Assembly (NCBI GenBank): GCA_003151615.1 | Contig: PLXZ01000001.1 | Span: forward strand, 3,795-67,794 | DNA from: Candidatus Tayloriibacteriota bacterium | GTDB taxonomy: Bacteria > Patescibacteriota > Minisyncoccia > Phycocordibacterales > PALSA-1337 | DNA length: 64,000 nt | Reading direction: 5' to 3' | In this document: one piece after another, positions 1 to 64,000 of the stretch | How the letters are laid out: each line of letters begins with the position of its first letter | How positions within the stretch are numbered: the stretch's first letter is position 1 | Position numbers and translations under genes: made by a program | The notes under the pieces: generated by a model | The model's database searches: none | What the model was told of the DNA's origin: nothing | Seen by the model: the letters and a program-made list of their open reading frames with translations, nothing else

Positions 1-1416
1 TTGACCGTAATTATCGCTTATTACCGCAGGAACAGAACTAACCGGCCCAAAATAAATCACCGACTGCGAATTTGCAAAGCCTTGAGATCCGTCGGCATTG
101 TTATAGAAGGTTCCGCCGGCATTATTCTTGTAGACATTTACACCCTGACTTCCCCCGTTTACCGTGACATTGAAAGTACCCGTAAGCAGAGACTCCTGCC
201 GTTTCGAATTATATGACAATTGCAGAGTCGGATAGTTGGCGACGGAAGCCGAAGCAGGCACGTTCGTAACGGGCGTTGAAGTTGCAATCGGAGCAGTTAT
301 CCAATTCGAATTGCCACAAGGGCCAATCGAGGATGTTCTCCATGCTGTATTATTTGCCATCGAATTCGAAAGCGCCGTCACTTTGCCGGCGGCGGTGGAC
401 CATGCAATACCCGTCAATTGAACGGCGCAGACATCCGCATTCGTTCCTGCGCTCAGGAATTGATATGTCACCGGAATGGTTACACTCTGATTCTGGGCGA
501 TAGTAAATGATGCGCCGTCACTCGAGAGCGTCGTATTCGACGGCTGTGAATAGCCTGCGACAAGATTAGGGCCGGAGATCACGGGTGCGCCGTCTCGATA
601 CACCTGAGCGAGATTCGTAGGCGTCGCTGAATTGCCGAAAGCAGGAGAAGTCGAATTAGGCAATCCAAGTGTTACATTCTGACCGATAGCCTGAACATTA
701 ACGTTGAAAGTAGCCCTATTTAGAATGACGCTGCTCGTAGCATTACCGAGAGGAGTTATATTTGTCGTCGTAATAGTCGGTGTTCCGGCAAGCGAAAACG
801 CGGGACCCGGGCCGGCGACGGTAATGGCATTTCCGTTTGCGGAACCGGTAAGCGCCGTAACTGCATTGTCTCTCGAATCGTATACGGCGAGATACCCTGC
901 CGCATTCGACATTGAAGCGGTTACAACCTCTTGCGAACCTGGCGTTGTCAGACCTGAGACGTCAACCTTAACCGTGAAAGGAACCGTCGTATTGATAGGA
1001 ATAGTTGCGCCTGCCGCATTGTCGCTGATCCGGAATGTAGCGACATTATTGACTACCGCGGACGACGCAATAGGCGTAGAGCCCTGATAGAGGTACGCGG
1101 CATTCACTGTTCCATTACCTGAAGGAAATATACTTACAAGAACATTGTGAAGATGAAGAGTGTCGCCCTGTGCATTAACGTCAAACACCAAAACTGGTAG
1201 ACCGAGATACTGGCCCTGTGCCGTGTTTGTTACCGGCACCGTATCTGAAAGAGGGCTTGATCCGTCGAGTGACAAAGTTGCTGAAGATGCCGAAACCGGA
1301 GTTATCGGAGTACATACCCAACCTGCCGGACAAACGACTGTCTGTGCGGAAGCCACAATCGGCGAAAATTGAAAGACGGCAAGTACGGAAAATGCTGAAA
1401 TAAGAAATCGTTTCAT
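1..1416 (-). CDS. Secreted cell-surface protein, partial (C-terminus beyond the window start). It is a paralog of the 9177-11135 gene. N-terminal signal peptide MKRFLISAFSVLAVFQFSPIVASA.
   Basis: I checked by hand that the reading frame is open across 1-1416 on the minus strand, with ATG at 1414-1416. It is absent from the ORF track because no stop lies in the window. It shares blocks with the 671-aa protein: QGQYLGLPV(L/M)VFDVNA(Q/N)GDTLHLH, AAYLYQGSTPI, PINTTVPFTVKVDVSGLT, and the C-terminal WST...AWRT motif. Confidence 0.75.
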   Translation of the reverse strand, partial: MKRFLISAFSVLAVFQFSPIVASAQTVVCPAGWVCTPITPVSASSATLSLDGSSPLSDTVPVTNTAQGQYLGLPVLVFDVNAQGDTLHLHNVLVSIFPSGNGTVNAAYLYQGSTPIASSAVVNNVATFRISDNAAGATIPINTTVPFTVKVDVSGLTTPGSQEVVTASMSNAAGYLAVYDSRDNAVTALTGSANGNAITVAGPGPAFSLAGTPTITTTNITPLGNATSSVILNRATFNVNVQAIGQNVTLGLPNSTSPAFGNSATPTNLAQVYRDGAPVISGPNLVAGYSQPSNTTLSSDGASFTIAQNQSVTIPVTYQFLSAGTNADVCAVQLTGIAWSTAAGKVTALSNSMANNTAWRTSSIGPCGNSNWITAPIATSTPVTNVPASASVANYPTLQLSYNSKRQESLLTGTFNVTVNGGSQGVNVYKNNAGGTFYNNADGSQGFANSQSVIYFGPVSSVPAVISDNYGQ

Positions 1417-1528
1417 TTGTATTATTTTCTATAATTAATTGTAATAGCGTCATTATACCCCCCCCGCACAAGTCCATCCACAACTTATCCCCAGTTATAT
1501 CCACAAAAATGCTATAGTTAAGCCATAT

Positions 1529-2416
1529 ATGCCCCGAAATAAGACTTTTATGAAGAAAATACTAACTATAATTGTCTGTATTTTTGCTGTTATCGGTTTT
1601 GTTTTGGTCGCCGTTTATGCCGCGGTCGAGCTCGGATGGACGCGAACGCCCGGAATCATCGACAATCAGCACGATTTTTTCAAAAATCAGGTTCTGAGTT
1701 CATCCTCGTCGGCTCCAACGTCATCGACGGCGACAACTGAAAACGATTCTACTTGGATTCAGTCGCCGCAATGGCAAGTTCTCAAAGTCGCCATCGCAAA
1801 AGACGCGAACGCCATCAATTTGGCCGCCAGTTCCACCGGGATTCCGGCTCGAATGATAGTGGCGCCGCTCGTTGTCGAACAATTGCGTCTTTTTTACACC
1901 GACCGCGAAGTTTTCAAGGAAGTGTTCGCGCCACTGCAGATTCTCGGCAACCAGAGTCAATTTTCCTGGGGTGTTATGGGCATAAAACAGGATACTGCCG
2001 TAGAAATTGAAAATAATCTGAAAAATCCGCAGTCTCCATACTATTTGGGAACTGATTATGAACATATTCTCGATTATACGCCTCAAAATATGACTACCGC
2101 GAGTACCTCAACCGATCCAGATACCGAACGATTCTACCGTTTGACCGACGAACATAACCGTTACTATTCATATTTATATGCGGCAGTAATGATAAAAGAG
2201 CTCGAAACCCAATGGCAAAACGCGGGCGACCCAATTGCCGACCGGCCAGACATCGTCTCTACCCTCTTCAACATCGGTTTTGAAAATTCGCATCCAAATG
2301 CCAACCCCCGGGTCGGCGGTGCGGAAATCGACATTGGTTCAACTACATTTAGTTTTGGCGGACTAGCCGGAAGTTTTTATACCTCAGACGAATTGACAAA
2401 TATTTTTCCGAGGTAA
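1529..2416 (+). CDS. Hypothetical membrane-anchored protein (N-terminal TM helix, Ser/Thr-rich linker).
   Basis: 295-aa ORF with a hydrophobic N-terminus (ILTIIVCIFAVIGFVLVAVYAAV). I recognised no catalytic motif. Confidence 0.5.
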   Translation: MPRNKTFMKKILTIIVCIFAVIGFVLVAVYAAVELGWTRTPGIIDNQHDFFKNQVLSSSSSAPTSSTATTENDSTWIQSPQWQVLKVAIAKDANAINLAASSTGIPARMIVAPLVVEQLRLFYTDREVFKEVFAPLQILGNQSQFSWGVMGIKQDTAVEIENNLKNPQSPYYLGTDYEHILDYTPQNMTTASTSTDPDTERFYRLTDEHNRYYSYLYAAVMIKELETQWQNAGDPIADRPDIVSTLFNIGFENSHPNANPRVGGAEIDIGSTTFSFGGLAGSFYTSDELTNIFPR

Positions 2417-2504
2417 GGCACGCAAATCTACTTAATACTAAAACGCGCGGGTGCATGTCGCAGAGGAACTCTCAGACATGCACCCGCGCGTTTTGTGTAT
2501 CGTG

Positions 2505-2888
2505 CTATTTATATTCCACTTTTCCGCCCGCTGTTTCGATCTGTTTCTTAACAACGTCGGCATCTTCTTTCTTCATGCCTTCCTTGATGAGAGACGGAGC
2601 TGCGTCAACGAGGTCCTTCGCTTCCTTGAGGCCGAGTCCGAGGACTTCCTTGACTACCTTGATGACTGCAATTTTCTGGGCGCCTGCATCAGCGAGATGG
2701 ATGCTCACCGTGCTCTTTTCCTCAGTTGCCGCTGCCGCCGCAGGAGCCGCCGCGACCGTAGCCGCCGCTGACACTCCGAACTTGCCTTCGAGGAACTTTA
2801 CGAGTTCGTTGAGGTCAAGCACTGACATTTTTTCAATCGCCTCGACGACTGATTTGAATTTTGCTGGAATTTCTGCGTGTTCTGACAT
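2505..2888 (-). CDS. rplL: 50S ribosomal protein L7/L12.
   Basis: Ala-rich hinge [14 protein letters not shown] and the conserved C-terminal domain [24 protein letters not shown]...GGKVEYK. Confidence 0.95.
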
Positions 2889-2940
2889 GTTTTTTATAAA
2901 TTAAATTGATAAATAATAAGTTTGTGATTGTAGACCGCGA

Positions 2941-3432
2941 TTACGCCGTCTTTTTCTTCGCAATCTGATCGAGAGCGACGACAAATCCCTGAATCGGAGA
3001 ATTGATGACGTTGAGGAACATACCCCGGAGAGTATCGAGAGAGGGAATAAGCGCAATGCCTTCCATCTCTGCCTTTGTCATGAATTTTCCTTCAAAGACC
3101 CCGCCGACAATCGAAACACCCTGCTTGAATTTCTTCTGGAACGCGTATATTTCGCGGGCCGGAGCGATGAGATCGATTCCGTAAGCGATGCCCACTTCCC
3201 CTTCAAGGACCGGCATTTCACCGGTTATTTTCTTTCCCTCGAGAGCCTTGCGGGTGATGCTTTTCTTCGCAACGAAATAGCCGATGCCTTCGCTTTTCAG
3301 TTTTCTGCGGACTTCCGTCGCGCCGGAAACCTTCAAGCCGTGGAAATTGACGAAGACGAGGGACTGCGAATCATCCGCAATCTTGCTCACCTTGTCCAGA
3401 ATTTCCTTCTTCTGTACTTTTGTTCGTGCCAT
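2941..3432 (-). CDS. rplJ: 50S ribosomal protein L10.
   Basis: MARTKVQKKEIL...FVNFHGLKVSGATEVRRKLK is typical L10 and sits immediately upstream of rplL. A first in-frame AUG at 3453 lies inside a hairpin, so the second AUG is preferred. Confidence 0.9.
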   Translation of the reverse strand: MARTKVQKKEILDKVSKIADDSQSLVFVNFHGLKVSGATEVRRKLKSEGIGYFVAKKSITRKALEGKKITGEMPVLEGEVGIAYGIDLIAPAREIYAFQKKFKQGVSIVGGVFEGKFMTKAEMEGIALIPSLDTLRGMFLNVINSPIQGFVVALDQIAKKKTA

Positions 3433-3453
3433 TATTTGATTGTTATGCGCCAT

Positions 3454-3631
3454 GCAAAATGCACGGCGCTTCTGATAAAACTTGTGAACGACCTTTTATA
3501 AAGGCGAGTAGTGTGTCGAACGAAGCCGACTAACCTGGAAAGGACTTGTTCGCCGTCGTTTCGACGACGATGCCTTTCTTCTCGGGCCTTATGCGATATA
3601 ACATATCATAGGTGCGTTTTTTGGGCAAATA
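3454..3631 (-). promoter_or_regulatory. rplJ 5' leader with a hairpin (gcgccatgc..gcacggcgc, 3454-3476) overlapping the first AUG. Possible L10(L12)4 autoregulatory leader.
   Basis: Imperfect 9-bp inverted repeat seen in the sequence. The leader function is inferred by analogy with known L10 leaders. Confidence 0.3.
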
Positions 3632-6562
3632 TTATTGCGCCGTATCGACATCGTCGATAAACGCCTCGAATATATCCTCGAGTTTTTGTTTGCGGGTTGA
3701 ATCCAGATTTTTGAACACCCAATGCTGGTTCTGCAAATCGGCAATAGCCTTCTGCGCCCCGGCAATCGCCTGTTTGTTTGGATTCTTCACCTCTTTAATC
3801 GGCTTTTTCTTTCTCAAGCAATCAATGATGGAATCAAGTTTGTCATGCATCATTTTTTCCTTGTACGGAGAGAGACCGAGCGAAGAAACAATTGACTGAT
3901 ATGATTCCATGTCGAGAACCGGATCATATTCGTCGTGCGGGGTCGAGGTTGCGTCTGTCGTTCCGTCGCCATTGAAATCAAACAGCATCATTTGCGTTGT
4001 TGATGCCGTCGTCGAAGTCGCGGAAAACCGCGTCGTTGTCGCCAAAACAAGTTCGGCTTTCAAAAGCGGCGTCACCGGCATATCCGCGAACATCGTATTG
4101 GTCGCATCGACGCCGTTGACGTCATGCTCCGTATCAACTTCGAACGAACCCATTCCCGTTCCGGTAAATGTCACGCGATAATCCGTTCCGTACGGAACTC
4201 TGACATAGGTATCTTCGTCATTAGGAACGTAATCACTGCCCGGAATGCCCGTTTCAAACATCCCAAGATCCGATCCGGGAATGGGATTCGGTATTGGACC
4301 GGTATGATTACCCCTACTGTCGTAGACATTTAATTCGACGGGAGAATGGATCGAGATAACGAGAGCATCCTCGTGCACATCCGCCATGGTAGGAGCCCTG
4401 TTAGAAATATATGGCGGTAATGTTTCATCTTGGTCTCCCGGCGTAGAATTAGTCGATGACGCAACTAACTTTTCCTTCACGAATGCGACTCCTGAATCCG
4501 TGCTCAAGATATCAGCATGATCATCGCCAATGATTTTGCCTTTGCTTTCCGAGCCAAGATCGAAATAATAGTCGGACGAACTGGAAATCGCGGCCGCGGC
4601 GCTCTGCAATATCACGGTTCCGTCGCCAAAGATTGTCGTGGATGCCGAATGCTCAAGGGCATTTGTGCATGTCGGGGTTGTGCCAAAAAATACCGTCATG
4701 GCGCTGTCAGAGCAAACTTTTTTTGCATAGTAGGATATTCCGGAGAGCGTTGGATTGCCCCATCCCGCGAGAATGATTGCCTTGGTCGTCGAAGCGAACG
4801 AAAAAGTATCGATCGTATCGTGGATTTTTTGCGCAGCATCAATCATTGCGGTATGAAGAATTGCCGGCAAATCCGTATCGCCGGCGGACGGTTCGGCGCG
4901 GTGATCCGAAATACCCGTCAAAAAACTGCGCAAGGCGTCATAACCGGAAACCGTCTGTTTTTCGCCTGCCAAATTGAAGTCGGCAATCGCAGACGACGTA
5001 AACGAAACGATCGAACCGAACAGACTGCTCGTGGCGTTTGAAAAATATCCGCGCGACGGCAGCAATCCGTATCCGCCCGGCATATTGTCGCCAAGTTCCC
5101 GCGCAATGCCCTGCGTTGTTATTGCTCCTCCCAGAATGCTCTGATTATCGCCGTGAAGAAGTCCGGCAATCGCTTGCGGCGTGCCCAGTTGTGGCACTGC
5201 CACCAGAATCACTTTATCAAGCAAACCTGATTCGCCTTTGTCGGCGAGAGCTTTCGCCAAGACTTTTGCAACCAAGCCGCCATTGCTATGCGCGACAATG
5301 GTAACTTTTCCTGTTTTTGAAGTGGATGCGAGCGATTGAATTGTCTGAATCAATTTTTGCGAAACCGCTGCAGTGACGTCAAAGCGCCAGTCATAAGGAT
5401 ACGCCGTCCACGAATTGATAGTCTTGTCCGCAACCACGCCATTCATCATGGCGATAAAACCTTTATAAATCGGAAACAAGCCGAGAGCGCTGTCGATAAT
5501 ATCCTTCGTATATATTCCTGAATTGACGCTCTGCCCCGTCGGCGTCATGAAAAGCTTTTGCACGTCGGCGTTTCTGTTGGGTTCCCACAATTCATTCGTC
5601 GACGTTCCAAAGAGCGATTTTTGGTCAAGATAAAGCCTACTTGATTCGATACCGGGCAAGAACAAGACATTTGAACAGCATGCGGCCGATTGCGCGTGAA
5701 TTACCGTATCCTGCGTAAGCCATGGCGCATAATCGACGTTACCGAAAATCGCGGCGCCGGTCGCGCTCGCGGGCCCTGCCGAACTTCCCCACCAATTGTT
5801 TTCGGCACTGATCGGATTATCAATTGAATTATAAATGCCGTATAAACTATTGTTCGTGATTGAACTGCTTGAAATGACAATATTGTTCACAGCCGGAGGC
5901 GTCGGAATTGTCAGGGCATGCGCTATCTCCGGCGCAAAAAGTGCCCTAAAAAATCGGGACGCGAAACCTGCGCGGGGCGTGCCGAAAGTATTTTCAAAAG
6001 TGTTTCCAGGGGTGTTTACCGCCTGAAACACCGGCGGCGGCATGGGACGTGAATATATGCCGTACCTGTTTCCGGAAATGACACTGTCGGTGATAGTGAT
6101 TGAACTTCCCTGCGCGTCAACAGCCGTGTCAGCATCGGTTATGGTGGTCGAGGAAATCCAGACATTGCTTTGGGTAATGCCCAATCCCGTCGGCACGTCA
6201 ATATGCGCATTCGAAAATGTCGACGTCGCAAACGAAATCCAAAAACCCGTCAAATTATTCAGGATTACCGGCTGGCTCGCCGTTCCGTTTACGGATAAGG
6301 TTCCACCGACGGAAAGCGAACCGGGACTGGACGAAGACGTCGTGACAGTTACGCCCGGCCCAATCGAAAGAAAAACTCCGAACGGAATATAAATATCAGC
6401 GTCGAGAATATAGGGACTGCCCGTCTTGGTCCAACTCACAGTTTGGCCAAATGCCGTGTCGGCCGTGATATGCGTCTCGGCATGGACGACCGGGGCGATA
6501 AAAATAAACGTCGCAAAAACAACAGAAACAAAAACGCGAAAAAGATTCTTCATATGATGCAA
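3632..6562 (-). CDS. Secreted multidomain protein. It has a signal peptide, parallel beta-helix-like repeats (NNWWG), an LCAT/PGAP1-like alpha/beta-hydrolase lipase domain (PYDWR, GxSxG = AHSNGG), and a C-terminal DFNGDG-containing region.
   Basis: 976-aa ORF. N-terminus MHHMKNLFRVFVSVVFATFIFIAPVVHA. Motifs YPYDWRFDV and TIVAHSNGGLVAKVL match the LCAT-like phospholipase/acyltransferase family. NRYGIYS and NNSLYGIYNS...NNWWG are beta-helix-like. Confidence 0.7.
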   Translation of the reverse strand: MHHMKNLFRVFVSVVFATFIFIAPVVHAETHITADTAFGQTVSWTKTGSPYILDADIYIPFGVFLSIGPGVTVTTSSSSPGSLSVGGTLSVNGTASQPVILNNLTGFWISFATSTFSNAHIDVPTGLGITQSNVWISSTTITDADTAVDAQGSSITITDSVISGNRYGIYSRPMPPPVFQAVNTPGNTFENTFGTPRAGFASRFFRALFAPEIAHALTIPTPPAVNNIVISSSSITNNSLYGIYNSIDNPISAENNWWGSSAGPASATGAAIFGNVDYAPWLTQDTVIHAQSAACCSNVLFLPGIESSRLYLDQKSLFGTSTNELWEPNRNADVQKLFMTPTGQSVNSGIYTKDIIDSALGLFPIYKGFIAMMNGVVADKTINSWTAYPYDWRFDVTAAVSQKLIQTIQSLASTSKTGKVTIVAHSNGGLVAKVLAKALADKGESGLLDKVILVAVPQLGTPQAIAGLLHGDNQSILGGAITTQGIARELGDNMPGGYGLLPSRGYFSNATSSLFGSIVSFTSSAIADFNLAGEKQTVSGYDALRSFLTGISDHRAEPSAGDTDLPAILHTAMIDAAQKIHDTIDTFSFASTTKAIILAGWGNPTLSGISYYAKKVCSDSAMTVFFGTTPTCTNALEHSASTTIFGDGTVILQSAAAAISSSSDYYFDLGSESKGKIIGDDHADILSTDSGVAFVKEKLVASSTNSTPGDQDETLPPYISNRAPTMADVHEDALVISIHSPVELNVYDSRGNHTGPIPNPIPGSDLGMFETGIPGSDYVPNDEDTYVRVPYGTDYRVTFTGTGMGSFEVDTEHDVNGVDATNTMFADMPVTPLLKAELVLATTTRFSATSTTASTTQMMLFDFNGDGTTDATSTPHDEYDPVLDMESYQSIVSSLGLSPYKEKMMHDKLDSIIDCLRKKKPIKEVKNPNKQAIAGAQKAIADLQNQHWVFKNLDSTRKQKLEDIFEAFIDDVDTAQ

Positions 6563-6670
6563 AAATTAAATTACTAATAATTGCACCTACGATATCAGAG
6601 TGCGATAAAATCCTGATAAAATTATCGCGATAAATTATTTCCGAGATTTTGTAAAGAGAAACGAGAAAAA

Positions 6671-7114
6671 CTACTGTATCGTAAAAGCCTGAGTTCCGAC
6701 CAAAACATGATTATTAGCCGAATTAACGAAATAGATTTGATAATTGGTTTTTGGGAATGTATTCGAAGGCACTTTGAAAGTAAAGCTCTGCTGGGTCGAT
6801 GTTGCCGTCCCGAGAACCTGTCCGATGTAAAAGCCCTTGTTTGTGACAAATTCCAAATCGAGAATGTACTTTATGGCATTCGGGTTTTTATTCTTCCACG
6901 TAAGGGTATACATCTGACCGGCGTGCAAAACAGTGGAACCGATGGCGGAGGTAATGACCGGCGGAAGCCGCAGATCGTCGGAAATAAAGGTCGACGACGC
7001 CGAAATGGATGACGAAGCAACGGCCGAAATATTCGCGGGAGTATGAATCGCAGGCGAATAGACCCCGAATAGTGTTCCGAGATAAATCAATATTGTTGCA
7101 AAAAGTGATTTCAT
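6671..7114 (-). CDS. Small secreted hypothetical protein with a signal peptide.
   Basis: 147-aa ORF with N-terminus MKSLFATILIYLGTLFGVYS. Confidence 0.5.
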   Translation of the reverse strand: MKSLFATILIYLGTLFGVYSPAIHTPANISAVASSSISASSTFISDDLRLPPVITSAIGSTVLHAGQMYTLTWKNKNPNAIKYILDLEFVTNKGFYIGQVLGTATSTQQSFTFKVPSNTFPKTNYQIYFVNSANNHVLVGTQAFTIQ

Positions 7115-7279
7115 AAAAGTATGTGGTTCGAAATTATCTACTTCAGATATACCTGTGAAGCATACATGACGGCGAAACTCATTGCAAGAATGAGCGTGAA
7201 GCCGATGAAAAACTTGAAAAACGTGCGATCAAAAGGGTTTACCATTGACGTAAGTATACACCGAAATTAAAACTATATC

Positions 7280-9016
7280 CTATATTCCCTTGTTGAGAAG
7301 CGCTCGAGTCGCGGGACCAACGACGCCCAATTGATCAAGGCTGTGTTTTTTCTGATACGCCTTCACGCCAGCTTCGGTTAAATCGCCGAATGTTCCCGTT
7401 ATAGGCCCTGAATAAACACCGTCGGCGGTAAGTCGTTTCTGAAGGGCCGTCACCTGCGCCCCGGTCGAGCCGTTATACAAATATTGCGTGAATACAATCG
7501 ATCCCGCGGAAGAGGAAACATCCGACGACACGTTCGAAGAAGGCGTCGCCGCGGCATTTCCAACCCAGAAGTAGGCGCTTGCGGCGCTTCCCGCCGGATT
7601 TGAGAATGTTATTGAAACCGGCATTGGCATGCTTTCATTTCCCGTCATTGAGTAACTTGCCATATACGGGCCGTTGCCGTTCCCTGTAATCGAAACAGCC
7701 GCGCCCGCAACGAGCATCGACGGAATGCTGATGCTTTGATTCGCCGTGAACGTCAGCGTCAAGGCATTCCCCGCTCCGAGAAACTGCCCGTTTTGATCAT
7801 TTGAAGAAACCGAAAACGAAGTTATGGCCGGAGCGACCGTCGTACCCGAAACCGTCGTTGTTGAACCGTTCGCGGTCGTCAACGGCAATGTCGAAACATA
7901 CGCATAGAGAATTCCGCACTGACCGTTAATTGAACAAATCTGGATATTATCTCCACCGAACGCGAGACCCGTTACGGCAACACTCGTACCGTTTACATTT
8001 GCCGTCGCAACCCCTCCGGCGGAATTAGTTGAAACATAATAAGGGCTCGTTCCACCGAGAATTGAAACGGATTGGCTCTGCCCGACTGTCAAAGTGAGAT
8101 TCGACGGACTGAAAGTGAGCGTTGTGGTTGTATTCGTCGTCACCGCAGAAGTATTCGATTGCGACACACTGACGTTTACCTGACCACACGAAGTGCTGTT
8201 ATTAGCCGAGGAACACACGCTAATAAGCGATGAACCGGGATTGACGCCCCCAACCGTTAAAATCGAACCGCTTAAATTCGCCGACACGAAACCGGAATTA
8301 GCATTGGATGAAATATAATAATTCCCCGAACCTGTTATAGCCACGGTTTGACTCTTCCCTACCACAACATTTACCGTACTCTGACTGAAGGAAATGTTCG
8401 CCGCCGAAGCCGCTGATGTCTGCACCGTAACCTGTATCGTAGCGCATCCCAACCCCGACGCACAAATCGTCAAATTCGTCGTACCCGTATTGAATGCCGT
8501 CACGGTAATTTGGTTCCCGGAAATTGAAGCGGTAGCTATCGAAGGATTTGTATTGGTCGAGAGAGTTAGAGGAGCGGAAACTGATGCGGAAATAGTCGAC
8601 GATTGTCCCGATGTCATAATGAGATTCGTCTGGCTCAATGGCAACGTTCCGGAGCTCGTAAAGCTCGGCCATGCGGAGGCCGCAGAAGCCTGACCGTCAA
8701 CCATCACATAAACTAACGCACCCGACGTTATGCCATAGGTACTAGCATCAACAGTCGTCGTCAAATAACCGCTTGAATTAGTCGTGCCGATATTGGTCGA
8801 ACTAAGGGATGATGCACCGGGATAATACAAAAGGGTCGAAGCATTCGGATCAGCCCCGTAAACCGTAATCTGCACCTGGCTACTGCCGGATGTCACCGTA
8901 TAGAGCGACATAGTCGGAATATTGGCGGCATAGGCGGGAATGGCAACTAAACCCGCGATTACAGCGACACCAATAGTTCGCAAAAAATTACGTATCATAG
9001 TTTGATATATGTTCAT
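7280..9016 (-). CDS. Secreted protein with tandem Ig-like (Big_2-like) repeats and a C-terminal peptidoglycan-binding (PG_binding_1-like) domain. Paralog of 55342-56427.
   Basis: Signal peptide. The N-terminal block NIPTMSLYTVTSGSSQVQITVYGADPNASTLLYY matches TIPTLTLSVQNTGSTQITVYGDPNSAVLLYY in the other gene. It has ITVTA...ICASGLGCATIQV Ig-like motifs. The C-terminus is YLYNGSTGAQVTALQKRLTADGVYSGPITGTFGDLTEAGVKAYQKKHSL. The start could be the internal M at 8998. Confidence 0.75.
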   Translation of the reverse strand: MNIYQTMIRNFLRTIGVAVIAGLVAIPAYAANIPTMSLYTVTSGSSQVQITVYGADPNASTLLYYPGASSLSSTNIGTTNSSGYLTTTVDASTYGITSGALVYVMVDGQASAASAWPSFTSSGTLPLSQTNLIMTSGQSSTISASVSAPLTLSTNTNPSIATASISGNQITVTAFNTGTTNLTICASGLGCATIQVTVQTSAASAANISFSQSTVNVVVGKSQTVAITGSGNYYISSNANSGFVSANLSGSILTVGGVNPGSSLISVCSSANNSTSCGQVNVSVSQSNTSAVTTNTTTTLTFSPSNLTLTVGQSQSVSILGGTSPYYVSTNSAGGVATANVNGTSVAVTGLAFGGDNIQICSINGQCGILYAYVSTLPLTTANGSTTTVSGTTVAPAITSFSVSSNDQNGQFLGAGNALTLTFTANQSISIPSMLVAGAAVSITGNGNGPYMASYSMTGNESMPMPVSITFSNPAGSAASAYFWVGNAAATPSSNVSSDVSSSAGSIVFTQYLYNGSTGAQVTALQKRLTADGVYSGPITGTFGDLTEAGVKAYQKKHSLDQLGVVGPATRALLNKGI

Positions 9017-9102
9017 AGAATATTTAAGTTAAAACCTCTATGCAGATATTATACACCCAGAAAGGTTATTTTGTGACATGTTTTTAACATATTTAACCAA
9101 AC

Positions 9103-9142
9103 AAAAAACCACCCTTTTGAGGGGGTGGTTTTTTGTTTTTCA
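9103..9142 (-). terminator. Rho-independent, bidirectional-type terminator downstream of the 671-aa surface-protein gene.
   Basis: aaaaaaccaccc-ttttga-gggggtggttttttg: a GC stem flanked by an A-tract and a T-tract. Confidence 0.7.
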
Positions 9143-9176
9143 GACTAACCTAGCGAAGTCGAAGACTTCGTTAAGA

Positions 9177-11135
9177 CTAGAGAGAAGGTGTTCTCCACGC
9201 TGTCTGACCTCGCATGAACGTCGCTGACGACGTACCTGTGAAGCTAGCAGTAGACCAATTGATACCAGTGAGCTGAACAGCATACTGACCTGCAGTTGGA
9301 CCATTTACCAAGAACGAGTAAGTAACTGGAATAGTTACACTCTGGTTCTGAGCAAGAATGAAGTAATTACCGTCTGACGACAATGTTGTATTCGTAGGCT
9401 GTGAATAACCAACCTGTAATCCAGTAAGATTCTGTTGAAGAACTCCGCCGAGATAGACTGCAGCGCTGCTTGTTGCAGTACTTGAGCTACCAAACGCATT
9501 ATTTACAACTGAAGGAAGACCGAACGCTACGCCTTCACCAATAGCAGTAGCATTGATGTTGAATGTTGCTATGTACTTGATTGTTGAAGTTCCAGCAGTT
9601 GTATTGTTCGAAACAACCGTGTTTGTAATCGTAGGTGTTCCAGAAAGAGCAAACACTGGACCCTGACCGAATACATTCTGAGTGTTAGCTATCGCACCGC
9701 CAGAAATAGAAGCATTGCTGTCAATCGATGTGTAAATCGATAGATCTGCGCTTCCTGTTGTAGAAGCAGTGATAATCGCTGGGGATGTAACTGTAGATGT
9801 CAAACCAGAAACATCAACCTTAACCGTGAAAGGAACGGTTGTGTTAACTGGAATAGATGCACCCGGTGTACCATCGCTGATGTTCAAGAATGTAGCAACA
9901 CCACTTGTGTTAACTGAAGCTGAAGAGATAGGTGTTGAACCCTGGTAGAGGTAAGCAGCACCAACTGTTCCGCTTCCGCTGTTAGCAATGTGTACTGTTA
10001 CGCTATGAAGATGAAGCGTATCACCGTTAGCGTTAACATCGAATACCATGACTGGAAGGCCGAGGTACTGACCCTGTGTAGTGTTTGTAACACCAACAGA
10101 ACCTTGAAGAGGGCTCGAACCATCGAGAGATACGTTAGCCTGAGCACTTGTTATTAAGCTCTGACCAATAATCATTGTCTGATTGATACTTAGGTCACCT
10201 CCATAGAGATTGACACCAGCACCATCAACCGCTCGAACACCAAGATTAGCTACACTGACAGTGTAAGCACCCGTACCTGCTGTCGGCGTACCTGTCTGAC
10301 AACCTAAGGTACATCCACTTGTGTACTGAGTATTAATTTGGTTGTAAAGGTTTGCCTCAACAACGAGATCTTTGTATGTTCCCTTTGGAACGATGAAGCT
10401 GAATCCTGCGAGACCTACAACATAGTTAGAACCGTTCTGAACTACTGTTGAATTATTCAAAGGAACAGTCGTGAGGACTGCGCCTGTTGAAGGATCAACG
10501 AGTGAAACAGAGCTGTAAACGAAGTTGTAAACTGCTGTTGAAGAACCGAGAACGAGCTGCATGCTCTGGACTGAAACGTCAGAGTACTGAGCCTGAACGC
10601 GGACATCGAGGATAGGAACATTAGACTGACCGGCATTTGCAACTGAAGTAGAAACTGGACCCTGTGTTACAGAGATGATTCCCTGTACGCCTGGAGTCGT
10701 GATTCCCGTCTGAGTTCCGGTCGTTGTCGTAACTGTCGTTCCTCCCGTGATTGCAGGAGCTGTACATGTCCAACCTGTAGGACATGCGAATCCTGTCGGT
10801 GCCATTGCTGTGCCAGTTACTCCGGCATTCAATTTTGCAACTGTAAGAGGACCTACATATCCTGTGTTAGGAAGACCTACGCTTGTCTGATAAGCAACAA
10901 CTGCTGCCTTTGTGAGGCTACCGAAGTATCCTTCAGCAACGCCTGCTGGCATTGTAAGGAAGCCCTGTGATACCAACCAAGACTGGAGAGCTACAACCTC
11001 TGCACCTGTGCTGCCTACTGAAAGGTAACCAGTGAAAGTGTATCCTGTAGCTGCGTTTGCGCTTCCGATTGTCATCGCGAATGAACCGATGGCAAGAGCT
11101 GAAGCCGCGAGACTTGCGATTAATGCTTTCTTCAT
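9177..11135 (-). CDS. Secreted cell-surface protein with an N-terminal peptidoglycan-binding domain. Paralog of the 1-1416 gene.
   Basis: Signal peptide MKKALIASLAASALAIGSFAMTIGSANA. PG_binding_1-like segment LSVGSTGAEVVALQSWLVSQGF...GYFGSLTKAAVVAYQTSVGL. The ORF extends to 11192, but the MKKAL start at 11135 is the more plausible one. Confidence 0.75.
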   Translation of the reverse strand: MKKALIASLAASALAIGSFAMTIGSANAATGYTFTGYLSVGSTGAEVVALQSWLVSQGFLTMPAGVAEGYFGSLTKAAVVAYQTSVGLPNTGYVGPLTVAKLNAGVTGTAMAPTGFACPTGWTCTAPAITGGTTVTTTTGTQTGITTPGVQGIISVTQGPVSTSVANAGQSNVPILDVRVQAQYSDVSVQSMQLVLGSSTAVYNFVYSSVSLVDPSTGAVLTTVPLNNSTVVQNGSNYVVGLAGFSFIVPKGTYKDLVVEANLYNQINTQYTSGCTLGCQTGTPTAGTGAYTVSVANLGVRAVDGAGVNLYGGDLSINQTMIIGQSLITSAQANVSLDGSSPLQGSVGVTNTTQGQYLGLPVMVFDVNANGDTLHLHSVTVHIANSGSGTVGAAYLYQGSTPISSASVNTSGVATFLNISDGTPGASIPVNTTVPFTVKVDVSGLTSTVTSPAIITASTTGSADLSIYTSIDSNASISGGAIANTQNVFGQGPVFALSGTPTITNTVVSNNTTAGTSTIKYIATFNINATAIGEGVAFGLPSVVNNAFGSSSTATSSAAVYLGGVLQQNLTGLQVGYSQPTNTTLSSDGNYFILAQNQSVTIPVTYSFLVNGPTAGQYAVQLTGINWSTASFTGTSSATFMRGQTAWRTPSL

Positions 11136-11528
11136 AATTATGATTTGATAAATTAATAAAACGAAACTAATAATGTTACTAATAATTTTCAACTATCCTC
11201 CCTGCCCAATTGTTTTCGACGCTGGCCAAGGAAGTTAGCTTGCGAGAGTGAGAACCGAATTCAGCCGTTATCAACCGTGAAGGAAAAAGGCGTGGCGGAA
11301 TGATATGACCTAATGGAATCTATTGAGTTGTCAAAGTTCGGGCAAATACCGAATATGGCCATTATACCCTTGCCATAAAATCGGTGCAAAAAGCCCAATG
11401 TGGATAACTCTGGGCCTTATGGCGTTTAATACTATACTAAGGCCATATTTATGTCAATTTCAGGCCCTTACCAGGCTCTACCTGCAGGTACAGACGTATA
11501 AATGAGGGAATTTTGACAAATGGCGGCT

Positions 11529-12302
11529 CTATTTGAGCGAGTAGGTACTCCAACGCCGCTCCCCTTCTTTTTTCACTATTCCCTTATCAACAAGATCCAA
11601 AAGTTCCCGCTGTATGGTTTTTTCACTGCATCCGCTGATGGCTTTCGCAAAGTCCTTTATAGTGAGGTTCGACTGCTTCTTGAGAAGTTCTATGATAGCA
11701 GTCTTTCGACTGTCCTTTTTGTCCTTTACGGCAATTTTTGGCTTCAACTCTGTTTTATCTTTCCTAGTGCTTTTATCTGATTGATTTGGACGATCATTTG
11801 TCCTTGAAAAAAGAGAACGGTCCTGAGAAGGTATTTCATCTGTCCTTGAAGATTCTGTCTTAAAAAATGAATCGGACAAAACATAACCGGCGCGGGCTGC
11901 GTCTTCAAAGACTTTTGTTTTCAACAACATCACCACCCCTTCTATTTCATCCTTCAAAACCGAGTGATTCATTTCAGAAACAAGTCCGGCAACATGCGCT
12001 ACCCTCAAAAGAGAAAGGGTTTCCAGGGAGGCCGAAAAAAAAGTGTGAATGTCGGTATTTCGATCGCGCGGTTCAATACCGTTCATCGACAATGCCGAGG
12101 ACAAAAGACTGATGCCTTTTTCACGCAACTCCCATTTGATCGGTTCCGTGTCCTTTATAAGGCTGGAGACGAGGTAGAGAGCTGAAGTTATTTTTTCAGT
12201 CTTTTTGAATGTAAAAGCCAGGTGGCCTTCGCCGTTAAAGAAACCTATGGATTTCCATATATTATTAGCCTCGTTATTAGGTTGTCCTATATCGTTATTC
12301 AT
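11529..12302 (-). CDS. Hypothetical protein with a C-terminal winged-helix DNA-binding domain.
   Basis: C-terminus TIKDFAKAISGCSEKTIQRELLDLVDKGIVKKEGERRWSTYSL is HTH-like. The N-terminal 150 aa are unassigned. Confidence 0.5.
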   Translation of the reverse strand: MNNDIGQPNNEANNIWKSIGFFNGEGHLAFTFKKTEKITSALYLVSSLIKDTEPIKWELREKGISLLSSALSMNGIEPRDRNTDIHTFFSASLETLSLLRVAHVAGLVSEMNHSVLKDEIEGVVMLLKTKVFEDAARAGYVLSDSFFKTESSRTDEIPSQDRSLFSRTNDRPNQSDKSTRKDKTELKPKIAVKDKKDSRKTAIIELLKKQSNLTIKDFAKAISGCSEKTIQRELLDLVDKGIVKKEGERRWSTYSLK

Positions 12303-12424
12303 AATGTCTTTTACAAAAAATACCCGAAAATTCCTAAAGGACGATAAAAAATATTATGTCCATTATATAGGGAGTGTCGCCTAAAAGTAAAGCTTCACGC
12401 CATTTATGATATGATTATCGAATC

Positions 12425-14728
12425 ATGGCAAGAAACAAGGAAAAGAACAAAGACGCGCCCGAAAAGAAGAAACAAAAAAGCCTCTGGGGGGATGTAAAGA
12501 CGGAAACCGTGCAGGCGGTCCTCGCCATCATTTCATTCATTATCGCATTGCTCGCAATACTGGCATCCATCAAAAGCGCAGGGCCGGTTGGCGCAATTGT
12601 ATACGCCGGTTTGGATGCCCTGCTCGGAGTCGGATATTTTCTTTTGCCTATCCTTTTCCTGATGCTCGGCGGATCCTTTTTGCGCGGCCTCGAGAGGCGT
12701 TTTCAGATCTCAAAAACACTCGGTTCGCTTCTCTTTTTTATTTCAGCGCTCGGCCTCATCAATATGTTCCCGGGCGGACACGGCGGCATACTCGGACACT
12801 TCATATCTGCGCCTTTGGTTCACCTGTTCGGACCATACGCGACTGCCGTCCTTCTTGTTGCGGGCGTGGCAATTTCGATATTGATTATTTTTGAAACGCA
12901 TTTCACTCTTGAGAGCCTGATGTTCTGGAAACGATTCGGGACGGAAGAAAAAACTTCAAAAAAACCGGCCGAGCTTTCCGCGAAAGAGGAAGCGGCAATG
13001 GATGACGCCGTCGAAGGTGCCGCATTGGCCGCCGCAATTGAGGAAAAGAAAAAGACAGACGCGGAGAAATTTGCTAAGGAAAAAGACAATACAAAAAAGC
13101 CGCCGGAGAGGAAACCTCAGCAACCGGCACTCACCCAATCCGAAGACGACGGTTTTGTCCCGGCCGGCATTGCCAGACCTCGCCGCGAAACGGCAAGCGG
13201 CAAACCTTTCGTCCCTCCCCCGCTTGTGCTTCTTGAAAAGGACAGCGGCAAACCGGAAACCGGCGACATAAAAGCCAACGCAAACATAATCAAGCGCACA
13301 CTCCAAAACTTCGGCATCAATGTCGAAATGGATGAGATTTCAATTGGGCCGTCGGTAACGCGGTATGCATTGAAACCGGCGGAAGGCGTAAAGCTTTCGA
13401 AAATCGTCGCTCTTAATAATGACCTTGCTCTCGCATTGGCGGCCCACCCTATCCGCATTGAGGCTCCAATTCCCGGCAAATCGCTCGTCGGTATCGAAAT
13501 TCCAAACTCAACGAAGACGACGGTTGGTCTGGCGACATTGCTTGGCTCCGAAGAATACCAGAAGTCGGATAAACCCCTTCTCGTTTCGCTCGGCAAAGGA
13601 GTCACCGGCAAGTCATACTTCGCAAACCTGGCGAAAGCTCCCCACATGCTGATTGCCGGCGCTACCGGTTCGGGAAAATCGGTCACCATTCACGCAGTCA
13701 TCAATTCCCTGCTTTTCAGAAACTCTCCTGAAAACCTGAAATTCATCATGATCGACCCAAAACGCGTCGAATTAACCCTTTACAACAACATTCCTCACCT
13801 TCTGACGCCTGTCATTACCGACCCAAAGAAAGCCATTCTTGCATTGAAATGGGCCGCGAAGGAAATGAGCCGACGATACGACATATTGGAACAAAGCAAG
13901 GTGCGCGATATTGATTCGTACCATAAGGCTGCTTTAGCGGCAGTTGCAAAGGGAGCAAAGACAGATGACATTCCTGAAACAATGCCATATATAGTGGTGA
14001 TTATTGATGAGCTGGCCGATATCATGCAAACATACCCGCGCGAGTTGGAAAGCGCCATCGTGCGCCTCGCCCAAATGAGCCGTGCAATCGGCATACACCT
14101 TATTATCTCCACGCAGAGGCCGTCGGTGAATGTCATCACGGGTCTCATCAAAGCGAACATCCCTACCCGCGTCGCATTGCAGGTGTCCTCGCAAATTGAT
14201 TCACGCACCATTTTGGACGCTCCGGGCGCCGAAAAACTTCTGGGAGCCGGAGACATGCTCTATTTGGGCGGCGAAATGGCAAAACCTGCCCGCCTTCAGT
14301 CTGCCTTCATTTCGGAAAGCGAAGTCAAGAAAGTGGTCAAATATCTTGTTGCGGAATACAAGGACGAGGTCATGGGCGAAATCAATCTGACGAATTCGAA
14401 TGGACCGCAGGGTGCGGGTGCTCCGGGTGAATTGGCGCGTGACGCTATATTTTCAGCCGATGTCGGAAGCGATGATGACATGAACGAGGAAGACGACATG
14501 TATGATGCGGCGAAAGAGGCTGTCATATCGGCCGGGAAGGCTTCGACCTCATATATTCAGCGAAAGCTTGGCGTTGGATACTCGCGTGCCGCAAAACTGA
14601 TGGACATGCTTGAAGAAAAAGGTGTTATCGGACCGGCAAACGGTTCGAAGCCGCGGGAAGTAATGGGCGGAAGCGATACCGCAGGAGCCGCTCCGGAAGC
14701 TGCTGAACAAAAAGAGCCGAACCTATAG
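12425..14728 (+). CDS. ftsK: DNA translocase FtsK/SpoIIIE.
   Basis: N-terminal TM helices, Walker A motif AGATGSGKS, and a C-terminal gamma (winged-helix) domain ASTSYIQRKLGVGYSRAAKLMDMLEEKGVIGP. Confidence 0.92.
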   Translation: MARNKEKNKDAPEKKKQKSLWGDVKTETVQAVLAIISFIIALLAILASIKSAGPVGAIVYAGLDALLGVGYFLLPILFLMLGGSFLRGLERRFQISKTLGSLLFFISALGLINMFPGGHGGILGHFISAPLVHLFGPYATAVLLVAGVAISILIIFETHFTLESLMFWKRFGTEEKTSKKPAELSAKEEAAMDDAVEGAALAAAIEEKKKTDAEKFAKEKDNTKKPPERKPQQPALTQSEDDGFVPAGIARPRRETASGKPFVPPPLVLLEKDSGKPETGDIKANANIIKRTLQNFGINVEMDEISIGPSVTRYALKPAEGVKLSKIVALNNDLALALAAHPIRIEAPIPGKSLVGIEIPNSTKTTVGLATLLGSEEYQKSDKPLLVSLGKGVTGKSYFANLAKAPHMLIAGATGSGKSVTIHAVINSLLFRNSPENLKFIMIDPKRVELTLYNNIPHLLTPVITDPKKAILALKWAAKEMSRRYDILEQSKVRDIDSYHKAALAAVAKGAKTDDIPETMPYIVVIIDELADIMQTYPRELESAIVRLAQMSRAIGIHLIISTQRPSVNVITGLIKANIPTRVALQVSSQIDSRTILDAPGAEKLLGAGDMLYLGGEMAKPARLQSAFISESEVKKVVKYLVAEYKDEVMGEINLTNSNGPQGAGAPGELARDAIFSADVGSDDDMNEEDDMYDAAKEAVISAGKASTSYIQRKLGVGYSRAAKLMDMLEEKGVIGPANGSKPREVMGGSDTAGAAPEAAEQKEPNL

Positions 14729-14734
14729 TATTGT

Positions 14735-15124
14735 ATGAACATGACCCGGGAAACGACAAAGCGCGCAATCACCATAGGAACAATTATTTTTGTCATCCTG
14801 GTTATTATCGGATATGCATATATTACATCCCATAGCCTCATAAGCGGACCGAGCATTGTCGTAACAAATATTTCCGGCACGGCTGCGCCGGCTCCAGTAA
14901 AAGGCGTTATTTACGGATCATTCGCAACATCGACCGTAACGATAACGGGAGTTGCGTTGCGAATACAGTCAATAAGCCTTAACGGATCCCCTATCGAAAT
15001 CGACGAGGCTGGTAACTTCTCCCAGATAATAGCGCTCTTTCCTGGTTTCAACGCCGAGACGCTGATTGGAAAGGATGCTTTTGGCCATACAACGCAGGTT
15101 GAACTTGACCTAAACCGAGAATAG
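14735..15124 (+). CDS. Small membrane-anchored hypothetical protein.
   Basis: 129-aa ORF. It has a TM helix IGTIIFVILVIIGYAYI followed by a beta-rich domain. It lies 7 nt after the ftsK stop. Confidence 0.45.
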   Translation: MNMTRETTKRAITIGTIIFVILVIIGYAYITSHSLISGPSIVVTNISGTAAPAPVKGVIYGSFATSTVTITGVALRIQSISLNGSPIEIDEAGNFSQIIALFPGFNAETLIGKDAFGHTTQVELDLNRE

Positions 15125-15259
15125 TTTTCGAGCACTTAATTTATCGAAATTTTAGAACTTTTTTAGAGGAATTTCATAACCGTTTGTTAGAATAGTCAGG
15201 TGAACGAATTGCCCAAATCGGGTGTAATAGTATATAATTAGCAGATAAAAAATAAATAC

Positions 15260-16369
15260 ATGGCCAAAAAAACAAACAAAAAATTTCCAGAAGCCCCAAA
15301 GGAAACCGTCTCGGCGAAAGTAGCGAGCATCGCCCCGCCGCGCGCGCCATCGGGACGCGAAGCCAAAAAAGACGATAACCGAAAGGATCCTTCAGTAAAT
15401 ATAAAAGATACTTTGGATGCCATCCGAATGAAATTCGGTGACGATTCAATTATGAAGCTCGGTGAGAAACCAAAGGTCAACGTCAATGCGATTCCAACGG
15501 GATCTATCGGCCTGGACGCGGCACTCGGTGTCGGCGGTATTCCCCGCGGCCGCATCATTGAAATCTTCGGTCCTGAATCATCGGGCAAAACTACACTTTC
15601 GCTCCATATAATTGCCGAAGCTCAAAAAACAAACGGCATTTGCGCTTTTATTGACGCCGAACACGCAATGGATCCGGAATATGCGAAACGAATCGGAGTG
15701 CGTACCGACGAACTTCTCATTTCACAGCCTGATACTGGAGAGCAAGCCTTGGAAATTGTTGAATCGCTCGTCCGATCCGGCAAAATGGACGTTATTGTTA
15801 TCGACTCTGTCGCGGCGTTGACGCCAAAAGACGAAATCGAAGGTGATATGGGTGCCCATCACGTCGGCAAGCAGGCTCGTCTGATGTCCCAGGCTCTCCG
15901 CAAACTCACAGCCATCGTGGCAAAGAGCAAAACCGTGGTTATTTTCATCAACCAAATCCGCATGCAGATTGGAGTCATGTTCGGAAATCCGGAAACAACG
16001 CCGGGAGGAAAAGCTCTCAAATTCTACACATCCGTACGTCTCGACATCCGTCGCATCGCCCAAATTAAAAAAGGCGAAGAAGTCATGGGTGGCCGCGTCC
16101 GCGTAAAGGTGGTAAAAAACAAAGTCGCCGCTCCTTTCCGTCAGACGGAATTCGATCTCATGTACAACGAAGGCATTTCACAGGAAGGCGAAATCATCGC
16201 ACTCGGCGAAAAAATGGAACTTATCAAAAAATCGGGTAACTCATACGAATACGGCAGCACGAAACTCGGCAGAGGTTACGATGCGACGCGGCAGTTTTTG
16301 AAGGAAAATGAACCGATACGCGAGGAAATTCTCGCAAAGATCCGTGAAAAACTGAGTGAGGGTCTCTAG
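15260..16369 (+). CDS. recA: Recombinase RecA, with a ~35-aa Lys-rich N-terminal extension.
   Basis: Walker A motif [13 protein letters not shown] and near full-length RecA core conservation ([16 protein letters not shown]). Confidence 0.95.
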
Positions 16370-16435
16370 TCCTCTTTTGGCCAAAATAGGCCTAAAGTTG
16401 CGTCTTTTCCGGACTTCGTATAGAATGTCCCCACT

Positions 16436-17008
16436 ATGGCAATGCTTGAATATAACGAAGTTGTTGAGCGAAAGTTTATCGTAATGGACGGACAACCGTA
16501 CGAAGTTCTCGCTTCGCATGTTTTCCGCAAACAGCAGCGAAAACCGGTCAATGCGACGAAGCTGAAAAACCTCATCACAGGCAAAGTTACTGAATATTCC
16601 TTTCACCAGTCCGAAAAAGTGGTCCAGGCCGAGATTGAAAGCCGCGAGGTTAAATATCTATACAATAACCGCGGCGAATACTGGTTCTGCGAAGTGAGCG
16701 ACCCGAGCAAGCGTTTCTCCGTCACTGGGGAAAATATCGGACCTCAGGCAAAATATTTGAAGACAAATGCAGTTGTCACGCAGTTGACATTCGATGAAAA
16801 ACCGATGGGCTTTAAATTGCCGATCACGGTTGATCTCAAAGTGACCGAAGCTCCGCCGAACGTAAAAGGCGACAGCGCCACTTCAGGCGGAAAAGTTGTC
16901 GTCCTTGAAACTGGTGCGACAATAACAGCCCCCCTCTTCGTCAATGTGGGCGATGTCATTCGCATCAACACAGAAACTGACGAGTATCGAGAACGCGTGG
17001 GCAAGTAG
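16436..17008 (+). CDS. efp: Elongation factor P.
   Basis: 190 aa with EF-P domain order and blocks (GKVTEYSF..., KGDSATSGGKVVVLETGA...PLFVNVGDVIRINTETDEYRERV). The modification-loop region is non-canonical (FRKQQRKPVNAT instead of KPGKGQAFA). Confidence 0.85.
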   Translation: MAMLEYNEVVERKFIVMDGQPYEVLASHVFRKQQRKPVNATKLKNLITGKVTEYSFHQSEKVVQAEIESREVKYLYNNRGEYWFCEVSDPSKRFSVTGENIGPQAKYLKTNAVVTQLTFDEKPMGFKLPITVDLKVTEAPPNVKGDSATSGGKVVVLETGATITAPLFVNVGDVIRINTETDEYRERVGK

Positions 17009-17044
17009 CACAAAAAAACCGCAGATGCGGTTTTTTTGTTGTGA

Positions 17045-17245
17045 CTATCTCGCGACGAACGGCAAGAGACCGATATAACGAGCGCGCTTGACTGCTTCTG
17101 CGAGCTGGCGCTGGCTTTTTGCGGAAACGCCCGTCTTCTTGCGGCTGATCATGCGGGCATGGGGATTGAGAAATTTCTTGAGGATTTCTGTATCCTTGTA
17201 GTCGATGTGCTTTATATTGTTTTCAGAAAAGTAACACTGTTTCAT
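17045..17245 (-). CDS. rpsR: 30S ribosomal protein S18.
   Basis: KKTGVSAKSQRQLAEAVKRARYIGLLPF is the S18 signature. Confidence 0.92.
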   Translation of the reverse strand: MKQCYFSENNIKHIDYKDTEILKKFLNPHARMISRKKTGVSAKSQRQLAEAVKRARYIGLLPFVAR

Positions 17246-17311
17246 TTTTTTATATTTTGTAATTGATTTTGCTAATTTGTTTGATTTTTTTTCGAACGAT
17301 TTGGCGTTTAA

Positions 17312-17833
17312 CTAGAACGGGATGTCGTCGGGATTTATTTCTTCTTCGGGATACGCGATGGCATCCGCCGGAGGAACATCCTTGTCGGACGGAGCGTTGT
17401 CGAACTTTGTCGCGCCGTCGGCACCGCCGAACGAGCCTGCTGAAGCGCTGTTGGCGCCTGCCCCTGACGGACCTCCGCCCACTCCTGATCCCGCGCCCGC
17501 ACCGCCTGCGCGATTGCCGAACTGGACGCGGTCAGCAACGATTTCAGTGCGGTATTTCTTGGTACCGTCCTGAGCGTCCCATGACCGGGTCTGCATGCGG
17601 CCTTCGACGAGGGCACTGGAACCTTTTTTGAGGTACTGCGCCGTTGTTTCCGCCTGGCGGCCGAAAACGACGATATTGTGATAATCGGCGCTTTCCTGGC
17701 GAGCACCGTTTTTATCCTTCCAGACACGATTTGTGGCAAGGCTGAAGGTGCAAACCTTTATACCCGAGGGAAGAGCCCGCATTTCCGGATCCCGTGTCAG
17801 ATTCCCTATGACTAATGCTTTGTTTAGATACAT
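17312..17833 (-). CDS. ssb: Single-stranded DNA-binding protein.
   Basis: OB-fold N-terminus (LNKALVIGNLTRDPEMR), a Gly-rich linker, and an acidic C-terminal tip DDIPF. Confidence 0.92.
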   Translation of the reverse strand: MYLNKALVIGNLTRDPEMRALPSGIKVCTFSLATNRVWKDKNGARQESADYHNIVVFGRQAETTAQYLKKGSSALVEGRMQTRSWDAQDGTKKYRTEIVADRVQFGNRAGGAGAGSGVGGGPSGAGANSASAGSFGGADGATKFDNAPSDKDVPPADAIAYPEEEINPDDIPF

Positions 17834-17878
17834 ATGTATATTGTATTAAACTGATAATGCCTCGGAAACAGCCATGCG

Positions 17879-18412
17879 CTACGCCCCCTTTACCATCGCG
17901 TCGATGCTCTTGTCCATGTCCTCCACGTTCGCGGCTGCAACGACTACGGGTTCGCCTGATTTTTCAATCGCGGCATCCACGGCCGGAACAGGAGCCGCGC
18001 CTTCCGGAGCGATCATTCCCATATCCCGTGCGGCAACCGTAAACGTAGGCGCGCGCTTGCCGAGATACGTGTTTTCCTTTACGGTCGTCACGAGAATGTG
18101 ACGGAGAATATTTTCTGTCGCATCAAGTGACTTTTTGACTGATTCGATTGCCTTCGAAGGAAGTTCGAACTTTACCCATCCGAAATACGCCTCATCGAAG
18201 CGCTGATACGAACCGTTGATTTTCTTTGTCATCTGATACGCGAGCGTAATGAGCTCGGGATTTTCTTCACCGATGATAACTGCGCCGGCTTTCGCGAGCA
18301 CATCTTTCAAAGAAGCCGTTTCAGCGGCCACTTTTTCCTTCGGAATCGAGGACAGAAACAGATAGCCTATTTCATATACCTTAACCCCTTCTTCATGAGT
18401 ATTATTTTGCAT
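17879..18412 (-). CDS. rpsF: 30S ribosomal protein S6 with a C-terminal extension.
   Basis: VYEIGYLF...LAYQMTKKINGSYQRF...ILRHILV is an S6-like pattern, and the rpsF-ssb-rpsR order is conserved synteny. Confidence 0.8.
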   Translation of the reverse strand: MQNNTHEEGVKVYEIGYLFLSSIPKEKVAAETASLKDVLAKAGAVIIGEENPELITLAYQMTKKINGSYQRFDEAYFGWVKFELPSKAIESVKKSLDATENILRHILVTTVKENTYLGKRAPTFTVAARDMGMIAPEGAAPVPAVDAAIEKSGEPVVVAAANVEDMDKSIDAMVKGA

Positions 18413-18628
18413 AATAAGTGGTGAACAGTAATCCGCCCAAATAGCGGAGCGAGGCAGTGCGAGCCTGGACTGGTCACGTAATTAATTAATAAGTTGCACT
18501 CACTAGAAACTATCATATATGTTCCCGAGGCGCAAGGCGTGGGCTTTTTATGGCCCTCATACCCTGCCATTCCACTATACGGCCTGGATGATAGAGAAAC
18601 ACATAAGATTTCCTAAAATTTTGATAAA

Positions 18629-19435
18629 TTAAACGCTGAAAAACTTTTTTGCGTTTTTGACAAGGGCTGAGAGGATAACTGAAGGGTCTTCGCCTTCCTT
18701 TTGGCGAATTTTAGCTATTTTCTTGGCCACTTCTATGACATATGCCGGTTCATTACGCTTGCCGCGATGCGGTGTTGGTGAGACAAACGGAGCATCAGTT
18801 TCGGACATAATCCGGTCAAGCGGAACCGTTTTGACGAGTTCATCGTAATCACGGACAAAAGTAATGACGCCGGTAAATGAAACGCTCCCTCCGGCATCAA
18901 TGATATTTTTCAAATCAACCGCTGTTCCCGCGAAAAAATGAAAATCAAAAGGGACTTTGGCATGTTCCCTCAAAATTGCAACTGCTTCTTCGTAGGCATT
19001 TCCGGTGGCTCCGGCAATGCCGGTTTTTTTGGCATTGCGCACGTGGAGCATAAGAGGTTTTTTGACTTCGTTGGCGAGCTTGATGTGTTGTATGAAAATT
19101 TCGCGCTGGCGGCCGGCGTCAAAGGGCGCATGAAAATAATCCAGACCGCATTCGCCGATGGCGACGACTTTCGGATGAAGCGCGAGCTTTTTGAAGGCGT
19201 CATAATCAAAAATAGCGCCGATATTCGATTCATTTGCGTCGACCGGGTGCAATCCAACCACAGCCCACATGTTTTCGTGTTTCTCGGCAAGAGCGATGGC
19301 TTTGGTCGAAGATTCGAGGTCGGTGCCGACTGTGATTACGCCGACATCGGCATCGCGTGCGCGGGAAATCGCTTCTTCCCTATCGGCATCATAATCTGGA
19401 AAATAAACGTGGCTGTGGATGTCTATGTATTTCAT
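18629..19435 (-). CDS. tatD: TatD-family metal-dependent DNase/hydrolase.
   Basis: IDIHSHVYF...GECGLDYF...SETDAPF are TatD motifs. The stop/start overlaps metG by 1 nt. Confidence 0.88.
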   Translation of the reverse strand: MKYIDIHSHVYFPDYDADREEAISRARDADVGVITVGTDLESSTKAIALAEKHENMWAVVGLHPVDANESNIGAIFDYDAFKKLALHPKVVAIGECGLDYFHAPFDAGRQREIFIQHIKLANEVKKPLMLHVRNAKKTGIAGATGNAYEEAVAILREHAKVPFDFHFFAGTAVDLKNIIDAGGSVSFTGVITFVRDYDELVKTVPLDRIMSETDAPFVSPTPHRGKRNEPAYVIEVAKKIAKIRQKEGEDPSVILSALVKNAKKFFSV

Positions 19436-20877
19436 TATTTACGCATGAAAAGCGGAGCGACGAGCACGATATCGCGAACGGCAAGGGCGATTTTTTCCGA
19501 AGTCTCCGGCATGATTGGTGCAAGAATAGCGCCAATACCGGCTACTTCGCCCAACAGATAAGAAATATCGGCTTTGCCCGCGGCCGGATCCGTTTTCACT
19601 TTCTTGAACGGCTCGTTTTCCTGGACAAATTTGTCGGCGGCGGCGATTTTTTTCCAAATTTCGTCGCAGACTTTGTTAAGCTCAAACTTTTCGTAGTATT
19701 CTGAAAAAAGTGAAACCATGCCTGAAACATTTGTCTTTTCGCCGGCACCGTCAGGCAAGGAAACCCCGTTTGTCTGGGCCATTTTAATGACGCGGGAAAC
19801 CAGATTGCCGAGGCCGTTGGCCAGATTGGCATTGTAGGCCTCCTTGAATTTTTCCATAGTGAAATCGCTGTCCTCAAACGGATGAATATGCCGCGCGAGA
19901 TAATAGCGCAGAGCATCGGTGCCGTATTCAGCGACCACAGCCAAAGGATCCACGACATTGCCCAGGCTTTTGCTCATTTTCTGGCCGTCGCTTGTGATGA
20001 AACCGTGAATAACAATGCCTCGCGAAGGTTCGCCCGCGCCTGCTGACATGAGCATAGCTTGCCACATCGCTGCCTGCTGACGAATCTGGTCCTTGCCGGC
20101 AAACTGCAAGACCGGCCAGTAGCGTTCGAAACTTTTCATGTCGATCGGCCATCCAATCGTCGAAATATAATTGACGAAAGCATCGAACCAGACATACATT
20201 ACATGATCGGAATCATCAGGGACATCGACACCCCAGGGCATTTTGCTTTTCAGGCGGGAAATGCTGAAATCCTCGAGTCCCCTTTCGACAAAAGCCTTGA
20301 TTTCGTTGAAACGAAAATCGGGGACGACCAAGTCCGGACGCTTTGCGTACAAATCAAGCAGCGGTTTTTGATATTTTGAAAATTTGAAGAAATAATTTTC
20401 CTCGTCGATCACTTCAATGGCCAAATTCGGATGGATTGGACATTTTCCGTCGACAAGTTCCGAATCGGTTTTTTCTAACTCGCAGCCAACACAGTATTTG
20501 ACCTGATAATTTTTTTTGTAAATGTCACCTGCTTTCAAACAGCGTCTCCAAAATTCCTGGACGGCGGCCTTATGCTTTGGATCCGTCGTACGAATAAAAT
20601 GAATGTCGGACGACAAACCGAGCGGTTCGCGCAAGTTCCTGAATTTTTCAGCATACATGTCGACATACGCCTGCGGGTCCATTTTCTGGTCGAGGGCATT
20701 GCGGTAAATTTTAATGCCATGCTCGTCGGAACCGGTGCTGAAAAAAACGTCGAAGCCCATGGCTTTTTTATAGCGCGCGAAAATATCCGCCTGAACGATT
20801 TCAAGGGCAAAACCGATATGCGGATCGGCATTCACGTACGGAATGGTCGTTGTTATGTAGAAAGGCTTTTTTTCCAT
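19435..20877 (-). CDS. metG: Methionyl-tRNA synthetase.
   Basis: Class I aaRS with KMSKS and the MetRS anticodon-binding region. The N-terminus is TTTIPYVNADPHIGFA. Confidence 0.92.
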   Translation of the reverse strand: MEKKPFYITTTIPYVNADPHIGFALEIVQADIFARYKKAMGFDVFFSTGSDEHGIKIYRNALDQKMDPQAYVDMYAEKFRNLREPLGLSSDIHFIRTTDPKHKAAVQEFWRRCLKAGDIYKKNYQVKYCVGCELEKTDSELVDGKCPIHPNLAIEVIDEENYFFKFSKYQKPLLDLYAKRPDLVVPDFRFNEIKAFVERGLEDFSISRLKSKMPWGVDVPDDSDHVMYVWFDAFVNYISTIGWPIDMKSFERYWPVLQFAGKDQIRQQAAMWQAMLMSAGAGEPSRGIVIHGFITSDGQKMSKSLGNVVDPLAVVAEYGTDALRYYLARHIHPFEDSDFTMEKFKEAYNANLANGLGNLVSRVIKMAQTNGVSLPDGAGEKTNVSGMVSLFSEYYEKFELNKVCDEIWKKIAAADKFVQENEPFKKVKTDPAAGKADISYLLGEVAGIGAILAPIMPETSEKIALAVRDIVLVAPLFMRK

Positions 20878-20892
20878 AATGCGCAGAGTCGA

Positions 20893-21936
20893 TTAGGCCG
20901 TCGGAACGTGCTTGCCCTTTTCGACATCATGAACAAATTCCATGAGGGCGGCGGCAATCGGAACGGCAAGAATAGCGCCCAAGACGCCCGCCAATTTCAA
21001 GCCGATAACGATTGCGAGAATGACCAGAATCGGCGAAATGCCGACGATTTTTTTGACCACGAGAGGATAGAGCAAATTATTTTCAAACTGATGGATGATG
21101 AGGTAGAGACCCGCAATGACAAGGGCTTTGGTGAAACCGCTGGCGCCGAATACCAAAAGTACGGCCGGAATGGCGGAAAGAATCGGACCGAAAACGGGAA
21201 TGATTTCAAACGCTCCGGCAATGAAGGCCAAAAGAAGCGCGTGCTGGACCTGCAAAATCATCAAACCAAGATATACCAAAACGCCGATCATGACGCCCAG
21301 AAGAAGCTGGCCCTGAAGCCAATGGCCGATCTTGCTTTGCGAACGTTTCCAGAGATCCGTGACATAGGCATGGCTTTTGACCGGACTTATGAGGCGCAGA
21401 AAGTTGCCGACTCCGTCTTCCTGCACGGCGAGATAAAACGACAATACAATGATAAGGAAAAGCGACAGTGCTCCTCCGAATAAAACGCTGGCCGCCTGGA
21501 ACGCACCGCCCGTGCTTCCGGAAATAAAACCGCGCAGGCCATTGACCGCATCCTGCAATGAGAACGAGGAGCTTGTCAGGAAACCGCTGTCCTTCAGAGG
21601 GTTCCAGAAATCGGAAAGATTGATGGTCGCCGGAATATTATTAAGGAAATTCAGAAGTTGGGTGACGAGCGACGGCACGAAGAAAATGAAAAAAGAAGCA
21701 AGTATCAATATAAGAACAATATAGACGAAAACAGTCGCGGGCAGGCGTTTTATTTTGTATTTGCCGAACCATTTTATCGCAGGTTCGATAGCGGAAGCGA
21801 TGACAACAGCCGCGAGCACCACTACAACAATGTCACGGATATAATAGAGAAAAAGGAGCAGGACGACAAAAAGAATGCCCCGAATGATGGAACCCGATGT
21901 AATGCTTATGTATACTTTGCCATTTTCCTTGTTCAC
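20893..21936 (-). CDS. AI-2E family transporter (PerM/UPF0118-like membrane protein).
   Basis: Multi-TM protein of typical AI-2E family length and topology. Confidence 0.7.
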   Translation of the reverse strand: MNKENGKVYISITSGSIIRGILFVVLLLFLYYIRDIVVVVLAAVVIASAIEPAIKWFGKYKIKRLPATVFVYIVLILILASFFIFFVPSLVTQLLNFLNNIPATINLSDFWNPLKDSGFLTSSSFSLQDAVNGLRGFISGSTGGAFQAASVLFGGALSLFLIIVLSFYLAVQEDGVGNFLRLISPVKSHAYVTDLWKRSQSKIGHWLQGQLLLGVMIGVLVYLGLMILQVQHALLLAFIAGAFEIIPVFGPILSAIPAVLLVFGASGFTKALVIAGLYLIIHQFENNLLYPLVVKKIVGISPILVILAIVIGLKLAGVLGAILAVPIAAALMEFVHDVEKGKHVPTA

Positions 21937-23198
21937 AAATGCAGTATAGCACGCAGGTCCTCTTCTTTGAAGCGTCCAACGAGGGCCAGATTCAGCCGTT
22001 CATTGGTGAAAATGTTGTTGGCGATTTTTTGGATGTTTTCGGCAGTTACGGCTTCTATTTGGGCGGTGAGTTCGTCGGGATTTTTTACCTGCTTCTTCAT
22101 TATTTCCTGGCCCGCGCAGAATTCAGCGCGTGAATCGGAAGATTCGAGGGAAAGCATGAGCGAACCCTTGAAATGGTCTTTTACTTTACGCAGTTCTTCT
22201 GGTGAAATTTTTTCTTCTTTCAATTTCCTGAATTCGCCGAGAATCGCCGCGATGACTTCAGCCACGCGCGAATTATCGACTCCGGTCGATACCGCAAAGA
22301 CACCGTGATCCGTGGAAGGGTCATTATCCGCGCTGACATAATAGCCGACACCCATTTCATCGCGAAGTTTCTGGAAAAGGCGCGAGCTCATGCCTCCGCC
22401 GAGGATATCCGCGAGCACGCTGAGCGTCGGAGTTTCCGGAGAAAGAATCGGGAATGACCGAACGCCTAAAACAAGATGTGTCTGGTCAGTTTCCTTGAAG
22501 TGGGCTTTTATAGCAGGCTCTTTTTGCGATTCGGATACCGATGTCTTCCCCGCTTTCGGGGTCTGCGGCAGATTTGCAAATGTTTTTTCGATTTTCGCAA
22601 TCGTTTCAGCTTCGTCAAAATCTCCTGCCACGACAACAACCGTCGCATCGGCTACATAATGCTGTCCACGATATTTCAAAAAATCAGCACGCGAAAAACC
22701 TTTTACATTTGCCTCCGTTCCGGCAATGTTCCATCCGGCAGGCTGATCTCCATAGAGAAGTTCAATGAACAGGTTTTGGACATGACGCTGAGGCATGTCC
22801 TGATACATGCGAATTTCTTCGACGATAACACCTTTTTCTTTCGAGATTTCGGCTTCATCAAAAAGTGGATTCAAATACATGTCAGAAACAACGTCGAGGG
22901 CCGTATCTAATTTACGCGCATCCACTTTCGCATAGTAACCGGTATATTCCTGACCCGTAAAAGCGTTATATTGAGCGCCAATTGAATCAAGCTCGCGCGA
23001 AATGTCGATGGCTTTCGGCCTCCGAGGCGTGCCTTTGAAGACCATGTGCTCGAGAAAATGCGAGATGCCGTTGGAGGACTTATCCTCGTATTTCGAGCCG
23101 GTTTCAACCATGACCAAAACCGTCACCGCCGGATTATCCTTCATCGGTATCGTTATGACGCGCAAGCCGCTTTTTAAAGTCGTTTTTTTGAATTGCAT
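21933..23198 (-). CDS. M16-family zinc peptidase (insulinase-like).
   Basis: Inverted zinc motif HFLEHMVFKGT. The start is taken at MQFKKTTLKSGLRV. It overlaps the upstream gene by 4 nt. Confidence 0.85.
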   Translation of the reverse strand: MQFKKTTLKSGLRVITIPMKDNPAVTVLVMVETGSKYEDKSSNGISHFLEHMVFKGTPRRPKAIDISRELDSIGAQYNAFTGQEYTGYYAKVDARKLDTALDVVSDMYLNPLFDEAEISKEKGVIVEEIRMYQDMPQRHVQNLFIELLYGDQPAGWNIAGTEANVKGFSRADFLKYRGQHYVADATVVVVAGDFDEAETIAKIEKTFANLPQTPKAGKTSVSESQKEPAIKAHFKETDQTHLVLGVRSFPILSPETPTLSVLADILGGGMSSRLFQKLRDEMGVGYYVSADNDPSTDHGVFAVSTGVDNSRVAEVIAAILGEFRKLKEEKISPEELRKVKDHFKGSLMLSLESSDSRAEFCAGQEIMKKQVKNPDELTAQIEAVTAENIQKIANNIFTNERLNLALVGRFKEEDLRAILHL

Positions 23199-23348
23199 AA
23201 TGTGTTTTTTATTTTTGAGACGTTTGTGCGCGCCATTATGCGCTCCCATGTTGCCTGATTGTAGCAAATTATGGCTTAAATAGAAAATTGAACAAAATTT
23301 TAACTTTTCTTTATCAGAATTTCATAACCGGTCTGGTACAGTGAAAAT

Positions 23349-23777
23349 ATGTCACCCGAATATATAAAAAGCTTTGACGTATGGAATGAGAAAATGAAAC
23401 TGCTCGAAAAAAGAATCCTGCCGGATGATTTCTTTTTCTTAGAAGGAGAAATTTGGTGGGTAGCCCTCGGGGTCAATATAGGTCATGAAATAGACGGCAA
23501 AAATGATATGTTTGAAAGACCTGTCGTTGTGCTGAAAAGAATTACAGACGATCTATTATGGGCCATACCAATTACGAGCACCATCAAATCAAGTGTTGAT
23601 TTTCAATTGATGAAACACTCGGGTAAACAACAAACGATTCTTGTATCTCAAATAAAATTAATAAGTAATAAGCGTCTATTACGACTCATCTTCAGAATGA
23701 AACAAAGCGAATTTTCTCTCATAAAAGAGAGTATAATTGATAAGGTTTCCTGCATAAAAACGATTCCCTCCGATTAA
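23349..23777 (+). CDS. MazF/PemK-family endoribonuclease toxin-like protein, with no adjacent antitoxin.
   Basis: GEIWWVALGVNIGHE...ERPVVVLK...AIPITS...QQTILVSQIKLISNKRLLRLIFRM aligns with E. coli MazF GDLIWVDFDP...HRPAVVLSP...CVPCTT...DQVKSIAWRARGA. Confidence 0.65.
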   Translation: MSPEYIKSFDVWNEKMKLLEKRILPDDFFFLEGEIWWVALGVNIGHEIDGKNDMFERPVVVLKRITDDLLWAIPITSTIKSSVDFQLMKHSGKQQTILVSQIKLISNKRLLRLIFRMKQSEFSLIKESIIDKVSCIKTIPSD

Positions 23778-23868
23778 GGAGGGAATCTCGATGGACGTAA
23801 CCGTAGTGTGAGTCTATTGTACCTTTCAGAAAAATAATTGCAAGACTTTACAAGATTGAAAAAATAAA

Positions 23869-24048
23869 TTATTTCGAAAATTCTGTAAGTGCGCGCATGA
23901 GCGGAACACCGAGGGAAATGGCAAGCAAAGAGAAACTTGCAGCCCATCCATATGAACATATTCCCGAAGCATTCGCGACCAAGATTCCCGCTGCGACTAT
24001 CGAAACCGTCCAAACAAACAGCAACATTTTTCTTCGTGTTAATTTCAT
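23869..24048 (-). CDS. Possible 59-aa small membrane protein (MKLTRRKMLLFVWTVSIVAAGILVANASGICSYGWAASFSLLAISLGVPLMRALTEFSK).
   Basis: Found by manual translation. It is below the 60-aa cutoff of the ORF track. It has a basic N-terminus and two hydrophobic segments but no clear SD. Confidence 0.25.
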   Translation of the reverse strand: MKLTRRKMLLFVWTVSIVAAGILVANASGICSYGWAASFSLLAISLGVPLMRALTEFSK

Positions 24049-24068
24049 TTTATTTTTTGGCTACATTT

Positions 24069-25484
24069 TTATAACTTAATCCTCTTTAACAGATCCTTGA
24101 TCGCCACCCTCTCCTGTTTGCCGAAGTCGCGGTCACGGACAGTTACCGTCGGTCCAGTTTTTTCGTCAACTTTTTCAATGGTTTCGAAGTCGACGGTGAC
24201 GCAATACGGCGTACCGATTTCGTCCTGGCGGCGGTAGCGCTTGCCGATATTGCCGTTGTCGTCGAACTCAATACCGTGGATGCCGATTGCACCGAGCTCT
24301 TTTTTGAGCATTGCGTAAATTTCGCGGGCTTTTTCGACGAGCACTGGCTTGTTTTTGAGCAAAGGAAAAACGGCAACTTTTATCGGCGCGACTTTCGGAG
24401 AAAATTTCAGATAGACGCGGGTTTCTTCCGTTGCCGCTTCGCCATCCTTTCCGACTTCACCTTTTATTATCTCTTCATGATATGCATCCGACAAAATAGC
24501 CAAAACGGTACGGTCGACGCCGAATGAAGGCTCGATGCAGTGCGGAATAAAACGCTCCTTTGTTTCTTCATCAAAATATGAAAGATCAGTGCCGGAAGCG
24601 GTCGAATGCTGGCGCAGGTCGAAATCGGTGCGATATGCGAGACCGTAGAGTTCCTTGCGGCCGAACGGGTAATCGAACTCAAAATCGATGGTGCGCTTTG
24701 AATAATGAGCTCGGTCGCCGTCGGCTACTTCCAATTCGTGGACTTTCGCCTTCGGGAGACCAAGGTCCTGCTCCGTAAAATCATGCATTTGCTCGCGAAA
24801 ATGATTGAAGACGTATTTCCAGCCGCCTTCCTTGTCCGCGTCAACGTTCGGATTGACGAAATATTCGATTTCCATCTGCTCCAGTTCGCGCAAACGGAAA
24901 ATGAAATCGCGCGGAGCAATTTCATTTCGGAAAGCTTTTCCAATCTGCGCCAAACCGAACGGCAGTTTTGGATGAAGCGAATCGAGCACATTTTTATAAT
25001 TCACGAACATGCCTTGCGCCGTTTCCGGACGCAAATATGAAATTGCTTCGTCCCCTTCCGACGCACCTACATGCGTTTTGAACATCATGTTGAACTGCTT
25101 CTCCGGACCAAGCTCGCCGCCGCAATCGGGGCATTTCTTGCTGCCGTCCTTTCCTGCCTCAATATGATCCGAACGAAAACGATGATGACATTTCTTGCAC
25201 TCGACGAGAGGGTCGGAGAAACCGCCGACATGTCCGCTCGCCTTCCAGACATTCTGATTCATTAGAATTGCGGCGTCGACGCCGTACATGTCCTCGCGGT
25301 CCTCGACAAAACGCTTCCACCACAATGTCTTGATGTTATTTTTGAGGGCGACGCCGAGAGGGCCGAAGTCGTACGTGCCAGCCAAGCCGCCGTAAATTTC
25401 GGAACCTTGATAGATGAAACCGCGGCGCTTTGCGAGCGACACTATTTTTTCCATCACGTCTGTGTTTTTTTCTGTGGTTTTCAT
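24069..25484 (-). CDS. glyQS: Glycyl-tRNA synthetase (class II, alpha2 type).
   Basis: N-terminal RRGFIYQGSEIYGGLAGTYDFGPLG and class II motifs. Length is 471 aa. Confidence 0.9.
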   Translation of the reverse strand: MKTTEKNTDVMEKIVSLAKRRGFIYQGSEIYGGLAGTYDFGPLGVALKNNIKTLWWKRFVEDREDMYGVDAAILMNQNVWKASGHVGGFSDPLVECKKCHHRFRSDHIEAGKDGSKKCPDCGGELGPEKQFNMMFKTHVGASEGDEAISYLRPETAQGMFVNYKNVLDSLHPKLPFGLAQIGKAFRNEIAPRDFIFRLRELEQMEIEYFVNPNVDADKEGGWKYVFNHFREQMHDFTEQDLGLPKAKVHELEVADGDRAHYSKRTIDFEFDYPFGRKELYGLAYRTDFDLRQHSTASGTDLSYFDEETKERFIPHCIEPSFGVDRTVLAILSDAYHEEIIKGEVGKDGEAATEETRVYLKFSPKVAPIKVAVFPLLKNKPVLVEKAREIYAMLKKELGAIGIHGIEFDDNGNIGKRYRRQDEIGTPYCVTVDFETIEKVDEKTGPTVTVRDRDFGKQERVAIKDLLKRIKL

Positions 25485-25508
25485 ATGTTTAGTTTCGCGC
25501 GCCTTTGC

Positions 25509-27464
25509 CTACTGCCCGACAATTTCATCGCCGGCGACGAACGTCGGATCGGTGCTGAAGCTCGTGGTCATCTGTTCAATTGTGCTCTGCAAATTAGCTC
25601 CCGTAAAGTCGTCGCGCGCCGTCAGCGTCGCCTGCCCTACTGTCGTCGGCGTCTGGCCGACGAAATTGACGCCCGGATTGACCCCAATCTGGAAATCAAC
25701 CTGCTGTTGGTTCGCACTGCTGCCCGTCTGTGCCTGTAGATTACCAAGATTCCAGGTGATTTGTCCATTGACCGGGTTATAGGTGATATTTGCCGTGGAA
25801 GGACTGATTTGTCCGAGCCAGCCGACGTACGGAGGCAATGTTGCGCTGACGGTGACGCCATCAACGGTCGAAGAAGTATTGTAGACAGTCCATATGACCG
25901 TGTACGTCGTCGTGGCCTGGGCTTTCGGAGGTATTGGACCGCTGTTGGCGAAAGGTCCCGTCGAACGAACAAGGCTTCCCGCCAATTGAATATTGGACGA
26001 AACCTGCACCTGACGCTGTACGGTCGAATCCACTTCCTCAGGCACATTTGTTTGCGAAATGCGGTTGGCTTTCGCGGACACGGCAACCATAATGTTCGGA
26101 TCGTTTATGGGATTTGCCTGAGTGCTCAAATTTCGCGGAGTGAAAGAGAAAGAAAGCGTCCCGCCGGCGCCGGCCGCAATGGAAGCAAGTTCCGGATTGG
26201 TAACCGTATTCCAGACGATCTCCTTATTTGTCGAATCATAATATCCCTGATTCGGATTTACCGAAGCGAGATCAAATGCATTGCCTGAAAGCTTCACGTC
26301 AACTTCGCCGTTAATGACCGCGTCGGAAGTATTGTTGAAATAGGAGACGGTCGCCGAAACAGGTTTGTTGAAAGATCCGACGTACGGACCGGTGCTGTTG
26401 TCGTTGCCCAAACTGAGAGCAAGAGAGACGAACGGCTGGGCGATTGCAACCTGCTGTGTCGTCGAAATATATTGGGTGCTGATGGTTTGCCGGGAAATAT
26501 TGGTTGATGCGTCGGAAGCAGGCACTCCGACATTGAATGAAAAGGTGCTGGTCGCCGCGTTTTGTCCCTGAAGCGTTCCTTTTATATGTATCGTGGCCGA
26601 TCCCCCGGGCGCGATGTTGCCGATATTCCAGATTGAATTGGCGCTGTCGACCGGAGCCGGCGTTGCGGAAGTGAATGTGTAGCCGAACGGATAGACTGCC
26701 TGCAGTAAAAGATCGTTGAGCGTTTCCTTCGAATTCGAAGAGACCTTGACGTCCATTTCGAAAGCTTGTCCCGAAGTGACTTGCGTAAACGAGTCGACGG
26801 AGACCGCCAGAGGCGAAGATGTTATGAGAAGGTTAAAGGCTTCCTGTTTTGAAAAAGTGGCATTCGATCCCGCGACCCGGTAATTGACCGTGACCTCGAC
26901 TGTTTTCTGGCTGTTGGTCTCTCCGAAAAATACGGCATTGATTGCCTGCTGTCCGATGCCGCCCGGCGCAATGTCGGGCAAGGTCTGCTGAAGCTCCTTC
27001 AGCTGTTCGGTCGGATTATTCGGATTTGCCGTTCCCGAAGGAAAATCGACAGTGACATCGACGACTTGAAGGGCGACGCTGTTTTTATTCTGAATCTGAA
27101 CCGTGAAATTTTCCGGAGTTCCCCCTTCCACCGATACCGGACCGGCGAGATTAATGGCAATGTTGTCGGCAGAGACGATGTCATTTCCCTTCAGCACCAA
27201 GTAGACTCCGGCCGAAACGCAGACAATGAAAAAGACCACCGAAGCGATGAGCACTTTCTTGAAAAAAGACATGCCAGGCTTTTTGTATCTCTCATTAAGC
27301 CCTTCCTCATCGCCAAAATCGTCGGCGGGATGCTGCCAGTCGGACTGGACCTCATATTGTTCGGGCTTCAGGCGAAGATGATGTCCGGCATGGACATCCG
27401 GCGCGTTTCGGGAATAAAGGTTTTCCTGCAGTTCATCTATTTTACTTTCCTCGCCATTATTCAT
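25509..27464 (-). CDS. Hypothetical single-pass membrane protein with a large extracytoplasmic beta-rich domain.
   Basis: It has a cytoplasmic acidic N-terminus, a TM helix VLIASVVFFIVCVSAGVYLVL, and ~550 aa of extracellular sequence. The start is taken at MNNGEES, because the longer ORF would overlap ndh. Confidence 0.55.
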   Translation of the reverse strand: MNNGEESKIDELQENLYSRNAPDVHAGHHLRLKPEQYEVQSDWQHPADDFGDEEGLNERYKKPGMSFFKKVLIASVVFFIVCVSAGVYLVLKGNDIVSADNIAINLAGPVSVEGGTPENFTVQIQNKNSVALQVVDVTVDFPSGTANPNNPTEQLKELQQTLPDIAPGGIGQQAINAVFFGETNSQKTVEVTVNYRVAGSNATFSKQEAFNLLITSSPLAVSVDSFTQVTSGQAFEMDVKVSSNSKETLNDLLLQAVYPFGYTFTSATPAPVDSANSIWNIGNIAPGGSATIHIKGTLQGQNAATSTFSFNVGVPASDASTNISRQTISTQYISTTQQVAIAQPFVSLALSLGNDNSTGPYVGSFNKPVSATVSYFNNTSDAVINGEVDVKLSGNAFDLASVNPNQGYYDSTNKEIVWNTVTNPELASIAAGAGGTLSFSFTPRNLSTQANPINDPNIMVAVSAKANRISQTNVPEEVDSTVQRQVQVSSNIQLAGSLVRSTGPFANSGPIPPKAQATTTYTVIWTVYNTSSTVDGVTVSATLPPYVGWLGQISPSTANITYNPVNGQITWNLGNLQAQTGSSANQQQVDFQIGVNPGVNFVGQTPTTVGQATLTARDDFTGANLQSTIEQMTTSFSTDPTFVAGDEIVGQ

Positions 27465-27483
27465 GGAAAATAGTATAACACGT

Positions 27484-28761
27484 TTATTCGCCGGTGATTT
27501 TCGTAATATCCCGAGGAAAAAACACCGCGAGACTCCATTCAAACATGATGCGAACGCGCTTTTTGAAGGAGGCGAATTTAAAAAGATACACCGTGCGCCA
27601 GAGCCACCAGGTCAACCGTCCGCTGATTTTAAGCGAGAAAATTTCGCCGATTGCGAACCATTGGCCGAGCGAAACCATGCTGCCTTTTGAATTGTAAATA
27701 AATCCTGAAAGCGGTCTGCCGGCAATTGAAGCGAGAAGATTGCTCGCCACGACTTTCGCCTGATTTTCGGCGACTTGGGCAAGCATTGGAACGGGAGTCG
27801 GATATCCCGCGGCGTCGCCAAGGACAAAAATAGTATTGAAAGTATTCGAAGCGGATGCGTCCGTCAAAACAAAATGATTGTCCACGGTCATTCGGCCTTT
27901 TACAAGAACAGGCTGCGTTCCCTCAAATTTTGGAATGATGGCCTTCACGCCGGCGGACCAGATAACGGTTGCGGCGGGAATGCTTATGTTGCCGGAAAGC
28001 GTCAAGCCGTCAGCCGAAACGGACGTGACCGAAGAATTCATGTGAAGCGCGACGCCTTCCTTTTGAAGATGCTTCATCGCGGTCTTGCGCAATTTTGGCG
28101 CAAACATTTGAAGAAGTTCCGGACCGGTGTCGACGATTGAAATTTGAACTTCGTCGGCGGGCCAGTTCATTTCGCGATAGTAACGCTTGGCAATGGCTTC
28201 GGCAAATTCGGAAAGTTCAGCAGCCATTTCAACGCCGGTTGCTCCCCCGCCGACAACGGCAAATGAAAGCAGCCGCGCGCGTTCCGCCGGATCATTCGAC
28301 AAAGCCGCTTTTTCAAAAGAATCAATCACGCGTGAACGGATCCGCGCGGCGTCAAGAAGATTTTTGAGCGGGAGCGAAAATTTTTCAGCTCCGGAGATGC
28401 CGTAATAATTCGTTTCGGCTCCGGTGGCAATGACGAGATAGTCATACAAAATCGGAGTCCCGGAAATAGTTGCGGTTTTTTTGGCGGCATCAATCGAATC
28501 GATATTCCCTTGGATGACCTGAACATTTGTTTTATGGAAAACTTCGCGGAGAGGCTCGGCGACCGATCCGGGCGTCAATGCTCCCGTCGCCACTTCATGC
28601 AAAAGAGGCGTAAAGAGAAAATAGTTTGTGCGATTGACGATTGTCAGGTCAATTTTCCCGGCGCGGACCTGCTTGAGCAAGCGCTTCGCGACGTACACCC
28701 CGCCGAAACCGGCGCCGAGAATGAGAATATGGGGTTTTGACTGCGGCATTTCTTTTGACAT
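27484..28761 (-). CDS. ndh: Type II NADH dehydrogenase / FAD-dependent pyridine nucleotide-disulfide oxidoreductase.
   Basis: Two Rossmann GxGxxG motifs (HILILGAGFGGV, AVVGGGATGVE). Confidence 0.85.
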   Translation of the reverse strand: MSKEMPQSKPHILILGAGFGGVYVAKRLLKQVRAGKIDLTIVNRTNYFLFTPLLHEVATGALTPGSVAEPLREVFHKTNVQVIQGNIDSIDAAKKTATISGTPILYDYLVIATGAETNYYGISGAEKFSLPLKNLLDAARIRSRVIDSFEKAALSNDPAERARLLSFAVVGGGATGVEMAAELSEFAEAIAKRYYREMNWPADEVQISIVDTGPELLQMFAPKLRKTAMKHLQKEGVALHMNSSVTSVSADGLTLSGNISIPAATVIWSAGVKAIIPKFEGTQPVLVKGRMTVDNHFVLTDASASNTFNTIFVLGDAAGYPTPVPMLAQVAENQAKVVASNLLASIAGRPLSGFIYNSKGSMVSLGQWFAIGEIFSLKISGRLTWWLWRTVYLFKFASFKKRVRIMFEWSLAVFFPRDITKITGE

Positions 28762-28773
28762 GCGAACAGTGTA

Positions 28774-29397
28774 TCACAAATGGCTCTCCTGCAAAGCGGT
28801 ATTGATTTCCTTGATTGCTTTTGTTTTCATGCCGGGCATCGCCATAGTTTTAAAAAGTTCCGGAGTAAACGAATTGTTAGTTAAAAACGGAGCAAGGTCG
28901 GGTATGAGTCGAACATATCCCAGATGATGGAGGATGCGCAGCATAATAATCGGTTCGGCGACGTCAACGGAATCTTTTGCTTCGGGCGTGTCCAAAAATT
29001 GACATGCTGCATCGACGGCTTCGAACAACGTGGCGTTTTTTTCTTCGCCCTGCAACAGACGCGACAAGACTGAAAACATTCGGACGCGCAACGCATATGC
29101 GGGAGTGGACGTTGGAACCGATGTTGAAACAGTTTGCGACTGCCGGTCTTTCATCGGCTCTTTCATCGGCTCCGCGCCGACGACACGCCAGAAATCTTTG
29201 CCGCGAACGAGGGAAAAATTTGCCATGGAATAATCCTGGGCGTGATAGCGCAATTTCGACTTCGAAAGGCGTATTCCTTGCGCGATTGAAGATACCTGAC
29301 CAAGCTCCTGCGTGAAAATAAAGAGAATTTTTCCGCCCTCGCCGTGAGGCCGGCTCCCGACGACAAATCCGGGTGTTGTGTAAATGCGGTGCGACAT
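28774..29397 (-). CDS. recO: DNA repair protein RecO-like.
   Basis: The N-terminal OB-fold pattern (FVVGSRPHGEGGKILFIFTQELGQVSSIAQGIRLSKSKL) resembles RecO. Call is at family level only. Confidence 0.5.
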   Translation of the reverse strand: MSHRIYTTPGFVVGSRPHGEGGKILFIFTQELGQVSSIAQGIRLSKSKLRYHAQDYSMANFSLVRGKDFWRVVGAEPMKEPMKDRQSQTVSTSVPTSTPAYALRVRMFSVLSRLLQGEEKNATLFEAVDAACQFLDTPEAKDSVDVAEPIIMLRILHHLGYVRLIPDLAPFLTNNSFTPELFKTMAMPGMKTKAIKEINTALQESHL

Positions 29398-29420
29398 AAT
29401 GGAAATGTTTAAGAAACTAC

Positions 29421-32400
29421 CTACGAAATCGACAGCCCAAAACGATACGAGTCGACGGCAATTTCCTCTCCGCCGAAAAATTCAACGGAACACGTGATGC
29501 CGGAAAGTCCCGTCGTTTTCATCAGTTCGGTTTTGTTGCGCTCGATGAAGGCTTTGCCCGTTTCGTCGGTCATGACCTTGAGTTCGGCCATATCGGATAT
29601 CGTCAAATTTTCCTTTTTGCGGAGATCCTGAATCGCGCGGATGAGTTCGCGGACATTTCCCTCTTCCTTCAATTCCTGCGTCATCGTCGTGTCGAGTTCG
29701 ATTTCATTTTCCGATGCCGCAACCGCCGACAATGAATCGACCACGCCGACCGCTTTCACGTTTATTTCATCGAGAATAAGATTCAAAAATTCCTGAGTAA
29801 GTGCGGAAGACGCCGGCGTTTTTTTGATTGAAAGTTTTGCGAGCGGCTGGCGAACATTTATTTTCGCCTTCATGCGCGCTTCAAGCGCGACAGACGCCAA
29901 GCGCCGCGTCTCGGCCATATTTTTCAGCACATTTGCGTCGATTTTTCCGGCAGAAGGCCATTGCTCGAGATGCACACTTTCTTTGATTGAATTGTGTCCG
30001 TCATTTTGCGACACATTACCCTTCACGCGCTGATATATGTCTTCGGCAAGAAACGGCATGAATGGGGCAAGCAGCTTCGCGGTCTGGAGAAGAATGTGCC
30101 GGGTCGTCGCGAGAGCCGCTTCTTTTTCCGGACCATCTTCCTTGAACCTGTCGCGCGAACGGCGAAGATACCAGGTCGAAAGGTCATCGATGAAATCGGC
30201 AAACGGACGGGCTGCGCGATCCAATTCATACGCTTCCAACCCGCGCGTAACTTCGTCGGTCAATTGCGCAAGGCGCGCCATGATCCAGCGGTCGAGAACA
30301 TGCGGCGAATCGGCAGTCGACTTGTTGTTCGCTGCAGATTCACCGGACGCCGCGGAAACATACATTTCATAAAAAGTGACAACATTTGCCAGACGGCCAA
30401 TGTGTTTTTTCGCCACTTCGTCCACGCCGCGCTCCGCAAAGGCAAATTCTTGTGCGCGGACGAGCGGTGATGCGAGCAAATAGAAACGCAATGCATCCGC
30501 GCTGTATTTTTCAACGACTGGCATCAAATCCGGATAATTCTTCTTCGACTTTGAAAGTTTTTGGCCGTCTTCGGCAAGAACGATTCCGTTGACGATGACA
30601 TTTTTGTACGGCGACTTGCCAAACAGCGCGACGCCCAAAACAAGCATCGAATAAAACCAGCCGCGCGTCTGGTCCTGGCCTTCGGCGATAAAATCGGCCG
30701 GAAAGCCTTTTGATTTTTTGAAGAGGCCGGATTTCGGTTGGAACATTCCACGCTCAGCCGGGGCCGCAGTCGCATCATTGCAAAACGGGTAATGTGCCTC
30801 GCCAAACGGCATCGAACCGGATTCGAACCAGCAATCAAAAACTTCTTCGATGCGGAGCAGGTCCCGGCCATCGGCTGTTTTCATTTTGAAATCGTCGATG
30901 TACGGTCGATGCAGATCGAGCTCGTATTCTTCATTGTGCGGAAGCGGAGTGAAATCGATACGGAACGGCTTTGCATTGAAAATAAAATGATCGGTATGTC
31001 CGCGCACATCAATAGTCTGGGCACGATTGAGACCTTGCGATGCCGCAACCAAAAGAGCAAGCGGCGAATCGTGCGAGACGATCAAAATGCGCTTGCCGAA
31101 ATATTTTTTTTCCAAATCATAAATGAAGTCGCCCATGCGCTTCTTCAAACCGACATAGTTTTCGCCATGCGGCAGCTGCGTGTCAAAGCGTTCCCCAAAT
31201 TTAAATTTTTTGAGAAATTCCTGAAATTCCATTCCGTTATAATCCCCCGCATTAAGTTCGCCAATGCGCGGGTCGACAATGATGCGGTCGGCCGGGATGC
31301 CGATTTTTTTGGCTATGATTTCAGCGGTCTCGCGCGTGCGAAGAAACGGCGATACATATATATAGTCAAATGCCTTTTTGACATTTTGCGCGGCGAGCCA
31401 TTCAGCGGCTTCAGCCACTTGTTTGCGACCGGTTTCGGTGAGATGATGCGGATTTTCGGCTTTCGAACTGATGATTCCTTTCGTATTATTTTCTGCCTCG
31501 CCGTGGCGGACCGCAAAATATTCGTTGACCGGTTTGCTGTATTTTTTGAGGTCGGCAAGAGAACCAATGACCACCGTTTCGGGCTTTTCTCCGGCCGGTA
31601 AATCACTTTCCTTCGTTCTCCACACCGGCAGAGGCGCACCCCAAAATCGCGACCGTGAAATCGCCCAATCACGCGAACCCAGAAGCCAGTTGCCGAAACG
31701 GCCCTCCCCCACTTCCTGCGGAACCCAATTCACTTTTTTATTTTCCGAAACCAATTTGTCGGTCAATTTCGAAACGGTAACAAACCACGACGAGGTGGCG
31801 TAATTCAGAAGCGGAGTTTCGCAACGCCAGCAATGCGGATACGAGTGCACGATTTTTTCCTTCGCAAACAGCGCCGGACCGAGCTTTTTGATTATCTCGA
31901 CATCGCCTTTCTGATGAGCGTCTTTTTCTTCAGGAGACGATTTTGGCTTCACCATGATGCCCGCGAAATCTGTGACTTCCTTTTTGAAGCGGCCGTCCAT
32001 GCCGACATGCTGAACGAATGGCAAATTATATTTTTTACCAAGCTCCATATCGTCTGCGCCAAATGCCGGAGCAATGTGCACGATACCACTGCCGTCAGTC
32101 GTCGTAACGAAATCAGCCGCATATATTTTCCATCCATTTTCGCGATTTTTGAGAGTTGCGTCTTTTGAATAATAACTGAAAACAGGTTTGTATGATTTCC
32201 CGGCGAGTTCGGAACCTTTCATTGTTGTGATAATTTCATGGGGCATATCCTTCAACACATGCGCCATCCGATCCTTTGCCAAAATGAATATGCCTTTTTC
32301 GGTTTTCACTTTTACATATTCAACGTCGGCGCCGACTGCCAATGCGACATTCCCCGGCAGTGTCCACGGCGTCGTCGTCCATGCAATCAGATAAACAGGC

Positions 32401-33086
32401 TGCTCCCCTAGCGTGCCTTTTTCCGCAAATTCGAATTTCGCATACACAGAAATGTCAGTGATGTCCTTGAAACCTTGATTCACTTCAAAATTGGCGAGTG
32501 TCGTTTCGCAATGCGGACAGATTTGCATAGCCTTGAAGCTTTCCGAAATCAGATTTTTGTCGTAAAGATTTTTAAAAGCCCACCAGACCGATTCGGTGTA
32601 GGTCGCGTCCATCGTGCGGTAGTCGTCCTCCATATCAACCCAGCGTCCGAGGCGTGGAATAATGGTCTTCCAATCCTGCGCATACCGCAAAACACTGTCG
32701 CGGGCGGCGGAATTGAAACGTCCGATGCCGTAATCAATGATGTCTTTTTTTGTCTTGAGACCGAGCTCTTTTTCAATCAGATTTTCTACCGGCAAGCCGT
32801 GGCAATCCCAGCCCCAGCGGCGGCGCACCCGAAAGCCCTGCATTGTCTTGTAACGCGGAATCGCATCCTTTATCGAAGTCGGCAGGACGTGGCCGAAGTG
32901 CGGCAAACCGGTCGCAAACGGCGGCCCGTCATAAAAGACAAAATCGCCCCGCGGTTTTTGAAGCGAAGCCGGCGTCTCCACCGATTTCCGGAAAATATCC
33001 TTTTCGTTCCAGAATTTCAGGATTTTTTCTTCGCGTTCGGCGTGGGCGGATTTTGGAACGGCTTGTTTTTTGTTCTCTTCGGCCAT
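29421..33086 (-). CDS. ileS: Isoleucyl-tRNA synthetase carrying a ~250-aa insertion with a histidine-phosphatase (PGAM-like) domain.
   Basis: HIGH-type motif PHFGH, editing CP1 motif WTTTPWTLP, WAISRSRFWGAPLPVW, and ...CWFESGSMPF. Between the last two lies YFAVRHGEAENN...LTETGRKQ...SPFLRTRETAEI...LIVSHD. The protein is 1221 aa, against about 940-1050 aa for typical IleRS. Confidence 0.9.
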   Translation of the reverse strand: MAEENKKQAVPKSAHAEREEKILKFWNEKDIFRKSVETPASLQKPRGDFVFYDGPPFATGLPHFGHVLPTSIKDAIPRYKTMQGFRVRRRWGWDCHGLPVENLIEKELGLKTKKDIIDYGIGRFNSAARDSVLRYAQDWKTIIPRLGRWVDMEDDYRTMDATYTESVWWAFKNLYDKNLISESFKAMQICPHCETTLANFEVNQGFKDITDISVYAKFEFAEKGTLGEQPVYLIAWTTTPWTLPGNVALAVGADVEYVKVKTEKGIFILAKDRMAHVLKDMPHEIITTMKGSELAGKSYKPVFSYYSKDATLKNRENGWKIYAADFVTTTDGSGIVHIAPAFGADDMELGKKYNLPFVQHVGMDGRFKKEVTDFAGIMVKPKSSPEEKDAHQKGDVEIIKKLGPALFAKEKIVHSYPHCWRCETPLLNYATSSWFVTVSKLTDKLVSENKKVNWVPQEVGEGRFGNWLLGSRDWAISRSRFWGAPLPVWRTKESDLPAGEKPETVVIGSLADLKKYSKPVNEYFAVRHGEAENNTKGIISSKAENPHHLTETGRKQVAEAAEWLAAQNVKKAFDYIYVSPFLRTRETAEIIAKKIGIPADRIIVDPRIGELNAGDYNGMEFQEFLKKFKFGERFDTQLPHGENYVGLKKRMGDFIYDLEKKYFGKRILIVSHDSPLALLVAASQGLNRAQTIDVRGHTDHFIFNAKPFRIDFTPLPHNEEYELDLHRPYIDDFKMKTADGRDLLRIEEVFDCWFESGSMPFGEAHYPFCNDATAAPAERGMFQPKSGLFKKSKGFPADFIAEGQDQTRGWFYSMLVLGVALFGKSPYKNVIVNGIVLAEDGQKLSKSKKNYPDLMPVVEKYSADALRFYLLASPLVRAQEFAFAERGVDEVAKKHIGRLANVVTFYEMYVSAASGESAANNKSTADSPHVLDRWIMARLAQLTDEVTRGLEAYELDRAARPFADFIDDLSTWYLRRSRDRFKEDGPEKEAALATTRHILLQTAKLLAPFMPFLAEDIYQRVKGNVSQNDGHNSIKESVHLEQWPSAGKIDANVLKNMAETRRLASVALEARMKAKINVRQPLAKLSIKKTPASSALTQEFLNLILDEINVKAVGVVDSLSAVAASENEIELDTTMTQELKEEGNVRELIRAIQDLRKKENLTISDMAELKVMTDETGKAFIERNKTELMKTTGLSGITCSVEFFGGEEIAVDSYRFGLSIS
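30852..31619 (-). other. Inserted histidine-phosphatase (phosphoglycerate-mutase superfamily) domain within the ileS ORF, about aa 490-745.
   Basis: RHGEAENN matches the PGAM phosphohistidine signature [LIVM]-x-RHG-[EQ]-x-x-x-N. A downstream SHD/His-containing segment is also present. Confidence 0.65.
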
Positions 33087-33164
33087 AAGAATATGGCTAT
33101 TCTAGCATATTATCGGGAATAATTTGACGGGAAAATCGGATGTGCTAGAATTGAAACACAACAG

Positions 33165-33312
33165 AATACATATCAAGAGTACAGGGAGGGACCTAGCCCG
33201 ATGAACTGTCAGCAACCCTTGCGAAAGCGAGAAGGTGCTACCACTAGCCCGGCAACGGGAATGATAGTTTCATCTCCACAAACTCGCATTCCCGCCGGAA
33301 GCGGGTTTTGTT
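33165..33312 (+). promoter_or_regulatory. SAM-I (S-box) riboswitch with an intrinsic-terminator expression platform, upstream of sat-cysH.
   Basis: ATCAAGAG-TACAG-GGAGGGAC-CTAGCCCGATGAA-CTGTC-AGCAACC...GGTGCTACCACTAGCC matches the S-box core (ATCAAGAGAGGTGGAGGGACTGGCCCGATGAAACCCGGCAACC...GGTGCTAATTCC). It is followed by the hairpin cccgc-cggaa-gcggg plus TTTTGTTGTT at 33281-33312. Confidence 0.75.
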
Positions 33313-33340
33313 GTTATTAGCAGAGTTAACAAAAAATGAT

Positions 33341-34426
33341 ATGTCAAAAGTAAAAAACAGCATTACGCTCACCGAGCGGCAGCTCTACGATCTGGAGCTC
33401 ATAGCAAACGGAGGATTCGCTCCCCTCTCCGGTTTTCTCAACAAGGACGATTACGAAAATGTGGTCAGCGACAGCCGATTGAAAAACGGCGAACTGTGGC
33501 CAATTCCGGTTGTTCTCGATGTCGATAGCGAAATATTTGCTTCAAAAGTCGGCGATATAATCGATCTTAAAAATAGCCGGGGCAAAAAACTGGCGACACT
33601 TACGATCGAATCAATATTCGTGCCGGATAAAAAAGTCGAAGCGAAAAATGTATACGGCACGACGGATATTTCGCATTTCGGCGTAGATTATCTCTTCAAC
33701 AGGACAAAAGACACTTACGTCGGCGGAAAAATTACGGTCACCGAAAAACCGGAGCATGCGGACTTCGCGCACATAAGAAAAAGTCCGGCCGAATTAAAGA
33801 AAATTTTCGTGGAGAAAGGTCTGAAATCGGTCATCGCCTTCCAAACGAGAAATCCGATTCATCGAGCGCATTTTGAAGTAATTACGCGCTCTGCAAAAAA
33901 GCATAATGCGCATATTCTGATTCACCCCGCCGTCGGACCGACAAAGGACGGCGACATTGATTATCCGACTCGCGTGCGGAGCTATGAAAAATTGGTCGCG
34001 CAACGCCTTCCCGATGCGACACTCTCGCTTCTGCCGATAGCAATGAGAATGGCTGGCCCGCGCGAAGCCCTCTGGCATGCAATCATCAGAAAAAATTACG
34101 GTGCGACGCATTTCATCATAGGACGCGACCATGCCAGTCCGGGAAAAGACCTCGCGGGCAAGGCTTTTTATGGCCTGACCGAAGCCCAGGAATTCGCGAT
34201 ACAATACGCCCGGGAAATTGGCATTGAAATCGTCACTTCGCCTGAACTTGTGTATGACGAAAGCCAGAACGAGTACATATCGCCGGAAGACGCGAAAGCC
34301 GTTTCAAAAATCGTCTCGATTTCCGGAACGGAATTCCGGCGGCGCCTGCGCGAAGGAGAAGAAATACCCGGCTGGTTTTCTTTTCCCGAAGTGATTGAAG
34401 AATTAAGCAAAAATAAAATAAATTAA
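33341..34426 (+). CDS. sat: Sulfate adenylyltransferase (ATP sulfurylase).
   Basis: QTRNPIHRAH and GRDHA(S)PG motifs. The start is taken at MSKVKN, since the upstream TTG lies inside the terminator T-tract. Confidence 0.88.
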   Translation: MSKVKNSITLTERQLYDLELIANGGFAPLSGFLNKDDYENVVSDSRLKNGELWPIPVVLDVDSEIFASKVGDIIDLKNSRGKKLATLTIESIFVPDKKVEAKNVYGTTDISHFGVDYLFNRTKDTYVGGKITVTEKPEHADFAHIRKSPAELKKIFVEKGLKSVIAFQTRNPIHRAHFEVITRSAKKHNAHILIHPAVGPTKDGDIDYPTRVRSYEKLVAQRLPDATLSLLPIAMRMAGPREALWHAIIRKNYGATHFIIGRDHASPGKDLAGKAFYGLTEAQEFAIQYAREIGIEIVTSPELVYDESQNEYISPEDAKAVSKIVSISGTEFRRRLREGEEIPGWFSFPEVIEELSKNKIN

Positions 34427-34432
34427 AAAAAT

Positions 34433-35098
34433 ATGATACAAAAAGAAATAGAAAAAATCAATGCGGAACTGAAAGATAAATCCCCTCTTGAAATAATTGA
34501 ATGGGCGGTCGCGCATGCGGACGGCAATGCCATTGTTTCCACAAATTTCCGGCCTTTTGAAGCGGTAATCCTGCATCTCGTCACAAAAATAAAGCCTGAC
34601 ATTCCGGTTTTATGGGCTGACCATGGATATAACCGACCCGCGACATACAGACACGCGGAGGCTCTGAAAAAATTGTTAGGGCTCAATATAAAAGCCTATG
34701 TTCCACGCATAACCGCGGCCCACCGCGACGCAATCGACGGGCCGATTCCTACTCCGGAAAATGAAGCGGAATTGAAAAAATTCAGCACCATATTCAAGTT
34801 GGAACCTTTTCAGCGCGGCATGAAGGAACTGGCACCCAAAGTTTGGATCACCGCCCTTCGCAAAGATCAAAACCCAAACCGCGCCGAAATGGATATCGTC
34901 AGCGACGACAAAAATTTCGGAGTTTTGAAGGTGAATCCCCTTTTTTACTGGAACAATCAGGATCTAGAAAAATATTTGAAGGAAAATAACCTCCCGAACG
35001 AATGGAGTTATTTCGATCCGGCCAAAGCCGACGAAAAACGCGAGTGCGGACTTCACGCCGCATGGGGCGGTGATGCAATTGCGAAAACGGAAAAATAA
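34433..35098 (+). CDS. cysH: Phosphoadenosine-phosphosulfate reductase family protein (CysH-like). It lacks the Fe-S cysteine cluster, so it is PAPS-reductase-like.
   Basis: C-terminal ECGLH motif (KRECGLH) and a PAPS_reduct fold. No CC...CxxC cysteine pairs. Confidence 0.8.
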   Translation: MIQKEIEKINAELKDKSPLEIIEWAVAHADGNAIVSTNFRPFEAVILHLVTKIKPDIPVLWADHGYNRPATYRHAEALKKLLGLNIKAYVPRITAAHRDAIDGPIPTPENEAELKKFSTIFKLEPFQRGMKELAPKVWITALRKDQNPNRAEMDIVSDDKNFGVLKVNPLFYWNNQDLEKYLKENNLPNEWSYFDPAKADEKRECGLHAAWGGDAIAKTEK

Positions 35099-35111
35099 TC
35101 GGCGGAAAAAA

Positions 35112-36809
35112 TCACATCCTCTCCGGCACGGGAATACCGAGCAATGTCAGGCCGTTGCGCATGACGATTTCGAAGGCATGCGTCAAAGCCACGCGATATG
35201 GCGAGAACTCATCATCGGCGGCCACGATTTTATTATTCGCATAATAATTGTTGAAGAGAGCCGAAACAACGATAAGATACGTCGCGATATAGTGCGGCTC
35301 GCATTTTCGCGCGGAATATTCGACGATTTCGGGGAATCGATACAGAACGCGCTCAATGTCGGAGGCTTCGTCCGGATATGAATTGAATTTTTTGACGATT
35401 CCGGCAGCTGCGGCTTTTTCGCGGATCGATTTGGCCCGGACGGTTGCGTATTGCAAATAGGGGCCAGAATCACCTTCGAGAGAAACTGATTTCGTGACGT
35501 CATAAATAATGTCCTCGTCGCTTCCCTGACGGAGAATTGAATATTTAATGGCGCCGATGGCGACTTCTTCGGCAATTGTGTCGGACATTTTTTTGGCGGA
35601 ATCGCCCGTGCCCACTTTTTCCATGATTGCTTTCTTCGTATCCTCAATCAGCGACTCACCGGAAATGATGCCGCCCTTTCGCGAGGACATTTTTCCCGTC
35701 GACAGACGCAGCATGCCGTGCGGAATGTGCTGAATTTTTTTGATGTGCGAATCGGTAAATATTTTGTCGACGGCATCCATCAATACGCGGAAATAATCCC
35801 TGATTTCATTGCCGGTGATGACCACCGACAAATCATAATGGTATGTTTCAAATTTTTTCTTGACCAGGCCGAGTTCCTTCGCCTCATATGTCGGCAAACC
35901 TTCGGAATTAATGAAAACACGCGTATGGAGACCGCGATCTTCGTCGCCTTTGAAAACAATCGCACCTTCGCTTTTTTCAAAAATACCCTTATTCAAGCCT
36001 TCCTCGACAAGTTTCGCCCCGATCGGCGCAGTCTCGCTTTCGAAAAAATAATAGTCGAATTTCGTGCCGAGTCTTTTATACATTGATTCAAAACCGTTGA
36101 GCGAATCCTCCCTTCCCTTCGCGTAAATCTCATTTATTTTCGGATCTTCCTTGGAATATATTTTTTTGTTTATCGCAATTATTTCCTTTTTCGCCTCTTC
36201 ACTTTCGTCATATGCCGCGGCGCCGGCGACATAATATTCGCCGAAATGCGCGCCGGGAGTTCCTTGCAAATATCCCCAAATCGCCTTCGCAACATGCAGA
36301 CCAACATCACCTTGATAACAGGCGCGCTTGACTTCGGCTCCGGAAACATGAATGATACGCGCAATCGATTCGCCAATCGTGTTGCTCATCAAGTGGCCGA
36401 TGTGGAATTCCTTGAACGGATTAGGGTCGGTGTATTCTACGATGACTTTTTTTACGCCTGATTTTGAATATAATTCGTTGTGCCCGAATTTTTTGTCGGC
36501 GGAAATAATGTCGGAGACGCTTTGCGAGAAAAACTCGCGGGAAATGAAAAAGTTGATGAAACCGGGACCGGCGATTTCGACTTTTTTTACGTGATTGATT
36601 TGTGCCAATTGTCCGGCGATTTTTTCAGCCAACGCGCGCGGAGACATTCCGGCCTTCCGGGCGTACACAAGGGCCACATTGGTCATATAATCTCCATGTG
36701 ACAATTCTTCCGGATGTTCAACGGTAAAGGTCGCCGCATCGCCGATCGTTTCGATGCCGAGATTGCCCAATGCCTGGATGATATTTCTCTCGAGAAGCTG
36801 GCGTATCAT
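35112..36809 (-). CDS. argS: Arginyl-tRNA synthetase.
   Basis: HIGH-type motif FHIGHL, the class I ArgRS layout, and an anticodon-binding C-terminus. The start is taken at MIRQLLERN. Confidence 0.9.
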   Translation of the reverse strand: MIRQLLERNIIQALGNLGIETIGDAATFTVEHPEELSHGDYMTNVALVYARKAGMSPRALAEKIAGQLAQINHVKKVEIAGPGFINFFISREFFSQSVSDIISADKKFGHNELYSKSGVKKVIVEYTDPNPFKEFHIGHLMSNTIGESIARIIHVSGAEVKRACYQGDVGLHVAKAIWGYLQGTPGAHFGEYYVAGAAAYDESEEAKKEIIAINKKIYSKEDPKINEIYAKGREDSLNGFESMYKRLGTKFDYYFFESETAPIGAKLVEEGLNKGIFEKSEGAIVFKGDEDRGLHTRVFINSEGLPTYEAKELGLVKKKFETYHYDLSVVITGNEIRDYFRVLMDAVDKIFTDSHIKKIQHIPHGMLRLSTGKMSSRKGGIISGESLIEDTKKAIMEKVGTGDSAKKMSDTIAEEVAIGAIKYSILRQGSDEDIIYDVTKSVSLEGDSGPYLQYATVRAKSIREKAAAAGIVKKFNSYPDEASDIERVLYRFPEIVEYSARKCEPHYIATYLIVVSALFNNYYANNKIVAADDEFSPYRVALTHAFEIVMRNGLTLLGIPVPERM

Positions 36810-36923
36810 AGGAAAACTATAGCATTTTTTGGTGAGTTGGCCAAAAGAAGTCCGCGCTGTCCAAGAAAAAGCGCATCGGTTATTGAAACCGACGCGCTCA
36901 TGAAAAACCACAGGGCGAAAAAA

Positions 36924-37322
36924 TCAAACGAGAAGAAACTGTTCGGGCAGAATCGCCTGGCCGTTAACCAGAACGCTCGTCAGACCGAAATTGTTTCCTG
37001 CGGCAAAGTCCGCCTGACTGCCGGCGAAAAAGAACTTCCGATGAACGTCATGCTCCATGCAAATCAGACGGATCAAATTGGCCAAGAGACGGAAACAATC
37101 ATCCCGCGATTGGGTGGTCGAAATGCAATGGCCTAAAAATAAGGTGCGCGAGCCGAGCATGAAAACTTTGGGCCATTCAAAACACGGTTCGCTGTCCGAA
37201 GCTATGAACACTTTCAAGACTTTCTCGGAATCGAGAATCGGATCGGCCCATGAAGCGATAGCTGAACTGTCGGGCGTGAACAGCGTGTCAAATCCGAAAA
37301 CGACAAGATTCTTTTTTGCCAT
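36924..37322 (-). CDS. Hypothetical protein (132 aa).
   Basis: ORF only. No recognised motif. Confidence 0.4.
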   Translation of the reverse strand: MAKKNLVVFGFDTLFTPDSSAIASWADPILDSEKVLKVFIASDSEPCFEWPKVFMLGSRTLFLGHCISTTQSRDDCFRLLANLIRLICMEHDVHRKFFFAGSQADFAAGNNFGLTSVLVNGQAILPEQFLLV

Positions 37323-37433
37323 GTGAAAATCCTCCCGGTTGGTTGAATTGTTGACTGTTGAGTTTCGAAAACTGCGACAAACTACCCTGCACTACTGCGC
37401 TCATTGTACCACGTCCGTAAGCTACGTAAAATA

Positions 37434-38669
37434 TTAGCCCCGCAAAATCGAATCTATTTTTTTGGCCAGTTTGACGAAGTCTTTTTCAAGTTTCCCGCGC
37501 GTCGTTTCTGCGGCGGAACCGAGGCGAATACCGGATGGGTCGGTCGGAGGGCGCTTGTCAAAAGGAATTGCATTTTTATTGACGATGATGCCGGCTTTTT
37601 CCAATTTATCACTCGCCTCCTTGCCTGAAACCGCGCCGGCTCCCTTCGCATTTTTCTGACCGTTCATCCATGTGTCAACGAGAACCAAATGCGAATCCGT
37701 TCCGCCGGAAATGATTTTCCACCCGCGTTTCGTCAATTCGCCGGCAAGAGCCGTAGCATTTTTCTTGACCTGTTTCGCATATTTTTTGAAAGCCGGAGCG
37801 GCTGCTTCTTTCAAAGCCACCGCGACAGCGGCAATTTGATTGATGTGAGGACCGCCCTGGAGACCAGGAAAAACAGCCTTGTCGATTTTTGATGAAATCG
37901 AAACCGGACCATTGGTGCCATCGACATGCCGGTCGAGCCGGCTGAAAATCATAGCCGCGCGCGGACCGCGCAGTGTTTTGTGGACCGTTGTCGTGACGAT
38001 ATCAGCATATTCAAAAGGCGACGGATATTCCTTCCCCGCAACGAGTCCGGCAAAGTGCGACATATCCACCATCAAAAGCGCGGACTGACCCGTTTCATTT
38101 TTCGCCGCGTCGGCAATGTCGCGGAATTTTTTGAAATCAATGGCGCGCGGATATGCCGTAAATCCGGCGACAATGATGACCGGTTTCTCCCGCATCGCAA
38201 TTTCGCGCAATTCCCCGTAATTGAGCTGCTCCAATTTCGCATCAACACCATATGGAACCTGAACCCAGAATTTTCCGGTAGCGGAAACTTTGTGACCGTG
38301 GGTCAAATGACCTCCATGGTCGAGCGACATGCCCATGATTTTTCCTCCGGGCGGAACGAGTGCTGTGTAAACGGCCAAGTTGGCCGGCGAACCCGACAAA
38401 GGCTGCACATTCACATGCCATTTATCAGCCGACAAACCGAAAGCTTTCAATGCACGCTCAATCGCCAACATCTCGATTTTATCCACCACTTCATTGCCGC
38501 CATAGTAGCGCTTGCCCGCATACCCTTCCGCATATTTATTCGTCAGTTCCGAGCCGAGCGCATCCAAAACATCCTGCGACACATAGTTTTCCGACGCAAT
38601 CAGATTCACGACTTTTTTCTGCCGCTTTTTCTCCGCATCAATCAGTTTTTTAATGGCGGCGTCTTTCAT
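37434..38669 (-). CDS. glyA: Serine hydroxymethyltransferase.
   Basis: IASENYVS...LTNKYAEGY...GGHLTHGHKVS is the SHMT signature. Confidence 0.95.
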   Translation of the reverse strand: MKDAAIKKLIDAEKKRQKKVVNLIASENYVSQDVLDALGSELTNKYAEGYAGKRYYGGNEVVDKIEMLAIERALKAFGLSADKWHVNVQPLSGSPANLAVYTALVPPGGKIMGMSLDHGGHLTHGHKVSATGKFWVQVPYGVDAKLEQLNYGELREIAMREKPVIIVAGFTAYPRAIDFKKFRDIADAAKNETGQSALLMVDMSHFAGLVAGKEYPSPFEYADIVTTTVHKTLRGPRAAMIFSRLDRHVDGTNGPVSISSKIDKAVFPGLQGGPHINQIAAVAVALKEAAAPAFKKYAKQVKKNATALAGELTKRGWKIISGGTDSHLVLVDTWMNGQKNAKGAGAVSGKEASDKLEKAGIIVNKNAIPFDKRPPTDPSGIRLGSAAETTRGKLEKDFVKLAKKIDSILRG

Positions 38670-39633
38670 GTGAATAGCTTATCATATTTTTAATCTTGAA
38701 AGTATTTCCGTGCGTTAACATACCCAAATAAGATGCAACAGTTTCTATCTTAGGCTGATGATCAAGATTCTTAAACATTCTCTTCTTTGTAGCCGTTCTT
38801 AGAACTCTATGGTCAGGAAAATGTATCCACCCAAGGAAATCGACACCTGACGAGAACGTTTTAATGAAAACTTTATCGGGATGAAGTTTCAGGGCCAGTT
38901 TTTCTTCCAAAAATAGTGACATTTTCGGCAATATATCGAGAAGCCAATCCTTGTTCCCGCTCATCACCACAAAATCATCGGCGTATCGGATATAGTATTT
39001 TGCTTTAATCGTGTGCTTCATAAAATGGTCAAAAGCATTCATGTAGACGTTAACCAGAAGCTGCGAGGTGAGATTGCCAAGCGGTAATCCCTTTCCGTCT
39101 ACTGTACTGTGGAAACTTTTAGCCACACGTCCGATAAGCCAAATGACATCAGGATCGGTAATGTACTTTCCTACAGTATCAAGGAGTATTTTTTGATCGA
39201 TTGAAGCAAAAAACTTCCGAATATCGCACTTTAAAATCCAAAGCGTCTTTGTGTTATTCTTGCTCTCCTTTAAAGCAAAATGCTTGAATCGTTCCACTGC
39301 TCGATGTGTACCCCGTAGCTTACGGCATGAGTATGAATCATAAATAAAAGTGCGGTCAAAAAAAGGATAAAGTTCGCGATAGATTGCATGATGCAAAAGT
39401 CTGTCTCGCACACTTGCCTTATGGATATTTCGTGGCTTTGGATCAGAGATATTAAAGGCATAGTAGCCTCCATGGGTATAAGTTTTATTTTTTAAATCAG
39501 TATGTAAATCAAGAATGTTATCGGATAAACGATATTGAAACTCCTGCACATCTTTCTTGCTTCGCTTCCCTTTTAGGAATTCTTTCCACGCTTCGAGCAA
39601 ATTTTCCATAGAAATGATATTGTTGTACATCAT
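38650..39633 (-). CDS. DGR reverse transcriptase.
   Basis: RT motifs PKPRNIHKASVRDR and YADDFVV. Motif 4 is GLPLGNLTSQLLVNVYM; the xGxxxSQ form is diagnostic of DGR RTs, where group II and retron RTs have QGxxxSP. Length is 327 aa. The 3' end overlaps the glyA start by 20 nt. Confidence 0.85.
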   Translation of the reverse strand: MMYNNIISMENLLEAWKEFLKGKRSKKDVQEFQYRLSDNILDLHTDLKNKTYTHGGYYAFNISDPKPRNIHKASVRDRLLHHAIYRELYPFFDRTFIYDSYSCRKLRGTHRAVERFKHFALKESKNNTKTLWILKCDIRKFFASIDQKILLDTVGKYITDPDVIWLIGRVAKSFHSTVDGKGLPLGNLTSQLLVNVYMNAFDHFMKHTIKAKYYIRYADDFVVMSGNKDWLLDILPKMSLFLEEKLALKLHPDKVFIKTFSSGVDFLGWIHFPDHRVLRTATKKRMFKNLDHQPKIETVASYLGMLTHGNTFKIKNMISYSHERRRH

Positions 39634-39696
39634 GATTGATACAAAAATTAAGACTGATAAAGTAGCCCCCCCCCGCAGAGATTAATACCTGTTGTT

Positions 39697-40047
39697 TTGA
39701 AGCTCAAGGACACCTATGCCATATGGCAGGACTATTTAACCCATTTTCCCAAAGCTAACCGTTTTACGATTGGTTCAAAGATAGATATCCTCTTCCTCGA
39801 AGCGATCGAATACGCTTTCATCGCAAGCTATACCCATACGGCCGACAAGCATATATTCTTAAATAAAAGCATCTCTAAAGTGGATCTCATTAAGCTCCTT
39901 CTACAACTTTCGTGGGAGATAAAAGCACTCGATAACAAGAAATATATCGTGCTGTCAGAAAAATTCTCTGAAATCGGTAAGATGCTTGGAGGCTGGAAAA
40001 AGCAATTACTTAGCAAAACTCCTGAGACAAAATCTCAGGAGAAATAA
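39697..40047 (+). CDS. avd: Avd-like accessory variability determinant (four-helix-bundle / 23S rRNA intervening-sequence protein family). TTG start.
   Basis: 116 aa and basic. HFPKANRFTIGSKIDILFLEAIEYAFIASY...EIGKMLGGW resembles the Avd/TIGR02436 pattern (FPKEERYGL.SQLRRAA.S...NIAEG...L.GL). It lies between RT and TR but on the opposite strand. Confidence 0.7.
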   Translation: MKLKDTYAIWQDYLTHFPKANRFTIGSKIDILFLEAIEYAFIASYTHTADKHIFLNKSISKVDLIKLLLQLSWEIKALDNKKYIVLSEKFSEIGKMLGGWKKQLLSKTPETKSQEK

Positions 40048-40055
40048 TGATAGTG

Positions 40056-40181
40056 GCGAACAGCCAGGAAACGATAGTTGGCATTCCAATCACCGTCCCA
40101 GTTGTTGAGGTTGAGGTTCCGCTTGGAATCGTCCTTGTTGAGGTTCGGCACGTTGCGGTTGCCATTGACCTTACCAACGGA
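40056..40181 (-). repeat. DGR template repeat (TR): 126 nt, 33 adenines, AAC/AAT Asn-codon rich.
   Basis: Identical to VR except at TR-adenine positions. In-frame translation gives ...NGNRNVPNLNKDDSKRNLNLNNWDGDWNANYRFLAVR. Confidence 0.88.
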
Positions 40182-40420
40182 CCTTGTGTGAAAAACCACC
40201 CATGGCACTGCTCCCCGATAGCTTCGCGAAAGCTGCATCGAATTCGTGACATTAATCTATCACTTGGTTTCTCACACCAACTGTCTCTCTATTTTTTGAG
40301 ATCAATCCTCGAAATACTCTTTGGAAAACCTTGGTCTTCCAAACTCTCATTCCGAGGGTTGCGGACAAATTACCCAAAGCCGTGACCTTGGATTTATCAC
40401 TTGTCACTTTTCATTATATA

Positions 40421-40466
40421 TGAAAATAAAAAACCTCGCGCGACACAACTTGTGTACAACGCGAGG
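40421..40466 (-). terminator. Nested GC hairpin plus T-tract downstream of the DGR target gene. Terminator and candidate DGR target-recognition stem-loop.
   Basis: cctcgcg-[acacaa-c-ttgtgt]-cgcgagg. On the minus strand it is followed by TTTTTTATTTT. Confidence 0.6.
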
Positions 40467-40529
40467 TCTGAATTTGATGCGACCAAGGGTCCAAGATTCC
40501 AAGTGGCAAAGCGCAAGCGATGCCGATGA

Positions 40530-41288
40530 TCAAGAAACCGAGATCTGAGAGACTTTTTTGCGAACAGCCAGGAAACGATAGCTGGCACCCCAACCACCGT
40601 CCCAGCGGATGAGGTCGAGGTCCCGCCCGGAAACGCCCTCGTAGAGGTAAGGCACGTGGCGGCCGAGGCGGAGGTGCCGCTCGGAAACGTCCTTGTTGAG
40701 GTACGGCACGCAGCGGAAGCCATAGACCTTACCAACGGAGCCCAACGCAACGATCGGATACTTCCGCTGTTCTTCAGGGTTATTTTTCCCGTAAGTCAGC
40801 AGATGCTCGATCGCGGCCGGTTGCCATGGATTGGCAGTATCGTCGGTTGTAATGCCACTGACGGCATTTTCCGACGAGATGGAGCGATCGAAATGGAACA
40901 TTTTAAATTCCCACTCGTCCGCGCCGGTGTTCTTCAATGGAAATCGCTTCGCAGTGATGTCGCTGTTAGTCCAGTCGTAATTGCCGGCCTTGATCATCTC
41001 TTCGAGAGACAAGGTGCAGTCTACGACATAGACCACGATTGCGCCGACGACGGCATTGACAGTGTTCGTCACCCAGCAGGGCTCCTTGCGCAGAAATTTT
41101 TTGAGCATTTCCCACCAGGTGTTTCCGTCCTTGCCGTTCAATTTGGCGAAGAGGTCCTTGAGGACGCCGATTGCGGATTGGGCTTCTTCATTGACAATCT
41201 GGTCGAGTGATTCGAGCAGATTCAGTAACAGTCCGAGCATGATTTTCATGGTCAGTTTCCTTTCATCGCCGACTTTAGAAGTCAGCAT
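40530..41288 (-). CDS. DGR target (variable) protein with a C-terminal VR in a C-type-lectin/FGE-like context (...GFRCVPYL...WDGGWGASYRFLAVR).
   Basis: 252-aa ORF. VR is at 40559-40738. The start may be the internal MKIML at 41249. Confidence 0.8.
   Translation of the reverse strand: MLTSKVGDERKLTMKIMLGLLLNLLESLDQIVNEEAQSAIGVLKDLFAKLNGKDGNTWWEMLKKFLRKEPCWVTNTVNAVVGAIVVYVVDCTLSLEEMIKAGNYDWTNSDITAKRFPLKNTGADEWEFKMFHFDRSISSENAVSGITTDDTANPWQPAAIEHLLTYGKNNPEEQRKYPIVALGSVGKVYGFRCVPYLNKDVSERHLRLGRHVPYLYEGVSGRDLDLIRWDGGWGASYRFLAVRKKVSQISVS
40559..40738 (-). repeat. DGR variable repeat (VR): 180 nt, equal to TR plus a 54-nt internal tandem duplication.
   Basis: About 31 substitutions against TR at TR-A sites, and one elsewhere (ccg to cct). 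Confidence 0.88.
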
Positions 41289-41325
41289 TTGTTTTTTGTT
41301 GAGCTAGAGGGCTACCTTATCGCCA

Positions 41326-41385
41326 TAGCTTAGAGACGCCCATCTTTTTGAGCAGCTTTAAGCTATGGCGATCGTTCGCAAAATC
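41326..41385. promoter_or_regulatory. 14-bp perfect inverted repeat (atcgccatagctta ... taagctatggcgat) with a ~29-nt spacer, upstream of the DGR target gene.
   Basis: Seen directly in the sequence. Function unknown; it could be an operator or a 5'-UTR structure. Confidence 0.35.
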
Positions 41386-41439
41386 AAAGAACTTACAGGT
41401 GTATTGTACACCATTAGTATGGCATCTGTCAATGGTAAG

Positions 41440-41470
41440 AAAAAAGCCCTTAATGAAGGGCTTTTTTGAT
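41440..41470 (-). terminator. Bidirectional rho-independent terminator after rplE.
   Basis: aaaaaagcccttaatgaagggcttttttg. Confidence 0.7.
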
Positions 41471-41490
41471 TAAAAACGCTTTTTTATAGT

Positions 41491-42063
41491 CTATTTCGCC
41501 TTTCCTGCCTTCACCTCTTCTTTCTTGAACGGAAAACCGAGATGTTCCAAAAATGCGAGTGTCTGAACCTTGTCGTTTGATGAAGTCACGACCGTGAGAG
41601 CCATTCCGAAAACATCGCGGAGATCTTCGTCTGATGTTTCAGCGAAAATGGTGTGCTCGCGGATGCCGAGGGTGTAATTGCCCATTTCGTCGACTGCGGT
41701 TCGCGTTATGCCGCGGAAGTCCTTTGTGCGGGGCAATGAAATGTGGACAAGCCGGTCAAGAAAATCATTCATGCGTTTGCCGCGGAGGGTTATCTGGAAA
41801 CCAACAGGGTCGCCGGTGCGGACCTTGAATGTTGCGATCGATTTCTTCGCGCCGCGAAGAGCAGGCTTTTGGCCCGTGATTTTCGCCAATCGGTCTGCGA
41901 CGAGTTCGATTTTCTTTTTGTCCTTGATCGAGCCGATACCCGCGGAAACGACGACTTTCAAAAGTCGAGGCGACTGCATTGGATTTGTATAGCCGAATTT
42001 CGGCTGAAGCGTTTTGTATGCGCTCTTTTCCAAATCTTTGATTGTTGTGTGTGATGTTTTCAT
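41491..42063 (-). CDS. rplE: 50S ribosomal protein L5.
   Basis: Typical L5 sequence (LLKVVVSAGIG...GAKKSIATFKVRTGDPVG). Confidence 0.93.
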   Translation of the reverse strand: MKTSHTTIKDLEKSAYKTLQPKFGYTNPMQSPRLLKVVVSAGIGSIKDKKKIELVADRLAKITGQKPALRGAKKSIATFKVRTGDPVGFQITLRGKRMNDFLDRLVHISLPRTKDFRGITRTAVDEMGNYTLGIREHTIFAETSDEDLRDVFGMALTVVTSSNDKVQTLAFLEHLGFPFKKEEVKAGKAK

Positions 42064-42064
42064 A

Positions 42065-42283
42065 TTATTTCTTCAGCGCGACGTTTGAAACGTCAATCGG
42101 CATAGCCTGGTCGACAACCTGACCTTTCTGGCCTTCCTTGCGGGGTCGCATATGCTTTTTGACGAGGTTAAGACCTTCGACGATGACTTTGCCGTCGCGA
42201 GGAAAAGACTTCGAGACCTTTCCCGTCTTGCCCTTGTCCTTTCCCGTAAGGATTATTACATTGTCGTTTTTCTTGATGGTCAT
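42065..42283 (-). CDS. rplX: 50S ribosomal protein L24.
   Basis: [20 protein letters not shown], with KOW motif. Confidence 0.93.
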
Positions 42284-42289
42284 AAATTT

Positions 42290-42661
42290 TTATACAATCT
42301 CCGGCGCTTTTGAGGCGATGGTCTGGTAACCGCGTTCCGACAATTCGCGAGGAATCGGGCCGAAGATGCGTCCGGCAATCGGCTCCTTCGTACCCTTTGT
42401 CAAAATGACGACTGAGTTTTCATCGAATCGCACGTATGATCCGTCCTTGCGGCGGAATGGCTTGCGCTGGCGGACGACGACGGCCTGGAGAACATCCTTC
42501 TTTTTGATGGTCTTGCGGGGTTCGGCCTTCTGAACGGAGAGGACCACGAGATCGCCGATTTCAGCATAGCGCTTCTTCGAAGAGCCAAGCACCTTGAAAA
42601 TACGGCCGATTTTGGCGCCGCAGTTGTCAGTTATTCGTACGATTGAGCGTGGCTGTATCAT
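42290..42661 (-). CDS. rplN: 50S ribosomal protein L14.
   Basis: MIQPRSIVRITDNCGAK... Confidence 0.95.
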   Translation of the reverse strand: MIQPRSIVRITDNCGAKIGRIFKVLGSSKKRYAEIGDLVVLSVQKAEPRKTIKKKDVLQAVVVRQRKPFRRKDGSYVRFDENSVVILTKGTKEPIAGRIFGPIPRELSERGYQTIASKAPEIV

Positions 42662-42665
42662 AAAT

Positions 42666-42941
42666 TTATTCTGCTATTTTAAAAGACTTGTGTCGTGAAA
42701 TAGGTCGGCATGATTCGATCGTAACCTTGTCCCCCACCTTTTTGGTGTTTCCGGGATTGTGGACCTTGTAGCGCTTCGAAAGATTCATGAACTTGTGATA
42801 TTTCTCGTTTTTCACATAGCGTTCGACCAAAACAACAACCGTATCCTTCATTTTGTCGGACACGACAACGCCACTCAAAGTTTTTCGCTTTGGAGCTTCC
42901 GCCTGCACGGTCGTTTTTGTTGTCTTTTTAGTGTCAGTCAT
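42666..42941 (-). CDS. rpsQ: 30S ribosomal protein S17.
   Basis: LSGVVVSDKMKDTVVVLVERYVKNEKYHKF... Confidence 0.93.
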   Translation of the reverse strand: MTDTKKTTKTTVQAEAPKRKTLSGVVVSDKMKDTVVVLVERYVKNEKYHKFMNLSKRYKVHNPGNTKKVGDKVTIESCRPISRHKSFKIAE

Positions 42942-42982
42942 TGGTGTTGATTTATATCACGTATCCTCTATCTATTCAAGTT

Positions 42983-43420
42983 TTACGCTCCCATTACCGC
43001 TCGGTTGATAATTTTCGTCTTGACGGAAATTTTCGTGCCGGCCTTTCGCAATGCTTCCAACGCCGTTTTGTCGTCCACGCCGTCGATTTCAAAAAGAATT
43101 CGGCCGGCCTTTACCGGAGCAACGAATCCGACCGGATCTCCCTTACCCTTTCCGAGCTTTACTTCGGCTGGTTTCTGGGTGAATGGTCGGTCCGGAAAGA
43201 CGCGAACCCATACTTTTCCGGACTTTGTGGCATATCGAGCCATGACTTTTCGCGCAGCTTCGATTTCATTCGACGACAAACGTCCGTACGCGAGAGCCTT
43301 CAATCCGAATGATCCGAACGAGAGGTGCGTACCACGCGTTTCAACAGCCACCGCGAGTTTCTTCGCGTTCTTGCGGCCGGTATGCCATTTTCGGAATTTT
43401 ACTTTTTTAGGGAATAACAT
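42983..43420 (-). CDS. rplP: 50S ribosomal protein L16.
   Basis: MLFPKKVKFRKWHTGR...FGSFGLKA... Confidence 0.95.
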   Translation of the reverse strand: MLFPKKVKFRKWHTGRKNAKKLAVAVETRGTHLSFGSFGLKALAYGRLSSNEIEAARKVMARYATKSGKVWVRVFPDRPFTQKPAEVKLGKGKGDPVGFVAPVKAGRILFEIDGVDDKTALEALRKAGTKISVKTKIINRAVMGA

Positions 43421-43440
43421 GGTAGTGATTTATATGAAAA

Positions 43441-44163
43441 TTATTTGAATTTTTGCGTCGGAGCGGCACCTGTTTGCGTCGTTTTCGCGAGATTCGCAGC
43501 CATGTCCTTCGCGAAAATCTCTCCTTTATATATCCAGACCTTTATACCGATGTCGCCGTAGGTCATGTGGGCCTTTTCGCGTGCGAATTCGATGTCTGCA
43601 CGCATTGTTTGAAGAGGAATACGACCCTTTTTGAGGTCTTCCTGACGTGCCATTTCAGCACCACCGAGTCGTCCCGACAATTTGATGCGGGCACCCTGGA
43701 CTTCGCGGTTTGCCATGACTTTCTCCAATGCCTGCTTCACAACGCGGCGGAATGGAAGGCGCTTTTCGAGACCTTCAGCGACCATCAAACCGACGATAGC
43801 CGAGTTTGCTTCAGGATTTCGGACTTCCTCGATGTCCATCTTCAATTCTTGGCCTGAGAGGTCAACTCCTCGCTTTTTGAGCTGCTTCATGACTTTCTCG
43901 CGGAGCTTTACGATACCGTCACCCGCGCGGCCGATGATCATACCCGGTCGTGATGAACGGATAATGATGCGGAGGGCCTTCTGATTTCGCTCGATTGCAA
44001 TGTCGGAAAGATAGAATGCGCGCAATTCCTTCGTCAAAAACTCACGGATAACAATGTCAGCCTTCAAATAGTTGCGGTATTGCTTGTCCACGCCGAACCA
44101 GCGGCTCTTCCAGTCGCGAATGATTCCAAGTCTATGTGCATATGGGTGTACGGAGTGTGACAT
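43441..44163 (-). CDS. rpsC: 30S ribosomal protein S3.
   Basis: KH domain and S3 C-terminal blocks (GIIRDWKSRWFG...). Confidence 0.95.
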   Translation of the reverse strand: MSHSVHPYAHRLGIIRDWKSRWFGVDKQYRNYLKADIVIREFLTKELRAFYLSDIAIERNQKALRIIIRSSRPGMIIGRAGDGIVKLREKVMKQLKKRGVDLSGQELKMDIEEVRNPEANSAIVGLMVAEGLEKRLPFRRVVKQALEKVMANREVQGARIKLSGRLGGAEMARQEDLKKGRIPLQTMRADIEFAREKAHMTYGDIGIKVWIYKGEIFAKDMAANLAKTTQTGAAPTQKFK

Positions 44164-44164
44164 G

Positions 44165-44566
44165 TTATTTTTTTTGTGTTTTTTCTGTTTTTACAATCGC
44201 CGGTCGTCCCCATCGTCGGAGCTTCGCGGGCTTTTCAGCAATCGGAGCGAGAGTGATCATGACGTTGCTTGAACGCTTGTTGATTCGTGAAGCACTGCCG
44301 CGTGCTCGTGGCATCGATCGCTTCAACGTAACTCCCCCGTCAACGCGGATTTCCTTTATAAAAAGACCGGCTGATTCGATATTAAAATTGTTTTTTGCGT
44401 TGGCGATTGCCGATGCGAGGAGCGCGCCGAGAGGACCGGTTGCCTTCTTCGGAAGGAATTTAAGCATGCTCGCCGCCTCGACGACTGATTTGCCGCGCAT
44501 GAGGTTAGCCGTGCCGCGGACCTTGCGGGGAGACTGTCGATAGTTGTGGAGTGATGCTGTGATCAT
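44165..44566 (-). CDS. rplV: 50S ribosomal protein L22, with a C-terminal basic extension.
   Basis: SPRKVRGTANLMRGKSVVEAASMLKF...KRSMPRARGSASRINKRSSNVMITL. Confidence 0.9.
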   Translation of the reverse strand: MITASLHNYRQSPRKVRGTANLMRGKSVVEAASMLKFLPKKATGPLGALLASAIANAKNNFNIESAGLFIKEIRVDGGVTLKRSMPRARGSASRINKRSSNVMITLAPIAEKPAKLRRWGRPAIVKTEKTQKK

Positions 44567-44579
44567 ATATATATATAAA

Positions 44580-44948
44580 TTATTTGGCGCCAGGCTTAGC
44601 TGTCGCACCCGGTGCGGATCCGGCCGCTTCCTTCGCTGATTTTGCGGCATTGATTTCAGCTTCCTTCTGCTTCATTTCCAATTCCTTCTGCATCTTTCCT
44701 CCGTGTCGGTTGAATTTGCGCGTAGGCGAAAATTCACCGAGGCGGTGTCCAACCATGTCCTCGGTGATCAAAACTTCCAAATGTTGTCGTCCGTTATACA
44801 CGCCGAATGTGAACCCAATCATTTCCGGCGCAATCTGGGATCGGCGATACCATGTTTTAATAACCCCTGTTTCCAGAGGTTTTTTGCCTGAAATCTTTTT
44901 GAGGAGTCGTTCTTCAACGAACGGACCCTTATACAGTGAACGTGACAT
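44580..44948 (-). CDS. rpsS: 30S ribosomal protein S19, with a C-terminal Lys/Ala-rich extension.
   Basis: [18 protein letters not shown]...[18 protein letters not shown]. Confidence 0.93.
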
Positions 44949-45111
44949 TTTATATTAAAGCCTATTTTCCTTTAGTATCCTGTGTTTATAAATGCCCGTG
45001 GAATCGGCAGAAGACCGGCTCGCACTCAGACAAAATCCAAACACTGGTTAAAAAGGAACTCGTTAGAGCTTGGTTATCCATACTAGCAGACCTGTGTTTA
45101 AAGTCAACATT

Positions 45112-46716
45112 TTATGCAGAAATCCCGACGTTTGCCGGAAACTCGACATAAAACTGCGACCCCTTCCCCGCACCCTGCGATTCGGCCCAGACTTTGCCGC
45201 CGTGCGCGTCGACGATATTCTTTGCGAAGAAAAGTCCGTAGCCGGTGCTGTGCACGTTGACCTTGACCGATTCCTTGCCGCGGCCACCTTCGGTGAACAG
45301 ATGTGACATGTCCTCGGGAGTGATGCCGACGCCGGTGTCTTTTATCGAAAGAAGTACGACAGATTTCGCGGCCTTTAAATTTTTAGGATCCTTGATTCCG
45401 CCGAGCAAAATGACGGTGACGCTTCCTGACGGCGTGTAGCGGATGGAATTGTCGACCAAATTGCGGATGACATGCTGGACAATTTTCTCGCGATCGCCGT
45501 CAATCGTGTAATTCACGCCCCCGGGAATTTCTATGTTCAATGCAAGTCCCTTTTTCTGCGCTTCGGACATCAATGACGCGACGACTTCTTCCGTTGCCAC
45601 CTTCATATCAAAAGGTTTCTTGTACATTGCGAGCGTGCCATTTTTCGCATTCGAGGAATTCAAAATATCCATGACCATTTCCACCGTATGTTTCGTACTG
45701 TCATCCGCAACCGCGACTATTTTCTTCATCGGTTCCGTTGCCTCGCCCAAATCCCCTTCCAAAATCGCCGCGAACGCATCACGGTTTTTTCCAAGCGCAC
45801 CCTTGACTTCATGACTGACCAAATGCACCAGGCTGTCGAGCTGTTTGGCGAGCGACTCGATTTTTTCGCGCTGTTTGACTTCCCGGTAAACCGTCTTTAT
45901 CAAAAGAACGCCGAAAATCATGGTGAGAATCAGAACAATGCCGCTGATTATCTGGTCCTCAATATTTTGGGCGAGAACCGTTCGAAACAAGAGAATAATC
46001 CACAACGTACCCGTCAGGAATTCTGTCGCAACAATCTTCACGTTAAACAAACTGTACTTCAGCATCGCATACGCGATGATGAGCGGATAGAATGAGAAAA
46101 GAACAATCGGAAACGGATAAATAGGAACATTGAATGTCAAAAAGAAAACACTGCCGCCGCCGAGAAATCCGGCGATCGATGAGAGAAGGACAAATCGGAG
46201 CCTGATTGCGTCGCTTTTCTCGGACCTGCGAATTTGCATGAAAAGTATGACCAAGGAAAAGATGACAATGCCAAAAAAATAGGCTGTGAAATAAATGTAA
46301 AGGGGGCCAGCGTCAGGCGCAAAATTAAACGGCCCCTTTTGAAAAACATCTCGGACAAAAGCGGGCAAAGGGCTGACGACCAAGAAAAACAAGCCCGCCA
46401 CTGAAAACGTATAGAAAAAATCCTTGTATTTCTGATAAACTTTTGTCAGAGATATTATGAAAAGAAAATAAAAAATTGGAATAAGTATCGCTCCAACATG
46501 CAAAGTTTCGTCACTAAAGACTGCAAGGCCTTTTGTGTTTGAAATACTCATAAGCTGGTAGCCAAAGCTCCATATTGCAGTCGAAAAGTTCAAAAGAAGC
46601 CATGCAATATTTTCGCGTTTCTTCGAATCATCCAAAAAGACAAAAAGTCCCGCAAACAATGACACAACCCCACCCAAGAACAATGACAGACTGTAATAAT
46701 TGATTACGAACGACAT
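45112..46716 (-). CDS. Sensor histidine kinase, membrane-bound with ~7 TM segments. No response regulator nearby.
   Basis: HisKA (LVSHEVKGAL) plus HATPase_c (N, G1 DTGVGI, G2 GYGLFFAKNIVDAHGG), and an N-terminal polytopic domain. Confidence 0.85.
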   Translation of the reverse strand: MSFVINYYSLSLFLGGVVSLFAGLFVFLDDSKKRENIAWLLLNFSTAIWSFGYQLMSISNTKGLAVFSDETLHVGAILIPIFYFLFIISLTKVYQKYKDFFYTFSVAGLFFLVVSPLPAFVRDVFQKGPFNFAPDAGPLYIYFTAYFFGIVIFSLVILFMQIRRSEKSDAIRLRFVLLSSIAGFLGGGSVFFLTFNVPIYPFPIVLFSFYPLIIAYAMLKYSLFNVKIVATEFLTGTLWIILLFRTVLAQNIEDQIISGIVLILTMIFGVLLIKTVYREVKQREKIESLAKQLDSLVHLVSHEVKGALGKNRDAFAAILEGDLGEATEPMKKIVAVADDSTKHTVEMVMDILNSSNAKNGTLAMYKKPFDMKVATEEVVASLMSEAQKKGLALNIEIPGGVNYTIDGDREKIVQHVIRNLVDNSIRYTPSGSVTVILLGGIKDPKNLKAAKSVVLLSIKDTGVGITPEDMSHLFTEGGRGKESVKVNVHSTGYGLFFAKNIVDAHGGKVWAESQGAGKGSQFYVEFPANVGISA

Positions 46717-46717
46717 A

Positions 46718-48364
46718 TTATTTATAGAGATACAGGTATTTATTACCGAGAACTGATATTTGTGGATTATTCCTTAACAAATGGGCCAGATCGGTTATCG
46801 AAGTAAAGTTGATGTTTGTTCCGTGATGCGGCTCTATGTGCACGTCACCATTATACTCCATATTATCCGCAAAGGCTTTTTCAAAGATATTCAGCTTTCC
46901 GTCAAGGGCAAATATGGCCGACTGGGCCGTCGAACAGGCAACGTGAGGATTCAAATTTCCATGGAAAAGCCAACCTTTCGGAAGATACTCGGGATTGAAG
47001 TAACCATGCCAATGGGCAATGCCGAAACCTTTTTCCTTTGCCTGCTTGGCATAGCCAGAAGCAGGTTTTACATGTTCCAAAATTGAGGCGGAGATGGCAT
47101 TCCCCACCGCATGCGCCAAAATCACCTTCGTGTCGAATGACGGACGGTAATCTTTCGTCAATTTCATTCCTCGCGGCATTTGCAAATACATTTTTCCATC
47201 AACGAGACCGAGCTTTAATATATCAGTTTCAGGATGAACGTTCGTCTTGTCGGACCCGGATTTCTGGCTCAACACCCATATAGGAGGAACTTTCATGCAG
47301 AATTTTTTGCCGTTCAATTCAATGACAATAAAGAGTTTTCCGCCGGACCAAAAATAATCTTTTCCGGAAGAAATTTCAGGATATTGTTTCATGGCTGATT
47401 CGATTGGCACAAGTTTTTCAATTTCAACCGGCATTTGTTTCGCGAGAAATCCGTAACTCATGCCGCTTCTGTTATCCAAATGAATTTTGCCAATCCATCT
47501 GTAAAATCCGTTACGGAAAGGCATATCGGCAATTTTCTTGCCTTTCGGATACAAACCGGTGGCATCAAAAGCTTTCGCGCCAATCACGATGTCGGCGATC
47601 TGCGACTGATAGTCCTTCGCGGTAACGTCAAAATGCTCGTCGAGGACCACAAATTCGGTAAATTTATGCGGACGTATCGGTGCAACAATTTTTGGCACAA
47701 GGGCATCAAGAACATGTTCTTTGAAATCTTCATCAATTGAATACACGGGATGCGAAGCGTTGAAGTTATACAGAATCCATTCCTTTTTACTGACCAAAAT
47801 GACAATCTGGGTCATATGATACGAGAAAAGATCCATCGCCGTGTCAAAATGCTTTTGAAACTCGCTTTTTTCATCGATATCCTTTGGCTGGTCCAAAATG
47901 GTTATGATGGAATTCTGCGTAAAGCTCGAAGTGTAATCAATCGGCAATTTCCAGGTCTTGTTTTTTCCGAGGGCAATTACGGATATTCCCCTCTTGATGC
48001 GCCACCTTTTCAAAAGATTCCTCAACGCCGAAAAATTAATGAAATAATACGGATGTTCTTTTCTAAAAAGCTCATAGACTGCAAACAGAAAATTATTGGC
48101 AATGATATTAAAAAAACGTTTTGCAATTTTGCGGAAAGGAACTTTTTCCAAAGTATCGGCATATGGGACGACAGATACGCCGAGTTCATGAAATGTCTTC
48201 GTCAATTTTTCCGCGAAAACCTGAATTTCCGGACTTATATTCGCTGTATCATAGGGAAAAAAAGAGACTTTCATCATGGTCGCCATTTCACGGGGTGAAA
48301 GACATGTCTTTTCCTTTATACCGAGTATTTCCTGAATGGCGTCTTGACTGAGCATATGTGCCAT
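46718..48364 (-). CDS. Hypothetical 548-aa protein, directly upstream of and co-oriented with the HK (1-nt gap).
   Basis: Long ORF with no motif I could assign. Confidence 0.5.
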   Translation of the reverse strand: MAHMLSQDAIQEILGIKEKTCLSPREMATMMKVSFFPYDTANISPEIQVFAEKLTKTFHELGVSVVPYADTLEKVPFRKIAKRFFNIIANNFLFAVYELFRKEHPYYFINFSALRNLLKRWRIKRGISVIALGKNKTWKLPIDYTSSFTQNSIITILDQPKDIDEKSEFQKHFDTAMDLFSYHMTQIVILVSKKEWILYNFNASHPVYSIDEDFKEHVLDALVPKIVAPIRPHKFTEFVVLDEHFDVTAKDYQSQIADIVIGAKAFDATGLYPKGKKIADMPFRNGFYRWIGKIHLDNRSGMSYGFLAKQMPVEIEKLVPIESAMKQYPEISSGKDYFWSGGKLFIVIELNGKKFCMKVPPIWVLSQKSGSDKTNVHPETDILKLGLVDGKMYLQMPRGMKLTKDYRPSFDTKVILAHAVGNAISASILEHVKPASGYAKQAKEKGFGIAHWHGYFNPEYLPKGWLFHGNLNPHVACSTAQSAIFALDGKLNIFEKAFADNMEYNGDVHIEPHHGTNINFTSITDLAHLLRNNPQISVLGNKYLYLYK

Positions 48365-48423
48365 GATTATAGCAGAAAAAAGACCTACTCATGCGTTTGA
48401 AACGCACTTTCGGTCTTGTGTTA

Positions 48424-48997
48424 CTACCACGATCGTGCCGTGATTGTAATATGGGGCAGACAACAGCTCCAGCCCGGTTTTGCAATTGTTGCGTCCGAGC
48501 CGGAAACAGGAATCAGTTTCCCGTTATTGCACACTGGGCAGCACCTATCGTCCGCTGATTTTCCGCTGATGGAATCAACTCGAGGAATTCCTGCCGTCCG
48601 AATGTCGCATTTCGGGCAAAAATACAAAGAATTACCACGCATGCCAGGGACAGTCCCGTTCTTTAAAGAAAGCGCCCAAGCCTCCACGCGACAACTTCTT
48701 TTGCCTGACTTTTTCGGTCAGGAGATGCGGTCGCGTGGCGTAAAATTCGCGGTTCTTCCGCCGTTCGTCGGCTTTTTGAGTGCGATATGTTTCAACACAA
48801 ACCCATTCGCCGGTGCCGGAACTGGAAACGCAAAAAATAAGCTCTTCCAGTCCGCCGGCATCATTACGCCTCCAACCTGCAATTCCTTTTTTTTCCAAAG
48901 CCGGAGTCGTCATTGCCTTTGAAGCAAACACTGTTGATTTCATTGCTGTCCTTTCTCTTTTGTTTTTGTTGTTACTGTTTGTACTGTCGTTACCCAT
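48424..48997 (-). pseudogene. Possible frameshifted small Cys-rich (zinc-ribbon-like) protein gene: two overlapping minus-strand ORFs (48632-48997 and 48424-48687).
   Basis: CPWHAW...FCPKCD...CCPVCNNGK is split across two frames. A T8 homopolymer sits at ~48887. Confidence 0.25.
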
Positions 48998-49199
48998 TCG
49001 TCCACAAGGACGATATAACGAAAAACGAGCCCTGGATTTGTTCCAAGACTCGTTTTTGAGATATTTTCCGTTTACTTACCGGGAGAAAATCGCAAAGCCA
49101 GCCTTGGAACTTTTGGTCCAGAGCCAGATAAAGACGCTCACGTTTATTGCCTGCAATGATGTATGCGTTTTTTGCATGCGAATAGTATAGATTGAAACT

Positions 49200-49895
49200 T
49201 TATGCAATGCAATCCCTCACTTTCCCCATGATATATTCGGCTTCTTCTTTATAAACATTGCCGCCAGGTTCGACGCTACGCGCAACATTTTCGTGGAGTT
49301 CGGTGACAGTGATAGAGGGGCCAAATGTTATTTTGATGTGCCGACGGCGAAGAAAAAAATCGCTGAATTTCATTTTATGCGCGCCGGAAATGCCGACGGG
49401 AATGACTGGCGCGCCGGTGCGTTCCGCGAGATAACCGACTCCGCCGCGTGCGGTCTGGATTGTGCCATCGGGAGTAACCCCGCCTTCCGGAAAAACGAAA
49501 ACGCTTTTGCCCGCTTCGACGATTTTCACGTGATTGACGAGCGATTTTTCATAGTCTTTTTTGCCAGTCATGACCCGGTGTGCACCCCACAATTGAAAGA
49601 TGAACCCTCCGTATATGAGCTGGAGAATGCCGCTCGTGTCATAGAATTTTTTCTCGCGCGACGTGTAGAAAATCGGCATGAACCGCGACAAAAACGGCAA
49701 ACCGGCGGGCAAAAGTATCGCATCAAGCTCGCTTGTATGGTTTGAAGCAAAGATAGCGCCTTTTTTTGTCGAAACGGGCGTCAGGTGTTCGAGACCATGT
49801 ACTTCAAAATGGCCGAAAACTTTCAGAAGCAAACGCGTTCCCGGCCAAATAAAGGTCTGGAGAATGAGCGGGGAAATTAAAAAGAAGGGATTCAT
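49200..49895 (-). CDS. plsC: 1-acyl-sn-glycerol-3-phosphate acyltransferase.
   Basis: NHTSELD (HX4D) and FPEGG motifs. Confidence 0.88.
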   Translation of the reverse strand: MNPFFLISPLILQTFIWPGTRLLLKVFGHFEVHGLEHLTPVSTKKGAIFASNHTSELDAILLPAGLPFLSRFMPIFYTSREKKFYDTSGILQLIYGGFIFQLWGAHRVMTGKKDYEKSLVNHVKIVEAGKSVFVFPEGGVTPDGTIQTARGGVGYLAERTGAPVIPVGISGAHKMKFSDFFLRRRHIKITFGPSITVTELHENVARSVEPGGNVYKEEAEYIMGKVRDCIA

Positions 49896-49933
49896 ATTAT
49901 TTTGTGGAAATAACTGCGCGGTATGAGAATTGA

Positions 49934-51226
49934 TTACGGATTGAGCCGCTTTACGTCGCGCGGCAAATAGGTAGCCTCGCGCACGTTCGGAAGGTCGAGA
50001 ATTTTCATGATCAAACGTCCGGGACCGATGCCAGCGCCGCCGTGCGCCGGAACTCCGTAGCGGAAAAAGTTCAAATAATCATGGAGTGATTCGAGGTTCA
50101 TGCCTTTTTCTTTCGCCTGCTTTTCCAAAATGTCGATGCGATGCTCGCGCTGGGCAAGCGTCGTTACTTCGATTCCGCGATAAATGAGATCAGCGCGTCG
50201 CGAACGGTCATTGTCCTCGGGATGACGCATATGATAGAAGGCGCTTTTTGATTTGTGATAGTCGGTTATGAAAACGAAATCGTGATTGTGCGTTTTTTTG
50301 ACGTATTCCGAAATAGCACGCTCTTCCTCGGGCGACAAATCATGTTCTTCGCCGCTCGCAACGCCTTCCTTCGCCAAAATTTTCTTGGCTTCAACCATTG
50401 AAATTCGCGGAAACGGTCGCGAAGGAATTTCGATGTTCACGTCGGGAAATTTTAACGGAGCATCTTCTTTCAACTGAGTGAAAGCAGATACAAGCATTGC
50501 CTCCTCCGCATCCATCAAATCGTGATGGTCATTGATGTCGGAAATTTCGAAGTCGAAGCCGGTGAATTCGGTGAGATGACGCGTCGTGAATGATTCCTCG
50601 GCTCTGAATACTGGACCAGCGATGAAGACCTTGCCAAAGCCCGACGCCATGGCCATCTGCTTGTAGAATTGCGGCGACTGGGCGAGGTACGCTTTTTTAT
50701 CGAAATATTTAACCTCGAAAACTTCGGCACCGGTTTCCGACGGAGTGCTCATGAATGATGGAGAATAAATCTGGATGTAATCATTTTCATTCCAGTATTT
50801 GCGAAGGCCTTTTTCAAATGAAGTCCAGACTTTGAAAATTTTCGCCTTTTCCGGCTTTCGTAGATCGATCCAACGATAGTCGAAGCGGACGGGGGCTTCG
50901 GTGTCTTCCCCTCCTTTAATGGTGACAACAGGAATGGCCAATTCAGGAAGAGCCGCGCTCACTATTTCCATTTTCGCGACCTGAATTTCGACGCCGCCCG
51001 GCGCCTGTTTCGCCGCCACCAGTTTTCCTTCGACCGAAACATACGATTCCGTGCTAATTTTCTTGAGCTCGCCAATCAGAGCCTCGCCCAAAAATACGCA
51101 TTGCACCATGCCGGTGATATTGCGTAGGGTAATAAAGCCGACCTTTCCCTGAGCGCGGACGGATTGCACGAAGCCTTTGACCGAAACGTCCTTGTCGATA
51201 TGTGATGGTAAATCGTTGATTTTCAT
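49934..51226 (-). CDS. Class IIb aspartyl/asparaginyl-tRNA synthetase (archaeal-type, no GAD insertion).
   Basis: N-terminal OB anticodon-binding domain and FRAEES.TTRHLTEF motif 2. Length 430 aa. Asp versus Asn specificity is not resolved. Confidence 0.85.
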   Translation of the reverse strand: MKINDLPSHIDKDVSVKGFVQSVRAQGKVGFITLRNITGMVQCVFLGEALIGELKKISTESYVSVEGKLVAAKQAPGGVEIQVAKMEIVSAALPELAIPVVTIKGGEDTEAPVRFDYRWIDLRKPEKAKIFKVWTSFEKGLRKYWNENDYIQIYSPSFMSTPSETGAEVFEVKYFDKKAYLAQSPQFYKQMAMASGFGKVFIAGPVFRAEESFTTRHLTEFTGFDFEISDINDHHDLMDAEEAMLVSAFTQLKEDAPLKFPDVNIEIPSRPFPRISMVEAKKILAKEGVASGEEHDLSPEEERAISEYVKKTHNHDFVFITDYHKSKSAFYHMRHPEDNDRSRRADLIYRGIEVTTLAQREHRIDILEKQAKEKGMNLESLHDYLNFFRYGVPAHGGAGIGPGRLIMKILDLPNVREATYLPRDVKRLNP

Positions 51227-51233
51227 TTGTTTG

Positions 51234-51914
51234 TTACGGAAATAGTATCATTTTCCAGACAATATCCAAAACTTCACGCTGAACCTCGGCGATTGGCCGA
51301 TGGCCGTCAACGACAACGCTTTTTATTTCCTTGTTGCCAAAAAATTTCTTGTAGCCGTCTCTGACCGAATTATGAAAAGCGATTGCACGGTTGTCAAAAT
51401 GATTTCCGTCGAGAAGCGACTGGTTGCGCGAGTTTGCCCGGCGAAGGCCTTCCTCGGAACTGACATCTATATATATGTACAGGTCGGGTAATACATTGAG
51501 TTGTTTTCGCAAATGCCAGAAAACTTCCTCAAGCGCGCCTTCGGACTGCGCGATAACGTTGTATGCAAACGAAGAGCCGTCAAAACGATCGGTTATGACC
51601 GATTTTCCCGATTTCATCGCGGGCAGTATGGTTTTCGCAACATGCTCAAAACGCGACGCGAACATCAGGGAGAGCATCGTTTGCGGCAAAGCCCCTTCCG
51701 CCAAAGGGTCTTTCAGTGCGGTGTTTCGTATGACCTCCGCAAAAGGCGATCCGCCCGGTTCGCGGGTCGTGACAACGGCATCGCCCAAGGCTTCCCGGAG
51801 CGCAATCAGAACGGACGATTTCCCCGAGCCTTCCCCGCCCTCGAGGACGATGAATTTTGGCTGCGGCTTGGGCTTTATTTTCACTTCTGATTTTTTTGCA
51901 GTGTTTTTTTGCAT
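51234..51914 (-). CDS. tmk: Thymidylate kinase, with a Lys-rich N-terminal tail.
   Basis: FIVLEGGEGSGKSS P-loop, TREPGG, and DRF...S.AY. Confidence 0.9.
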   Translation of the reverse strand: MQKNTAKKSEVKIKPKPQPKFIVLEGGEGSGKSSVLIALREALGDAVVTTREPGGSPFAEVIRNTALKDPLAEGALPQTMLSLMFASRFEHVAKTILPAMKSGKSVITDRFDGSSFAYNVIAQSEGALEEVFWHLRKQLNVLPDLYIYIDVSSEEGLRRANSRNQSLLDGNHFDNRAIAFHNSVRDGYKKFFGNKEIKSVVVDGHRPIAEVQREVLDIVWKMILFP

Positions 51915-51915
51915 A

Positions 51916-52407
51916 CTATCTTTTGAATTGTTCGGTTGCACCTTCGACCAAATAGACATTTCGGATGCCGCCGGCAATCATGCTGTCCCAGCAGGGCTTG
52001 CAACACCACCAATGTCCCCAGTGATACAAATCAGAACCTGAAATATCGCCGATTTTATTTTGAGCGTCTTTTACAGCACGCGGCTCCGAATGCATTTTGG
52101 AAGAAGCACATCCGGGACACAAATAATATTTCGTTCCCGACTTTATATGAAACATTTTTCTGATGCAAAATTTGTTGTGGAGATTTTTCAGCCATTGTTT
52201 ACGAAGCCTTGATTGGTTCGCGCCGTACCCGATTATTTTTCCGTCTTTGACAACCGTCGCTCCCGTAGGCTGTTTGCTGTCGGTCGAAAATTCCAAAGTG
52301 TACCTTTTGGTTTCAGCCATAAAGGGATTACTGACTGGTACGTATATGAATTTTCTTCCTTCGGGAAGATATGGGTAGGGGTGAGTCATTATGAAAGTAT
52401 ACGACAA
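51916..52407 (-). CDS. dCMP deaminase (cytidine/deoxycytidylate deaminase family).
   Basis: HSEPRA zinc motif plus CKPC...GIRNVYLVE. Confidence 0.8.
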   Translation of the reverse strand: MSYTFIMTHPYPYLPEGRKFIYVPVSNPFMAETKRYTLEFSTDSKQPTGATVVKDGKIIGYGANQSRLRKQWLKNLHNKFCIRKMFHIKSGTKYYLCPGCASSKMHSEPRAVKDAQNKIGDISGSDLYHWGHWWCCKPCWDSMIAGGIRNVYLVEGATEQFKR

Positions 52408-52427
52408 TTATATATAATTAGGGGACT

Positions 52428-53288
52428 ATGACCAAATTTGATGAAATCTACCAGGGAATGGTCGAAAAAATAATGACCGAGGGACTGGAGGAGGTTAACC
52501 AGAGCAAGCAGGCCGGCAGCGAACGCTCGACTTACCTAACCAAGGCTATCCCCGGAATGCATTTTTCCATTGATATAGAAAAGGACGGCTTCCCTCTTTT
52601 GACTCTCAGAAAAATACCGGTGAAGGGAATGGTTGCGGAACAAGCATGGTTCATCATGGGTTCACGAAAACCGGAAGATTTTCTTCGGAGTTATACAAAA
52701 ATTTGGGACGCTTTCACCAATCCTGGCGATGTAGTCACCGTCGCCTACGGATACCGCTGGAGAAAACATTTCGGCCGCGATCAGTTAAAACTTCTCATCG
52801 ACTTACTCAAGAAAGAACCCGGTTCGCGGCACGGTGTTGTACTTGCCTGGGATCCAAGTCAGGACGGACTCTCGCTTCAGAAAAAGAAAAATGTTCCGTG
52901 CCCATATAGTTTCACCGTGAATATCATAGGTGGACGGTTGCACTTGCATAATATAGTGCGTTCAAATGACGTGATGCTCGGCGTGCCCTATGACGTTGCA
53001 GGATTCGCGCTCCTTCAATGCTTGCTCGCGCAAGAGCTCGGGGTAAAACCGGGAATATACAGCCATTCGATTTCAAACGCACATATATATGACACGCATT
53101 ACGAAGCGGCAAAGGAAATTTTGAAGCGAAAAAATGATCATGCAAAAATTACCGTCGTCTTGCCCGAAAAATCGTATGAAAATATCGAAAACAGGAAATA
53201 TGAAGTGGTCGACGCGATAATAAAAAACATTTCCGACCAGTATCAGCCGATGGAGCCGATACAGGGAATAAAAATAGTCGCCTACTGA
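52428..53288 (+). CDS. Thymidylate synthase (ThyA) family protein with Asp at the pyrimidine-specificity position. The substrate may be dCMP rather than dUMP.
   Basis: Aligns to E. coli ThyA across YG.RWR, DQ...L...P.SRR...AW and PC...(RSCD/RSND). LGVPYDVAGFALL corresponds to LGLPFNIASYALL, so N177 is Asp. H147 is Pro (VPCPY). Confidence 0.75.
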   Translation: MTKFDEIYQGMVEKIMTEGLEEVNQSKQAGSERSTYLTKAIPGMHFSIDIEKDGFPLLTLRKIPVKGMVAEQAWFIMGSRKPEDFLRSYTKIWDAFTNPGDVVTVAYGYRWRKHFGRDQLKLLIDLLKKEPGSRHGVVLAWDPSQDGLSLQKKKNVPCPYSFTVNIIGGRLHLHNIVRSNDVMLGVPYDVAGFALLQCLLAQELGVKPGIYSHSISNAHIYDTHYEAAKEILKRKNDHAKITVVLPEKSYENIENRKYEVVDAIIKNISDQYQPMEPIQGIKIVAY

Positions 53289-53327
53289 TGACTACTCAAG
53301 AGCGCCGCCTTAGTTTATAATTCCCCT

Positions 53328-53972
53328 ATGTCAATTATCACTAAACAAGAAATCATCGAGCGCGTGAAATCCGGTTCGATTGTGTTCAAACCAAACCTCG
53401 ACAAGTTCCAGCTCCAAGGACACTCGGTTGATTTGCGGTTGGGTTTTACCTTTATGATTCCGAAAATGTGGCATATGACGCCGAAGGGCCGCGAAACGCT
53501 CGACATAACGCATTTCGACAAGCGCAATCAGGATTATTTCGAAGTAATCGAGCTGGAACAAGGTCAGTACTTCGATCTGCTTCCCCAGGAATACATTCTC
53601 ATTTCGACTTTTGAATCGATGAAAATACCGAAAGACCTCATGGCTGTTCTCTATCCGCGTTCGTCGACAAATCGAAAAGGTCTTTCTCTCGACCTTACCG
53701 GAATAGTTGACGCGGGCTATGAAGGCCAGCTCATCCTGCCTGTTCGAAACAATACTCGCTCGCAGACAGTGCGTCTCTATCCCGGCGAACGCCTCTGCCA
53801 GATAGTGTTTGAAGAATTGAAACAGCCGGTTCCTGACGAAACTCGCGCGAGCAAGTATCATAAAAAAGACATCGTCGACGGAGTATACATGGAGAAAAAA
53901 GACGAGGTTGACCTCCTCATGTCCGGAGACATAAAAAAATTGAAAGCCGACTACGACATTTTGAAGGACTAA
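53328..53972 (+). CDS. dcd: dCTP deaminase (dUTPase superfamily).
   Basis: VDLRLG, PRSS..RKGLSL and GIVDAGYEGQL blocks. Confidence 0.8.
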   Translation: MSIITKQEIIERVKSGSIVFKPNLDKFQLQGHSVDLRLGFTFMIPKMWHMTPKGRETLDITHFDKRNQDYFEVIELEQGQYFDLLPQEYILISTFESMKIPKDLMAVLYPRSSTNRKGLSLDLTGIVDAGYEGQLILPVRNNTRSQTVRLYPGERLCQIVFEELKQPVPDETRASKYHKKDIVDGVYMEKKDEVDLLMSGDIKKLKADYDILKD

Positions 53973-53997
53973 TTAGGAATCAAAAATTTTAAAAATT

Positions 53998-54507
53998 ATG
54001 AATTGCTTCATCATAGCCGCCATAACAGCCGACGGATATATAGCGCAGAACGAAAGCCAGACTTCTTTTCTCTGGACAAGCAAGGAGGACAAGAAGCGTT
54101 TTATCGAACTGACAAAGCGCGCCGGTGTTATCGTAATGGGAAGCACCACGTATGCCAGCCTTCCGAAGCCGCTCAAAGACCGCGTAAATATTGTATACAG
54201 CCGGTCAAAAAATTTTGAAGGGGCGGAAACCACCCAGGATGCGCCGGCCGAATTATTGAAGAAACTCGAAACACGAGGCTTCAAGGAAGTCGCCATTTGC
54301 GGCGGCGCGCACATTTACAGCCTTTTCATGAATGCAAAAGTCGTGAACAAAATTTTTCTCACAATAGAACCTCTCGTATTCGGAAGCGGAATAAAACTTT
54401 TCAGTGAAGAATCACCCTTCAAATTAAAACTACTGAACATGGAAAAAACGGAATCGGGAACTCTGCTTCTCGAATATGAAGTTGACTATTTGAATCCCGT
54501 AAAATAA
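53998..54507 (+). CDS. folA: Dihydrofolate reductase family protein.
   Basis: FIIAAITADGYIA...VIVMGSTTYASLP...ICGGAHIY follows the DHFR/RibD-C fold pattern. Confidence 0.7.
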   Translation: MNCFIIAAITADGYIAQNESQTSFLWTSKEDKKRFIELTKRAGVIVMGSTTYASLPKPLKDRVNIVYSRSKNFEGAETTQDAPAELLKKLETRGFKEVAICGGAHIYSLFMNAKVVNKIFLTIEPLVFGSGIKLFSEESPFKLKLLNMEKTESGTLLLEYEVDYLNPVK

Positions 54508-54581
54508 ATTGACAAACCCGTTTTAAAAAGGTAAAAAGACGGAAGCAAAGAACAAACCGCAACAACCAACCCAAGGTATGT

Positions 54582-55226
54582 ATGGCCACGACCAAGGTCT
54601 CCCGAAATCCGGAAGAGGTCATCGTGCCTCGTCAGGAAATCGTCGGCATGCTCGAAAAGCATCAGGTGCCCTGGAAATCATGGGGCGCCCCCGGCACGAC
54701 AAGCAGAACTTTACACGATTTTTTCAAATATCACGAAACGGATCGCCTGTATTTGCGCAATGGCGCCCACGGTAAAAACGGTTCATCGGACAAATTCATA
54801 ATTGACGTGCACGCAGCGATCGTCATCGTCATGCACCGGATCAACCGGAAATGGCTTGAACTGTATGAAGACCGGCAGGTATTCGATGACAATCCGGAGC
54901 CTTTGATCAGAAGCGGCTTCAACGGAATCGCCGAAACAGCCAAACGGACGGAAACAATGAGTGAAACGGCAAAGCGATGCGTTACCGAAGAACTCAAATT
55001 CGCCGACCCGTCCAAATACGAAATGTCGGAATGTGTCAAAATCGAGCACCGTGAAATTGCGCCGTCGGAAAAATGGCCTGGAGTTTGGGCGGCATATCAC
55101 CGGCACATTTTCGAATGCGTCATATCCCGTCAATTGTTTCTTCCCGACGGGTATGTCGAACGGGAAGGCATCCGCACCATTTACTTCAAATGGAAGCAGC
55201 TCAATCAGTCCGAGCTTCGGGTTTGA
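54582..55226 (+). CDS. Hypothetical protein (214 aa) downstream of folA.
   Basis: ORF only. Confidence 0.45.
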   Translation: MATTKVSRNPEEVIVPRQEIVGMLEKHQVPWKSWGAPGTTSRTLHDFFKYHETDRLYLRNGAHGKNGSSDKFIIDVHAAIVIVMHRINRKWLELYEDRQVFDDNPEPLIRSGFNGIAETAKRTETMSETAKRCVTEELKFADPSKYEMSECVKIEHREIAPSEKWPGVWAAYHRHIFECVISRQLFLPDGYVEREGIRTIYFKWKQLNQSELRV

Positions 55227-55341
55227 TACCCCAGTTTCCCCATCAAGGCTCCCGCACGAAAATTGCGGGGCTTTTTTAATTACTTGTCTACAATTAGTCA
55301 CTGGGGTAGTATTTTTTCGTCTGAAGGTGTATATATACTAT

Positions 55342-56427
55342 ATGAAAATAAAAAACCTATTTATAGCCTTTATTCTCGCCGCGACCAGTGTTCTGGTTGT
55401 TGCTTCGCACGCCTCTGCCTCGACAATACCAACCCTCACCCTCAGCGTTCAAAACACCGGCTCTACCCAGATTACGGTATATGGGGATCCGAACTCGGCT
55501 GTTCTTCTCTATTACAATAATTCGACAATCGGGGGAACCGAAACGGAAACCACGGGATCGCTTGGAAGTACAAACGCGTATGGATATTTTTCAACGACGA
55601 TTAATAATGGAACATACAATATTCCCTACAATACTCTGGTATATGTGACGGTCGATGGGCAAAATTCCGCGCAGACCACGTGGCCGAATTATTTCGGCGG
55701 AACAACCATAGGTCCGGTCACGACTGGTGGAGTCGGAATTGCAAACGGACTTTCACTCAGCCAGACGAATATAAATCTTCAGGTCGCCCAAACCACAGCC
55801 GTAACACCCCTTTCTGGAGGCAATTACACAAATGGCTACAATTATCCTTACGGCTCTTACTATGGAAACTACGGGACGCTTGTTGTACAAAATAATACAA
55901 ACCCGACAGCAGTTTCGACAGCCATAGTCGGCAATCAGGTCAACATAACGGGAGTAAACAATGGATCAGCGATTATAACCATTTGCGAATCGGGAATAAA
56001 TCTCTGCGGCACCGTATATGTAACCGTTGGGTCACAGACAACTTTTCCTTACCCATCTTATCCGTCCTACCCTTCATATCCAACATATCCTACGTACCCG
56101 TCTTATCCTTACCCGGCATCATCTCCGGTATCTTTCGGGACAAATGGAAATAATGTTTCGGTCAATGCTGGCGCATCAAAAAACATCACTTTGTACGGTT
56201 CGGGAAATTATTATATCTATCAGAACTCAAATCCGGCAGTTGTGACCGCGACGCTCAATGGAAACTGGCTTTCTGTGCAAGGTATCCAGGCCGGAACATC
56301 CAATATAACTGTCTGTGAGAATAATGGGACCGCTTCCTGCGCGCAACTTTTTGTCGATGTCATCGCAAACCAACAGAGTTTCTACCAGCAATTTTCTTAC
56401 ATGTATCCCTATTCTTATCCTTGGTAA
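55342..56427 (+). CDS. Secreted Ig-like (Big_2-like) repeat protein with a PYPSYPSYPSYPTYPTYPSYPYP linker. Paralog of 7280-9016.
   Basis: Signal peptide MKIKNLFIAFILAATSVLVVASHASA and the block shared with the paralog. The longer 54961 ORF start was rejected because it overlaps the upstream gene. Confidence 0.75.
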   Translation: MKIKNLFIAFILAATSVLVVASHASASTIPTLTLSVQNTGSTQITVYGDPNSAVLLYYNNSTIGGTETETTGSLGSTNAYGYFSTTINNGTYNIPYNTLVYVTVDGQNSAQTTWPNYFGGTTIGPVTTGGVGIANGLSLSQTNINLQVAQTTAVTPLSGGNYTNGYNYPYGSYYGNYGTLVVQNNTNPTAVSTAIVGNQVNITGVNNGSAIITICESGINLCGTVYVTVGSQTTFPYPSYPSYPSYPTYPTYPSYPYPASSPVSFGTNGNNVSVNAGASKNITLYGSGNYYIYQNSNPAVVTATLNGNWLSVQGIQAGTSNITVCENNGTASCAQLFVDVIANQQSFYQQFSYMYPYSYPW

Positions 56428-56461
56428 TTGATGCAGAAGCGCTCTAACCGCGCTTAAAAAA

Positions 56462-56824
56462 TCAGTACGCGCCCATGTCGGCATTGATAGCGCTTACCGA
56501 TGACTGTATTTCCTGCTGGGTCCAATAAATGGCATACCAAATGGTAAAGACGGTCGAAAGCAGGAGCAGCCCGCAGGCAATCATGCCGATTTTCTTTGTC
56601 TTCGGATCGGCTGACTTGTAATATTTGAATCCCTGCCATTTTGTGACGGCCAAATAGCAGATCATTGGGAGAATCAAGCTGAAGAAATAAAGCCAGGCCT
56701 GCGCGCCAATTGAAGTGGAAAGAGGCGGCGCATTGAGCTTCGCCCCGCAATTCGGGCAAAAATAGTAGCTCGGCAAAACCGTCTGGTGGCAGGTTGGGCA
56801 CATTGTGGTTTGCGCGATTTCCAT
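56462..56824 (-). CDS. Zinc-ribbon domain membrane protein.
   Basis: N-terminal CPTC...CPNC followed by two TM helices. Confidence 0.6.
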   Translation of the reverse strand: MEIAQTTMCPTCHQTVLPSYYFCPNCGAKLNAPPLSTSIGAQAWLYFFSLILPMICYLAVTKWQGFKYYKSADPKTKKIGMIACGLLLLSTVFTIWYAIYWTQQEIQSSVSAINADMGAY

Positions 56825-56889
56825 ATATTTATATCATCCCATGTAACCATTTCAGTGCCAAGTCGTCCTAAATGGTGTAAAATAAACAT

Positions 56890-57882
56890 ATGAAACAAAA
56901 CAATACATCGCAAACGGGTCTTATCATGGTAATCGTCATAATAATCCTGATCGCGGCATATATATCGAGCATCGTCTTGAAACAGCCGGCGCCGGCCGCA
57001 ACATCGCCGGTGGCCACAACGACTATGCCGGTCGCAACTTCAACAATCAGCGCGACAACAACGCCTGTCGCTTCAACAACAACGGTAACGCCTCCGCCGA
57101 CATCAACGGGTCCGGCAATGATCTCGACCACGACTGCGGGAGTCTTTTACAAATATCCAGCGACGCTTTCCACAAATTACATCCAAACTGTCAATTGGCC
57201 GCCAATAGTGGTCGCAACCGACAATCAATTCATCTGCACGCAAACGGGATCGGCGACCGGACCAAACGGTAAAACTTCCCTTGTCACCATTAACACCAAT
57301 CCCTACTGCGTAACAGTGGAGGGCGACGGCGCGGCCGGTAGCAGCTATTACCAATACACATATGAATTTCCGAAAAGCGGCAAGACAATGGTGCTGACAT
57401 TTACACTCCGCTATCCGGTGTGCGAAAATTATGACCAGCCGAAATCGACCGAATGTACAAACGAAGAATCGACATTCAACGTAAACACAATCGGCGCTGA
57501 AATCGCGCAAAGCGTGCGCTACAATGTTCCTTTTGTTTCGTCACAGCCCGCGCCTGCGCCCGCCGGAGTGGTAATCAATTCCATTTCGCCCGGCTCCGGA
57601 CCGGTAGGAACCTCAATCACAATTACGGGAACAGGCTTCAACGCTTCCAATAAAGTCCTTTTTGACAACAGCGTGGCGGCTGCGAACGTGCCGCTCTCCG
57701 CGGCTTCATCCAATGGAGTGCTGGGTCTCACTTTCACGCTTCCATCGGGGATGGGTCCCGACTGCAAAGCCAACGAAGCCTGCCCAATGTATGAACTTCT
57801 CGTATCACCCGGCACCTATACCGTCACCGTCGAAAATACTGCCGGCGTAAGCAATGCGATTTCATTCGTCGTGACGAAATAA
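56890..57882 (+). CDS. Membrane-anchored protein with a Thr/Pro-rich stalk and a C-terminal IPT/TIG domain.
   Basis: TM helix LIMVIVIIILIAAYISSIV. TP-rich low-complexity region. C-terminal INSISPGSGPVGTSITITGTGF...TYTVTVENTAGVSNAISFVV. Confidence 0.6.
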   Translation: MKQNNTSQTGLIMVIVIIILIAAYISSIVLKQPAPAATSPVATTTMPVATSTISATTTPVASTTTVTPPPTSTGPAMISTTTAGVFYKYPATLSTNYIQTVNWPPIVVATDNQFICTQTGSATGPNGKTSLVTINTNPYCVTVEGDGAAGSSYYQYTYEFPKSGKTMVLTFTLRYPVCENYDQPKSTECTNEESTFNVNTIGAEIAQSVRYNVPFVSSQPAPAPAGVVINSISPGSGPVGTSITITGTGFNASNKVLFDNSVAAANVPLSAASSNGVLGLTFTLPSGMGPDCKANEACPMYELLVSPGTYTVTVENTAGVSNAISFVVTK

Positions 57883-57905
57883 AAAGGGAATAATTACTTA
57901 GCGTG

Positions 57906-57977
57906 TGTTCCCGGTAGGAATCGAACCTACATCAAGACCTTAGAAGAGTCCTGTTCTATCCATTGAACTACGGGAAC
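57906..57977 (-). tRNA. tRNA-Arg (anticodon TCT).
   Basis: A manual cloverleaf fold. Acceptor GTTCCCG/CGGGAAC, D arm GTTC-AATGGATA-GAAC, anticodon loop CTTCTAA, T arm GTAGG-TTCGATT-CCTAC. 72 nt. Confidence 0.75.
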
Positions 57978-58015
57978 GTGAAAAAACTATAGCAGACCAG
58001 GGGTAAAATGCCAGC

Positions 58016-58372
58016 TTATAAGGAAGGGTCTGCCGGACCGGGATAACCATGTTCGTATTGCAAAGCCGCTGATGATTTTTCAGACTGGACAGTAATGACC
58101 TTCTGAAGGTTTGCCGTATCGAGAGAAGGTTCCGAGACCGTTGAGGCGGCGGATGAAACATCCGAAGAATTAAGGGGTCCCGCGCTGACGATATGCCAGA
58201 GGGCAAAAGCAAAAGAAACGCACAGTACGGCGATGGCGATAAACAGTGCCAAAATGACCGTCCAGTCGAAATAAGGATCTTTGCCGAAGCGCATGCGGTG
58301 CGCAGCGGCTGAATTTTTCGCCGCGCGCGATTTTTTCATGAAAGGAAGTTTTAATTTGAATTTTGTTTCCAT
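58016..58372 (-). CDS. Small membrane protein, possibly a pilus-assembly accessory protein.
   Basis: 118 aa with one TM helix. It is co-oriented directly after the pilO-like gene. Confidence 0.4.
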   Translation of the reverse strand: METKFKLKLPFMKKSRAAKNSAAAHRMRFGKDPYFDWTVILALFIAIAVLCVSFAFALWHIVSAGPLNSSDVSSAASTVSEPSLDTANLQKVITVQSEKSSAALQYEHGYPGPADPSL

Positions 58373-58376
58373 ATAA

Positions 58377-58922
58377 CTATTCGTGAACCAACACGGCCGT
58401 CAGGTCAAAGCCGATCGTCCATTCTTTTGACGAAGCCGGCGACGCCCGAACGTTGTTGATGCTTTCCCCGTACGGCAGACTTTCGACCAGATGGAATGCG
58501 CGCATGGCGTCGGGCCATGTCCCCTGTATGTTGATATGCGCGTGTATGCTTCCGGTCGTACCCATGGCGGCGGCCGACAAATCATCGTCCGATATCGACG
58601 CTATCGTAACGGTTGCCTTGCCCGCTTCTTTTCCGACATTTTCGATCTGGCTTATGAATCCGACCGTCTGGGCGTCGCTGACGAAGAAAGAACTCAGAAG
58701 ATCGCGTTCGACCTGCGTATCGGAAAGAGTGTCGACGATCTGGCGAGCCTGGACTTCCTGCAGTTGAGCCTGGGCTATCTGGCCGTAGGCGGCGGAACTG
58801 TTCCTCATCTGCACTCCGACCTGGCCGTAAACAAACCAAAACGCAAGGACGCTGCAGATAAAAATACAGCCGGAAACGGCGAGTGCGAGATAATGGTTTG
58901 AATTGACGATTGCTTTTTTCAT
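58377..58922 (-). CDS. pilO: PilO-like type IV pilus assembly protein.
   Basis: N-terminal TM helix plus a periplasmic domain. It overlaps the pilN-like gene by 4 nt, and the operon context is pilM-N-O. Confidence 0.5.
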   Translation of the reverse strand: MKKAIVNSNHYLALAVSGCIFICSVLAFWFVYGQVGVQMRNSSAAYGQIAQAQLQEVQARQIVDTLSDTQVERDLLSSFFVSDAQTVGFISQIENVGKEAGKATVTIASISDDDLSAAAMGTTGSIHAHINIQGTWPDAMRAFHLVESLPYGESINNVRASPASSKEWTIGFDLTAVLVHE

Positions 58923-59458
58923 TGAATTCCCGTAATGCTTATGCTGAAACTTATGTTGGTATCCGACGCCAAATCCCCTACCGGCAAATCGACCTTTGAA
59001 AAACGGCTGTCCGACGCCAGGTTATTTTTAAAGGAAACAAGGGCGTCGCGGCTTGCGGCCTTTCCCTGAATGACAATGACGGTGCCGGCGGCTCCGCTGC
59101 GGCTGATTTCAAAATCAGTTATGGTCACTCCCGGAACGCGGCGGGAAGATATGTCTTCAATGATTGAAGAAATCATAAGCGTGTCCTGGCTTTTCTGGAG
59201 AGTCGTCACCGCTGAATTTGCCGCGCCGATTTGGGCGATCGCCGCAGTCGTGCTGGCAGATCGCGCGGTCTGTTCCACCGTACCGGCTTCCGCAAGAGCT
59301 CTTTTTTCCTGCGTCACGGAAATGACATATGAGGGGAAAAGCGTCACGATGCCAATCCATACGCCCAGCGACATGAAAAGCAATGCGAGAATGAACACGC
59401 GGATGCGGTATTCTTTTTTTAAATATGCGGCGGATTGTTCGGGGATGAGCGTATACAT
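58919..59458 (-). CDS. pilN: PilN-like type IV pilus assembly protein.
   Basis: Short cytoplasmic N-terminus (EYRIR), a TM helix, and a periplasmic domain. It follows pilM. Confidence 0.55.
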   Translation of the reverse strand: MYTLIPEQSAAYLKKEYRIRVFILALLFMSLGVWIGIVTLFPSYVISVTQEKRALAEAGTVEQTARSASTTAAIAQIGAANSAVTTLQKSQDTLMISSIIEDISSRRVPGVTITDFEISRSGAAGTVIVIQGKAASRDALVSFKNNLASDSRFSKVDLPVGDLASDTNISFSISITGIQ

Positions 59459-59462
59459 ATGT

Positions 59463-60455
59463 TTATGGATATTGGACGGGAAGGGCGAGACCTGCGGCGA
59501 CGGAATAATCCAACGAATCCCCGGCGGCTATCGGCGACACAAAATCTTCCGGCGAGAAAGCGTTGCCCCAGACGTTCGCAATTTCAACGCGGACGCCGGG
59601 CTCGGGCGAAATCCTCTCGACCAAATCCGCCGAAAGGGCGTCGCTTCCGGAAATGACGATGCGGTCTATTTCCTTTCGCCCTTCCCCGCGCTCCGCCCAG
59701 TAGTCGCTGATTTTTTTCGTTTCGGCGACGATTGTTTCGGCCACATTTTCGCCGCGCGAGATGGTTGACGTAAAGCAAGCGACTCCGTCATACACCATGT
59801 ACATGCCGATTTTGCGCTTAAATATATGGACGATGAGAACGGTTTCATGATCCGATTTTGCGACACGATTTTTTTGTATGAACGCGCGCGCCAATGCCCG
59901 GGCCTGCATTTCAAACGAGATGACCGTCAGCCCGGCATTGTTGAGTACCTCCAGATATGTCTCGACGACTTTCCGCGGCGCGACCGCGACGCTGGCGGAA
60001 ATAGTTCCCGCCGCCGGCACCTCTGTTCCCGGAATGGTGTCGAAATAAAAAATGGCGTTTGCCGGGGAAAGTGGCACATTTTCCTCCAGCCTGAACTCGA
60101 TATTTTGGGCCATCGTCTTCCTGTCCTTGTGCGCCGGGACCTGGGTTTTGAAAATATACATCTCTTCCTCGGGCAAGGAAGCCCGCACCCGCTCAATATT
60201 CAGTTCGCGGACCAATTCGGCGACAGTTGCCGTCAATTTCTCCTTTTCCTTCACAAAACCGGCTTCCACGATTCCCTGCACCAGCGGCCGCATGCCAAAT
60301 TTAGCAATGACGAGTCCGCCGTTCCTGCCGAATGTTCCCGGACCGCGCGCAAACTGTATGCAATGAACGGCACTGTCGGAAATATCAATCCCGGCATAGG
60401 GTTCGTCCAGAAATTTCGGCGGAGGAAAGAGCTTGAAGAAAGTCTTCGTAAACAT
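59463..60455 (-). CDS. pilM: Type IV pilus assembly ATPase-like protein PilM (actin-like fold).
   Basis: 330 aa. AGIDISDSAVHCIQF...ISGS is a PilM/FtsA-like pattern. Confidence 0.65.
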   Translation of the reverse strand: MFTKTFFKLFPPPKFLDEPYAGIDISDSAVHCIQFARGPGTFGRNGGLVIAKFGMRPLVQGIVEAGFVKEKEKLTATVAELVRELNIERVRASLPEEEMYIFKTQVPAHKDRKTMAQNIEFRLEENVPLSPANAIFYFDTIPGTEVPAAGTISASVAVAPRKVVETYLEVLNNAGLTVISFEMQARALARAFIQKNRVAKSDHETVLIVHIFKRKIGMYMVYDGVACFTSTISRGENVAETIVAETKKISDYWAERGEGRKEIDRIVISGSDALSADLVERISPEPGVRVEIANVWGNAFSPEDFVSPIAAGDSLDYSVAAGLALPVQYP

Positions 60456-60476
60456 GCGCCCATTATACTATAATTT

Positions 60477-61127
60477 TCAATTTGTTTCCCTGCGTTCATG
60501 GCGTTCCCGTACAAGATGAAAGACGGCGGGAATGAATGAAACTAAGATGATGAATACGACCAGCGGCGTAATATAGTTTTCAGCATTTGGTATGGTCTTG
60601 CCGAGAAAAAAACCGAGAAAAACGGTAAGCGCCGTCCATATGACTGCCCCGATTATATTGTATGAAAAAAACGTCCGGTAATTCATGGAGCCGACTCCCG
60701 CAATGATCGGGGCGAACGTCCGTACGATCGGCACGAAGCGCGCGAAGATAATCGTCTTTTTGCCGTGTCGGTCGTAAAATTTCTGCGCCGAGACCGGATA
60801 TTTTTTATCAAAAAAAAGCGAATCCTTTTTTGTGAAAATGGCCGGGCCGATTTTACGGCCGAACAGGAAACCGACGTTGTCTCCGGCAATGGCCGCGATA
60901 AGGGCTCCGATAAAAAGCACAATCACCGGAGGAACAATATGCCAAAGGGAAAAAGAAGGGAAAAAATTCTGCGAAGCCAGAAAGCCGGCGGTGAACAGAA
61001 GCGAATCCCCCGGCAGAAAAAAACCGAAAAAAAGTCCCGACTCGGCAAAGACAATGAGCCAAACTCCAACAAGGCCGACGGCGCCAATAATCGTGACGGG
61101 ATTTAAAATATCGTGGATGAGGTTCAT
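60477..61127 (-). CDS. DedA-family membrane protein.
   Basis: FFLPGDSLLFTAG...FGRKIG...ARFVPIVRTFAPIIAGV is the DedA signature. Confidence 0.8.
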   Translation of the reverse strand: MNLIHDILNPVTIIGAVGLVGVWLIVFAESGLFFGFFLPGDSLLFTAGFLASQNFFPSFSLWHIVPPVIVLFIGALIAAIAGDNVGFLFGRKIGPAIFTKKDSLFFDKKYPVSAQKFYDRHGKKTIIFARFVPIVRTFAPIIAGVGSMNYRTFFSYNIIGAVIWTALTVFLGFFLGKTIPNAENYITPLVVFIILVSFIPAVFHLVRERHERRETN

Positions 61128-61147
61128 GAAATTATTTACTGAGCAAT

Positions 61148-61534
61148 TTATTTCGCGCGCGTTCCCGGTGGAATGCCGGGACCCGGTTCAAGAAGCGAGA
61201 ATGCCCCGGCGACGCCTGCGATTACCCCATCGGTTCCGGCTTGTACCGGCGCGGGCGTCGAAACAGCAAACAGCATGCCGTTGCTTTCATATCCGCGGAT
61301 GGCCCGCGGTTCCAAATTCGTCACGAACATCGCAGTGCGTCCGACAAGCGCGGCCGGATCCGGAAAATACATTGCTATTCCTGAAACAATTTGCCGCGGC
61401 GCGGCTTCCGCAAAATCAACCGATAATTTCAGCAGTTTATCGGTATCAGGAATTTTTTCCGCGGATAGTATTTTGCCGGCTTTTATTTCTACTTTCGCGA
61501 AATCGTCGTAGGTGATTCTTTGGTTTTCATTCAT
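61148..61534 (-). CDS. tRNA-binding protein (CsaA/Trbp111-like EMAP domain).
   Basis: FAKVEIKAGKIL...DKLLKLSVDF...RQIVSGIAMYF...GRTAMFVTNLEPRAIRGYESNGMLFA. Confidence 0.7.
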   Translation of the reverse strand: MNENQRITYDDFAKVEIKAGKILSAEKIPDTDKLLKLSVDFAEAAPRQIVSGIAMYFPDPAALVGRTAMFVTNLEPRAIRGYESNGMLFAVSTPAPVQAGTDGVIAGVAGAFSLLEPGPGIPPGTRAK

Positions 61535-61548
61535 ATTTGAAGTATATA

Positions 61549-61989
61549 TTAGGCTTTCTTTTTATCCAAAAAACTTTGCAAAATAATGGCGGCGGCTGAT
61601 GCGTCAATCAATGCGGCGTCGCCTTTCAATCCTTCCATTTTTTCGCGCGGATTTCCGCGCGGCTTCCCTCCTGCTGACGGCTGGGACGCCTGCGCGCTGG
61701 TCATGAACTCAAGCTGGAAATGAACCGGCACTTTTATTTCTTCCTGCAGAACGACTGAAAAACTTTCGATTTCCTTCATGATTTCATTCGGCCTGTCGTG
61801 ATAGTCGCGCGAGTCGCCGATGACAATTTCATCGACTTTTTCTGCCGAGCACAATTCGCGAATTTCCCCGACCAAAGCCGCAATGCCTTTATTCGCAATG
61901 ACTTTTTTCGGAAACGCCATGGTGCCGCCGGAATCCGACAATGCGACACCTACCCTTTTCGAACCATAATCGATGCCGAGGTATTTCAT
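61549..61989 (-). CDS. ruvX: Holliday-junction resolvase-like YqgF/RuvX.
   Basis: MKYLGIDYGSKRVGVALSD motif. Confidence 0.85.
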   Translation of the reverse strand: MKYLGIDYGSKRVGVALSDSGGTMAFPKKVIANKGIAALVGEIRELCSAEKVDEIVIGDSRDYHDRPNEIMKEIESFSVVLQEEIKVPVHFQLEFMTSAQASQPSAGGKPRGNPREKMEGLKGDAALIDASAAAIILQSFLDKKKA

Positions 61990-62095
61990 CGTTCCAGTGT
62001 ACTTTAAGTTGAATGTTTGGGCAAAATGTGAGACTATGTCCACGGAATATATCTGATGAAGTTTTTGACATTGATTTTATGGTAAAATTGATTTA

Positions 62096-62605
62096 ATGTC
62101 AGAAAATTATACGAGAAAGCCAAATACAAAATGTTCAATATGCGATAAGCTTGTATATAAAAGACCCTCTCAAATTAAAAGGGGTGTTGAGAGAATATTT
62201 TGTAGCATGGCTTGCTACGGTGTTTCGTGCAGAAAAGAAATACCCTGTGTAGTTTGCGAAAAATTAATTTTATCGGGGAAAAACAGGAGGACCTGTAGCA
62301 GAAGTTGTGCAAATATAAACAGAGCCGGTATTCGTTATAAAATCAACAGTCCGCGTGATAAAGCGAAATCACAAAAGACGCTTAAAATCAGATTGCTCAG
62401 CACAAGAGAAAGGAAATGTGAACGATGTTCGTATGAAAATTATCACATACTGCAAGTTCATCACAAAGACAGGAATCGAAACAACAATAGTATTAATAAT
62501 TTGGAATTAATTTGTCCAAATTGCCACTGCGAGGAGCATTATGGACAAAAAGCAATACAAGGTGTACTATTGACAAAATCAGGGATGGGTGTCGGAGTGG
62601 TCTAA
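62096..62605 (+). CDS. HNH endonuclease with N-terminal Cys-rich zinc-finger repeats. AT-rich. The 3' end overlaps tRNA-Ser by ~23 nt.
   Basis: HNH core CERCSYENYHILQVHHKDRNRNNNSINNLELICPNCHCEEH. Local GC is ~37%, against roughly 45-50% elsewhere. Confidence 0.75.
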   Translation: MSENYTRKPNTKCSICDKLVYKRPSQIKRGVERIFCSMACYGVSCRKEIPCVVCEKLILSGKNRRTCSRSCANINRAGIRYKINSPRDKAKSQKTLKIRLLSTRERKCERCSYENYHILQVHHKDRNRNNNSINNLELICPNCHCEEHYGQKAIQGVLLTKSGMGVGVV

Positions 62606-62672
62606 CGAAGCAGTCTTGAAAACTGCCGTCCTCGCAAGGGGACCGTGAGTTCGAATCTCACCCCATCCGCCA
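62583..62672 (+). tRNA. tRNA-Ser (anticodon TGA), with a long variable arm and encoded CCA.
   Basis: Acceptor GGATGGG/CCCATCC. Anticodon stem-loop GCAGT-CTTGAAA-ACTGC. Variable arm CGTCCTCGCAAGGGGAC. T arm GTGAG-TTCGAAT-CTCAC. Ends G-CCA. Confidence 0.85.
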
Positions 62673-62741
62673 ACACGGTAACAAAAAAGCTCCGGAATAA
62701 TCCGAAGCCTTGATATAAATGTGCCGCAGTCATAGCATTCT

Positions 62742-63203
62742 TCAATCCCAGTCTCCGCGTTCCAGTTCATAGCGGAAATCGGGATCAAGCGCGGCGCGCA
62801 GTTCGAGACTGAATGTCCGCCACTTCATTAGGAGCGACCAAAATTCCGGTCGCTGCGTGCTGCAATATTCGGCGAAAAACATGGTGCCGTCGGGCAAGTC
62901 ATCGGTCCACACTCTTCCATGAGGCCGATGTCTTCGCCGCGCCTGCTGTGTTTCCAGCATCATGTTGTTCGGAATCGTTTCCGTCATTTTCTCGTCGAAT
63001 GCAATGACTCGTTCGAGAGCCGCGCGCCGATCGGCGTCGCGGTCTATTTTTGTCAAAAGCCGTTCGATGTAGGAGGGCGGATACGGGCGATGACCGTAAA
63101 GGCCGTCGGCGGAACCGTCGTCCCGCCACTTCCCCGGAAACAACTCGTCCTGCCGGGTGAAATCGCACGGCGGTTCAAAGATGTCCACAAGTGAAGCGCT
63201 CAT
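62742..63203 (-). CDS. Hypothetical protein (153 aa, Arg/Asp-rich, GC-rich).
   Basis: ORF only. Its composition differs from the bulk of the window. Confidence 0.45.
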   Translation of the reverse strand: MSASLVDIFEPPCDFTRQDELFPGKWRDDGSADGLYGHRPYPPSYIERLLTKIDRDADRRAALERVIAFDEKMTETIPNNMMLETQQARRRHRPHGRVWTDDLPDGTMFFAEYCSTQRPEFWSLLMKWRTFSLELRAALDPDFRYELERGDWD

Positions 63204-63284
63204 ATGGTTAGGTTTTTATTTCGATAAACATCAAATTACAAAAATCTTTACTGGAAATATAATACATTTTATATCGTATTTTGT

Positions 63285-63318
63285 CAATAAAAACACTATC
63301 GCCTGTCACGCGATAGTG
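63285..63318 (-). terminator. Hairpin (cactatcgc-ctgtcac-gcgatagtg) plus T-tract spanning the stop codon of the desaturase-family gene.
   Basis: 9-bp perfect inverted repeat. On the minus strand it is followed by TTTTTATT. Confidence 0.55.
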
Positions 63319-63980
63319 GTTGTTTTGAGACTTTTTAAGGAAGTGCCTTTGCGGCGTTTTCTTTCGCGGAACGCGGCGATTGCCGGTTCGACGAACGTGT
63401 CAAAATAACGGATGAGCGCAAAACGCGGTCGAGGCACCAATAAATCGGCAGCCGTCACGGGCTTGCCGTTCACGGGAATATCCGTCGAAAGCTTCAACGT
63501 TCCGAACAGCCAGTCCGCCAGAGGCAAACCACAGACGAACCCGCTGACCGCTTCATTGCATTTGATATGCGCATGGTGAAAAACGTGAAAGGAATAAACT
63601 TTTTTCGCGAAATTCTCCATCCGAAACCGGCGGGCTATTCTGAAAATATTGTCTTCCCAGAATATTTTTTCGTCCCGATGCTCGACGGCGTGGATGAGCT
63701 CGTATGATACGAGCGACCATCCGATTGATCCGACCATGACGACTGCGATCGGCCACGTCGGCAGAAGCCATTGGAGCGAGACGATGATCGGCGAACAAAC
63801 GACGACAAATCCGATATACGAATATGACGGAAAGAATGATGCCGGATATTGCCGGAAATGCACGATGGCAAACTTGTTCAGCCAATGCGTCGGATTGTCC
63901 TTCGGCACCGCATTGATCGGAGTCAGATTGTGGTGCACATCGTGATGCTGTTTGAAGAGACGGCCTAAACCCGGAACCAC
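63306..63980 (-). CDS. Fatty-acid hydroxylase / sterol desaturase superfamily membrane protein. Partial: the N-terminus lies beyond the window end.
   Basis: Histidine boxes HAVEH, HVFHHAH and HHDVHH. TM-rich. Confidence 0.7.
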   Translation of the reverse strand: MVPGLGRLFKQHHDVHHNLTPINAVPKDNPTHWLNKFAIVHFRQYPASFFPSYSYIGFVVVCSPIIVSLQWLLPTWPIAVVMVGSIGWSLVSYELIHAVEHRDEKIFWEDNIFRIARRFRMENFAKKVYSFHVFHHAHIKCNEAVSGFVCGLPLADWLFGTLKLSTDIPVNGKPVTAADLLVPRPRFALIRYFDTFVEPAIAAFRERKRRKGTSLKSLKTTTIA

Positions 63981-64000
63981 GGGAGCATGCAGGACATACC

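Follow-up and report, generated by a model that had tools for sequence, protein, structure and literature searches.

The window, a stretch of 64,000 nucleotides from a tiny-genome bacterium of the Patescibacteria (CPR), carried a single long gene for isoleucyl-tRNA synthetase (IleRS) in the order argS - ileS - recO, which it has in common with related loci (Table 1). No second ileS was found within these 64 kb. Five genes for aminoacyl-tRNA synthetases (aaRSs) were present in the window; a histidine-phosphatase insert was absent from the other four, only IleRS having one.

Table 1. Features of the ileS region, in window coordinates (aa, residues of the encoded IleRS).
Feature	Position	Strand	Basis
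recO, conserved downstream neighbour of ileS	28774..29397	-	Pfam RecO_N
ileS, single 1221-aa ORF, type-2 IleRS with internal phosphatase domain	29421..33086	-	TIGR00392 match
IleRS aa 1-519	31530..33086	-	phmmer alignment to human and yeast IleRS, q8-517
PHFGH, aa 62-66	32889-32903	-	motif location
TTPWT in CP1 editing domain, aa 238-242	32361-32375	-	motif location
CP2-3 linker WAISRSRFWG, aa 474-483	31638-31667	-	motif location
Histidine-phosphatase insert (branch 1, short 'phosphatase-type'), aa 520-712	30951..31529	-	Pfam PF00300
RHG motif, R527-H528-G529; H528, predicted phospho-accepting nucleophile	31500..31508	-	conservation
R583, second phosphate-binding arginine, in SPFLRT	31338..31340	-	invariant 70/70
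E610, predicted general acid/base, in GELNAG	31257..31259	-	invariant 70/70
H672, second active-site histidine, in VSHD	31071..31073	-	invariant 70/70
IleRS aa 713-1221	29424..30950	-	phmmer alignment to human IleRS, q724-1114
LPHN...DLHRPYID, remaining CP3	30903-30944	-	motif location
CWFESG, aa 752-757	30816-30833	-	motif location
Low-confidence loop of ~20-25 residues at site S2, aa 766-790	30717..30791	-	window-specific
KLSKS, aa 843-847	30546-30560	-	motif location
argS, conserved upstream neighbour of ileS	35112..36911	-	Pfam tRNA-synt_1d + DALR_1

The synthetase body reached 838.4 bits against TIGR00392 (ileS; cut-off 621.4), in two stretches with the insert between them. In Pfam, tRNA-synt_1 was split, Anticodon_1 covered aa 932-1083 and DUF5915 aa 1099-1199. 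Residues 1-519 comprised the first Rossmann half, the CP core, the CP1 editing domain, CP2, the CP2-3 linker and the first part of CP3; residues 713-1221 comprised the remaining CP3, the second Rossmann half, the anticodon-binding domain and the C-terminal DUF5915. Both class I signatures were displayed, as PHFGH (HIGH) and KLSKS (KMSKS), and K843 and K846 were invariant in 70 of 70 full-length fusion proteins. The same held in the editing site for TTPWT and for G332, G334, H337 and D346 of the GTGxVHxAPxxGxDD motif. A preliminary description of this DNA had reported a single 1221-aa ileS frame with the IleRS landmarks, and every motif that it quoted was recovered at the place given. From its sequence, the gene is an intact type-2 IleRS gene, and charging activity is predicted.

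Type-2 IleRSs, also labelled eukaryote/Thermus-like or 'mupirocin-resistant type', share this whole body, as seen for T. thermophilus 1ILE, P. megaterium IleRS2 8C8U and yeast 7D5C/8WND: HIGH, KMSKS, CP1 editing, CP2, CP3, anticodon-binding domain and C-terminal DUF5915. Matches to solved IleRSs displayed phmmer E values of 1e-193 to 1e-206 and model TM scores of 0.82-0.93. The AlphaFold2 (AF2) model of the full-length protein had a mean pLDDT of 88.3 and a pTM of 0.85, and its IleRS body superimposed on 1ILE with a TM of 0.93 and on yeast 8wnd_B with 0.91. Human and yeast IleRS have a gap where the window protein has the S2 loop, which fell below pLDDT 50 at aa 771-790 (AF2). While solved IleRSs have nothing at the insert point, CP3 of the window protein was interrupted by an enzyme domain of ~193 aa. 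The CP3 zinc knuckle, kept in Thermus and in some fusion relatives, was missing in the window protein.

The extra domain is placed within CP3 (as delimited in PMC7955072 and PMC7191050), which is a structurally variable surface subdomain (PMC7191050). Human and yeast IleRS aligned up to aa 514-517 and resumed at aa 723-724, with about five residues of their own at this position, giving an insert of ~193-205 residues. Since LP(H/R)N...DLHRP is native IleRS sequence, occurring also in the insert-free relative P0163, the insert proper was set at aa ~520-712. The ~250 extra residues earlier placed at 30852-31619 (aa 490-745) were an overestimate by both comparisons. Pfam His_Phos_1 (PF00300) matched aa 525-691 with E = 2.9e-31 and 109.1 bits (gathering threshold 21.7), covering profile positions 3-166 of 194. 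Recognisable motifs were VRHGEAENN (aa 526-534), LTETGRKQ (549-556), SPFLRTRETAEI (579-590) and LIVSHD (668-673). R527, H528, E530, N534, R583, E610 and H672 were invariant in all 70 full-length fusion proteins, R527 and H528 also in alignments A1, A2 and A4. The catalytic roles of these residues, H528 being the nucleophile, are presumed from established knowledge of the histidine-phosphatase superfamily. Modelled alone (AF2), the insert folded as a complete His_Phos domain with pLDDT mostly above 90, and Foldseek returned as best matches PspA 4ij5/4ij6, HFP 9mmh, GpgP 4qih/6s2q, CobC 6e4b and PhoE 1h2e, with a probability of 1.00 and TM scores of 0.70-0.75. The earlier assignment of a PGAM-superfamily domain inside IleRS was borne out by profile search, fold search and a survey of related genomes alike. 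CP3 of IleRS hosts a complete, separately folding and apparently active branch-1 phosphatase, as judged from sequence and model.

Assignment to a particular family member was less straightforward, none of the curated equivalog cut-offs of NCBIfam being reached by the insert. The best match, dPGM_arch, gave 85.9 bits against a cut-off of 225, and lower scores were obtained for CobC TIGR03162 (66.4 bits, cut-off 162.9), PspA NF045917 (57.1 bits, cut-off 350), GpmB (49.2, cut-off 261) and PRK01295 (35.3, cut-off 316); TIGR01258, one of the dPGM models along with NF038349 and NF002901, was absent among the insert matches listed. Despite its sub-cut-off score, PspA was the best PDB match of the insert by both sequence and fold. 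SixA TIGR00249 gave 43 bits (cut-off 74.5) over aa 524-596 only, and a SixA-type minimal capless domain of ~155 aa was discarded since the insert has ~193 aa and keeps a helical region between E610 and R650.

The insert most resembled the short branch-1 phosphatases PspA (4IJ5), PhoE (1H2E), CobC (6E4B, 6NRU), GpgP Rv2419c (4QIH) and HFP (9MMH), with which it shares size (~190-210 aa), fold and the catalytic RHG...R...E...H set, at sequence E values of 1e-7 to 1e-11 and identities of 19-26%. These enzymes are free-standing, whereas the window domain is embedded in another enzyme. The dPGM/GpmA mutases belong to the same superfamily and have the RHGE(S/A)xxN start motif in common with the insert, but the insert is ~40-50 residues shorter and structural TM scores were lower (0.58-0.69). 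It presumably also misses the mutase-specific residues past the catalytic Glu and the C-terminal tail of dPGM.

Several observations bear on the integrity of the fusion. GC content was uniform across the insert junctions, which read ...SKP|VNEYF... and ...RIDF|TPLPHNEE. A close relative (L147; 91% identity in the catalytic core) displayed identical junctions, and since these junctions turn up in hundreds of independent assemblies, this one included, a frameshift or an assembly chimera, proposed earlier as what might undo the finding, is excluded. The gene had also been described as not intein-like, with no Cys/Ser-...-HN junction. The conclusion stood, as no Hint, intein, LAGLIDADG or endonuclease family matched the window IleRS at E <= 0.01 in the Pfam search. 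The detail did not: an HN dipeptide exists directly past the C-terminal junction (LPHN, aa 715-718), but it is followed by Glu and has its counterpart (LPRN...DLHRP) in insert-free P0163, hence is native IleRS sequence. On these grounds an intein was ruled out. The dN/dS ratio was 0.13 for the insert, 0.125 for the anticodon-binding region and 0.055 for the core; purifying selection on the insert is as strong as on the anticodon-binding domain. Insert and core distances co-varied (Mantel r = 0.42, a value reached by none of 999 permutations).

The survey by tblastn uncovered at least 439 positive genome stretches for the IleRS insert. In the best 80 species-representative genomes of these, the whole insert and both junctions were matched, ~70 of them with a single stop-free frame across the insert. 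At E <= 1e-30, 1554 representatives matched, and nearly all of the best 150 displayed one match stretch spanning both junctions. The single-frame fusion architecture was found in more than 150 clusters at 50% identity. It is a clade-level trait of Paceibacteria/Parcubacteria, common to hundreds of related species and standard in a large clade of the CPR. The preliminary description had called the architecture unusual, which holds for model organisms and the searchable literature, where it is unknown, but not for this clade. The checks it had proposed (profile search, structure prediction, survey of related genomes) all pointed the same way.

Insertion was not restricted to the site used in the window. 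ORFs and insertion sites were classified by phmmer and hmmsearch mapping, which revealed His_Phos domains of other IleRSs at the further sites S1b, S2 and S3 or in tandem copies; multi-copy proteins contained two to four catalytically intact copies. S2 insertions were encountered in P0167, P0172, P0118 and P0165, as a second His_Phos or a P-loop module, the latter, in P0165, being kinase-like (AAA_18/AAA_33 type) and standing next to the phosphatase. Site S3 is the junction with the anticodon-binding domain. ValRS displayed a separate lineage of the His_Phos domain at the CP3-equivalent site (~25 clusters), and CP3 insertion seems, from the sequences, to have arisen independently in IleRS and ValRS. 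The catalytic set was retained in the extra copies at other IleRS sites and in ValRS. A neighbour-joining tree of domain copies was star-like and unresolved, and copies within one protein were not mutual nearest relatives; domain-copy relationships were read from nearest-neighbour and mean-identity statistics.

Free-standing homologues of the insert were found as well. The closest one (P0016, 188 aa, aligning end to end with the insert) lay immediately upstream of a 956-aa insert-free ileS in Moranbacteria, where the free-standing phosphatase gene stands between argS and ileS (argS - His_Phos - ileS in L082). Eight of the 13 sampled free-standing homologues, including forms 35-40% identical to P0016, lay directly upstream of ileS; the other five had no ileS within 7 kb, and the more distant P0017, P0022 and P0025 were not adjacent to ileS. 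UGA is read as sense in some CPR lineages. In two loci (L100 and L128) the phosphatase stop and the ileS start lie within one codon of each other; a single gene with a recoded stop was rejected, the stops being TAA followed by ATG. Among related loci, argS lay upstream of ileS in 92, and a recO homologue lay downstream on the same strand in 82, within 200 nt in 55 of them. A NUDIX gene downstream of ileS in Moranbacteria was rejected as a conserved partner, being found in none of 155 loci. The window also holds a cassette of SAM riboswitch, ATP sulfurylase and PAPS reductase, which would make PAP a tempting substrate; the cassette was absent from all related loci.

With moderate confidence, we propose that ileS took up one of its operon partners, which now serves as an accessory phosphatase in cis. 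The phosphatase would have started as a neighbour of ileS in one operon and would then have been internalised into CP3, giving one polypeptide with both enzymes. By the chemistry usual in the family, R527, R583 and H672 would hold a phosphomonoester for attack by H528, giving a phospho-histidine intermediate, while E610 would protonate the leaving group and then activate a water. The embedded domain would serve the synthetase in cis, as an accessory activity, and would not be an unrelated passenger, because CP3 directly follows the CP2-3 linker, part of the tRNA CCA-end pocket (PMC7955072). Position seems to matter, since simple N-terminal fusion was never seen among ~300 proteins and CP3 insertion appears independent in IleRS and ValRS. 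Against this stand the sites S1a, S1b, S2 and S3 and the two to four tandem copies, by which exact geometry relative to the synthetic site would not be critical. Upstream adjacency of the free-standing gene, too, could partly be inherited gene order and not functional coupling, because argS - ileS - recO is generally conserved.

As possible targets, the preliminary description had suggested a nucleotide, a tRNA 2',3'-cyclic or 3'-phosphate end or a regulatory phospho-metabolite. The data narrow these guesses only slightly, to small or nucleotide-type molecules. A tentative choice would be a nucleotide-type phosphoester that arises at, or comes to, the synthetic site; as a guess, this class would comprise an adenine-nucleotide by-product or a phosphorylated 3'-terminal tRNA nucleotide, the tRNA-end version being doubtful.

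An alternative that deserves weight, even if we hold it unlikely, is that of an ordinary metabolic phosphatase acting on small molecules, lodged in an essential constitutive gene for economy of expression and with no link to aminoacylation. Phosphoserine, sugar-phosphate or cofactor-phosphate phosphatases of minimal genomes would be examples. The nearest relatives by structure and sequence act on small molecules (PspA, the riboflavin-pathway HFP, GpgP, CobC and PhoE), the domain surface is acidic to neutral, and CP3, being variable, is a permissive surface subdomain (PMC7191050). Unrelated modules have also entered IleRS, namely in the ileS_w_GNAT family and in the P-loop module of P0165. Geometry is seemingly irrelevant, as several insertion sites and tandem copies exist, and we would argue that these varied sites and copies suit a passenger and a coupled enzyme equally well. 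However, the association is specific and recurrent, as an operon neighbour in divergent lineages, at no fewer than four IleRS sites and independently in ValRS, and the remaining aaRS genes of the window lack the domain. The easiest merger of neighbouring genes would be the loss of one stop codon, leading to an N-terminal fusion, yet no simple N-terminal fusion was found among ~300 proteins. Moreover, a single metabolic enzyme needs no two to four intact copies per protein.

A more specific version of the coupled model, deblocking of tRNA 3' ends, is improbable in our estimation. It would explain the insertion in CP3 directly after the linker lining the CCA-end pocket (PMC7955072) and the independent use of the CP3 site in ValRS. 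Pyrophosphorylation of tRNA 3'-CCA ends by toxSAS toxins, which can be tRNA-specific, blocks aminoacylation (10.1101/2021.04.30.441581, PMC11559606) and could supply such a substrate. The phosphatase and P-loop kinase-like module of P0165 recall kinase/phosphatase end-healing enzymes, and the bifunctional RNase H/acid phosphatase NF005567 is a precedent for joining a His_Phos domain with an enzyme of nucleic acids. Nevertheless, we know of no histidine-phosphatase family member acting on RNA 3' ends. The inserts were mildly acidic (median pI 5.9), and the pI test gave no basic surface or general RNA-binding charge signature in them. Along the sequence, site S3 stands well apart from the acceptor-end pocket, there was no sign of these genomes facing such toxins, and a need restricted to IleRS and ValRS is hard to explain.

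It is very unlikely that the fold lost turnover and now plays a structural, tRNA-binding or regulatory (ligand-sensing) part. Evolving aaRSs have often gained non-catalytic domains, and a phosphate-binding pocket could act as a sensor, but the full catalytic set, general acid E610 included, was invariant in 70/70 fusions and kept in the extra-site copies and in ValRS, and pseudo-enzymes normally lose such residues. An artefact or selfish element (chimera or frameshift, intein, or mobile insertion without host function) is a reading effectively refuted already: the multi-site, multi-copy occurrence in essential genes and the HN dipeptide are superficially intein-like, but a single stop-free frame in ~70/80 independent genome assemblies and 67 metagenome loci, the uniform GC content, the identical junctions of L147, the lack of Hint, intein or endonuclease matches, the native HN followed by Glu, the purifying selection and the co-variation with the host gene all stand against it.

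Accretion of modules by aaRSs has precedents. The CP1 editing domain of class Ia aaRSs is likewise an accessory catalytic module. NF040702 (ileS_w_GNAT, 'IleRS, N-acetyltransferase domain-containing') displays a different module, and matched only the IleRS parts of the window protein (326 bits, cut-off 1999). In NF005567 (Rv2228c type; 68.9 bits with the insert), a His_Phos domain is fused to a nucleic-acid-handling enzyme. To our knowledge, no accessory-module aaRS or nucleic-acid enzyme is known with a phosphatase inside CP3 of an aaRS. A literature search, including papers on Patescibacteria/IleRS and on CPR domain insertion, returned no description of the phosphatase-in-IleRS architecture; aaRS hosts are mentioned in a recent domain-insertion survey, the phosphatase is not.

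Few known enzymes are as conserved as the aaRSs, and the domains added to them in single lineages have repeatedly brought new biology to light, such as editing, signalling and resistance. In a major radiation of uncultivated bacteria, the only ileS of the window encodes a synthetase whose catalytic body encloses an apparently active enzyme of another class. In annotation pipelines such proteins go only by the name 'class I tRNA ligase family protein' or are broken up, giving 'histidine phosphatase family protein, partial', which is why the feature is invisible in CPR metabolic reconstructions. Its recurrence points to selection for a phosphatase and Ile/Val-tRNA synthesis working together, a partnership unknown from model organisms: the catalytic residues never vary, the phosphatase is also encoded next to ileS in operons, at least four sites and tandem copies are used, and ValRS gained the domain independently at the same structural site. 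A speculative extension, to which we give little credence at present, is that these CPR class Ia synthetases carry, besides those for synthesis and editing, a third catalytic site devoted to 3'-end deblocking or repair or to inhibitor destruction, with IleRS and ValRS converging on CP3 from an operon partner. The tRNA ends in question might, for instance, carry a 3'-phosphate, a 2',3'-cyclic phosphate or a 3'-pyrophosphate put there by a toxin; or else the target might be a phosphorylated inhibitor or by-product at the active-site mouth. The identity of the substrate could reveal a new step of translation quality control or repair, or else a consolidation of metabolism into essential genes.

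The isoleucyl-tRNA synthetase (IleRS) of the window displayed all motifs quoted in the preliminary description: PHFGH (aa 62-66), TTPWT (238-242), WAISRSRFWG (474-483), VRHGEAENN (526-534), LTETGRKQ (549-556), SPFLRTRETAEI (579-590), LIVSHD (668-673) and CWFESG (752-757); KLSKS was located at 843-847. The phosphatase assignment was confirmed by Pfam, family PF00300 (His_Phos_1) matching aa 525-691 (E = 2.9e-31) and the class-I synthetase match being split into two parts around it. Against TIGR00392, the NCBIfam ileS equivalog, the protein scored 838 bits (cut-off 621), and GC content was even on both sides of the junctions. Using phmmer on all PDB sequences, residues 4-492 of human cytosolic IleRS aligned with query 8-517 and residues 498-881 with query 724-1114; yeast and Candida IleRS displayed the same break. 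Since ~205 window residues thereby stand in place of ~5, the extra segment is present but smaller than the ~250 residues first proposed. P0163, a related protein without an insert at this site, displayed GSLIELQKKSQKELPRNDAGEVDLHRPYID there, so that LP(H/R)N...DLHRP following the insert is native IleRS sequence, narrowing the insert proper to the interval listed in the Table.

Table. Coordinates of features in the window
Feature	Position	Strand	Remarks
ileS with internal phosphatase	29421-33086	minus	single uninterrupted ORF, 1221 aa
Insert proper	30951-31529	minus	aa ~520-712; bounded by PDB alignment and insert-free P0163
aaRS genes other than ileS	19435-20877, 24069-25484, 35112-36911, 49934-51226
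677-aa protein	25509-27542	minus	one DUF11/CLIPPER-type repeat, N-terminal hydrophobic segment
SAM riboswitch	33167-33269	plus	RF00162, 59.6 bits
ATP sulfurylase	33308-34426	plus	3' of SAM riboswitch
PAPS-reductase-family gene	34433-35098	plus	same cassette (33167-35098)
Candidate diversity-generating retroelement	38650-41288	minus	likely
Reverse transcriptase	38650-39633	minus	327 aa, Pfam RVT_1
Repeat pair near RVT_1 gene	40107-40181 / 40665-40739		85% identical
Second repeat pair	40056-40158 / 40560-40662		changes mostly T>N

In yeast IleRS the connective subdomain CP3 covers residues 459-526, and the CP2-3 linker before it (453-ARDWNVSRNRYWG-465) lines the tRNA CCA-end/reveromycin pocket (PMC7955072). 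CP3 of the Candida enzyme covers residues 473-534; it is a surface subdomain whose topology varies between the Thermus, Staphylococcus and Candida enzymes (PMC7191050). These limits place the window insert in the middle of CP3, ~35 residues past WAISRSRFWG, the linker equivalent.

In a genome scan with an alignment of the insert alone, at least 439 stretches were tblastn-positive. Among these, the 80 best genomes, each representing a species, matched the entire insert with both junctions, which argues against a frameshift or chimera; they belonged to Taylorbacteria, Nomurabacteria, Campbellbacteria, Wolfebacteria, Paceibacterota and Parcubacteria. The whole IleRS occupied one stop-free frame of 1120-1350 aa in ~70 of the 80, and in most of the other ~10 it was cut by contig ends. 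When 1.84 billion cluster representatives were searched exhaustively with a profile, 1554 matched at E <= 1e-30, and nearly all of the top 150 (E <= 1e-91) did so in one continuous run across both junctions. A metagenome scan added 67 fused loci. Locus L147 displayed junctions identical to those of the window and a catalytic core 91% identical. As anticipated, nothing intein-like was encountered: no Hint or intein family matched the window protein in the Pfam search, and the HN close to the C-terminal junction belongs to the IleRS sequence itself and is followed by Glu. Artefact, chimera and intein were thus ruled out by the single frame in ~70 of 80 genomes, the L147 junctions and the lack of a Hint match. 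In locus L001 (ENA ERZ1286166 contig_5361), SHMT, ArgRS and IleRS were each split over several ORFs, this contig being probably long-read and frameshift-rich; assemblies of this kind contribute fragmentary 'His_Phos + tRNA-synt_1' proteins, which make partial genes look more numerous in protein databases than they are.

R527, H528, E530, N534, R583, E610 and H672, which make up the catalytic set of branch-1 histidine phosphatases, were invariant in all 70 full-length fusion proteins, whose insert alignment was almost gap-free and whose IleRS motifs were all intact. Between the window and L147, dN/dS was 0.132 across the insert and 0.125 across the anticodon-binding/C-terminal part, against 0.054-0.057 in the catalytic core. 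Insert and core distances co-varied (Mantel r = 0.42, reached by none of 999 permutations), the internal benchmark of core versus anticodon-binding domain giving r = 0.57. The structure prediction suggested earlier was run with AlphaFold2: on aa 461-770 the insert displayed pLDDT >90 throughout, and a 1200-residue model reached a mean pLDDT of 88.3 and a pTM of 0.85. The modelled IleRS body superimposed on 1ILE (TM 0.93), yeast 8wnd_B (0.91), Candida 6ldk (0.89) and P. megaterium IleRS2 (0.82), with the insert left unmatched. Its nearest structures were the short phosphatases (~200 aa) PspA, riboflavin-pathway HFP, GpgP Rv2419c, CobC and PhoE (TM 0.70-0.75), the longer mutases of the superfamily matching less well. 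None of the curated equivalog cut-offs was reached (dPGM_arch 86/225, CobC 66/163, PspA 57/350, SixA 43/74.5); judged by its sequence, the insert is a histidine-phosphatase family member outside these equivalogs. One chain carries an intact IleRS together with an intact phosphatase fold under selection.

The window site, S1a, harbored one copy in ~145 of 175 proteins. Tandem copies at S1a and S1b flanked the DLHxxxVD element in P0104, P0106 and P0136, while site S2, between CWFESGSMPYA and ADFIAEGxDQTRGWFY, was occupied in P0167, P0172 and P0118. Site S3, where the catalytic body meets the anticodon-binding domain, was used alone in P0163 and combined with other sites in P0071, P0088, P0167 and P0172; six contigs, the longest 1.06 Mb, carried the S2+S3 form. 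N-terminal phosphatase fusions were absent among ~300 proteins, though this would be the mutationally easiest merger. P0165, from an 11.6 kb ENA contig, displayed His_Phos at CP3 and a P-loop kinase-like module (GACGAGKTT, aa ~735-870) at S2, between CWFESG and DQTRGWF, matching AAA_18 (E = 1e-7), AAA_33 (E = 4e-6) and, weakly, Zeta_toxin, CPT and APS_kinase; kinase-like and phosphatase modules would here reside within one synthetase. P0027 (Moranbacteria GW2011_GWF1_36_4, 'isoleucyl-tRNA ligase, partial') displayed ~130 unrelated residues directly before FVPLPHNEDYELDLHRP, among them a hydrophobic stretch and a basic segment rich in helix; at this same point of CP3 there is either another kind of insert or a split in the gene.

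The domain was also encountered in valyl-tRNA synthetase (ValRS). P0160, found on two independent contigs (L169, L170), harbored the domain once in CP2 and three times past the CP2-3 linker, four copies in all. A search from its junction retrieved 27 further ValRS-type proteins, ~25 of which carried the domain ~30 residues after DWCISRQ and ~20 before DTWFSS, the CP3-equivalent site. These proteins (P0160, P0183-P0214) came from Gracilibacteria, Parcubacteria, Doudnabacteria and Colwellbacteria; many of the gene calls were only 340-680 aa long, even on long contigs. Nearest neighbours fell within their own group for 20 of 20 ValRS-borne and 145 of 146 IleRS-borne domains, and identity between the groups was 27%, the family background; the two are therefore separate lineages. 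Sequence comparison indicates that IleRS and ValRS gained the domain independently at the same structural site. The window harbored five aaRS genes (MetRS, class-II ProRS/ThrRS-type, ArgRS, IleRS and Asp/Asn/Lys-type); no phosphatase insert was present in ArgRS, MetRS (only 480 aa) or the two class-II genes.

The closest free-standing homologue was P0016 (Moranbacteria, 188 aa), which aligned end to end with the insert and was encoded directly upstream of an insert-free ileS (956 aa) on the same strand. Gene order was argS - His_Phos - ileS - NUDIX - x - recO in this locus (L082), argS - ileS(His_Phos) - recO in L001, and the same in the window, except that the riboswitch/sulfate cassette, on the opposite strand, separates argS from ileS. 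Among ~155 related loci, argS was upstream in 92 and recO downstream in 82. Of the 13 free-standing homologues sampled from metagenomes, eight lay directly upstream of an IleRS gene, four of them divergent forms sharing only 35-40% identity with P0016. The ileS ATG came within one codon of the TAA stop of the phosphatase gene in L100 and L128, and in L115 the two genes overlapped; both complete adjacent ileS genes (L082, L115) were insert-free. On the simplest reading, an operon partner of ileS became internal to it; the reverse direction, from insert to operon gene, is a less likely alternative.

Several neighbouring features were recorded. The L082 NUDIX hydrolase gene (9943-10482) shared 4 nt with the 3' end of the insert-free ileS and was not conserved in the other related loci. 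In 94 related loci, homologues of the 677-aa protein were encoded downstream of ileS-recO, making it a conserved neighbourhood member. The riboswitch/sulfate cassette, unexpected in a CPR-type genome, was found in none of the ~155 related loci. In the likely retroelement, all 11 mismatches of the 85% identical repeats were T>N on the plus strand, i.e. A>N on the coding minus strand, and the variable copies lay within the 3' end of ORF 40530-41288.

From family chemistry, H528 would attack a phosphomonoester held by R527, R583 and H672, with E610 as general acid/base. We somewhat favor the view that the insert works in cis as an accessory phosphatase with a functional tie to the synthetase, a nucleotide-type substrate being the leading guess within this reading. 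Coupling to the synthetase is suggested by the IleRS-specific operon link, by internal insertion occurring again and again while terminal fusion did not, by convergent insertion into CP3 of two paralogous synthetases and by the proximity of CP3 to the CCA-pocket linker. Strict geometric coupling is opposed by the several sites in use, the 2-4 copies in some proteins, inserts that are not basic (median pI 5.9) and nearest relatives that are small-molecule enzymes. A passenger metabolic phosphatase is a possible though less probable explanation. Deblocking of tRNA 3' ends, a specific version of the coupled reading, appears rather unlikely; ends blocked by toxSAS toxins do exist (10.1101/2021.04.30.441581, PMC11559606). 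A non-catalytic module is very improbable, and an artefact or selfish element can practically be dismissed.

The host is a standard type-2 IleRS and the guest a standard short histidine phosphatase. Their combination was not described in the literature searched, nor mentioned in a 2026 survey of domain insertions, and the sources give these proteins generic names such as 'class I tRNA ligase family protein' and 'histidine phosphatase family protein, partial'. Given that the CP1 editing domain is likewise an inserted module, that NCBIfam has a family of GNAT-bearing IleRS and that mycobacteria have an RNase H/acid-phosphatase fusion, it is not categorically new. The architecture is widespread, clearly selected, convergent in two synthetases and directly testable.

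Follow-up and report, generated by a model that had tools for sequence, protein, structure and literature searches.

Evidence for a chromosomal diversity-generating retroelement with a duplicated variable repeat and a folded RNA ahead of its template in a Patescibacteria genome

Results

The window analysed here, a stretch of 64,000 nucleotides, holds at positions 38650-41288 a complete, intact diversity-generating retroelement (DGR) cassette, as an earlier note on this DNA had proposed: reverse transcriptase (RT), avd, template repeat (TR) and a target gene carrying the variable repeat (VR) were all found, and every ORF is full length (Table 1). In the ORF map the target gene lies upstream, followed by the TR, a reversed avd and the RT, which is the gene order of architecture B3. 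RT, TR and target share one strand, while avd is on the other and diverges from the RT over a 63-nt spacer; this inversion, like the duplication in the VR described below, had been overlooked. The same layout recurs in two relatives (L001 and L002), and the inverted position of avd is seen in L002.

The cassette sits between glyA and rplE, as had been noted, in a position that is less odd than was claimed, the ribosomal cluster being cut at both ends here (only rpsS to rplE are present, with a histidine kinase upstream). The proposal that the element was acquired is plausible rather than proven. The low GC content of RT and avd and the differing gene neighbourhoods of relatives' DGR loci favour it, but a recent insertion is disfavoured because the RT stop overlaps the start of glyA by 20 nt. 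The description of the cassette as AT-rich holds for RT and avd (38-41% GC) but not for the target gene (52-56% GC); the flanks are at ~49%.

Table 1. Features of the cassette and its surroundings, in window coordinates.
Feature	Position	Strand	Remarks
DGR reverse transcriptase, 327 aa	38650..39633	-	Pfam RVT_1 E 5.5e-24; LGNLTSQ (motif 4), YADD
Promoter-like site before avd	39636-39663	+	promoter scan
avd accessory gene, 116 aa	39697..40047	+	TTG start; Pfam bAvd 46.1 bits, cut-off 40
Stem-loop, 9-10 bp, 14 nt 3' of TR	40019..40041	-	followed by UUUUG; terminator-like scan match
Post-TR linker (CACTATCATTATTT)	40042..40055	-	proposed pairing with leader 40279-40291
Template repeat (TR), 126 nt = 42 codons	40056..40181	-	33 adenines, 9 AAC codons
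Structured leader of TR RNA, ~225 nt	40182..40407	-	conserved; alignments A4, A5 with RNAalifold
Leader helices P4, P5	40246-40263; 40210-40233	-	
Leader helix P3	40266-40277 paired with 40186-40197	-	
Leader segment X	40279-40291	-	proposed partner of post-TR linker
Leader helices P1, P2	40372-40393; 40313-40351	-	
TATAAT box	40413..40418	-	likely -10 element of TR RNA promoter; putative function
Terminator-like hairpin of target gene	40427..40467	-	ACCTCGCG...CGCGAGGT then TTTTTT; read directly from sequence
Target (variable protein) gene, ORF 252 aa	40530..41288	-	helical N-terminal part; predicted C-terminal C-type-lectin/FGE-like domain
Variable repeat (VR), 180 nt = 60 codons	40560..40739	-	= TR[1..78] + TR[25..126]
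VR copy 2 of 54-nt unit	40608..40661	-	11 adenine substitutions + sole non-adenine change (CCG>CCT)
VR copy 1 of 54-nt unit (TR 25-78)	40662..40715	-	10 adenine substitutions
Promoter-like site of target gene	41403..41432	-	TTGACA-18-TACAAT, 11/12 matches; consensus match only

Both motifs that had been read as diagnostic of a DGR enzyme are present in the RT. In a comparison with the PDB its best solved relative is 8ub7_A (E 5.1e-40), which we take to be the bRT of Bordetella phage BPP-1; the alignment covers 286 residues (4-289) including the fingers and palm motifs and sets LGNLTSQ and YADD against IGSLTSQ and YMDD. The next matches are retron-type and group II RTs, at E 8e-21 or weaker. 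The predicted avd product, also named in the earlier note, passes the Pfam threshold for bAvd and is matched by NCBIfam DivGenRetAVD at E 1.9e-15, with 57 bits under a cut-off of 80.

The TR is where it had been placed, on the minus strand, and is rich in AAC and AAT codons, of which it has 9 and 2. For the VR the length of 180 nt was right and the coordinates (40559-40738) were off by one base. Each end of the TR has one exact partner within the window, and the VR ends nine codons ahead of the target ORF stop. Alignment and tabulation bore out the expected pattern of differences: 30 of the 31 mismatches fall at TR adenines (A>G 16, A>T 10, A>C 4) and the remaining one is G>T, so substitutions are far from even over the four template bases (binomial P ~8e-16, adenine making up 28% of the template). 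With the duplicated unit counted twice, 30 of 51 adenine sites are changed. Contrary to what had been stated, TR and VR are not collinear; at 126 and 180 nt they can be fitted only in the two-part arrangement of Table 1. About 7% of accepted DGRs also differ in TR/VR length (PMC5758913), so equal length is usual rather than strictly defining. The flanks of the two repeats are identical over 15 and 22 nt, and the sequences run the same through ...CTATCGTTTCCTGGCTGTTCGC and diverge after it, the sequences at the IMH and IMH* positions being identical. Directly 3' of the VR there is no convincing GC-rich inverted repeat, a feature that only 34% of DGRs have, and the nearest hairpin is the terminator ~90 nt away, which the scanner did not call because its loop is long.

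No domain is recognisable in the target by sequence. Its AlphaFold model (pLDDT 85) has a C-type-lectin (CLec)/FGE fold with the VR at the C-terminus, that is, at the 3' end of the gene, in agreement with the ligand-binding family that had been suggested. Homologues favour a start at M14 (41249), giving a protein of 239 aa. Variation in the family follows the template: residue entropy across 93 homologues reaches 2.54 bits where the codon of this TR has A in positions 1-2, against 0.61 bits elsewhere (Mann-Whitney p 4e-7), and the closest homologues share 80-89% identity outside the VR against 50-67% inside. The exact target protein was found on three contigs, which may not be independent of one another.

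The extra length of the VR is an in-frame tandem duplication of 54 nt (18 codons) that corresponds to TR positions 25-78, and the copies meet at a CAAC microhomology; the best duplication model has its junction at j = 74-78 and 1 non-adenine mismatch. Copy 1 and copy 2 differ at 12 sites, 11 of which are TR adenines. Seven adenines are altered in both copies, 3 of them to the same base, where ~2.3 would be expected if the copies were independent. The AlphaFold model gives no confident structure for residues 189-202, where the two copies meet. The insert is unique among 105 family proteins, 103 of which have a VR region of 40-44 residues (exactly 42 in 93), and the related distinct TR/VR pairs seen in full are all collinear but for one 1-nt deletion. 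Other length variants in the family are P0112 (+27 nt) and L006 (-1 nt).

The leader ahead of the TR is conserved in structure. In the alignments 90.4% of cells are paired, as against 42-46% in slid controls, both sides change in 46 of 60 pairs, and 46 of 47 pairs form in the window. A covariance model matches at 40182-40342 with 113.8 bits and finds one match per DGR locus, 34 in 545 kb. A scan against Rfam 15 returned no family at E up to 1, and the literature searched yielded no account of the folded 225-nt leader, a silence that is not proof of novelty. One contiguous leader strand pairs with sequences just 3' of the TR (through X) and just 5' of it (P3), and an invariant UUGGU lies at the X/P3 junction, around 40278. 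In the linker:X pairing (helices 5 and 6) 72-79% of cells are paired, 8 of 13 pairs form in the window and four pairs switch AU/GC type, a covariation that may reflect few independent events because the variation is mostly between two subfamilies. The stem-loop beyond the linker is contained in the final codons of avd, which is read from the opposite strand, and is kept by compensatory changes in relatives (helix 11: 3 of 4 pairs change both sides); it may act as terminator for the TR RNA, correspond to the stem-loop that Avd binds in BPP-1, or do both. A TATAA/TATAC box occurs at the same alignment columns in relatives. The putative ends of the TR transcript are drawn solely from such consensus motifs.

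Discussion

The locus is very probably a DGR in the chromosome of a member of the Patescibacteria (CPR), arranged as target - TR - (reversed avd) - RT. It is an element of a known kind: 90% of CPR DGRs have architecture B3, TR-(avd)-RT (Wu et al. 2018, PMC5758913), clade 2 of CPR DGRs has been described (Roux et al. 2021, PMC8144416), and TR/VR length differences near AAC runs are likewise published. It shares with the CPR B3 elements of both surveys the gene order, the inverted avd, a target whose domain is not recognisable by sequence and, by the names of its homologues (Paceibacterota, Kaiserbacteria, Taylorbacteria), the host group. One non-A-to-N difference and a TR/VR length difference near AAC codons have also been reported for DGRs (PMC5758913). 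What is unusual here is the 18-codon extra copy in the VR that is absent from the template, and the conserved folded RNA ahead of that template. Compared with the described B3 elements, the duplication is a clean 54-nt tandem unit, the two copies of which have been mutagenised independently.

By analogy with the Bordetella phage element, the cassette would work by mutagenic retrohoming. A discrete RNA of ~390 nt, made from its own promoter, would run from the 225-nt folded leader through the 126-nt TR to a short linker with the stem-loop; the RT, presumably bound by Avd, would make cDNA on the TR with misincorporation opposite adenines; and the cDNA would replace the VR at the 3' end of the target gene, rewriting the ligand-binding face of a protein of predicted C-type-lectin fold.

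With the BPP-1 DGR (mtd-avd-TR-brt) the element has in common Avd, mutagenesis at adenines, a CLec fold that carries the VR at its C-terminus, a ~9-bp stem-loop close to the 3' end of the TR, and helices pairing both TR flanks. Unlike in BPP-1, avd is inverted between TR and RT, which rules out a simple sense transcript joining TR and RT with avd. The leader strand pairing with both TR flanks is in a long 5' leader here but in the 3' Sp spacer in BPP-1, no convincing GC-rich cruciform is seen by the VR, and the element resides on a cellular chromosome whereas that of BPP-1 is in a phage. The RT-10 RNA motif, which is the BPP-1 Sp region (Weinberg et al. 2017, PMC5737381), is likewise a structured RNA attached to the TR and a presumed organiser of priming, but the RNA described here is 5' of the TR and has no Rfam match. 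The target shows no detectable sequence similarity to Treponema denticola TvpA or other FGE-type CLec variable proteins, and its N-terminal helical part differs; the Treponema element uses HRDC and does not have the layout seen here.

The retroelement itself is the most likely source of the duplication in the VR, an origin that would explain the independent adenine substitutions in the two copies. The RT may have jumped back 54 nt on its template at the CAAC microhomology, new cDNA may have been joined to the old VR in a shifted register at its 5' end, or a duplication at the DNA level may have been followed by partial re-homing. In-frame TR/VR indels near AAC have been put down to RT slippage (PMC5758913), and in 5' cDNA integration short homology suffices and cryptic sites are usable (PMC3240598). 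The present pair of repeats would fit equally well if the template had changed instead, an ancestral TR of two units having served to diversify a VR of two units before slippage left that TR with one; a TR holding identical 54-nt repeats would indeed be unstable. We consider this history unlikely: all 25 related TRs aligned are single-unit, among them that of the closest TR relative, L006, the VR region of the family keeps to the lengths given above, and two rare events in the TR would be needed with a homing event in between. More improbable still is an artefact in which the assembler placed a pair of VR variants from a mixed population one behind the other. The DNA does come from a MEGAHIT-style metagenome contig (k141_1990104), and hypervariable regions are easily misassembled, but the reading frame is kept, the junction falls on a 4-nt microhomology, and the conserved runs between adenine sites are at most 12 nt, so that the copies presumably offer no shared exact stretch for a de Bruijn graph cycle at k of at least 21; the protein's presence on three possibly non-independent contigs and the other length variants in the family also speak against it.

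Because the VR exceeds the TR in length, a further complete round of homing would erase the extra copy, and the fact that this copy has lasted could mean that homing is rare or has stopped. That the element is a recently silenced relic, its parts intact and its target no longer diversified, is an improbable reading to which the lasting length mismatch, the single non-adenine difference, the identical protein on three contigs, one leader position off consensus and an X:linker pairing weaker in the window than in relatives lend something. Against it stand full-length ORFs, an RT with its catalytic motifs, 46 of 47 leader pairs formed, a 180-nt VR with just 1 non-adenine change and the identical TR/VR flanks. 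We reject an identity of the RT as a group II intron, retron or defence enzyme beside an ordinary repeat. NCBIfam does rank group_II_RT_mat first, and no DGR RT family is among its matches, but this top score is far under the cut-off (136.7 bits against 300), as is that of retron_St85_RT (53 against 235). Among solved relatives bRT leads by 19 orders of magnitude, the xGxxxSQ motif is present, an Avd gene adjoins the RT, the TR/VR mismatches are adenine-specific, and an Rfam scan of the window region gave no intron RNA or retron family; the chance that the reading holds is negligible.

Since one leader strand pairs both TR flanks, which is the job of Sp in BPP-1, we propose that the priming/stop segment lies 5' of the template. 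The RNA of CPR B3-type DGRs might then be permuted, with the segment for priming and cDNA stop in the ~225-nt leader of a separate ~390-nt transcript; we put this forward tentatively, as a possibility that is rather less than probable. In such an RNA the invariant UUGGU may mark the junction of the two TR-flanking helices, and the 54-nt duplication may be a natural fossil of out-of-register homing or of a template jump.

As a DGR, the element is one more example of a well-populated class, and CPR genomes are rich in exactly this layout. Its duplicated VR is a clear natural record that retrohoming can alter the length of a variable loop by a whole 18-residue unit, each copy then being separately diversified, and it bears on the joining of cDNA at the 5' side of the VR, a step that is unsettled even for the Bordetella phage element. 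The leader RNA, with its strong covariation support, suggests that the scaffold of CPR DGRs is organised unlike the only one solved structurally. If the tentative reading above holds, with the duplication as such a fossil, DGRs would vary the length of proteins as well as their sequence.

Results

Composition of the cassette

The diversity-generating retroelement (DGR) of the window is genuine and apparently intact, as the earlier note had proposed with one point of observation that needs correction, and it adds a member to the known B3 class of CPR (Patescibacteria) DGRs and does not represent a system of a new kind. The ORF map and the sequence show a non-coding stretch separating the target and RT ORFs on the minus strand. 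Each end of the template repeat (TR) and variable repeat (VR) has exactly two exact occurrences in the 64-kb window, so a single TR and a single VR are present here.

Features of the DGR and its surroundings (window coordinates)
Feature	Position	Strand	Remarks
RT ORF	38650-39633	-	327 aa (ORF map)
avd ORF	39697-40047	+	116 aa; between target and RT ORFs (ORF map)
TR	40056-40181	-	126 nt (repeat finding and pairwise alignment)
VR	40560-40739	-	180 nt; end 9 codons short of the stop of the 252-aa ORF
Target ORF	40530-41288	-	252 aa (ORF map)
Leader	40182-40407	-	~225 nt, 5' of TR
Covariance model match	40182-40342	-	113.8 bits
Promoter-like box	40413-40418		TATAAT/TATAC, directly upstream of leader
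P3, leader side	40266-40277		pairs with 40186-40197
P3, TR side	40186-40197		directly 5' of TR
X	40279-40291		just 5' of P3
Linker	40042-40055		directly 3' of TR
CTTGG repeats	40483-40503	-	three, CTTGGAATCTTGGACCCTTGG; between target stop codon and terminator
Antisense ORF	40047-40385	+	112 aa; antisense to TR and leader
RT/glyA overlap	38650-38669	-	20 nt
Ribosomal cluster	41491-45100	-	fragment, rpsS to rplE only
Further ORF	46718-48364	-	548 aa, beside histidine kinase; no Pfam match
SAM (S-box) riboswitch	33167-33269	+	upstream of ATP-sulfurylase and PAPS-reductase pair

Adenine-specific differences and a duplicated VR segment

The two repeats had been described as collinear, which they are not, because VR is 54 nt longer than TR. 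We tested every model in which VR consists of TR positions 1 to j followed by positions j-53 to 126, and the best of them has its junction at j = 74-78, with several equivalent choices because CAAC lies at both TR 21-24 and TR 75-78. It leaves 31 mismatches, of which 30 hit TR adenines and the last is a G>T change; for a modelled template with 28% adenine, this bias has a binomial probability of ~8e-16. Of the adenine changes, 16 are to G, 10 to T and 4 to C. The earlier count of about 31 differences, all but one at adenines, thus stands, tabulation by TR base reveals no even spread over the four bases, and the TR said to be full of AAC/AAT codons has nine AAC codons. The cassette had also been called AT-rich, which holds for RT and avd (38-41% GC) but not for the target gene, whose 52-56% lies above the ~49% of the flanks.

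Compared with the TR unit, copy 1 of the duplicated segment carries 10 adenine changes and copy 2 carries 11 together with the sole non-adenine change. Between the two copies there are 12 differing sites, and all but one of these are TR adenines. Seven adenines are changed in both copies, three of them to the same new base, a share near the one-third that independent changes would give. The resulting 18-residue insert is found in the window target alone among 105 aligned family members, 93 of which have exactly 42 residues in the VR region.

An adenine-tolerant diagonal scan of ~100 related loci found a VR with a TR 450-600 nt downstream in 34 (27 distinct); gapped local alignment with an RFLAVR-like anchor and an identity-window scan were dropped after running into flanks or missing known pairs. 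In each of these 34 loci TR and VR align along one diagonal of 128-147 nt, except in the window, with two diagonals 54 nt apart, and in related locus L006 (target homologue P0017, ~3976-4125), where a 1-nt VR deletion at a TR AAC shifts the frame of the target C-terminus. The L006 TR is the most similar to the window TR among the relatives. The target homologue P0112 (L102 5001-5687) has a 27-nt (9-aa) tandem VR duplication, RLDSKRDLH followed by RLDSKRDLG, with nearly identical copies and no RT or TR within 5 kb.

RT, Avd and target proteins

The RT matches Pfam RVT_1, and its best relative among all solved structures is 8ub7 (E 5.1e-40, residues 4-289), presumably the DGR RT of the Bordetella phage (bRT). 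The two motifs from which a DGR RT had been recognised both align with it, LGNLTSQ with IGSLTSQ and YADD with YMDD, and we rejected assignment to group II intron or retron-type RTs, which follow at E 8e-21 or weaker. No DGR RT family was among the NCBIfam matches of the RT, and the RT families listed were all far under cut-off. The presumed Avd-like gene was borne out by Pfam bAvd (46.1 bits against a cut-off of 40) and NCBIfam DivGenRetAVD (E 1.9e-15); a PDB sequence search with this protein found no match. Comparison of the target model with known structures ranked the Bd2740 C-terminal domain highest (8.2), followed by an FGE paralogue (7.0), PorK (6.7), PvdO (6.6), CD72 and other CTLDs (6-6.6) and the Treponema DGR target TvpA (5.8). 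The sole low-confidence stretch of the model, residues 189-202, spans the point where the two VR copies meet; copy 1 occupies residues 179-196 and copy 2 residues 197-214 in the 239-aa form of the target.

Target family and layout in relatives

The window sequence is part of a 562,931-bp ENA metagenome contig, and its target protein has 320 homologues, the named ones from Patescibacteria groups. Two related loci, L001 and L002, keep the order target, TR, reverse-strand ORF and RT among different neighbouring genes, and the reverse-strand ORF of L002 is a called bAvd gene. This TR-(avd)-RT layout was defined as architecture B3 by Wu et al. 2018 and makes up 90% of their CPR set (PMC5758913), and Roux et al. 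2021 found that CPR DGRs form their own clade, with targets lacking recognisable domains (PMC8144416). In L001 the same DGR occurs in a multi-target form, with a single TR that matches the VRs of two tandem target paralogues (5423-5700 and 6466-6743). Some target homologues have no RT nearby. The close homologue P0015, between priA and aroA in L004, L005 and L035, has neither RT nor avd nor TR within 6 kb, making it an orphan or else a remote target.

A conserved structured leader RNA

The ~350 nt between the target terminator and TR are strongly conserved in relatives. The leader within them, in the window as in L001, L002, L006, L010-L022 and L032-L092, is a conserved, strongly covarying structured RNA. 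Rfam gave no match to the leader region at E up to 1 across 39600-40600, and at gathering level found two tRNAs and the SAM riboswitch and nothing else. A single-sequence fold of the TR region was not informative (z = -1.4). RNAalifold on 28 sequences predicted 42 pairs, 33 with compensatory double changes, and recovered the same helices from a 25-sequence alignment that included TR and its 3' flank; pairs within TR were dropped, as they showed no compensatory change. Counted over 60 pairs on the 25-sequence alignment, the named structure has 90.4% of cells paired (slid controls, 42-46%), 46 pairs with both sides changed (16-26) and a covariation score of 0.60 (0.11-0.18), and none of 500 column shuffles reached the observed values. 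The window sequence itself forms 46 of the 47 leader and stem-loop pairs.

A covariance model built on 154 positions of the 3' part of the leader gave 34 matches in 545 kb (both strands), one per DGR locus and always on the target's strand, seven of them from outside the training set. The box directly upstream of the leader is conserved, and 14 nt past TR a stem-loop of 9-10 bp is followed by U-rich sequence, its pairing kept despite many stem changes in relatives; we infer a discrete RNA of ~390 nt, with predicted ends near 40406 and 40012. A coding leader was rejected on indels that are not multiples of three and on the covarying helices. The antisense ORF, a gene call on the public contig (L103 10904-11242), overlaps the covarying RNA and TR and is very likely spurious. 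The CTTGG repeats show almost no variation across six related loci and may serve homing as an element of the target site.

Helices at the TR flanks join the leader to both sides of the template. P3 has both sides changed in 10 of its 12 pairs. X can pair with the linker, with 72-79% of cells paired and four pairs switching between AU and GC; this variation lies mostly between two subfamilies and may stem from a small number of events. Of the 13 X:linker pairs, just 8 form in the window. UUGGU at the X/P3 junction is invariant in all sequences. Inspection by eye for alternative pairings of the leader with the TR 3' end, and for a cruciform beside VR, found none conserved across subfamilies.

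Genomic position

On the minus strand, the genes run histidine kinase, rpsS, rplV, rpsC, rplP, rpsQ, rplN, rplX, rplE, terminator, DGR (target, TR RNA, (avd), RT), glyA and argS. The position between glyA and rplE had been thought odd; the placement is right, but the ribosomal cluster is truncated at either end, so that no otherwise intact supercluster is interrupted by the DGR. No rpmC (L29) ORF is present in the 41 nt separating rplP from rpsQ. Ribosomal protein genes occur within five of the CPR DGR cassettes of Wu et al. (PMC5758913). As for the suggestion that the system was acquired, past mobility would be in keeping with the low GC of RT and avd and with the range of gene neighbourhoods among relatives, but the overlap of the RT stop with the glyA start speaks against insertion in the very recent past. 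The same overlap points to co-transcription of glyA with RT.

Discussion

Three routes could have produced the VR duplication, and the retroelement takes part in each: the RT may use the CAAC microhomology to jump back along the template, new cDNA may join the old VR out of register on its 5' side, or a duplication at the DNA level may be followed by partial re-homing. Such routes are plausible because TR/VR length differences occur in ~7% of DGRs, mostly beside AAC, and are put down to RT slippage (PMC5758913), and because 5' cDNA integration in the Bordetella phage BPP-1, for which at least 8 bp of identity is enough, can use cryptic sites and may be a template switch (PMC3240598). Loss from TR of one unit of a former two-unit template is the less parsimonious alternative, given that the TR has a single unit in every one of the 25 relatives aligned. 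We consider an assembly artefact unlikely, as the copies appear to share no exact run long enough for a graph cycle and their junction, at ~40655-40668, is in frame. The 54-nt independently mutagenised duplication illustrates a known phenomenon with unusual clarity.

The leader RNA may be new. In BPP-1, one strand of the spacer downstream of TR base-pairs with the 3' end of TR, carries the priming adenosine and, two bases farther along, forms the stop duplex with a segment upstream of TR; an Avd-binding stem-loop of ~9 bp lies just 3' of TR (bioRxiv 10.1101/2023.10.23.563531). The pairing topology at the TR flanks of the window DGR is the same, whereas its bridging strand lies 5' of the template and not in a downstream spacer; this suggests, as a hypothesis, a permuted arrangement in which the primer would lie near 40278-40280, within the UUGGU. 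Such an arrangement would fit the B3 layout, in which an inverted avd stands in place of the spacer. The boldest reading, which combines a permuted DGR RNA with length diversification by retrohoming, is possible but less likely than not.

Evidence that the adenine pattern drives variation comes at the level of the family. When codons of the 93 homologues with a 42-residue VR were classed by the window TR, residue entropy was 2.54 bits at codons with A in TR position 1 or 2 and 0.61 bits at the remaining codons (p 4e-7), and the closest homologues are 80-89% identical outside VR and 50-67% inside it.

Follow-up and report, generated by a model that had tools for sequence, protein, structure and literature searches.

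The locus described here raises the question of how the TR RNA of a DGR is produced and primed when the avd gene, placed between TR and the RT gene, is encoded on the opposite strand, and whether the transcription of avd and that of TR interfere with each other. The priming mechanism of DGRs is known from one phage element, in which the accessory RNA lies 3' of TR. The DGRs of the ultra-small candidate phyla radiation (CPR) bacteria cannot use this BPP-1 layout unchanged, because avd occupies the 3' space on the other strand. The locus was found in a 64-kb stretch of DNA, referred to below as the window. A preliminary description had placed the target gene with its VR, the TR and the RT gene on the minus strand and avd on the plus strand between TR and RT, and this placement is borne out by the coordinates.

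The RT gene (38650-39633, minus strand) encodes a DGR reverse transcriptase of 327 aa, which matched RVT_1 in a profile search (E-value = 5.5e-24) and whose translation shows LGNLTSQ and YADD. The motif [LIV]GxxxSQ, together with the catalytic YxDD, is the hallmark of the RTs of the DGR family. Repeat search and TR/VR alignment placed a TR of 126 nt at 40056-40181, with the minus strand as the adenine-bearing strand, and a VR of 180 nt at 40560-40739 on the same strand. The VR forms the C-terminal end of a target gene of 252 aa identified by ORF call (40530-41288, minus strand; no Pfam or NCBIfam match) and stops 30 nt short of its stop codon. Between TR and VR, 30-32 substitutions fall at minus-strand TR adenines and one at a non-A position, and the final 22 nt (CTATCGTTTCCTGGCTGTTCGC), the same in both, are a candidate IMH-like segment. 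The avd ORF, first given as 116 aa from a TTG (39697-40047, plus strand), is convergent with TR. Its stop codon TAA occupies 40045-40047 and TR/VR homology begins at 40056, which leaves the 8 nt originally reported between avd and the TR boundary, and the sequence 3' of TR is indeed antisense to avd and contains a hairpin. Within the 64-kb window there is one Avd, one RT and one VR, with no second copy of any of them and no conventional same-strand avd. A motif-bearing RT, adenine-specific TR/VR differences and a VR at the 3' end of a coding target, which are features of DGR membership, are all present, and the core order TR-(avd)-RT, in which parentheses denote the reverse strand, is that of architecture B3 (Wu et al. 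2018, NAR 46:11, PMC5758913). We have hardly any doubt that the locus is a standard Patescibacteria/CPR DGR of architecture B3, [target-VR]-[TR]-(avd)-[RT].

Several features around this core were also recorded. The VR is 54 nt (18 codons) longer than the TR, with TR positions of about 21-81 present twice. There are 10 differences between the two copies, and an alignment of VR to TR in two registers leaves one non-adenine mismatch only; by sequence comparison, a template jump of the RT or repeated homing would account for this better than a simple duplication of the DNA. Length differences between TR and VR do occur according to the text of Wu et al. (2018, PMC5758913). The region upstream of the target (41319-41372 and 41403-41432, minus strand) contains a promoter that agrees with the consensus at 11 of 12 positions (TTGACA-18-TACAAT). 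An inverted repeat of 24 nt, with 83% complementarity and a spacer of 6 nt, separates it from the start of the target gene and may be a regulatory hairpin or an operator. The DGR sits among housekeeping genes (38650-38669 and 41491-44650): the 3' end of RT and the start of an SHMT (glyA-like) gene share 20 nt, and the target gene comes after a ribosomal-protein cluster, for which L5, L24, L14, S17, L16, S3, L22 and S19 are candidates by ORF translation alone. An association of CPR DGRs with ribosomal protein genes is reported in the text of Wu et al. (2018, PMC5758913).

The gene layout had been called non-canonical, a label that is valid against the Bordetella prototype only. Comparison with the DGR catalogues, which had been proposed, showed that the layout is already defined as B3, and about 90% of CPR DGRs have this architecture in the account of Wu et al. 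(2018, PMC5758913). Our search retrieved more than 8000 relatives of the RT, with names including Patescibacteria, Nomurabacteria, Kaiserbacteria, Taylorbacteria and Paceibacterota, and the best 80 genome loci among them were surveyed. An avd homologue lies directly upstream of RT on the opposite strand in 75 of these 80 best loci; the remaining five comprise three without upstream sequence, one without avd and one that is rearranged (L043). In about 60 of the surveyed loci the TR, whose mismatches are at A only, ends at a distance of 2-35 nt from the avd stop, and the VR is mostly 250-460 nt upstream. The counterpart of the window in Roux et al. 2021 is DGR clade 2, which is restricted to Patescibacteria, and the window shares with the CPR B3 DGRs the order and orientation of TR, avd and RT, the position of the target upstream on the TR strand, the host group (Patescibacteria, Paceibacterota and Kaiserbacteria names) and the chromosomal location, with no difference in gene layout. 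It is an ordinary member of the B3 class. According to the catalogue, CPR DGRs normally have avd reversed in this place, and the original finding as stated adds nothing to this. In the available text of Wu et al. (2018, PMC5758913), the word 'promoter' is absent and no upstream structured leader or avd repeat tract is described.

In the rearranged locus (L043, 1400-4500), the module of target/VR, leader, TR, stem-loop and (avd) is intact yet inverted relative to RT. TR and RT there lie on opposite strands, so that co-transcription of the two is impossible, and the VR is still A-mutagenised. The avd of this locus has a plain ATG start, a promoter TTGACA-17-TACATT and no repeat tract (PLP replaces PPP).

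The identity of the plus-strand ORF was assessed by profiles and by its predicted fold. The ORF 39697-40047 scored 46.1 bits against Pfam bAvd (PF22296), whose curated cut-off is 40, and 57 bits against NCBIfam DivGenRetAVD, under the equivalog cut-off of 80. PF22296 was present in all 343 of the 343 Avd homologues found, several of which, from Patescibacteria, are named 'four helix bundle protein'. An AlphaFold monomer model based on 47 homologues (pLDDT 91, pTM 0.81) has four helices, and residues 108-116 form a disordered tail. A sequence search of the PDB gave no match for Avd, so that a comparison of folds was needed, and Foldseek with the model returned the IVS-protein/Avd fold, including Bordetella Avd 4dwl (TM 0.75-0.83, rmsd about 2 Å) and the DGR RNP 8ub7. 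Judged by this modelled fold, the ORF is a genuine avd, as the preliminary description had supposed, and a four-helix bundle with a TM of about 0.8 to 4dwl is a point of likeness to BPP-1. Avd proteins bind RT and RNA as a pentameric barrel. With this fold, and with no same-strand avd in the window, neither of the two outcomes that were to refute the preliminary description was observed.

The hairpin 3' of TR was first described as 7 bp at 40021-40039 and as overlapping the avd stop. It is present on the minus strand, but extends over 40019-40041 with nine Watson-Crick pairs and one G-U (CTCCTGAGA(T)/(G)TCTCAGGAG), that is 9-10 bp, around a UUU loop. It begins 15 nt 3' of TR, stands opposite Avd codons 108-115 and lies inside the avd ORF, 3 nt short of the stop codon. 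Its stability is -15.3 kcal/mol (z = -4.2), which none of 200 shuffled sequences equalled. Of 73 loci, 55 have CTCC...GGAG stems followed by TTTTGTTTT at the same site according to a pattern scan. From 37 of these a covariance model (R1) was made, which gave one match per locus in 66 of 81 sources, right after TR and on the RT strand, with one weak extra match in 618 kb; in the window it has a single match of 59 bits. An equivalent stem-loop stands about 15 nt after TR in 65 related loci, and in 62 loci the TR-VR homology ends 3-8 nt into the R1 match. In the stem alignment, which was fitted to the model and therefore favours pairing, 97% of cells are paired, eight of nine pairs show compensatory changes, and the covariation is 0.61 (0.20 in shuffles and at most 0.11 for slid partners). 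The loops measure 3-8 nt, commonly 4-5 nt, and are U-rich, neither UNCG nor GNRA. The Avd-binding stem-loop of Handa et al. is characterised by a tetraloop cap and by flipped-out bases that Avd contacts.

G-U and A-C type pairs occur in a ratio of 50:3 on the TR strand, and this excess indicates that the structure is selected in the TR-strand RNA, not in the avd mRNA and not as a cruciform. Measured from the avd stop, the hairpin stands between -42 and +14 nt in different loci, which shows that it does not arise from the coding of Avd. At the Avd C-terminus, the near-invariant 'NKTP' is the reverse complement of GGAG-UUUUGUU, and this part of the protein is disordered. We are highly confident that the stem-loop functions as an RNA element on the TR strand. 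Such an element is already anticipated in the literature: Handa et al. (10.1101/2023.10.23.563531) report, in the text available, putative Avd-binding stem-loops just 3' of TR in 207 of 278 Avd-DGRs, with CPR members among them and 9 bp as a common length, and in Bordetella an 11-bp stem-loop directly 3' of TR (Sp 3-33) that is gripped by all five Avd protomers. By analogy, the hairpin of the window fits this description and is a candidate for the same element. It also looks like an intrinsic terminator. The stem is followed by a U-tract (40010-40018, minus strand) that reads UUUUGCUAA in the window and UUUUGUUUU in most relatives, and is weaker in the window than in relatives; at least six T occur in the 9 nt after the stem in 55 of 73 relatives. 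The terminator scan lists the hairpin on the minus strand (10 pairs, 5 G-C, TTTTGCTAAG), as one of two terminators found in 38400-41600 against 3.2 expected, a number not above chance, and this listing is given no weight by itself. We lean slightly towards the TR RNA ending at this U-tract.

On the other side of TR, a terminator-like hairpin of the target (40424-40467, minus strand; ACCTCGCG...CGCGAGGT followed by a T-run) parts the target gene from the TR unit; it was recognised by sequence reading and is similar in the aligned relatives. From this hairpin to TR, about 55 loci share a conserved stretch of about 225 nt. The predicted promoter of the TR RNA has a -10 box TATAAT at 40414-40419 (minus strand), which keeps a fixed distance to the conserved block in about 55 loci, and relatives show an extended -10 of the form tTGnTAnAAT, with the conserved RNA beginning 6-8 nt downstream of it. 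A -35 box could not be made out for this promoter, and the consensus scan of 38400-41600 did not report the -10 site.

Alignment by MAFFT and analysis by RNAalifold revealed a structured 5' leader at 40182-40408 (minus strand), composed of helices P1 (40393-40384/40381-40372), P2 (40356-40333/40330-40308), P3 (40277-40266/40197-40186), P4 (40262-40259/40250-40247) and P5 (40233-40227/40214-40210). Its consensus has 48 pairs with 95.6% of cells paired, and 41 of the 48 pairs show compensatory changes (681 compensatory cells vs. 191 in shuffles); the covariation is 0.805, compared with 0.305 in shuffles and at most 0.20 when slid. In P3, the 12 nt next to the 5' end of TR are paired with a segment of the leader, and compensatory change is seen in 10 of its 12 bp. 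Several invariant G-U pairs fix the strand of the leader, and the single-sequence fold of the window agrees with the helices. The leader is quite probably a functional part of the TR RNA. Rfam 15, which would cover the RT-associated motifs described by Weinberg et al. 2017 provided that it contains them, gave no match for leader or stem-loop at E<=1 in 38400-41600 of the window or at E<=0.1 in six related loci. Within Rfam 15, the open-access literature and the available text of Wu et al. (2018) and of the Handa preprint, the structured leader and the avd repeat tract considered below appear to be undescribed.

The same analysis was applied to the sequence antisense to avd. RNAalifold found 0 pairs in the 150 nt after the U-tract and 2 in the next 150 nt, as in coding controls, compared with 58 in the leader. 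A systematic column-pair scan for covarying helices between leader and 3' flank returned the known helices only, and no priming site or template:primer duplex was identified in the locus. A pairing of leader AAAUGAAGA with flank UCUUCAUUU, noticed by eye in the main group, was rejected, as it shows no covariation in the subgroup of the window and the column-pair scan was negative.

Our reading is that the locus, a B3 DGR, makes a permuted TR RNA, with its own promoter, a leader and a stem-loop/U-tract end, and we assign it a probability of about 0.65 overall. The TR RNA would be a separate transcript of about 400 nt, with predicted ends at about 40408 and about 40010, made up of a promoter near 40419, the structured leader, TR, and the stem-loop with a U-tract ending near 40010. 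Its 3' stem-loop would be the counterpart of the Avd-binding Sp 3-33 of Bordetella, doubling as an intrinsic terminator, while the RT-binding and stop functions of the Bordetella Sp would fall to the 5' leader, with P3 as the candidate stop duplex. The avd mRNA and the TR RNA, being convergent, would overlap in the last 35-40 nt of avd only, which encode the disordered tail of Avd; no avd-strand terminator was found before TR. To the question of how the TR RNA is made, the likely answer is thus an RNA with its own promoter, leader and stem-loop/U-tract end, and nothing conserved was found further antisense to avd.

There is a precedent in Trichodesmium erythraeum, where a promoter of the TR itself drives a discrete and abundant ncRNA of 265 nt, separately from the RT gene (Pfreundt et al. 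2014, PMC4143802). That DGR differs in belonging to another clade and in having many remote targets, nor is a reversed avd that overlaps its RNA at the 3' end described for it. In Bordetella, according to the available text of Handa et al. (2018; 10.1101/2023.10.23.563531), the essential accessory RNA is the 140-nt Sp 3' of TR, and the partner strand of the cPRT Stop comes from this 3' spacer. The window resembles BPP-1 in having a stem-loop of about 10 bp directly 3' of TR (Sp 3-33 there, 40041-40019 here) and a duplex abutting the 5' end of TR (cPRT Stop there, P3 here). It differs in that avd of BPP-1 is on the same strand upstream of TR, and in that the stop duplex of BPP-1 combines upstream and downstream sequence, whereas here the partner of the TR-proximal strand lies upstream. 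Conserved structure 5' of TR and a U-tract after the stem-loop, with no structure found further 3', also set the window apart from BPP-1.

The alternative that survives best is a Bordetella-like RNA, which we nevertheless consider unlikely. The TR transcript would then pass the stem-loop and run antisense through avd, perhaps into RT, and the priming site, a strand of the stop duplex and the RT-binding elements would all be located there; the stem-loop would be an Avd-binding element only, and the leader would serve stability or regulation. That all essential accessory RNA of Bordetella is contained in the 140 nt 3' of TR speaks for such an arrangement, as do the imperfect U-tract of the window and the result that no convincing, independent RT promoter was found. 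Conserved duplexes of the 'cPRT Stop' type between upstream and downstream sequence are moreover inferred by Handa et al., in the text available, in the same 207 DGRs, CPR included, and, if this holds for CPR, they need RNA past the stem-loop. However, the 300 nt antisense to avd contain no more conserved pairing than coding controls, and the conserved Avd 'LGGW' codons stand at differing distances from the stem-loop in the loci compared. The segment abutting the 5' end of TR pairs with the leader in P3, not with downstream sequence, and TR and RT of L043 lie on opposite strands.

The position of the avd start was also reconsidered. The TTG at 39697, at which the preliminary description started avd, is probably wrong. 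The avd frame stays open upstream of it and reads SSPPPQRLIPVV, which is conserved, with no start codon before RLIPVV (39679-39696), and avd homologues start upstream of a C-tract, which in the window is a C9 homopolymer at 39666-39674 (plus strand; G9 on the RT strand). Because the upstream frame is open and the homologues begin there, what was taken as a 63-nt divergent gap is most likely 5' coding sequence of avd. From reading frame and homologues, the true start is probably ATG 39632, giving a probable 5' extension of 39632-39696 (plus strand), and within the sequence CATG this ATG overlaps the start of RT, which is on the other strand. The frame from ATG 39632 reads MIDTKIKTDKVAPP and stops after 17 codons, because C9 shifts the frame; a C10 or C7 would yield a 138-aa Avd resembling P0128. 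Long Avd homologues cross the tract, where poly-C is read as PPP, (AG)n as RERE and (AC)n as THTH, and RLIPVV, between the tract and the TTG, is kept at the protein level, with many synonymous codon differences by reading.

The interval between avd and RT carries a G-tract (RT strand) in almost every locus, and (CT)n, (GA)n or (GT)n in a few. A tract is present in 70 of 73 related loci, 64 of them with poly-C of 6-13 nt (mode 9-10). The nearest open upstream ATG is in frame 0, 1 and 2 in 21, 28 and 19 loci, respectively, and ATGs within 21 nt are enriched (34 observed, 16.5 ± 3.5 expected). In two lineages, contigs with identical RT differ only in tract length ((CT)9/10/11, and G9 vs. G10), and tract length is monomorphic in four other lineages. 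The contig groups P0009, P0002 and P0071 contain few contigs, all identical, and P0071 is without a tract. These patterns in the sequences suggest that Avd may be phase-variable, with the tract as a contingency locus gating Avd; the alternatives for the tract variation are homopolymer assembly error and transcriptional slippage. A further locus (L058, about 3300-3500) has an N gap and a homopolymer run of about 40 nt at the avd/RT tract site. A gap at the tract calls for caution with tract lengths taken from MAG consensus, and the tract seems to break or confuse assemblies.

Known contingency loci with simple sequence repeats (Neisseria, Haemophilus, Campylobacter; poly-G/C or dinucleotide tracts in 5' coding sequence) have the same kind of tract just after the start codon, a 6-13 nt homopolymer or a dinucleotide repeat, with frames spread about evenly over the three possibilities among genomes and length variants in otherwise identical contigs. 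The present case differs in its CPR host, in concerning a DGR accessory gene and in being known from sequences alone, and the comparison is tempered by RNA-polymerase slippage or internal starts, which could bypass the avd frameshift. No paper linking DGRs to a repeat-tract switch was found in the open-access literature. The G-tract was also considered purely as a promoter-spacer switch for RT, as a -10-like TAnnnT often stands after it. This was rejected, because protein conservation on both sides and the PLP of L043 put the tract inside avd coding sequence. It may have a dual role, coding and as a spacer of an RT promoter.

The frameshift also bears on a second alternative, namely that the cassette is switched off or decaying in this genome and its odd features are damage, which we hold to be quite improbable. 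ATG 39632 is thrown out of frame at C9 and meets a stop after 17 codons, the avd frame has no start codon before RLIPVV, and the VR exceeds the TR by 54 nt, all of which could be taken as decay. Yet RT, the Avd core, TR, leader and stem-loop are all intact, the VR/TR differences fall almost only at adenines, TTG 39697 could still yield the core Avd, and about two thirds of the relatives are 'off' in the same reversible manner, a better fit to a switch than to decay. That the hairpin belongs to the avd strand, as an element of the avd mRNA or its terminator, or forms a DNA cruciform, is very hard to credit, for although it lies within the 3' end of the avd ORF and an inverted repeat is symmetric in DNA, the 50 G-U pairs of the TR strand (vs. 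3 A-C) are mismatches on the avd strand, the stem precedes the avd stop in most loci, which would place termination inside the ORF, and no T-run stands behind the stem on the avd strand.

If the permuted TR RNA is extended to the whole B3 class, a 5' domain of about 225 nt would replace the 3' spacer, with the stop duplex upstream, an Avd-stem-loop/terminator overprinted on the 3' end of avd, and an avd repeat gating activity, i.e. one mutator switched by another; this generalisation is offered tentatively, at somewhat short of even odds. CPR are the largest natural reservoir of DGRs, and the leader, P3 and the stem-loop/U-tract delimit an RNA (about 40408 to 40010) with which a CPR complex of RT, Avd and RNA could be reconstituted in vitro. 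If the avd tract is a real switch, hypermutation would be on only in subpopulations of these reduced genomes, which would matter for DGR activity in metagenomes.

Follow-up and report, generated by a model that had tools for sequence, protein, structure and literature searches.

A 54-nt tandem duplication in the VR of a CPR DGR, with copies that differ at TR adenines, as a possible product of mutagenic retrohoming

Among the systems closest to the locus reported here are the canonical C-type-lectin-fold DGRs, such as BPP-1 Mtd, Treponema TvpA and the DGRs of CPR bacteria. These elements combine a bRT-related reverse transcriptase (RT), an Avd protein, a VR at the C-terminal end of a C-type-lectin-fold (CLec-fold) domain, and a TR/VR pair related by adenine substitutions. 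The present locus shares all of these features, with 30 of its 31 TR/VR mismatches at TR adenines. Unlike the canonical DGRs, it has avd on the opposite strand between TR and RT, it lacks a stable hairpin after VR, and its VR is longer than its TR.

Differences in length between TR and VR have been described before. Wu et al. 2018 (NAR 46:11, PMC5758913) report such differences in 25 of 372 DGRs (7%), find 74% of the indels next to AAC, and attribute them to RT slippage. In the BPP-1 system, according to Guo et al. 2011 (PMC3240598), identity of at least 8 bp is all that 5′ cDNA integration requires, cryptic sites are used in truncated VRs, and 36-bp inserts in TR are transferred to VR; in their words, integration ‘may occur via template switching’. 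The replacement of VR by DGR cDNA, and above all the joining of the upstream end, is unsettled, and the VR described here is the product that would be expected from a misregistered switch or a short-homology join.

The DGR itself is an ordinary CPR DGR. Its lengthened VR is a large and informative variant of the known TR/VR length-difference phenomenon, and not a new system. It is unusual in how large the change is and in its form, a long tandem re-copy, and also in the independent adenine substitutions that tie the change to reverse transcription or integration.

The DGR locus and its surroundings

The window, meaning the whole stretch of 64,000 nt that was analysed, contains the following DGR features, given in window positions.

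40530..41288, minus strand: DGR target gene, a 252-aa ORF with a helical N-terminal region and a C-terminal C-type-lectin-fold domain that ends in VR
40560..40739, minus strand: VR, 180 nt, aa 184-243, with 30/31 mismatches to TR at TR adenines
40716..40739, minus strand: 5′ segment of VR, corresponding to TR codons 1-8; 3/6 adenines changed, 0 other bases
40662..40715, minus strand: copy 1 of the 54-nt unit (TR codons 9-26), encoding RCVPYLNKDVSERHLRLG, aa 192-209; 10/18 adenines changed, 0 non-adenines
40608..40661, minus strand: copy 2 of the 54-nt unit, encoding RHVPYLYEGVSGRDLDLI, aa 210-227; 11/18 adenines changed, plus one G>T at 40650
40659..40665, minus strand: junction zone, VR positions 75-81 (C GGC CGC), where split points x = 74-81 are equally good
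40560..40607, minus strand: 3′ segment of VR, corresponding to TR codons 27-42; 6/9 adenines changed
40056..40181, minus strand: TR, 126 nt, with a single copy of the unit at 40104-40157 and CAAC microhomologies at 40158-40161 and 40104-40107
39697..40047, plus strand (opposite to target, TR and RT): accessory gene bAvd, 116 aa; Pfam PF22296 bAvd, E 7e-12, 46 bits against a cut-off of 40
38650..39633, minus strand: DGR RT, 327 aa; Pfam RVT_1, E 5e-24, with LGNLTSQ and YADD motifs read from the translation

The element is a canonical DGR that diversifies a small protein in its C-terminal C-type-lectin-fold domain. Homologues bear names such as Paceibacterota, Kaiserbacteria and Patescibacteria, so that its host is a CPR/Patescibacteria bacterium. 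It comprises an RT of the DGR clade, an adenine-confined TR/VR pair, an Avd-type accessory protein, and a target gene that encodes a C-type-lectin-fold variable domain and has the VR at its 3′ end. The best solved relative of the RT is 8ub7_A (a 328-aa reverse transcriptase, E 5e-40), which we take to be bRT; group II and retron RTs follow at ~1e-20. VR and TR are separated by a spacer of ~380 nt. The last 22 nt of VR (40560-40581) are identical to the end of TR (40056-40077), with homology ending directly after, as would be expected of an IMH-like block. Folding found no stable hairpin or cruciform downstream of VR (z = 0.13), a structure that is present in only 34% of DGRs (PMC5758913). Within the 64-kb window, no further TR-like copy was found.

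The source of the locus is one metagenome assembly, ENA ERZ27254241, in which it lies on contig k141_1990104 (562,931 bp, with a MEGAHIT-style name). Look-ups of the exact target, RT, Avd and L5 sequences match this one contig, and a second assembly with any of them was not found.

The layout of the locus has further features. With the strand of avd inverted between TR and RT, a transcript running from TR to RT would have antisense avd as its ‘spacer’, and the same inverted layout is seen in the closest GTDB relative, L003 (avd 5118-5606, minus strand). A perfect 9-bp hairpin, CUCCUGAGA-UUUUG-UCUCAGGAG, lies just 3′ of TR at ~40012-40034, within the 3′ end of avd. A 112-aa ORF antisense to TR (40047-40385, plus strand), which is annotated as a gene in ENA and overlaps TR and the spacer, has no Pfam hit on record and is probably spurious. 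Ribosomal genes are found on the minus strand in the order S19, L22, S3, L16, S17, L14, L24, L5, with the DGR cassette directly after L5, and SHMT and ArgRS come after the cassette (window positions 38650-42063). The usual continuation, S14/S8/L6 and so on, is not adjacent to L5, so that the DGR apparently sits at a break in the ribosomal gene cluster.

The 54-nt duplication and its junction

VR consists of TR 1-78 followed by TR 25-126, which amounts to an in-frame 54-nt tandem duplication and a 180-nt VR against a 126-nt TR. When VR is modelled as TR[1..x] + TR[x-53..126], values of x = 74-81 leave one non-adenine mismatch and 30-32 adenine mismatches, and values outside that range leave more non-adenine mismatches. 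With the split at x = 78, TR codons 9-26 form the repeated unit. An independent repeat search returned the same 54-nt offset, with 40611-40685 and 40665-40739 each matching 40107-40181. Modelling and repeat search therefore agree with the initial annotation, which had described a DGR VR with an extra 54 nt made up of a second copy of TR codons 9-26; the element was rightly recognised, although the range given for it, 40559-40738, is shifted by 1 nt from the correct 40560-40739. TR/VR mismatches are found at adenines in 30/31 cases (P ~ 8e-16), and the sole non-adenine change is the G>T at 40650 in copy 2, which converts CCG to CCT and is synonymous. Across the 180 nt, all non-adenine positions but one are kept, as is the reading frame.

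The relation between the two copies bears directly on how they were made. They differ at 12 positions, 11 of which are TR adenines (P = 4.7e-5 for random placement, with 18 adenine sites in 54 positions); the copies had been annotated as differing at TR-adenine sites only, and this holds except for the synonymous G>T in copy 2. Because the differences are confined almost wholly to TR adenines, the idea that a finished VR was simply duplicated as DNA, without later homing, is rejected. The pattern supports the view that at least one copy was written independently by adenine-mutagenic reverse transcription. Identical substitutions are common to both copies at three adenine sites (unit positions 12, 28 and 33), and from the observed mutation frequency and spectrum we estimate ~2.5 shared substitutions for independent copying. 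The initial annotation had gone further on two counts. It attributed each copy to mutagenic reverse transcription, which stands in so far as at least one copy was independently written and simple DNA duplication is rejected. It also held that a DNA duplication after homing cannot give this pattern, which is true where no later homing occurred; a duplication followed by partial re-homing would fit as well, and so would a TR that was transiently duplicated, copied into VR in that state and then restored.

The breakpoint can be placed anywhere in VR 75-81, which equals C-AAC-AAC (TR 75-81) and C-AAC-CGC (TR 21-27). At the 54-nt spacing, CAAC alone is common to both breakpoints (TR 21-24 and 75-78), so that the junction does lie at AAC codons as annotated. 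The annotated slip at ctc-AAC-ctc-AAC repeats, however, is not borne out by a junction whose breakpoints share only C-AAC. TR contains longer direct repeats (11 nt at a spacing of 33, 10 nt at 27 and 9 nt at 6), none of which was used, and DNA slippage would prefer such repeats of 9-11 nt as better substrates than CAAC. Their spacings match other length variants in the family, namely P0112 (+9 aa), P0062 (+2 aa), and P0057 and P0061 (-2 aa). An AAC breakpoint with minimal homology is consistent, as Wu et al. argue, with an RT whose primer end is already mismatched once adenines have been copied, and it also fits a short-homology 5′ integration. Folding gave no TR RNA structure that would juxtapose the two breakpoints, and the TR region is not unusually structured (z = -1.2).

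One possible explanation for such a junction is an assembly or sequencing artefact, for example a chimera in the library, or a consensus pieced together as a mosaic where VR is hypervariable and the population mixed. The VRs of natural populations are heterogeneous and assemblers give mosaic paths there, and the locus is known from a single MEGAHIT contig. However, each junction-spanning 21-mer needs 1-4 non-adenine mismatches against any single-copy A>N allele, and junction-spanning 15-mers and 29-mers are likewise incompatible with such alleles. The junction sequence must therefore have existed in the sequenced DNA, and a de Bruijn chimera of single-copy alleles is rejected as its origin. 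Furthermore, the retention of the frame and of all but one non-adenine position over 180 nt is unexpected for a random chimera, and the 563-kb contig is continuous through the region. We consider an artefact very unlikely; if the junction lacked read support, an ordinary CPR DGR would be all that remains.

A second explanation is that two distinct VR alleles, each with a single copy, recombined unequally with a one-unit misalignment, whether they lay on sister chromosomes or in separate cells. This would likewise juxtapose two independently diversified units. In the misaligned register, however, the alleles would share only ~4-7 nt, which is far below what homologous recombination needs, and the exchange would thus be an illegitimate join without specific support. 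We regard this origin as highly improbable.

Length variants at other DGR loci

The target has ~320 homologues at E <= 0.001, and features were read from the 120 listed. Among these 120, length is mostly 200-220 aa, and a single unit, GSVGKV.G.R.VP.L....S.R.L.L.WW, is present in nearly all. A sample of 157 family loci, 155 of them from genome and metagenome collections, was searched locus by locus for adenine-biased repeat pairs. This yielded a TR/VR pair in 65 loci, with two diagonals (54 nt apart) only in the window's own locus. Sixty of the 65 pairs have no gap; their span is 122-143 nt in 58 cases, 185 nt in one, and 85 nt in L088, where the contig end cuts the pair short; L013, which is among the 60 gapless loci, shows only a 39-nt partial match. 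Four of the 64 other family loci (L003, L131, L150 and L050) have 1-nt indels beside adenines, and the remainder are of equal length. As the TR of the present locus is of family-typical length (122-143 nt for other family pairs), VR is the changed partner.

A wider sample comprised 254 DGR RT loci collected from IMG/VR via RT alignments, of which 153 distinct loci have a TR/VR pair. Gaps of 1-4 nt occur in 7/153 of these viral loci. Seven alignments with small length differences, from the family and viral sets together, were inspected, and in six of them the indel is at or beside adenines. In the ~210 other DGR loci where a TR/VR pair could be detected, no large TR/VR length difference was found; small differences (1-4 nt) occur in ~5%, in agreement with the 7% given by Wu et al. 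2018 (PMC5758913). The comparison shows the duplication to be, on the evidence of these sequences, a derived and rare state. The length of this VR had been annotated as unusual, with related genomes as the place to look for VR length variants. That look bears the claim out for the 54-nt case, which is unmatched in the ~210 loci and set against nearly all of the 120 listed homologues being single-unit, but not for length differences as such, which are already published (PMC5758913).

The small indels can be described individually. In the four family loci (L003, VR 4479-4617 against TR 4973-5112; L131, 4316-4452; L150, 287-414; L050, 4275-4404), single nucleotides are deleted or inserted exactly at or beside TR adenines. 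The deletion in L003 frameshifts its target, whose ORF is P0017 with an aberrant C-terminus, and L050 has an insertion followed by a compensating 1-nt deletion. Among the viral loci, L187 (1371-1479 / 1886-1997) and L225 (1059-1172 / 1612-1728) have a VR that lacks one AAC codon at an AAC position, and L222 (4610-4722 / 5171-5281) has three non-triplet indels in a single VR. All three belong to the published small-indel class.

Like the class described by Wu et al. 2018, the present VR differs from its TR by a multiple of 3, its breakpoints adjoin TR AAC, its frame is kept, and the event is read as a register error of the RT. Unlike the small-indel class, it involves 54 nt (18 codons) against 1-4 nt in all other surveyed cases. 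It is also a tandem re-copy of a long, mostly non-repetitive segment, and not a local slip of a few nucleotides or codons inside a run of AAC repeats as in Wu et al. Finally, its two copies carry independent adenine substitutions, which set it apart from the same class and place its origin in reverse transcription or integration, not in DNA replication. A literature search found no description of a long, independently mutagenised VR re-copy, the ‘extreme example’ of Wu et al. (Fig. 4D) lying outside the comparison, and a search on tandem duplication in DGRs found nothing relevant.

The family does contain another duplicated VR. In P0112 (locus L001), VR has a 27-nt tandem duplication at 4545-4598 (RLDSKRDLH / RLDSKRDLG) that is bounded by AACCTCAAC-type repeats, the longer repeats bypassed in the present VR, and whose copies, identical at 25/27 positions, have the look of an undiversified DNA duplication. 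No TR, Avd or RT was found within 4 kb of this VR on its 315-kb contig, which makes it an orphan or remote-target VR. With no TR within that distance for a TR/VR comparison, P0112 was set aside as a second example of the same event and serves as a contrast only. Three other family proteins, P0067, P0118 and P0052, carry towards their ends a TR-like and Asn-rich sequence with hardly any mutation (NGNRNVPNLNKDGSKRNLNLNWWDNDWN is one such), and then an unrelated tail. Such proteins could be targets whose VR is undiversified, or ORFs running into TR.

Origin of the duplication and consequences for the target protein

We favor, with a probability of roughly 0.55, an origin of the 54-nt VR duplication in mutagenic retrohoming, by a misaligned template switch or 5′ integration at the C-AAC microhomology. 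The step at issue would be the extension or joining of adenine-mutagenised cDNA at its 5′-of-VR end; the timing of the event, at the cDNA or integration step, and the route taken are what we infer from the product. In one possible route, the RT, on reaching the AAC that precedes codon 9, would return 54 nt along the TR RNA to the AAC of codon 26, so that codons 9-26 are copied twice into one cDNA. In the other, a new cDNA made of the 3′ part and one unit would switch onto, or integrate into, the old VR with a shift of one unit, with the join at a C-NNC(-CGC) microhomology and the old VR unit kept as copy 1. Either route would produce, in one step, two independently adenine-substituted copies, an intact frame, an unchanged TR and an AAC junction, and the data fit both alike and cannot distinguish them. 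Retroviral reverse transcriptases offer a parallel, as their copy-choice and backward template switching at short homology give tandem duplications in cDNA; enzyme lineage and priming differ from those of DGRs, and the likeness is by analogy only.

Retrohoming as the origin is supported by the presence of all DGR parts in intact form, by the adenine-biased mismatches and copy differences, by the single unit in nearly all of the 120 listed homologues, by the bypassing of the 9-11-nt repeats of TR for C-AAC, by the contrast with P0112, by the published AAC indels and BPP-1 integration results, and by the k-mers across the junction. Against it stand the single contig from a single MEGAHIT metagenome assembly, the lack of a replicate among ~210 other loci, a jump of 54 nt that is far beyond the surveyed indels of 1-4 nt, and TR RNA folding that brings the two sites no closer (z = -1.2). 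The microhomology is also short, with 4 nt in TR and at most 7 nt after mutagenesis, as compared with the at least 8 bp reported for BPP-1 integration (PMC3240598). In other respects the BPP-1 system is similar (PMC3240598), since there too VR can be joined upstream at sites that are not allelic and share a few bases, possibly by template switching, the 3′ end is IMH-anchored, and length changes can be written into VR. The BPP-1 experiments, however, used engineered truncated VRs and gave shortened products, whereas the VR described here is natural and full-length and has become one unit longer.

The copy pattern does not discriminate between retrohoming and two other histories, which it fits equally well. 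In the first, a DNA-level duplication would have arisen in TR and been copied to VR by ordinary homing of the 180-nt TR, after which TR collapsed by slippage or recombination, or the assembler collapsed a real two-copy TR. A transient duplication of this kind accounts equally for the independent adenine mutagenesis of both copies. It is also in line with the instability of perfect tandem repeats in TR, as opposed to the stability of diverged VR copies, and with the transfer of TR inserts to VR (PMC3240598). On the other hand, it requires two rare events, with a precise reversion, and the duplication in TR would have used the 4-nt CAAC despite the presence of 9-11-nt repeats. The length of TR is typical of the family, and a two-unit TR or VR is seen in no relative. 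Moreover, a 108-nt perfect tandem repeat in TR should be resolved at a MEGAHIT k of 141 (k inferred from the name k141_). We regard this history as unlikely.

In the second, a finished VR would have been duplicated at the DNA level by replication slippage, and a later, partial homing would have overwritten copy 2 and the 3′ part, leaving copy 1 as it was. Both partial homing and integration at cryptic 5′ sites have been documented in BPP-1 (PMC3240598), and a VR duplication of the DNA type is known in the family (P0112). Here too, two events are required. The copies already differ at unit positions 3-4, so the re-homing must resolve in the same junction microhomology of at most 7 nt that the single-event reading uses; a full-length cDNA would be more likely to resolve in the 15-nt 5′ block, which would delete the duplication. 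The duplication of VR itself would again rest on a 4-nt microhomology only. This history appears distinctly unlikely.

The broader proposition, that DGR retrohoming can insert in one event a long in-frame tandem re-copy of its template with independently adenine-mutagenised copies, is put forward tentatively, at slightly less than even odds. If retrohoming is the true origin, this VR is a natural footprint of the template-switch or 5′-integration step, and DGRs would vary the length of a C-type-lectin binding loop as well as its residues, somewhat like CDR3 length variation. The TR, RT-Avd and junction described here provide a concrete, testable substrate for the joining step. Large re-copies would be split or missed by current DGR detection routines; myDGR (PMC6602519) uses a 60-bp gapless seed, and read re-alignment in PMC8144416 is limited to indels of ~3 nt.

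The consequence for the target protein can be considered on a predicted model. In this model, the first half of copy 1 makes up the strand at residues 191-200 and the second half of copy 2 the strand at 221-228, with the ~20 residues between the strands forming a low-confidence loop (low pLDDT at 201-220). An interpretation of this low pLDDT as real disorder was rejected, as the other 59 alignment rows are gapped there; low confidence in the loop is expected where no other row covers its residues. As modelled, the duplication would lengthen the variable hairpin of the CLec-fold domain (the VR beta-hairpin) by 18 residues at its tip. The extension appears to be tolerated, at least insofar as it has disrupted neither the frame nor the conserved C-terminal RFLAVR block.
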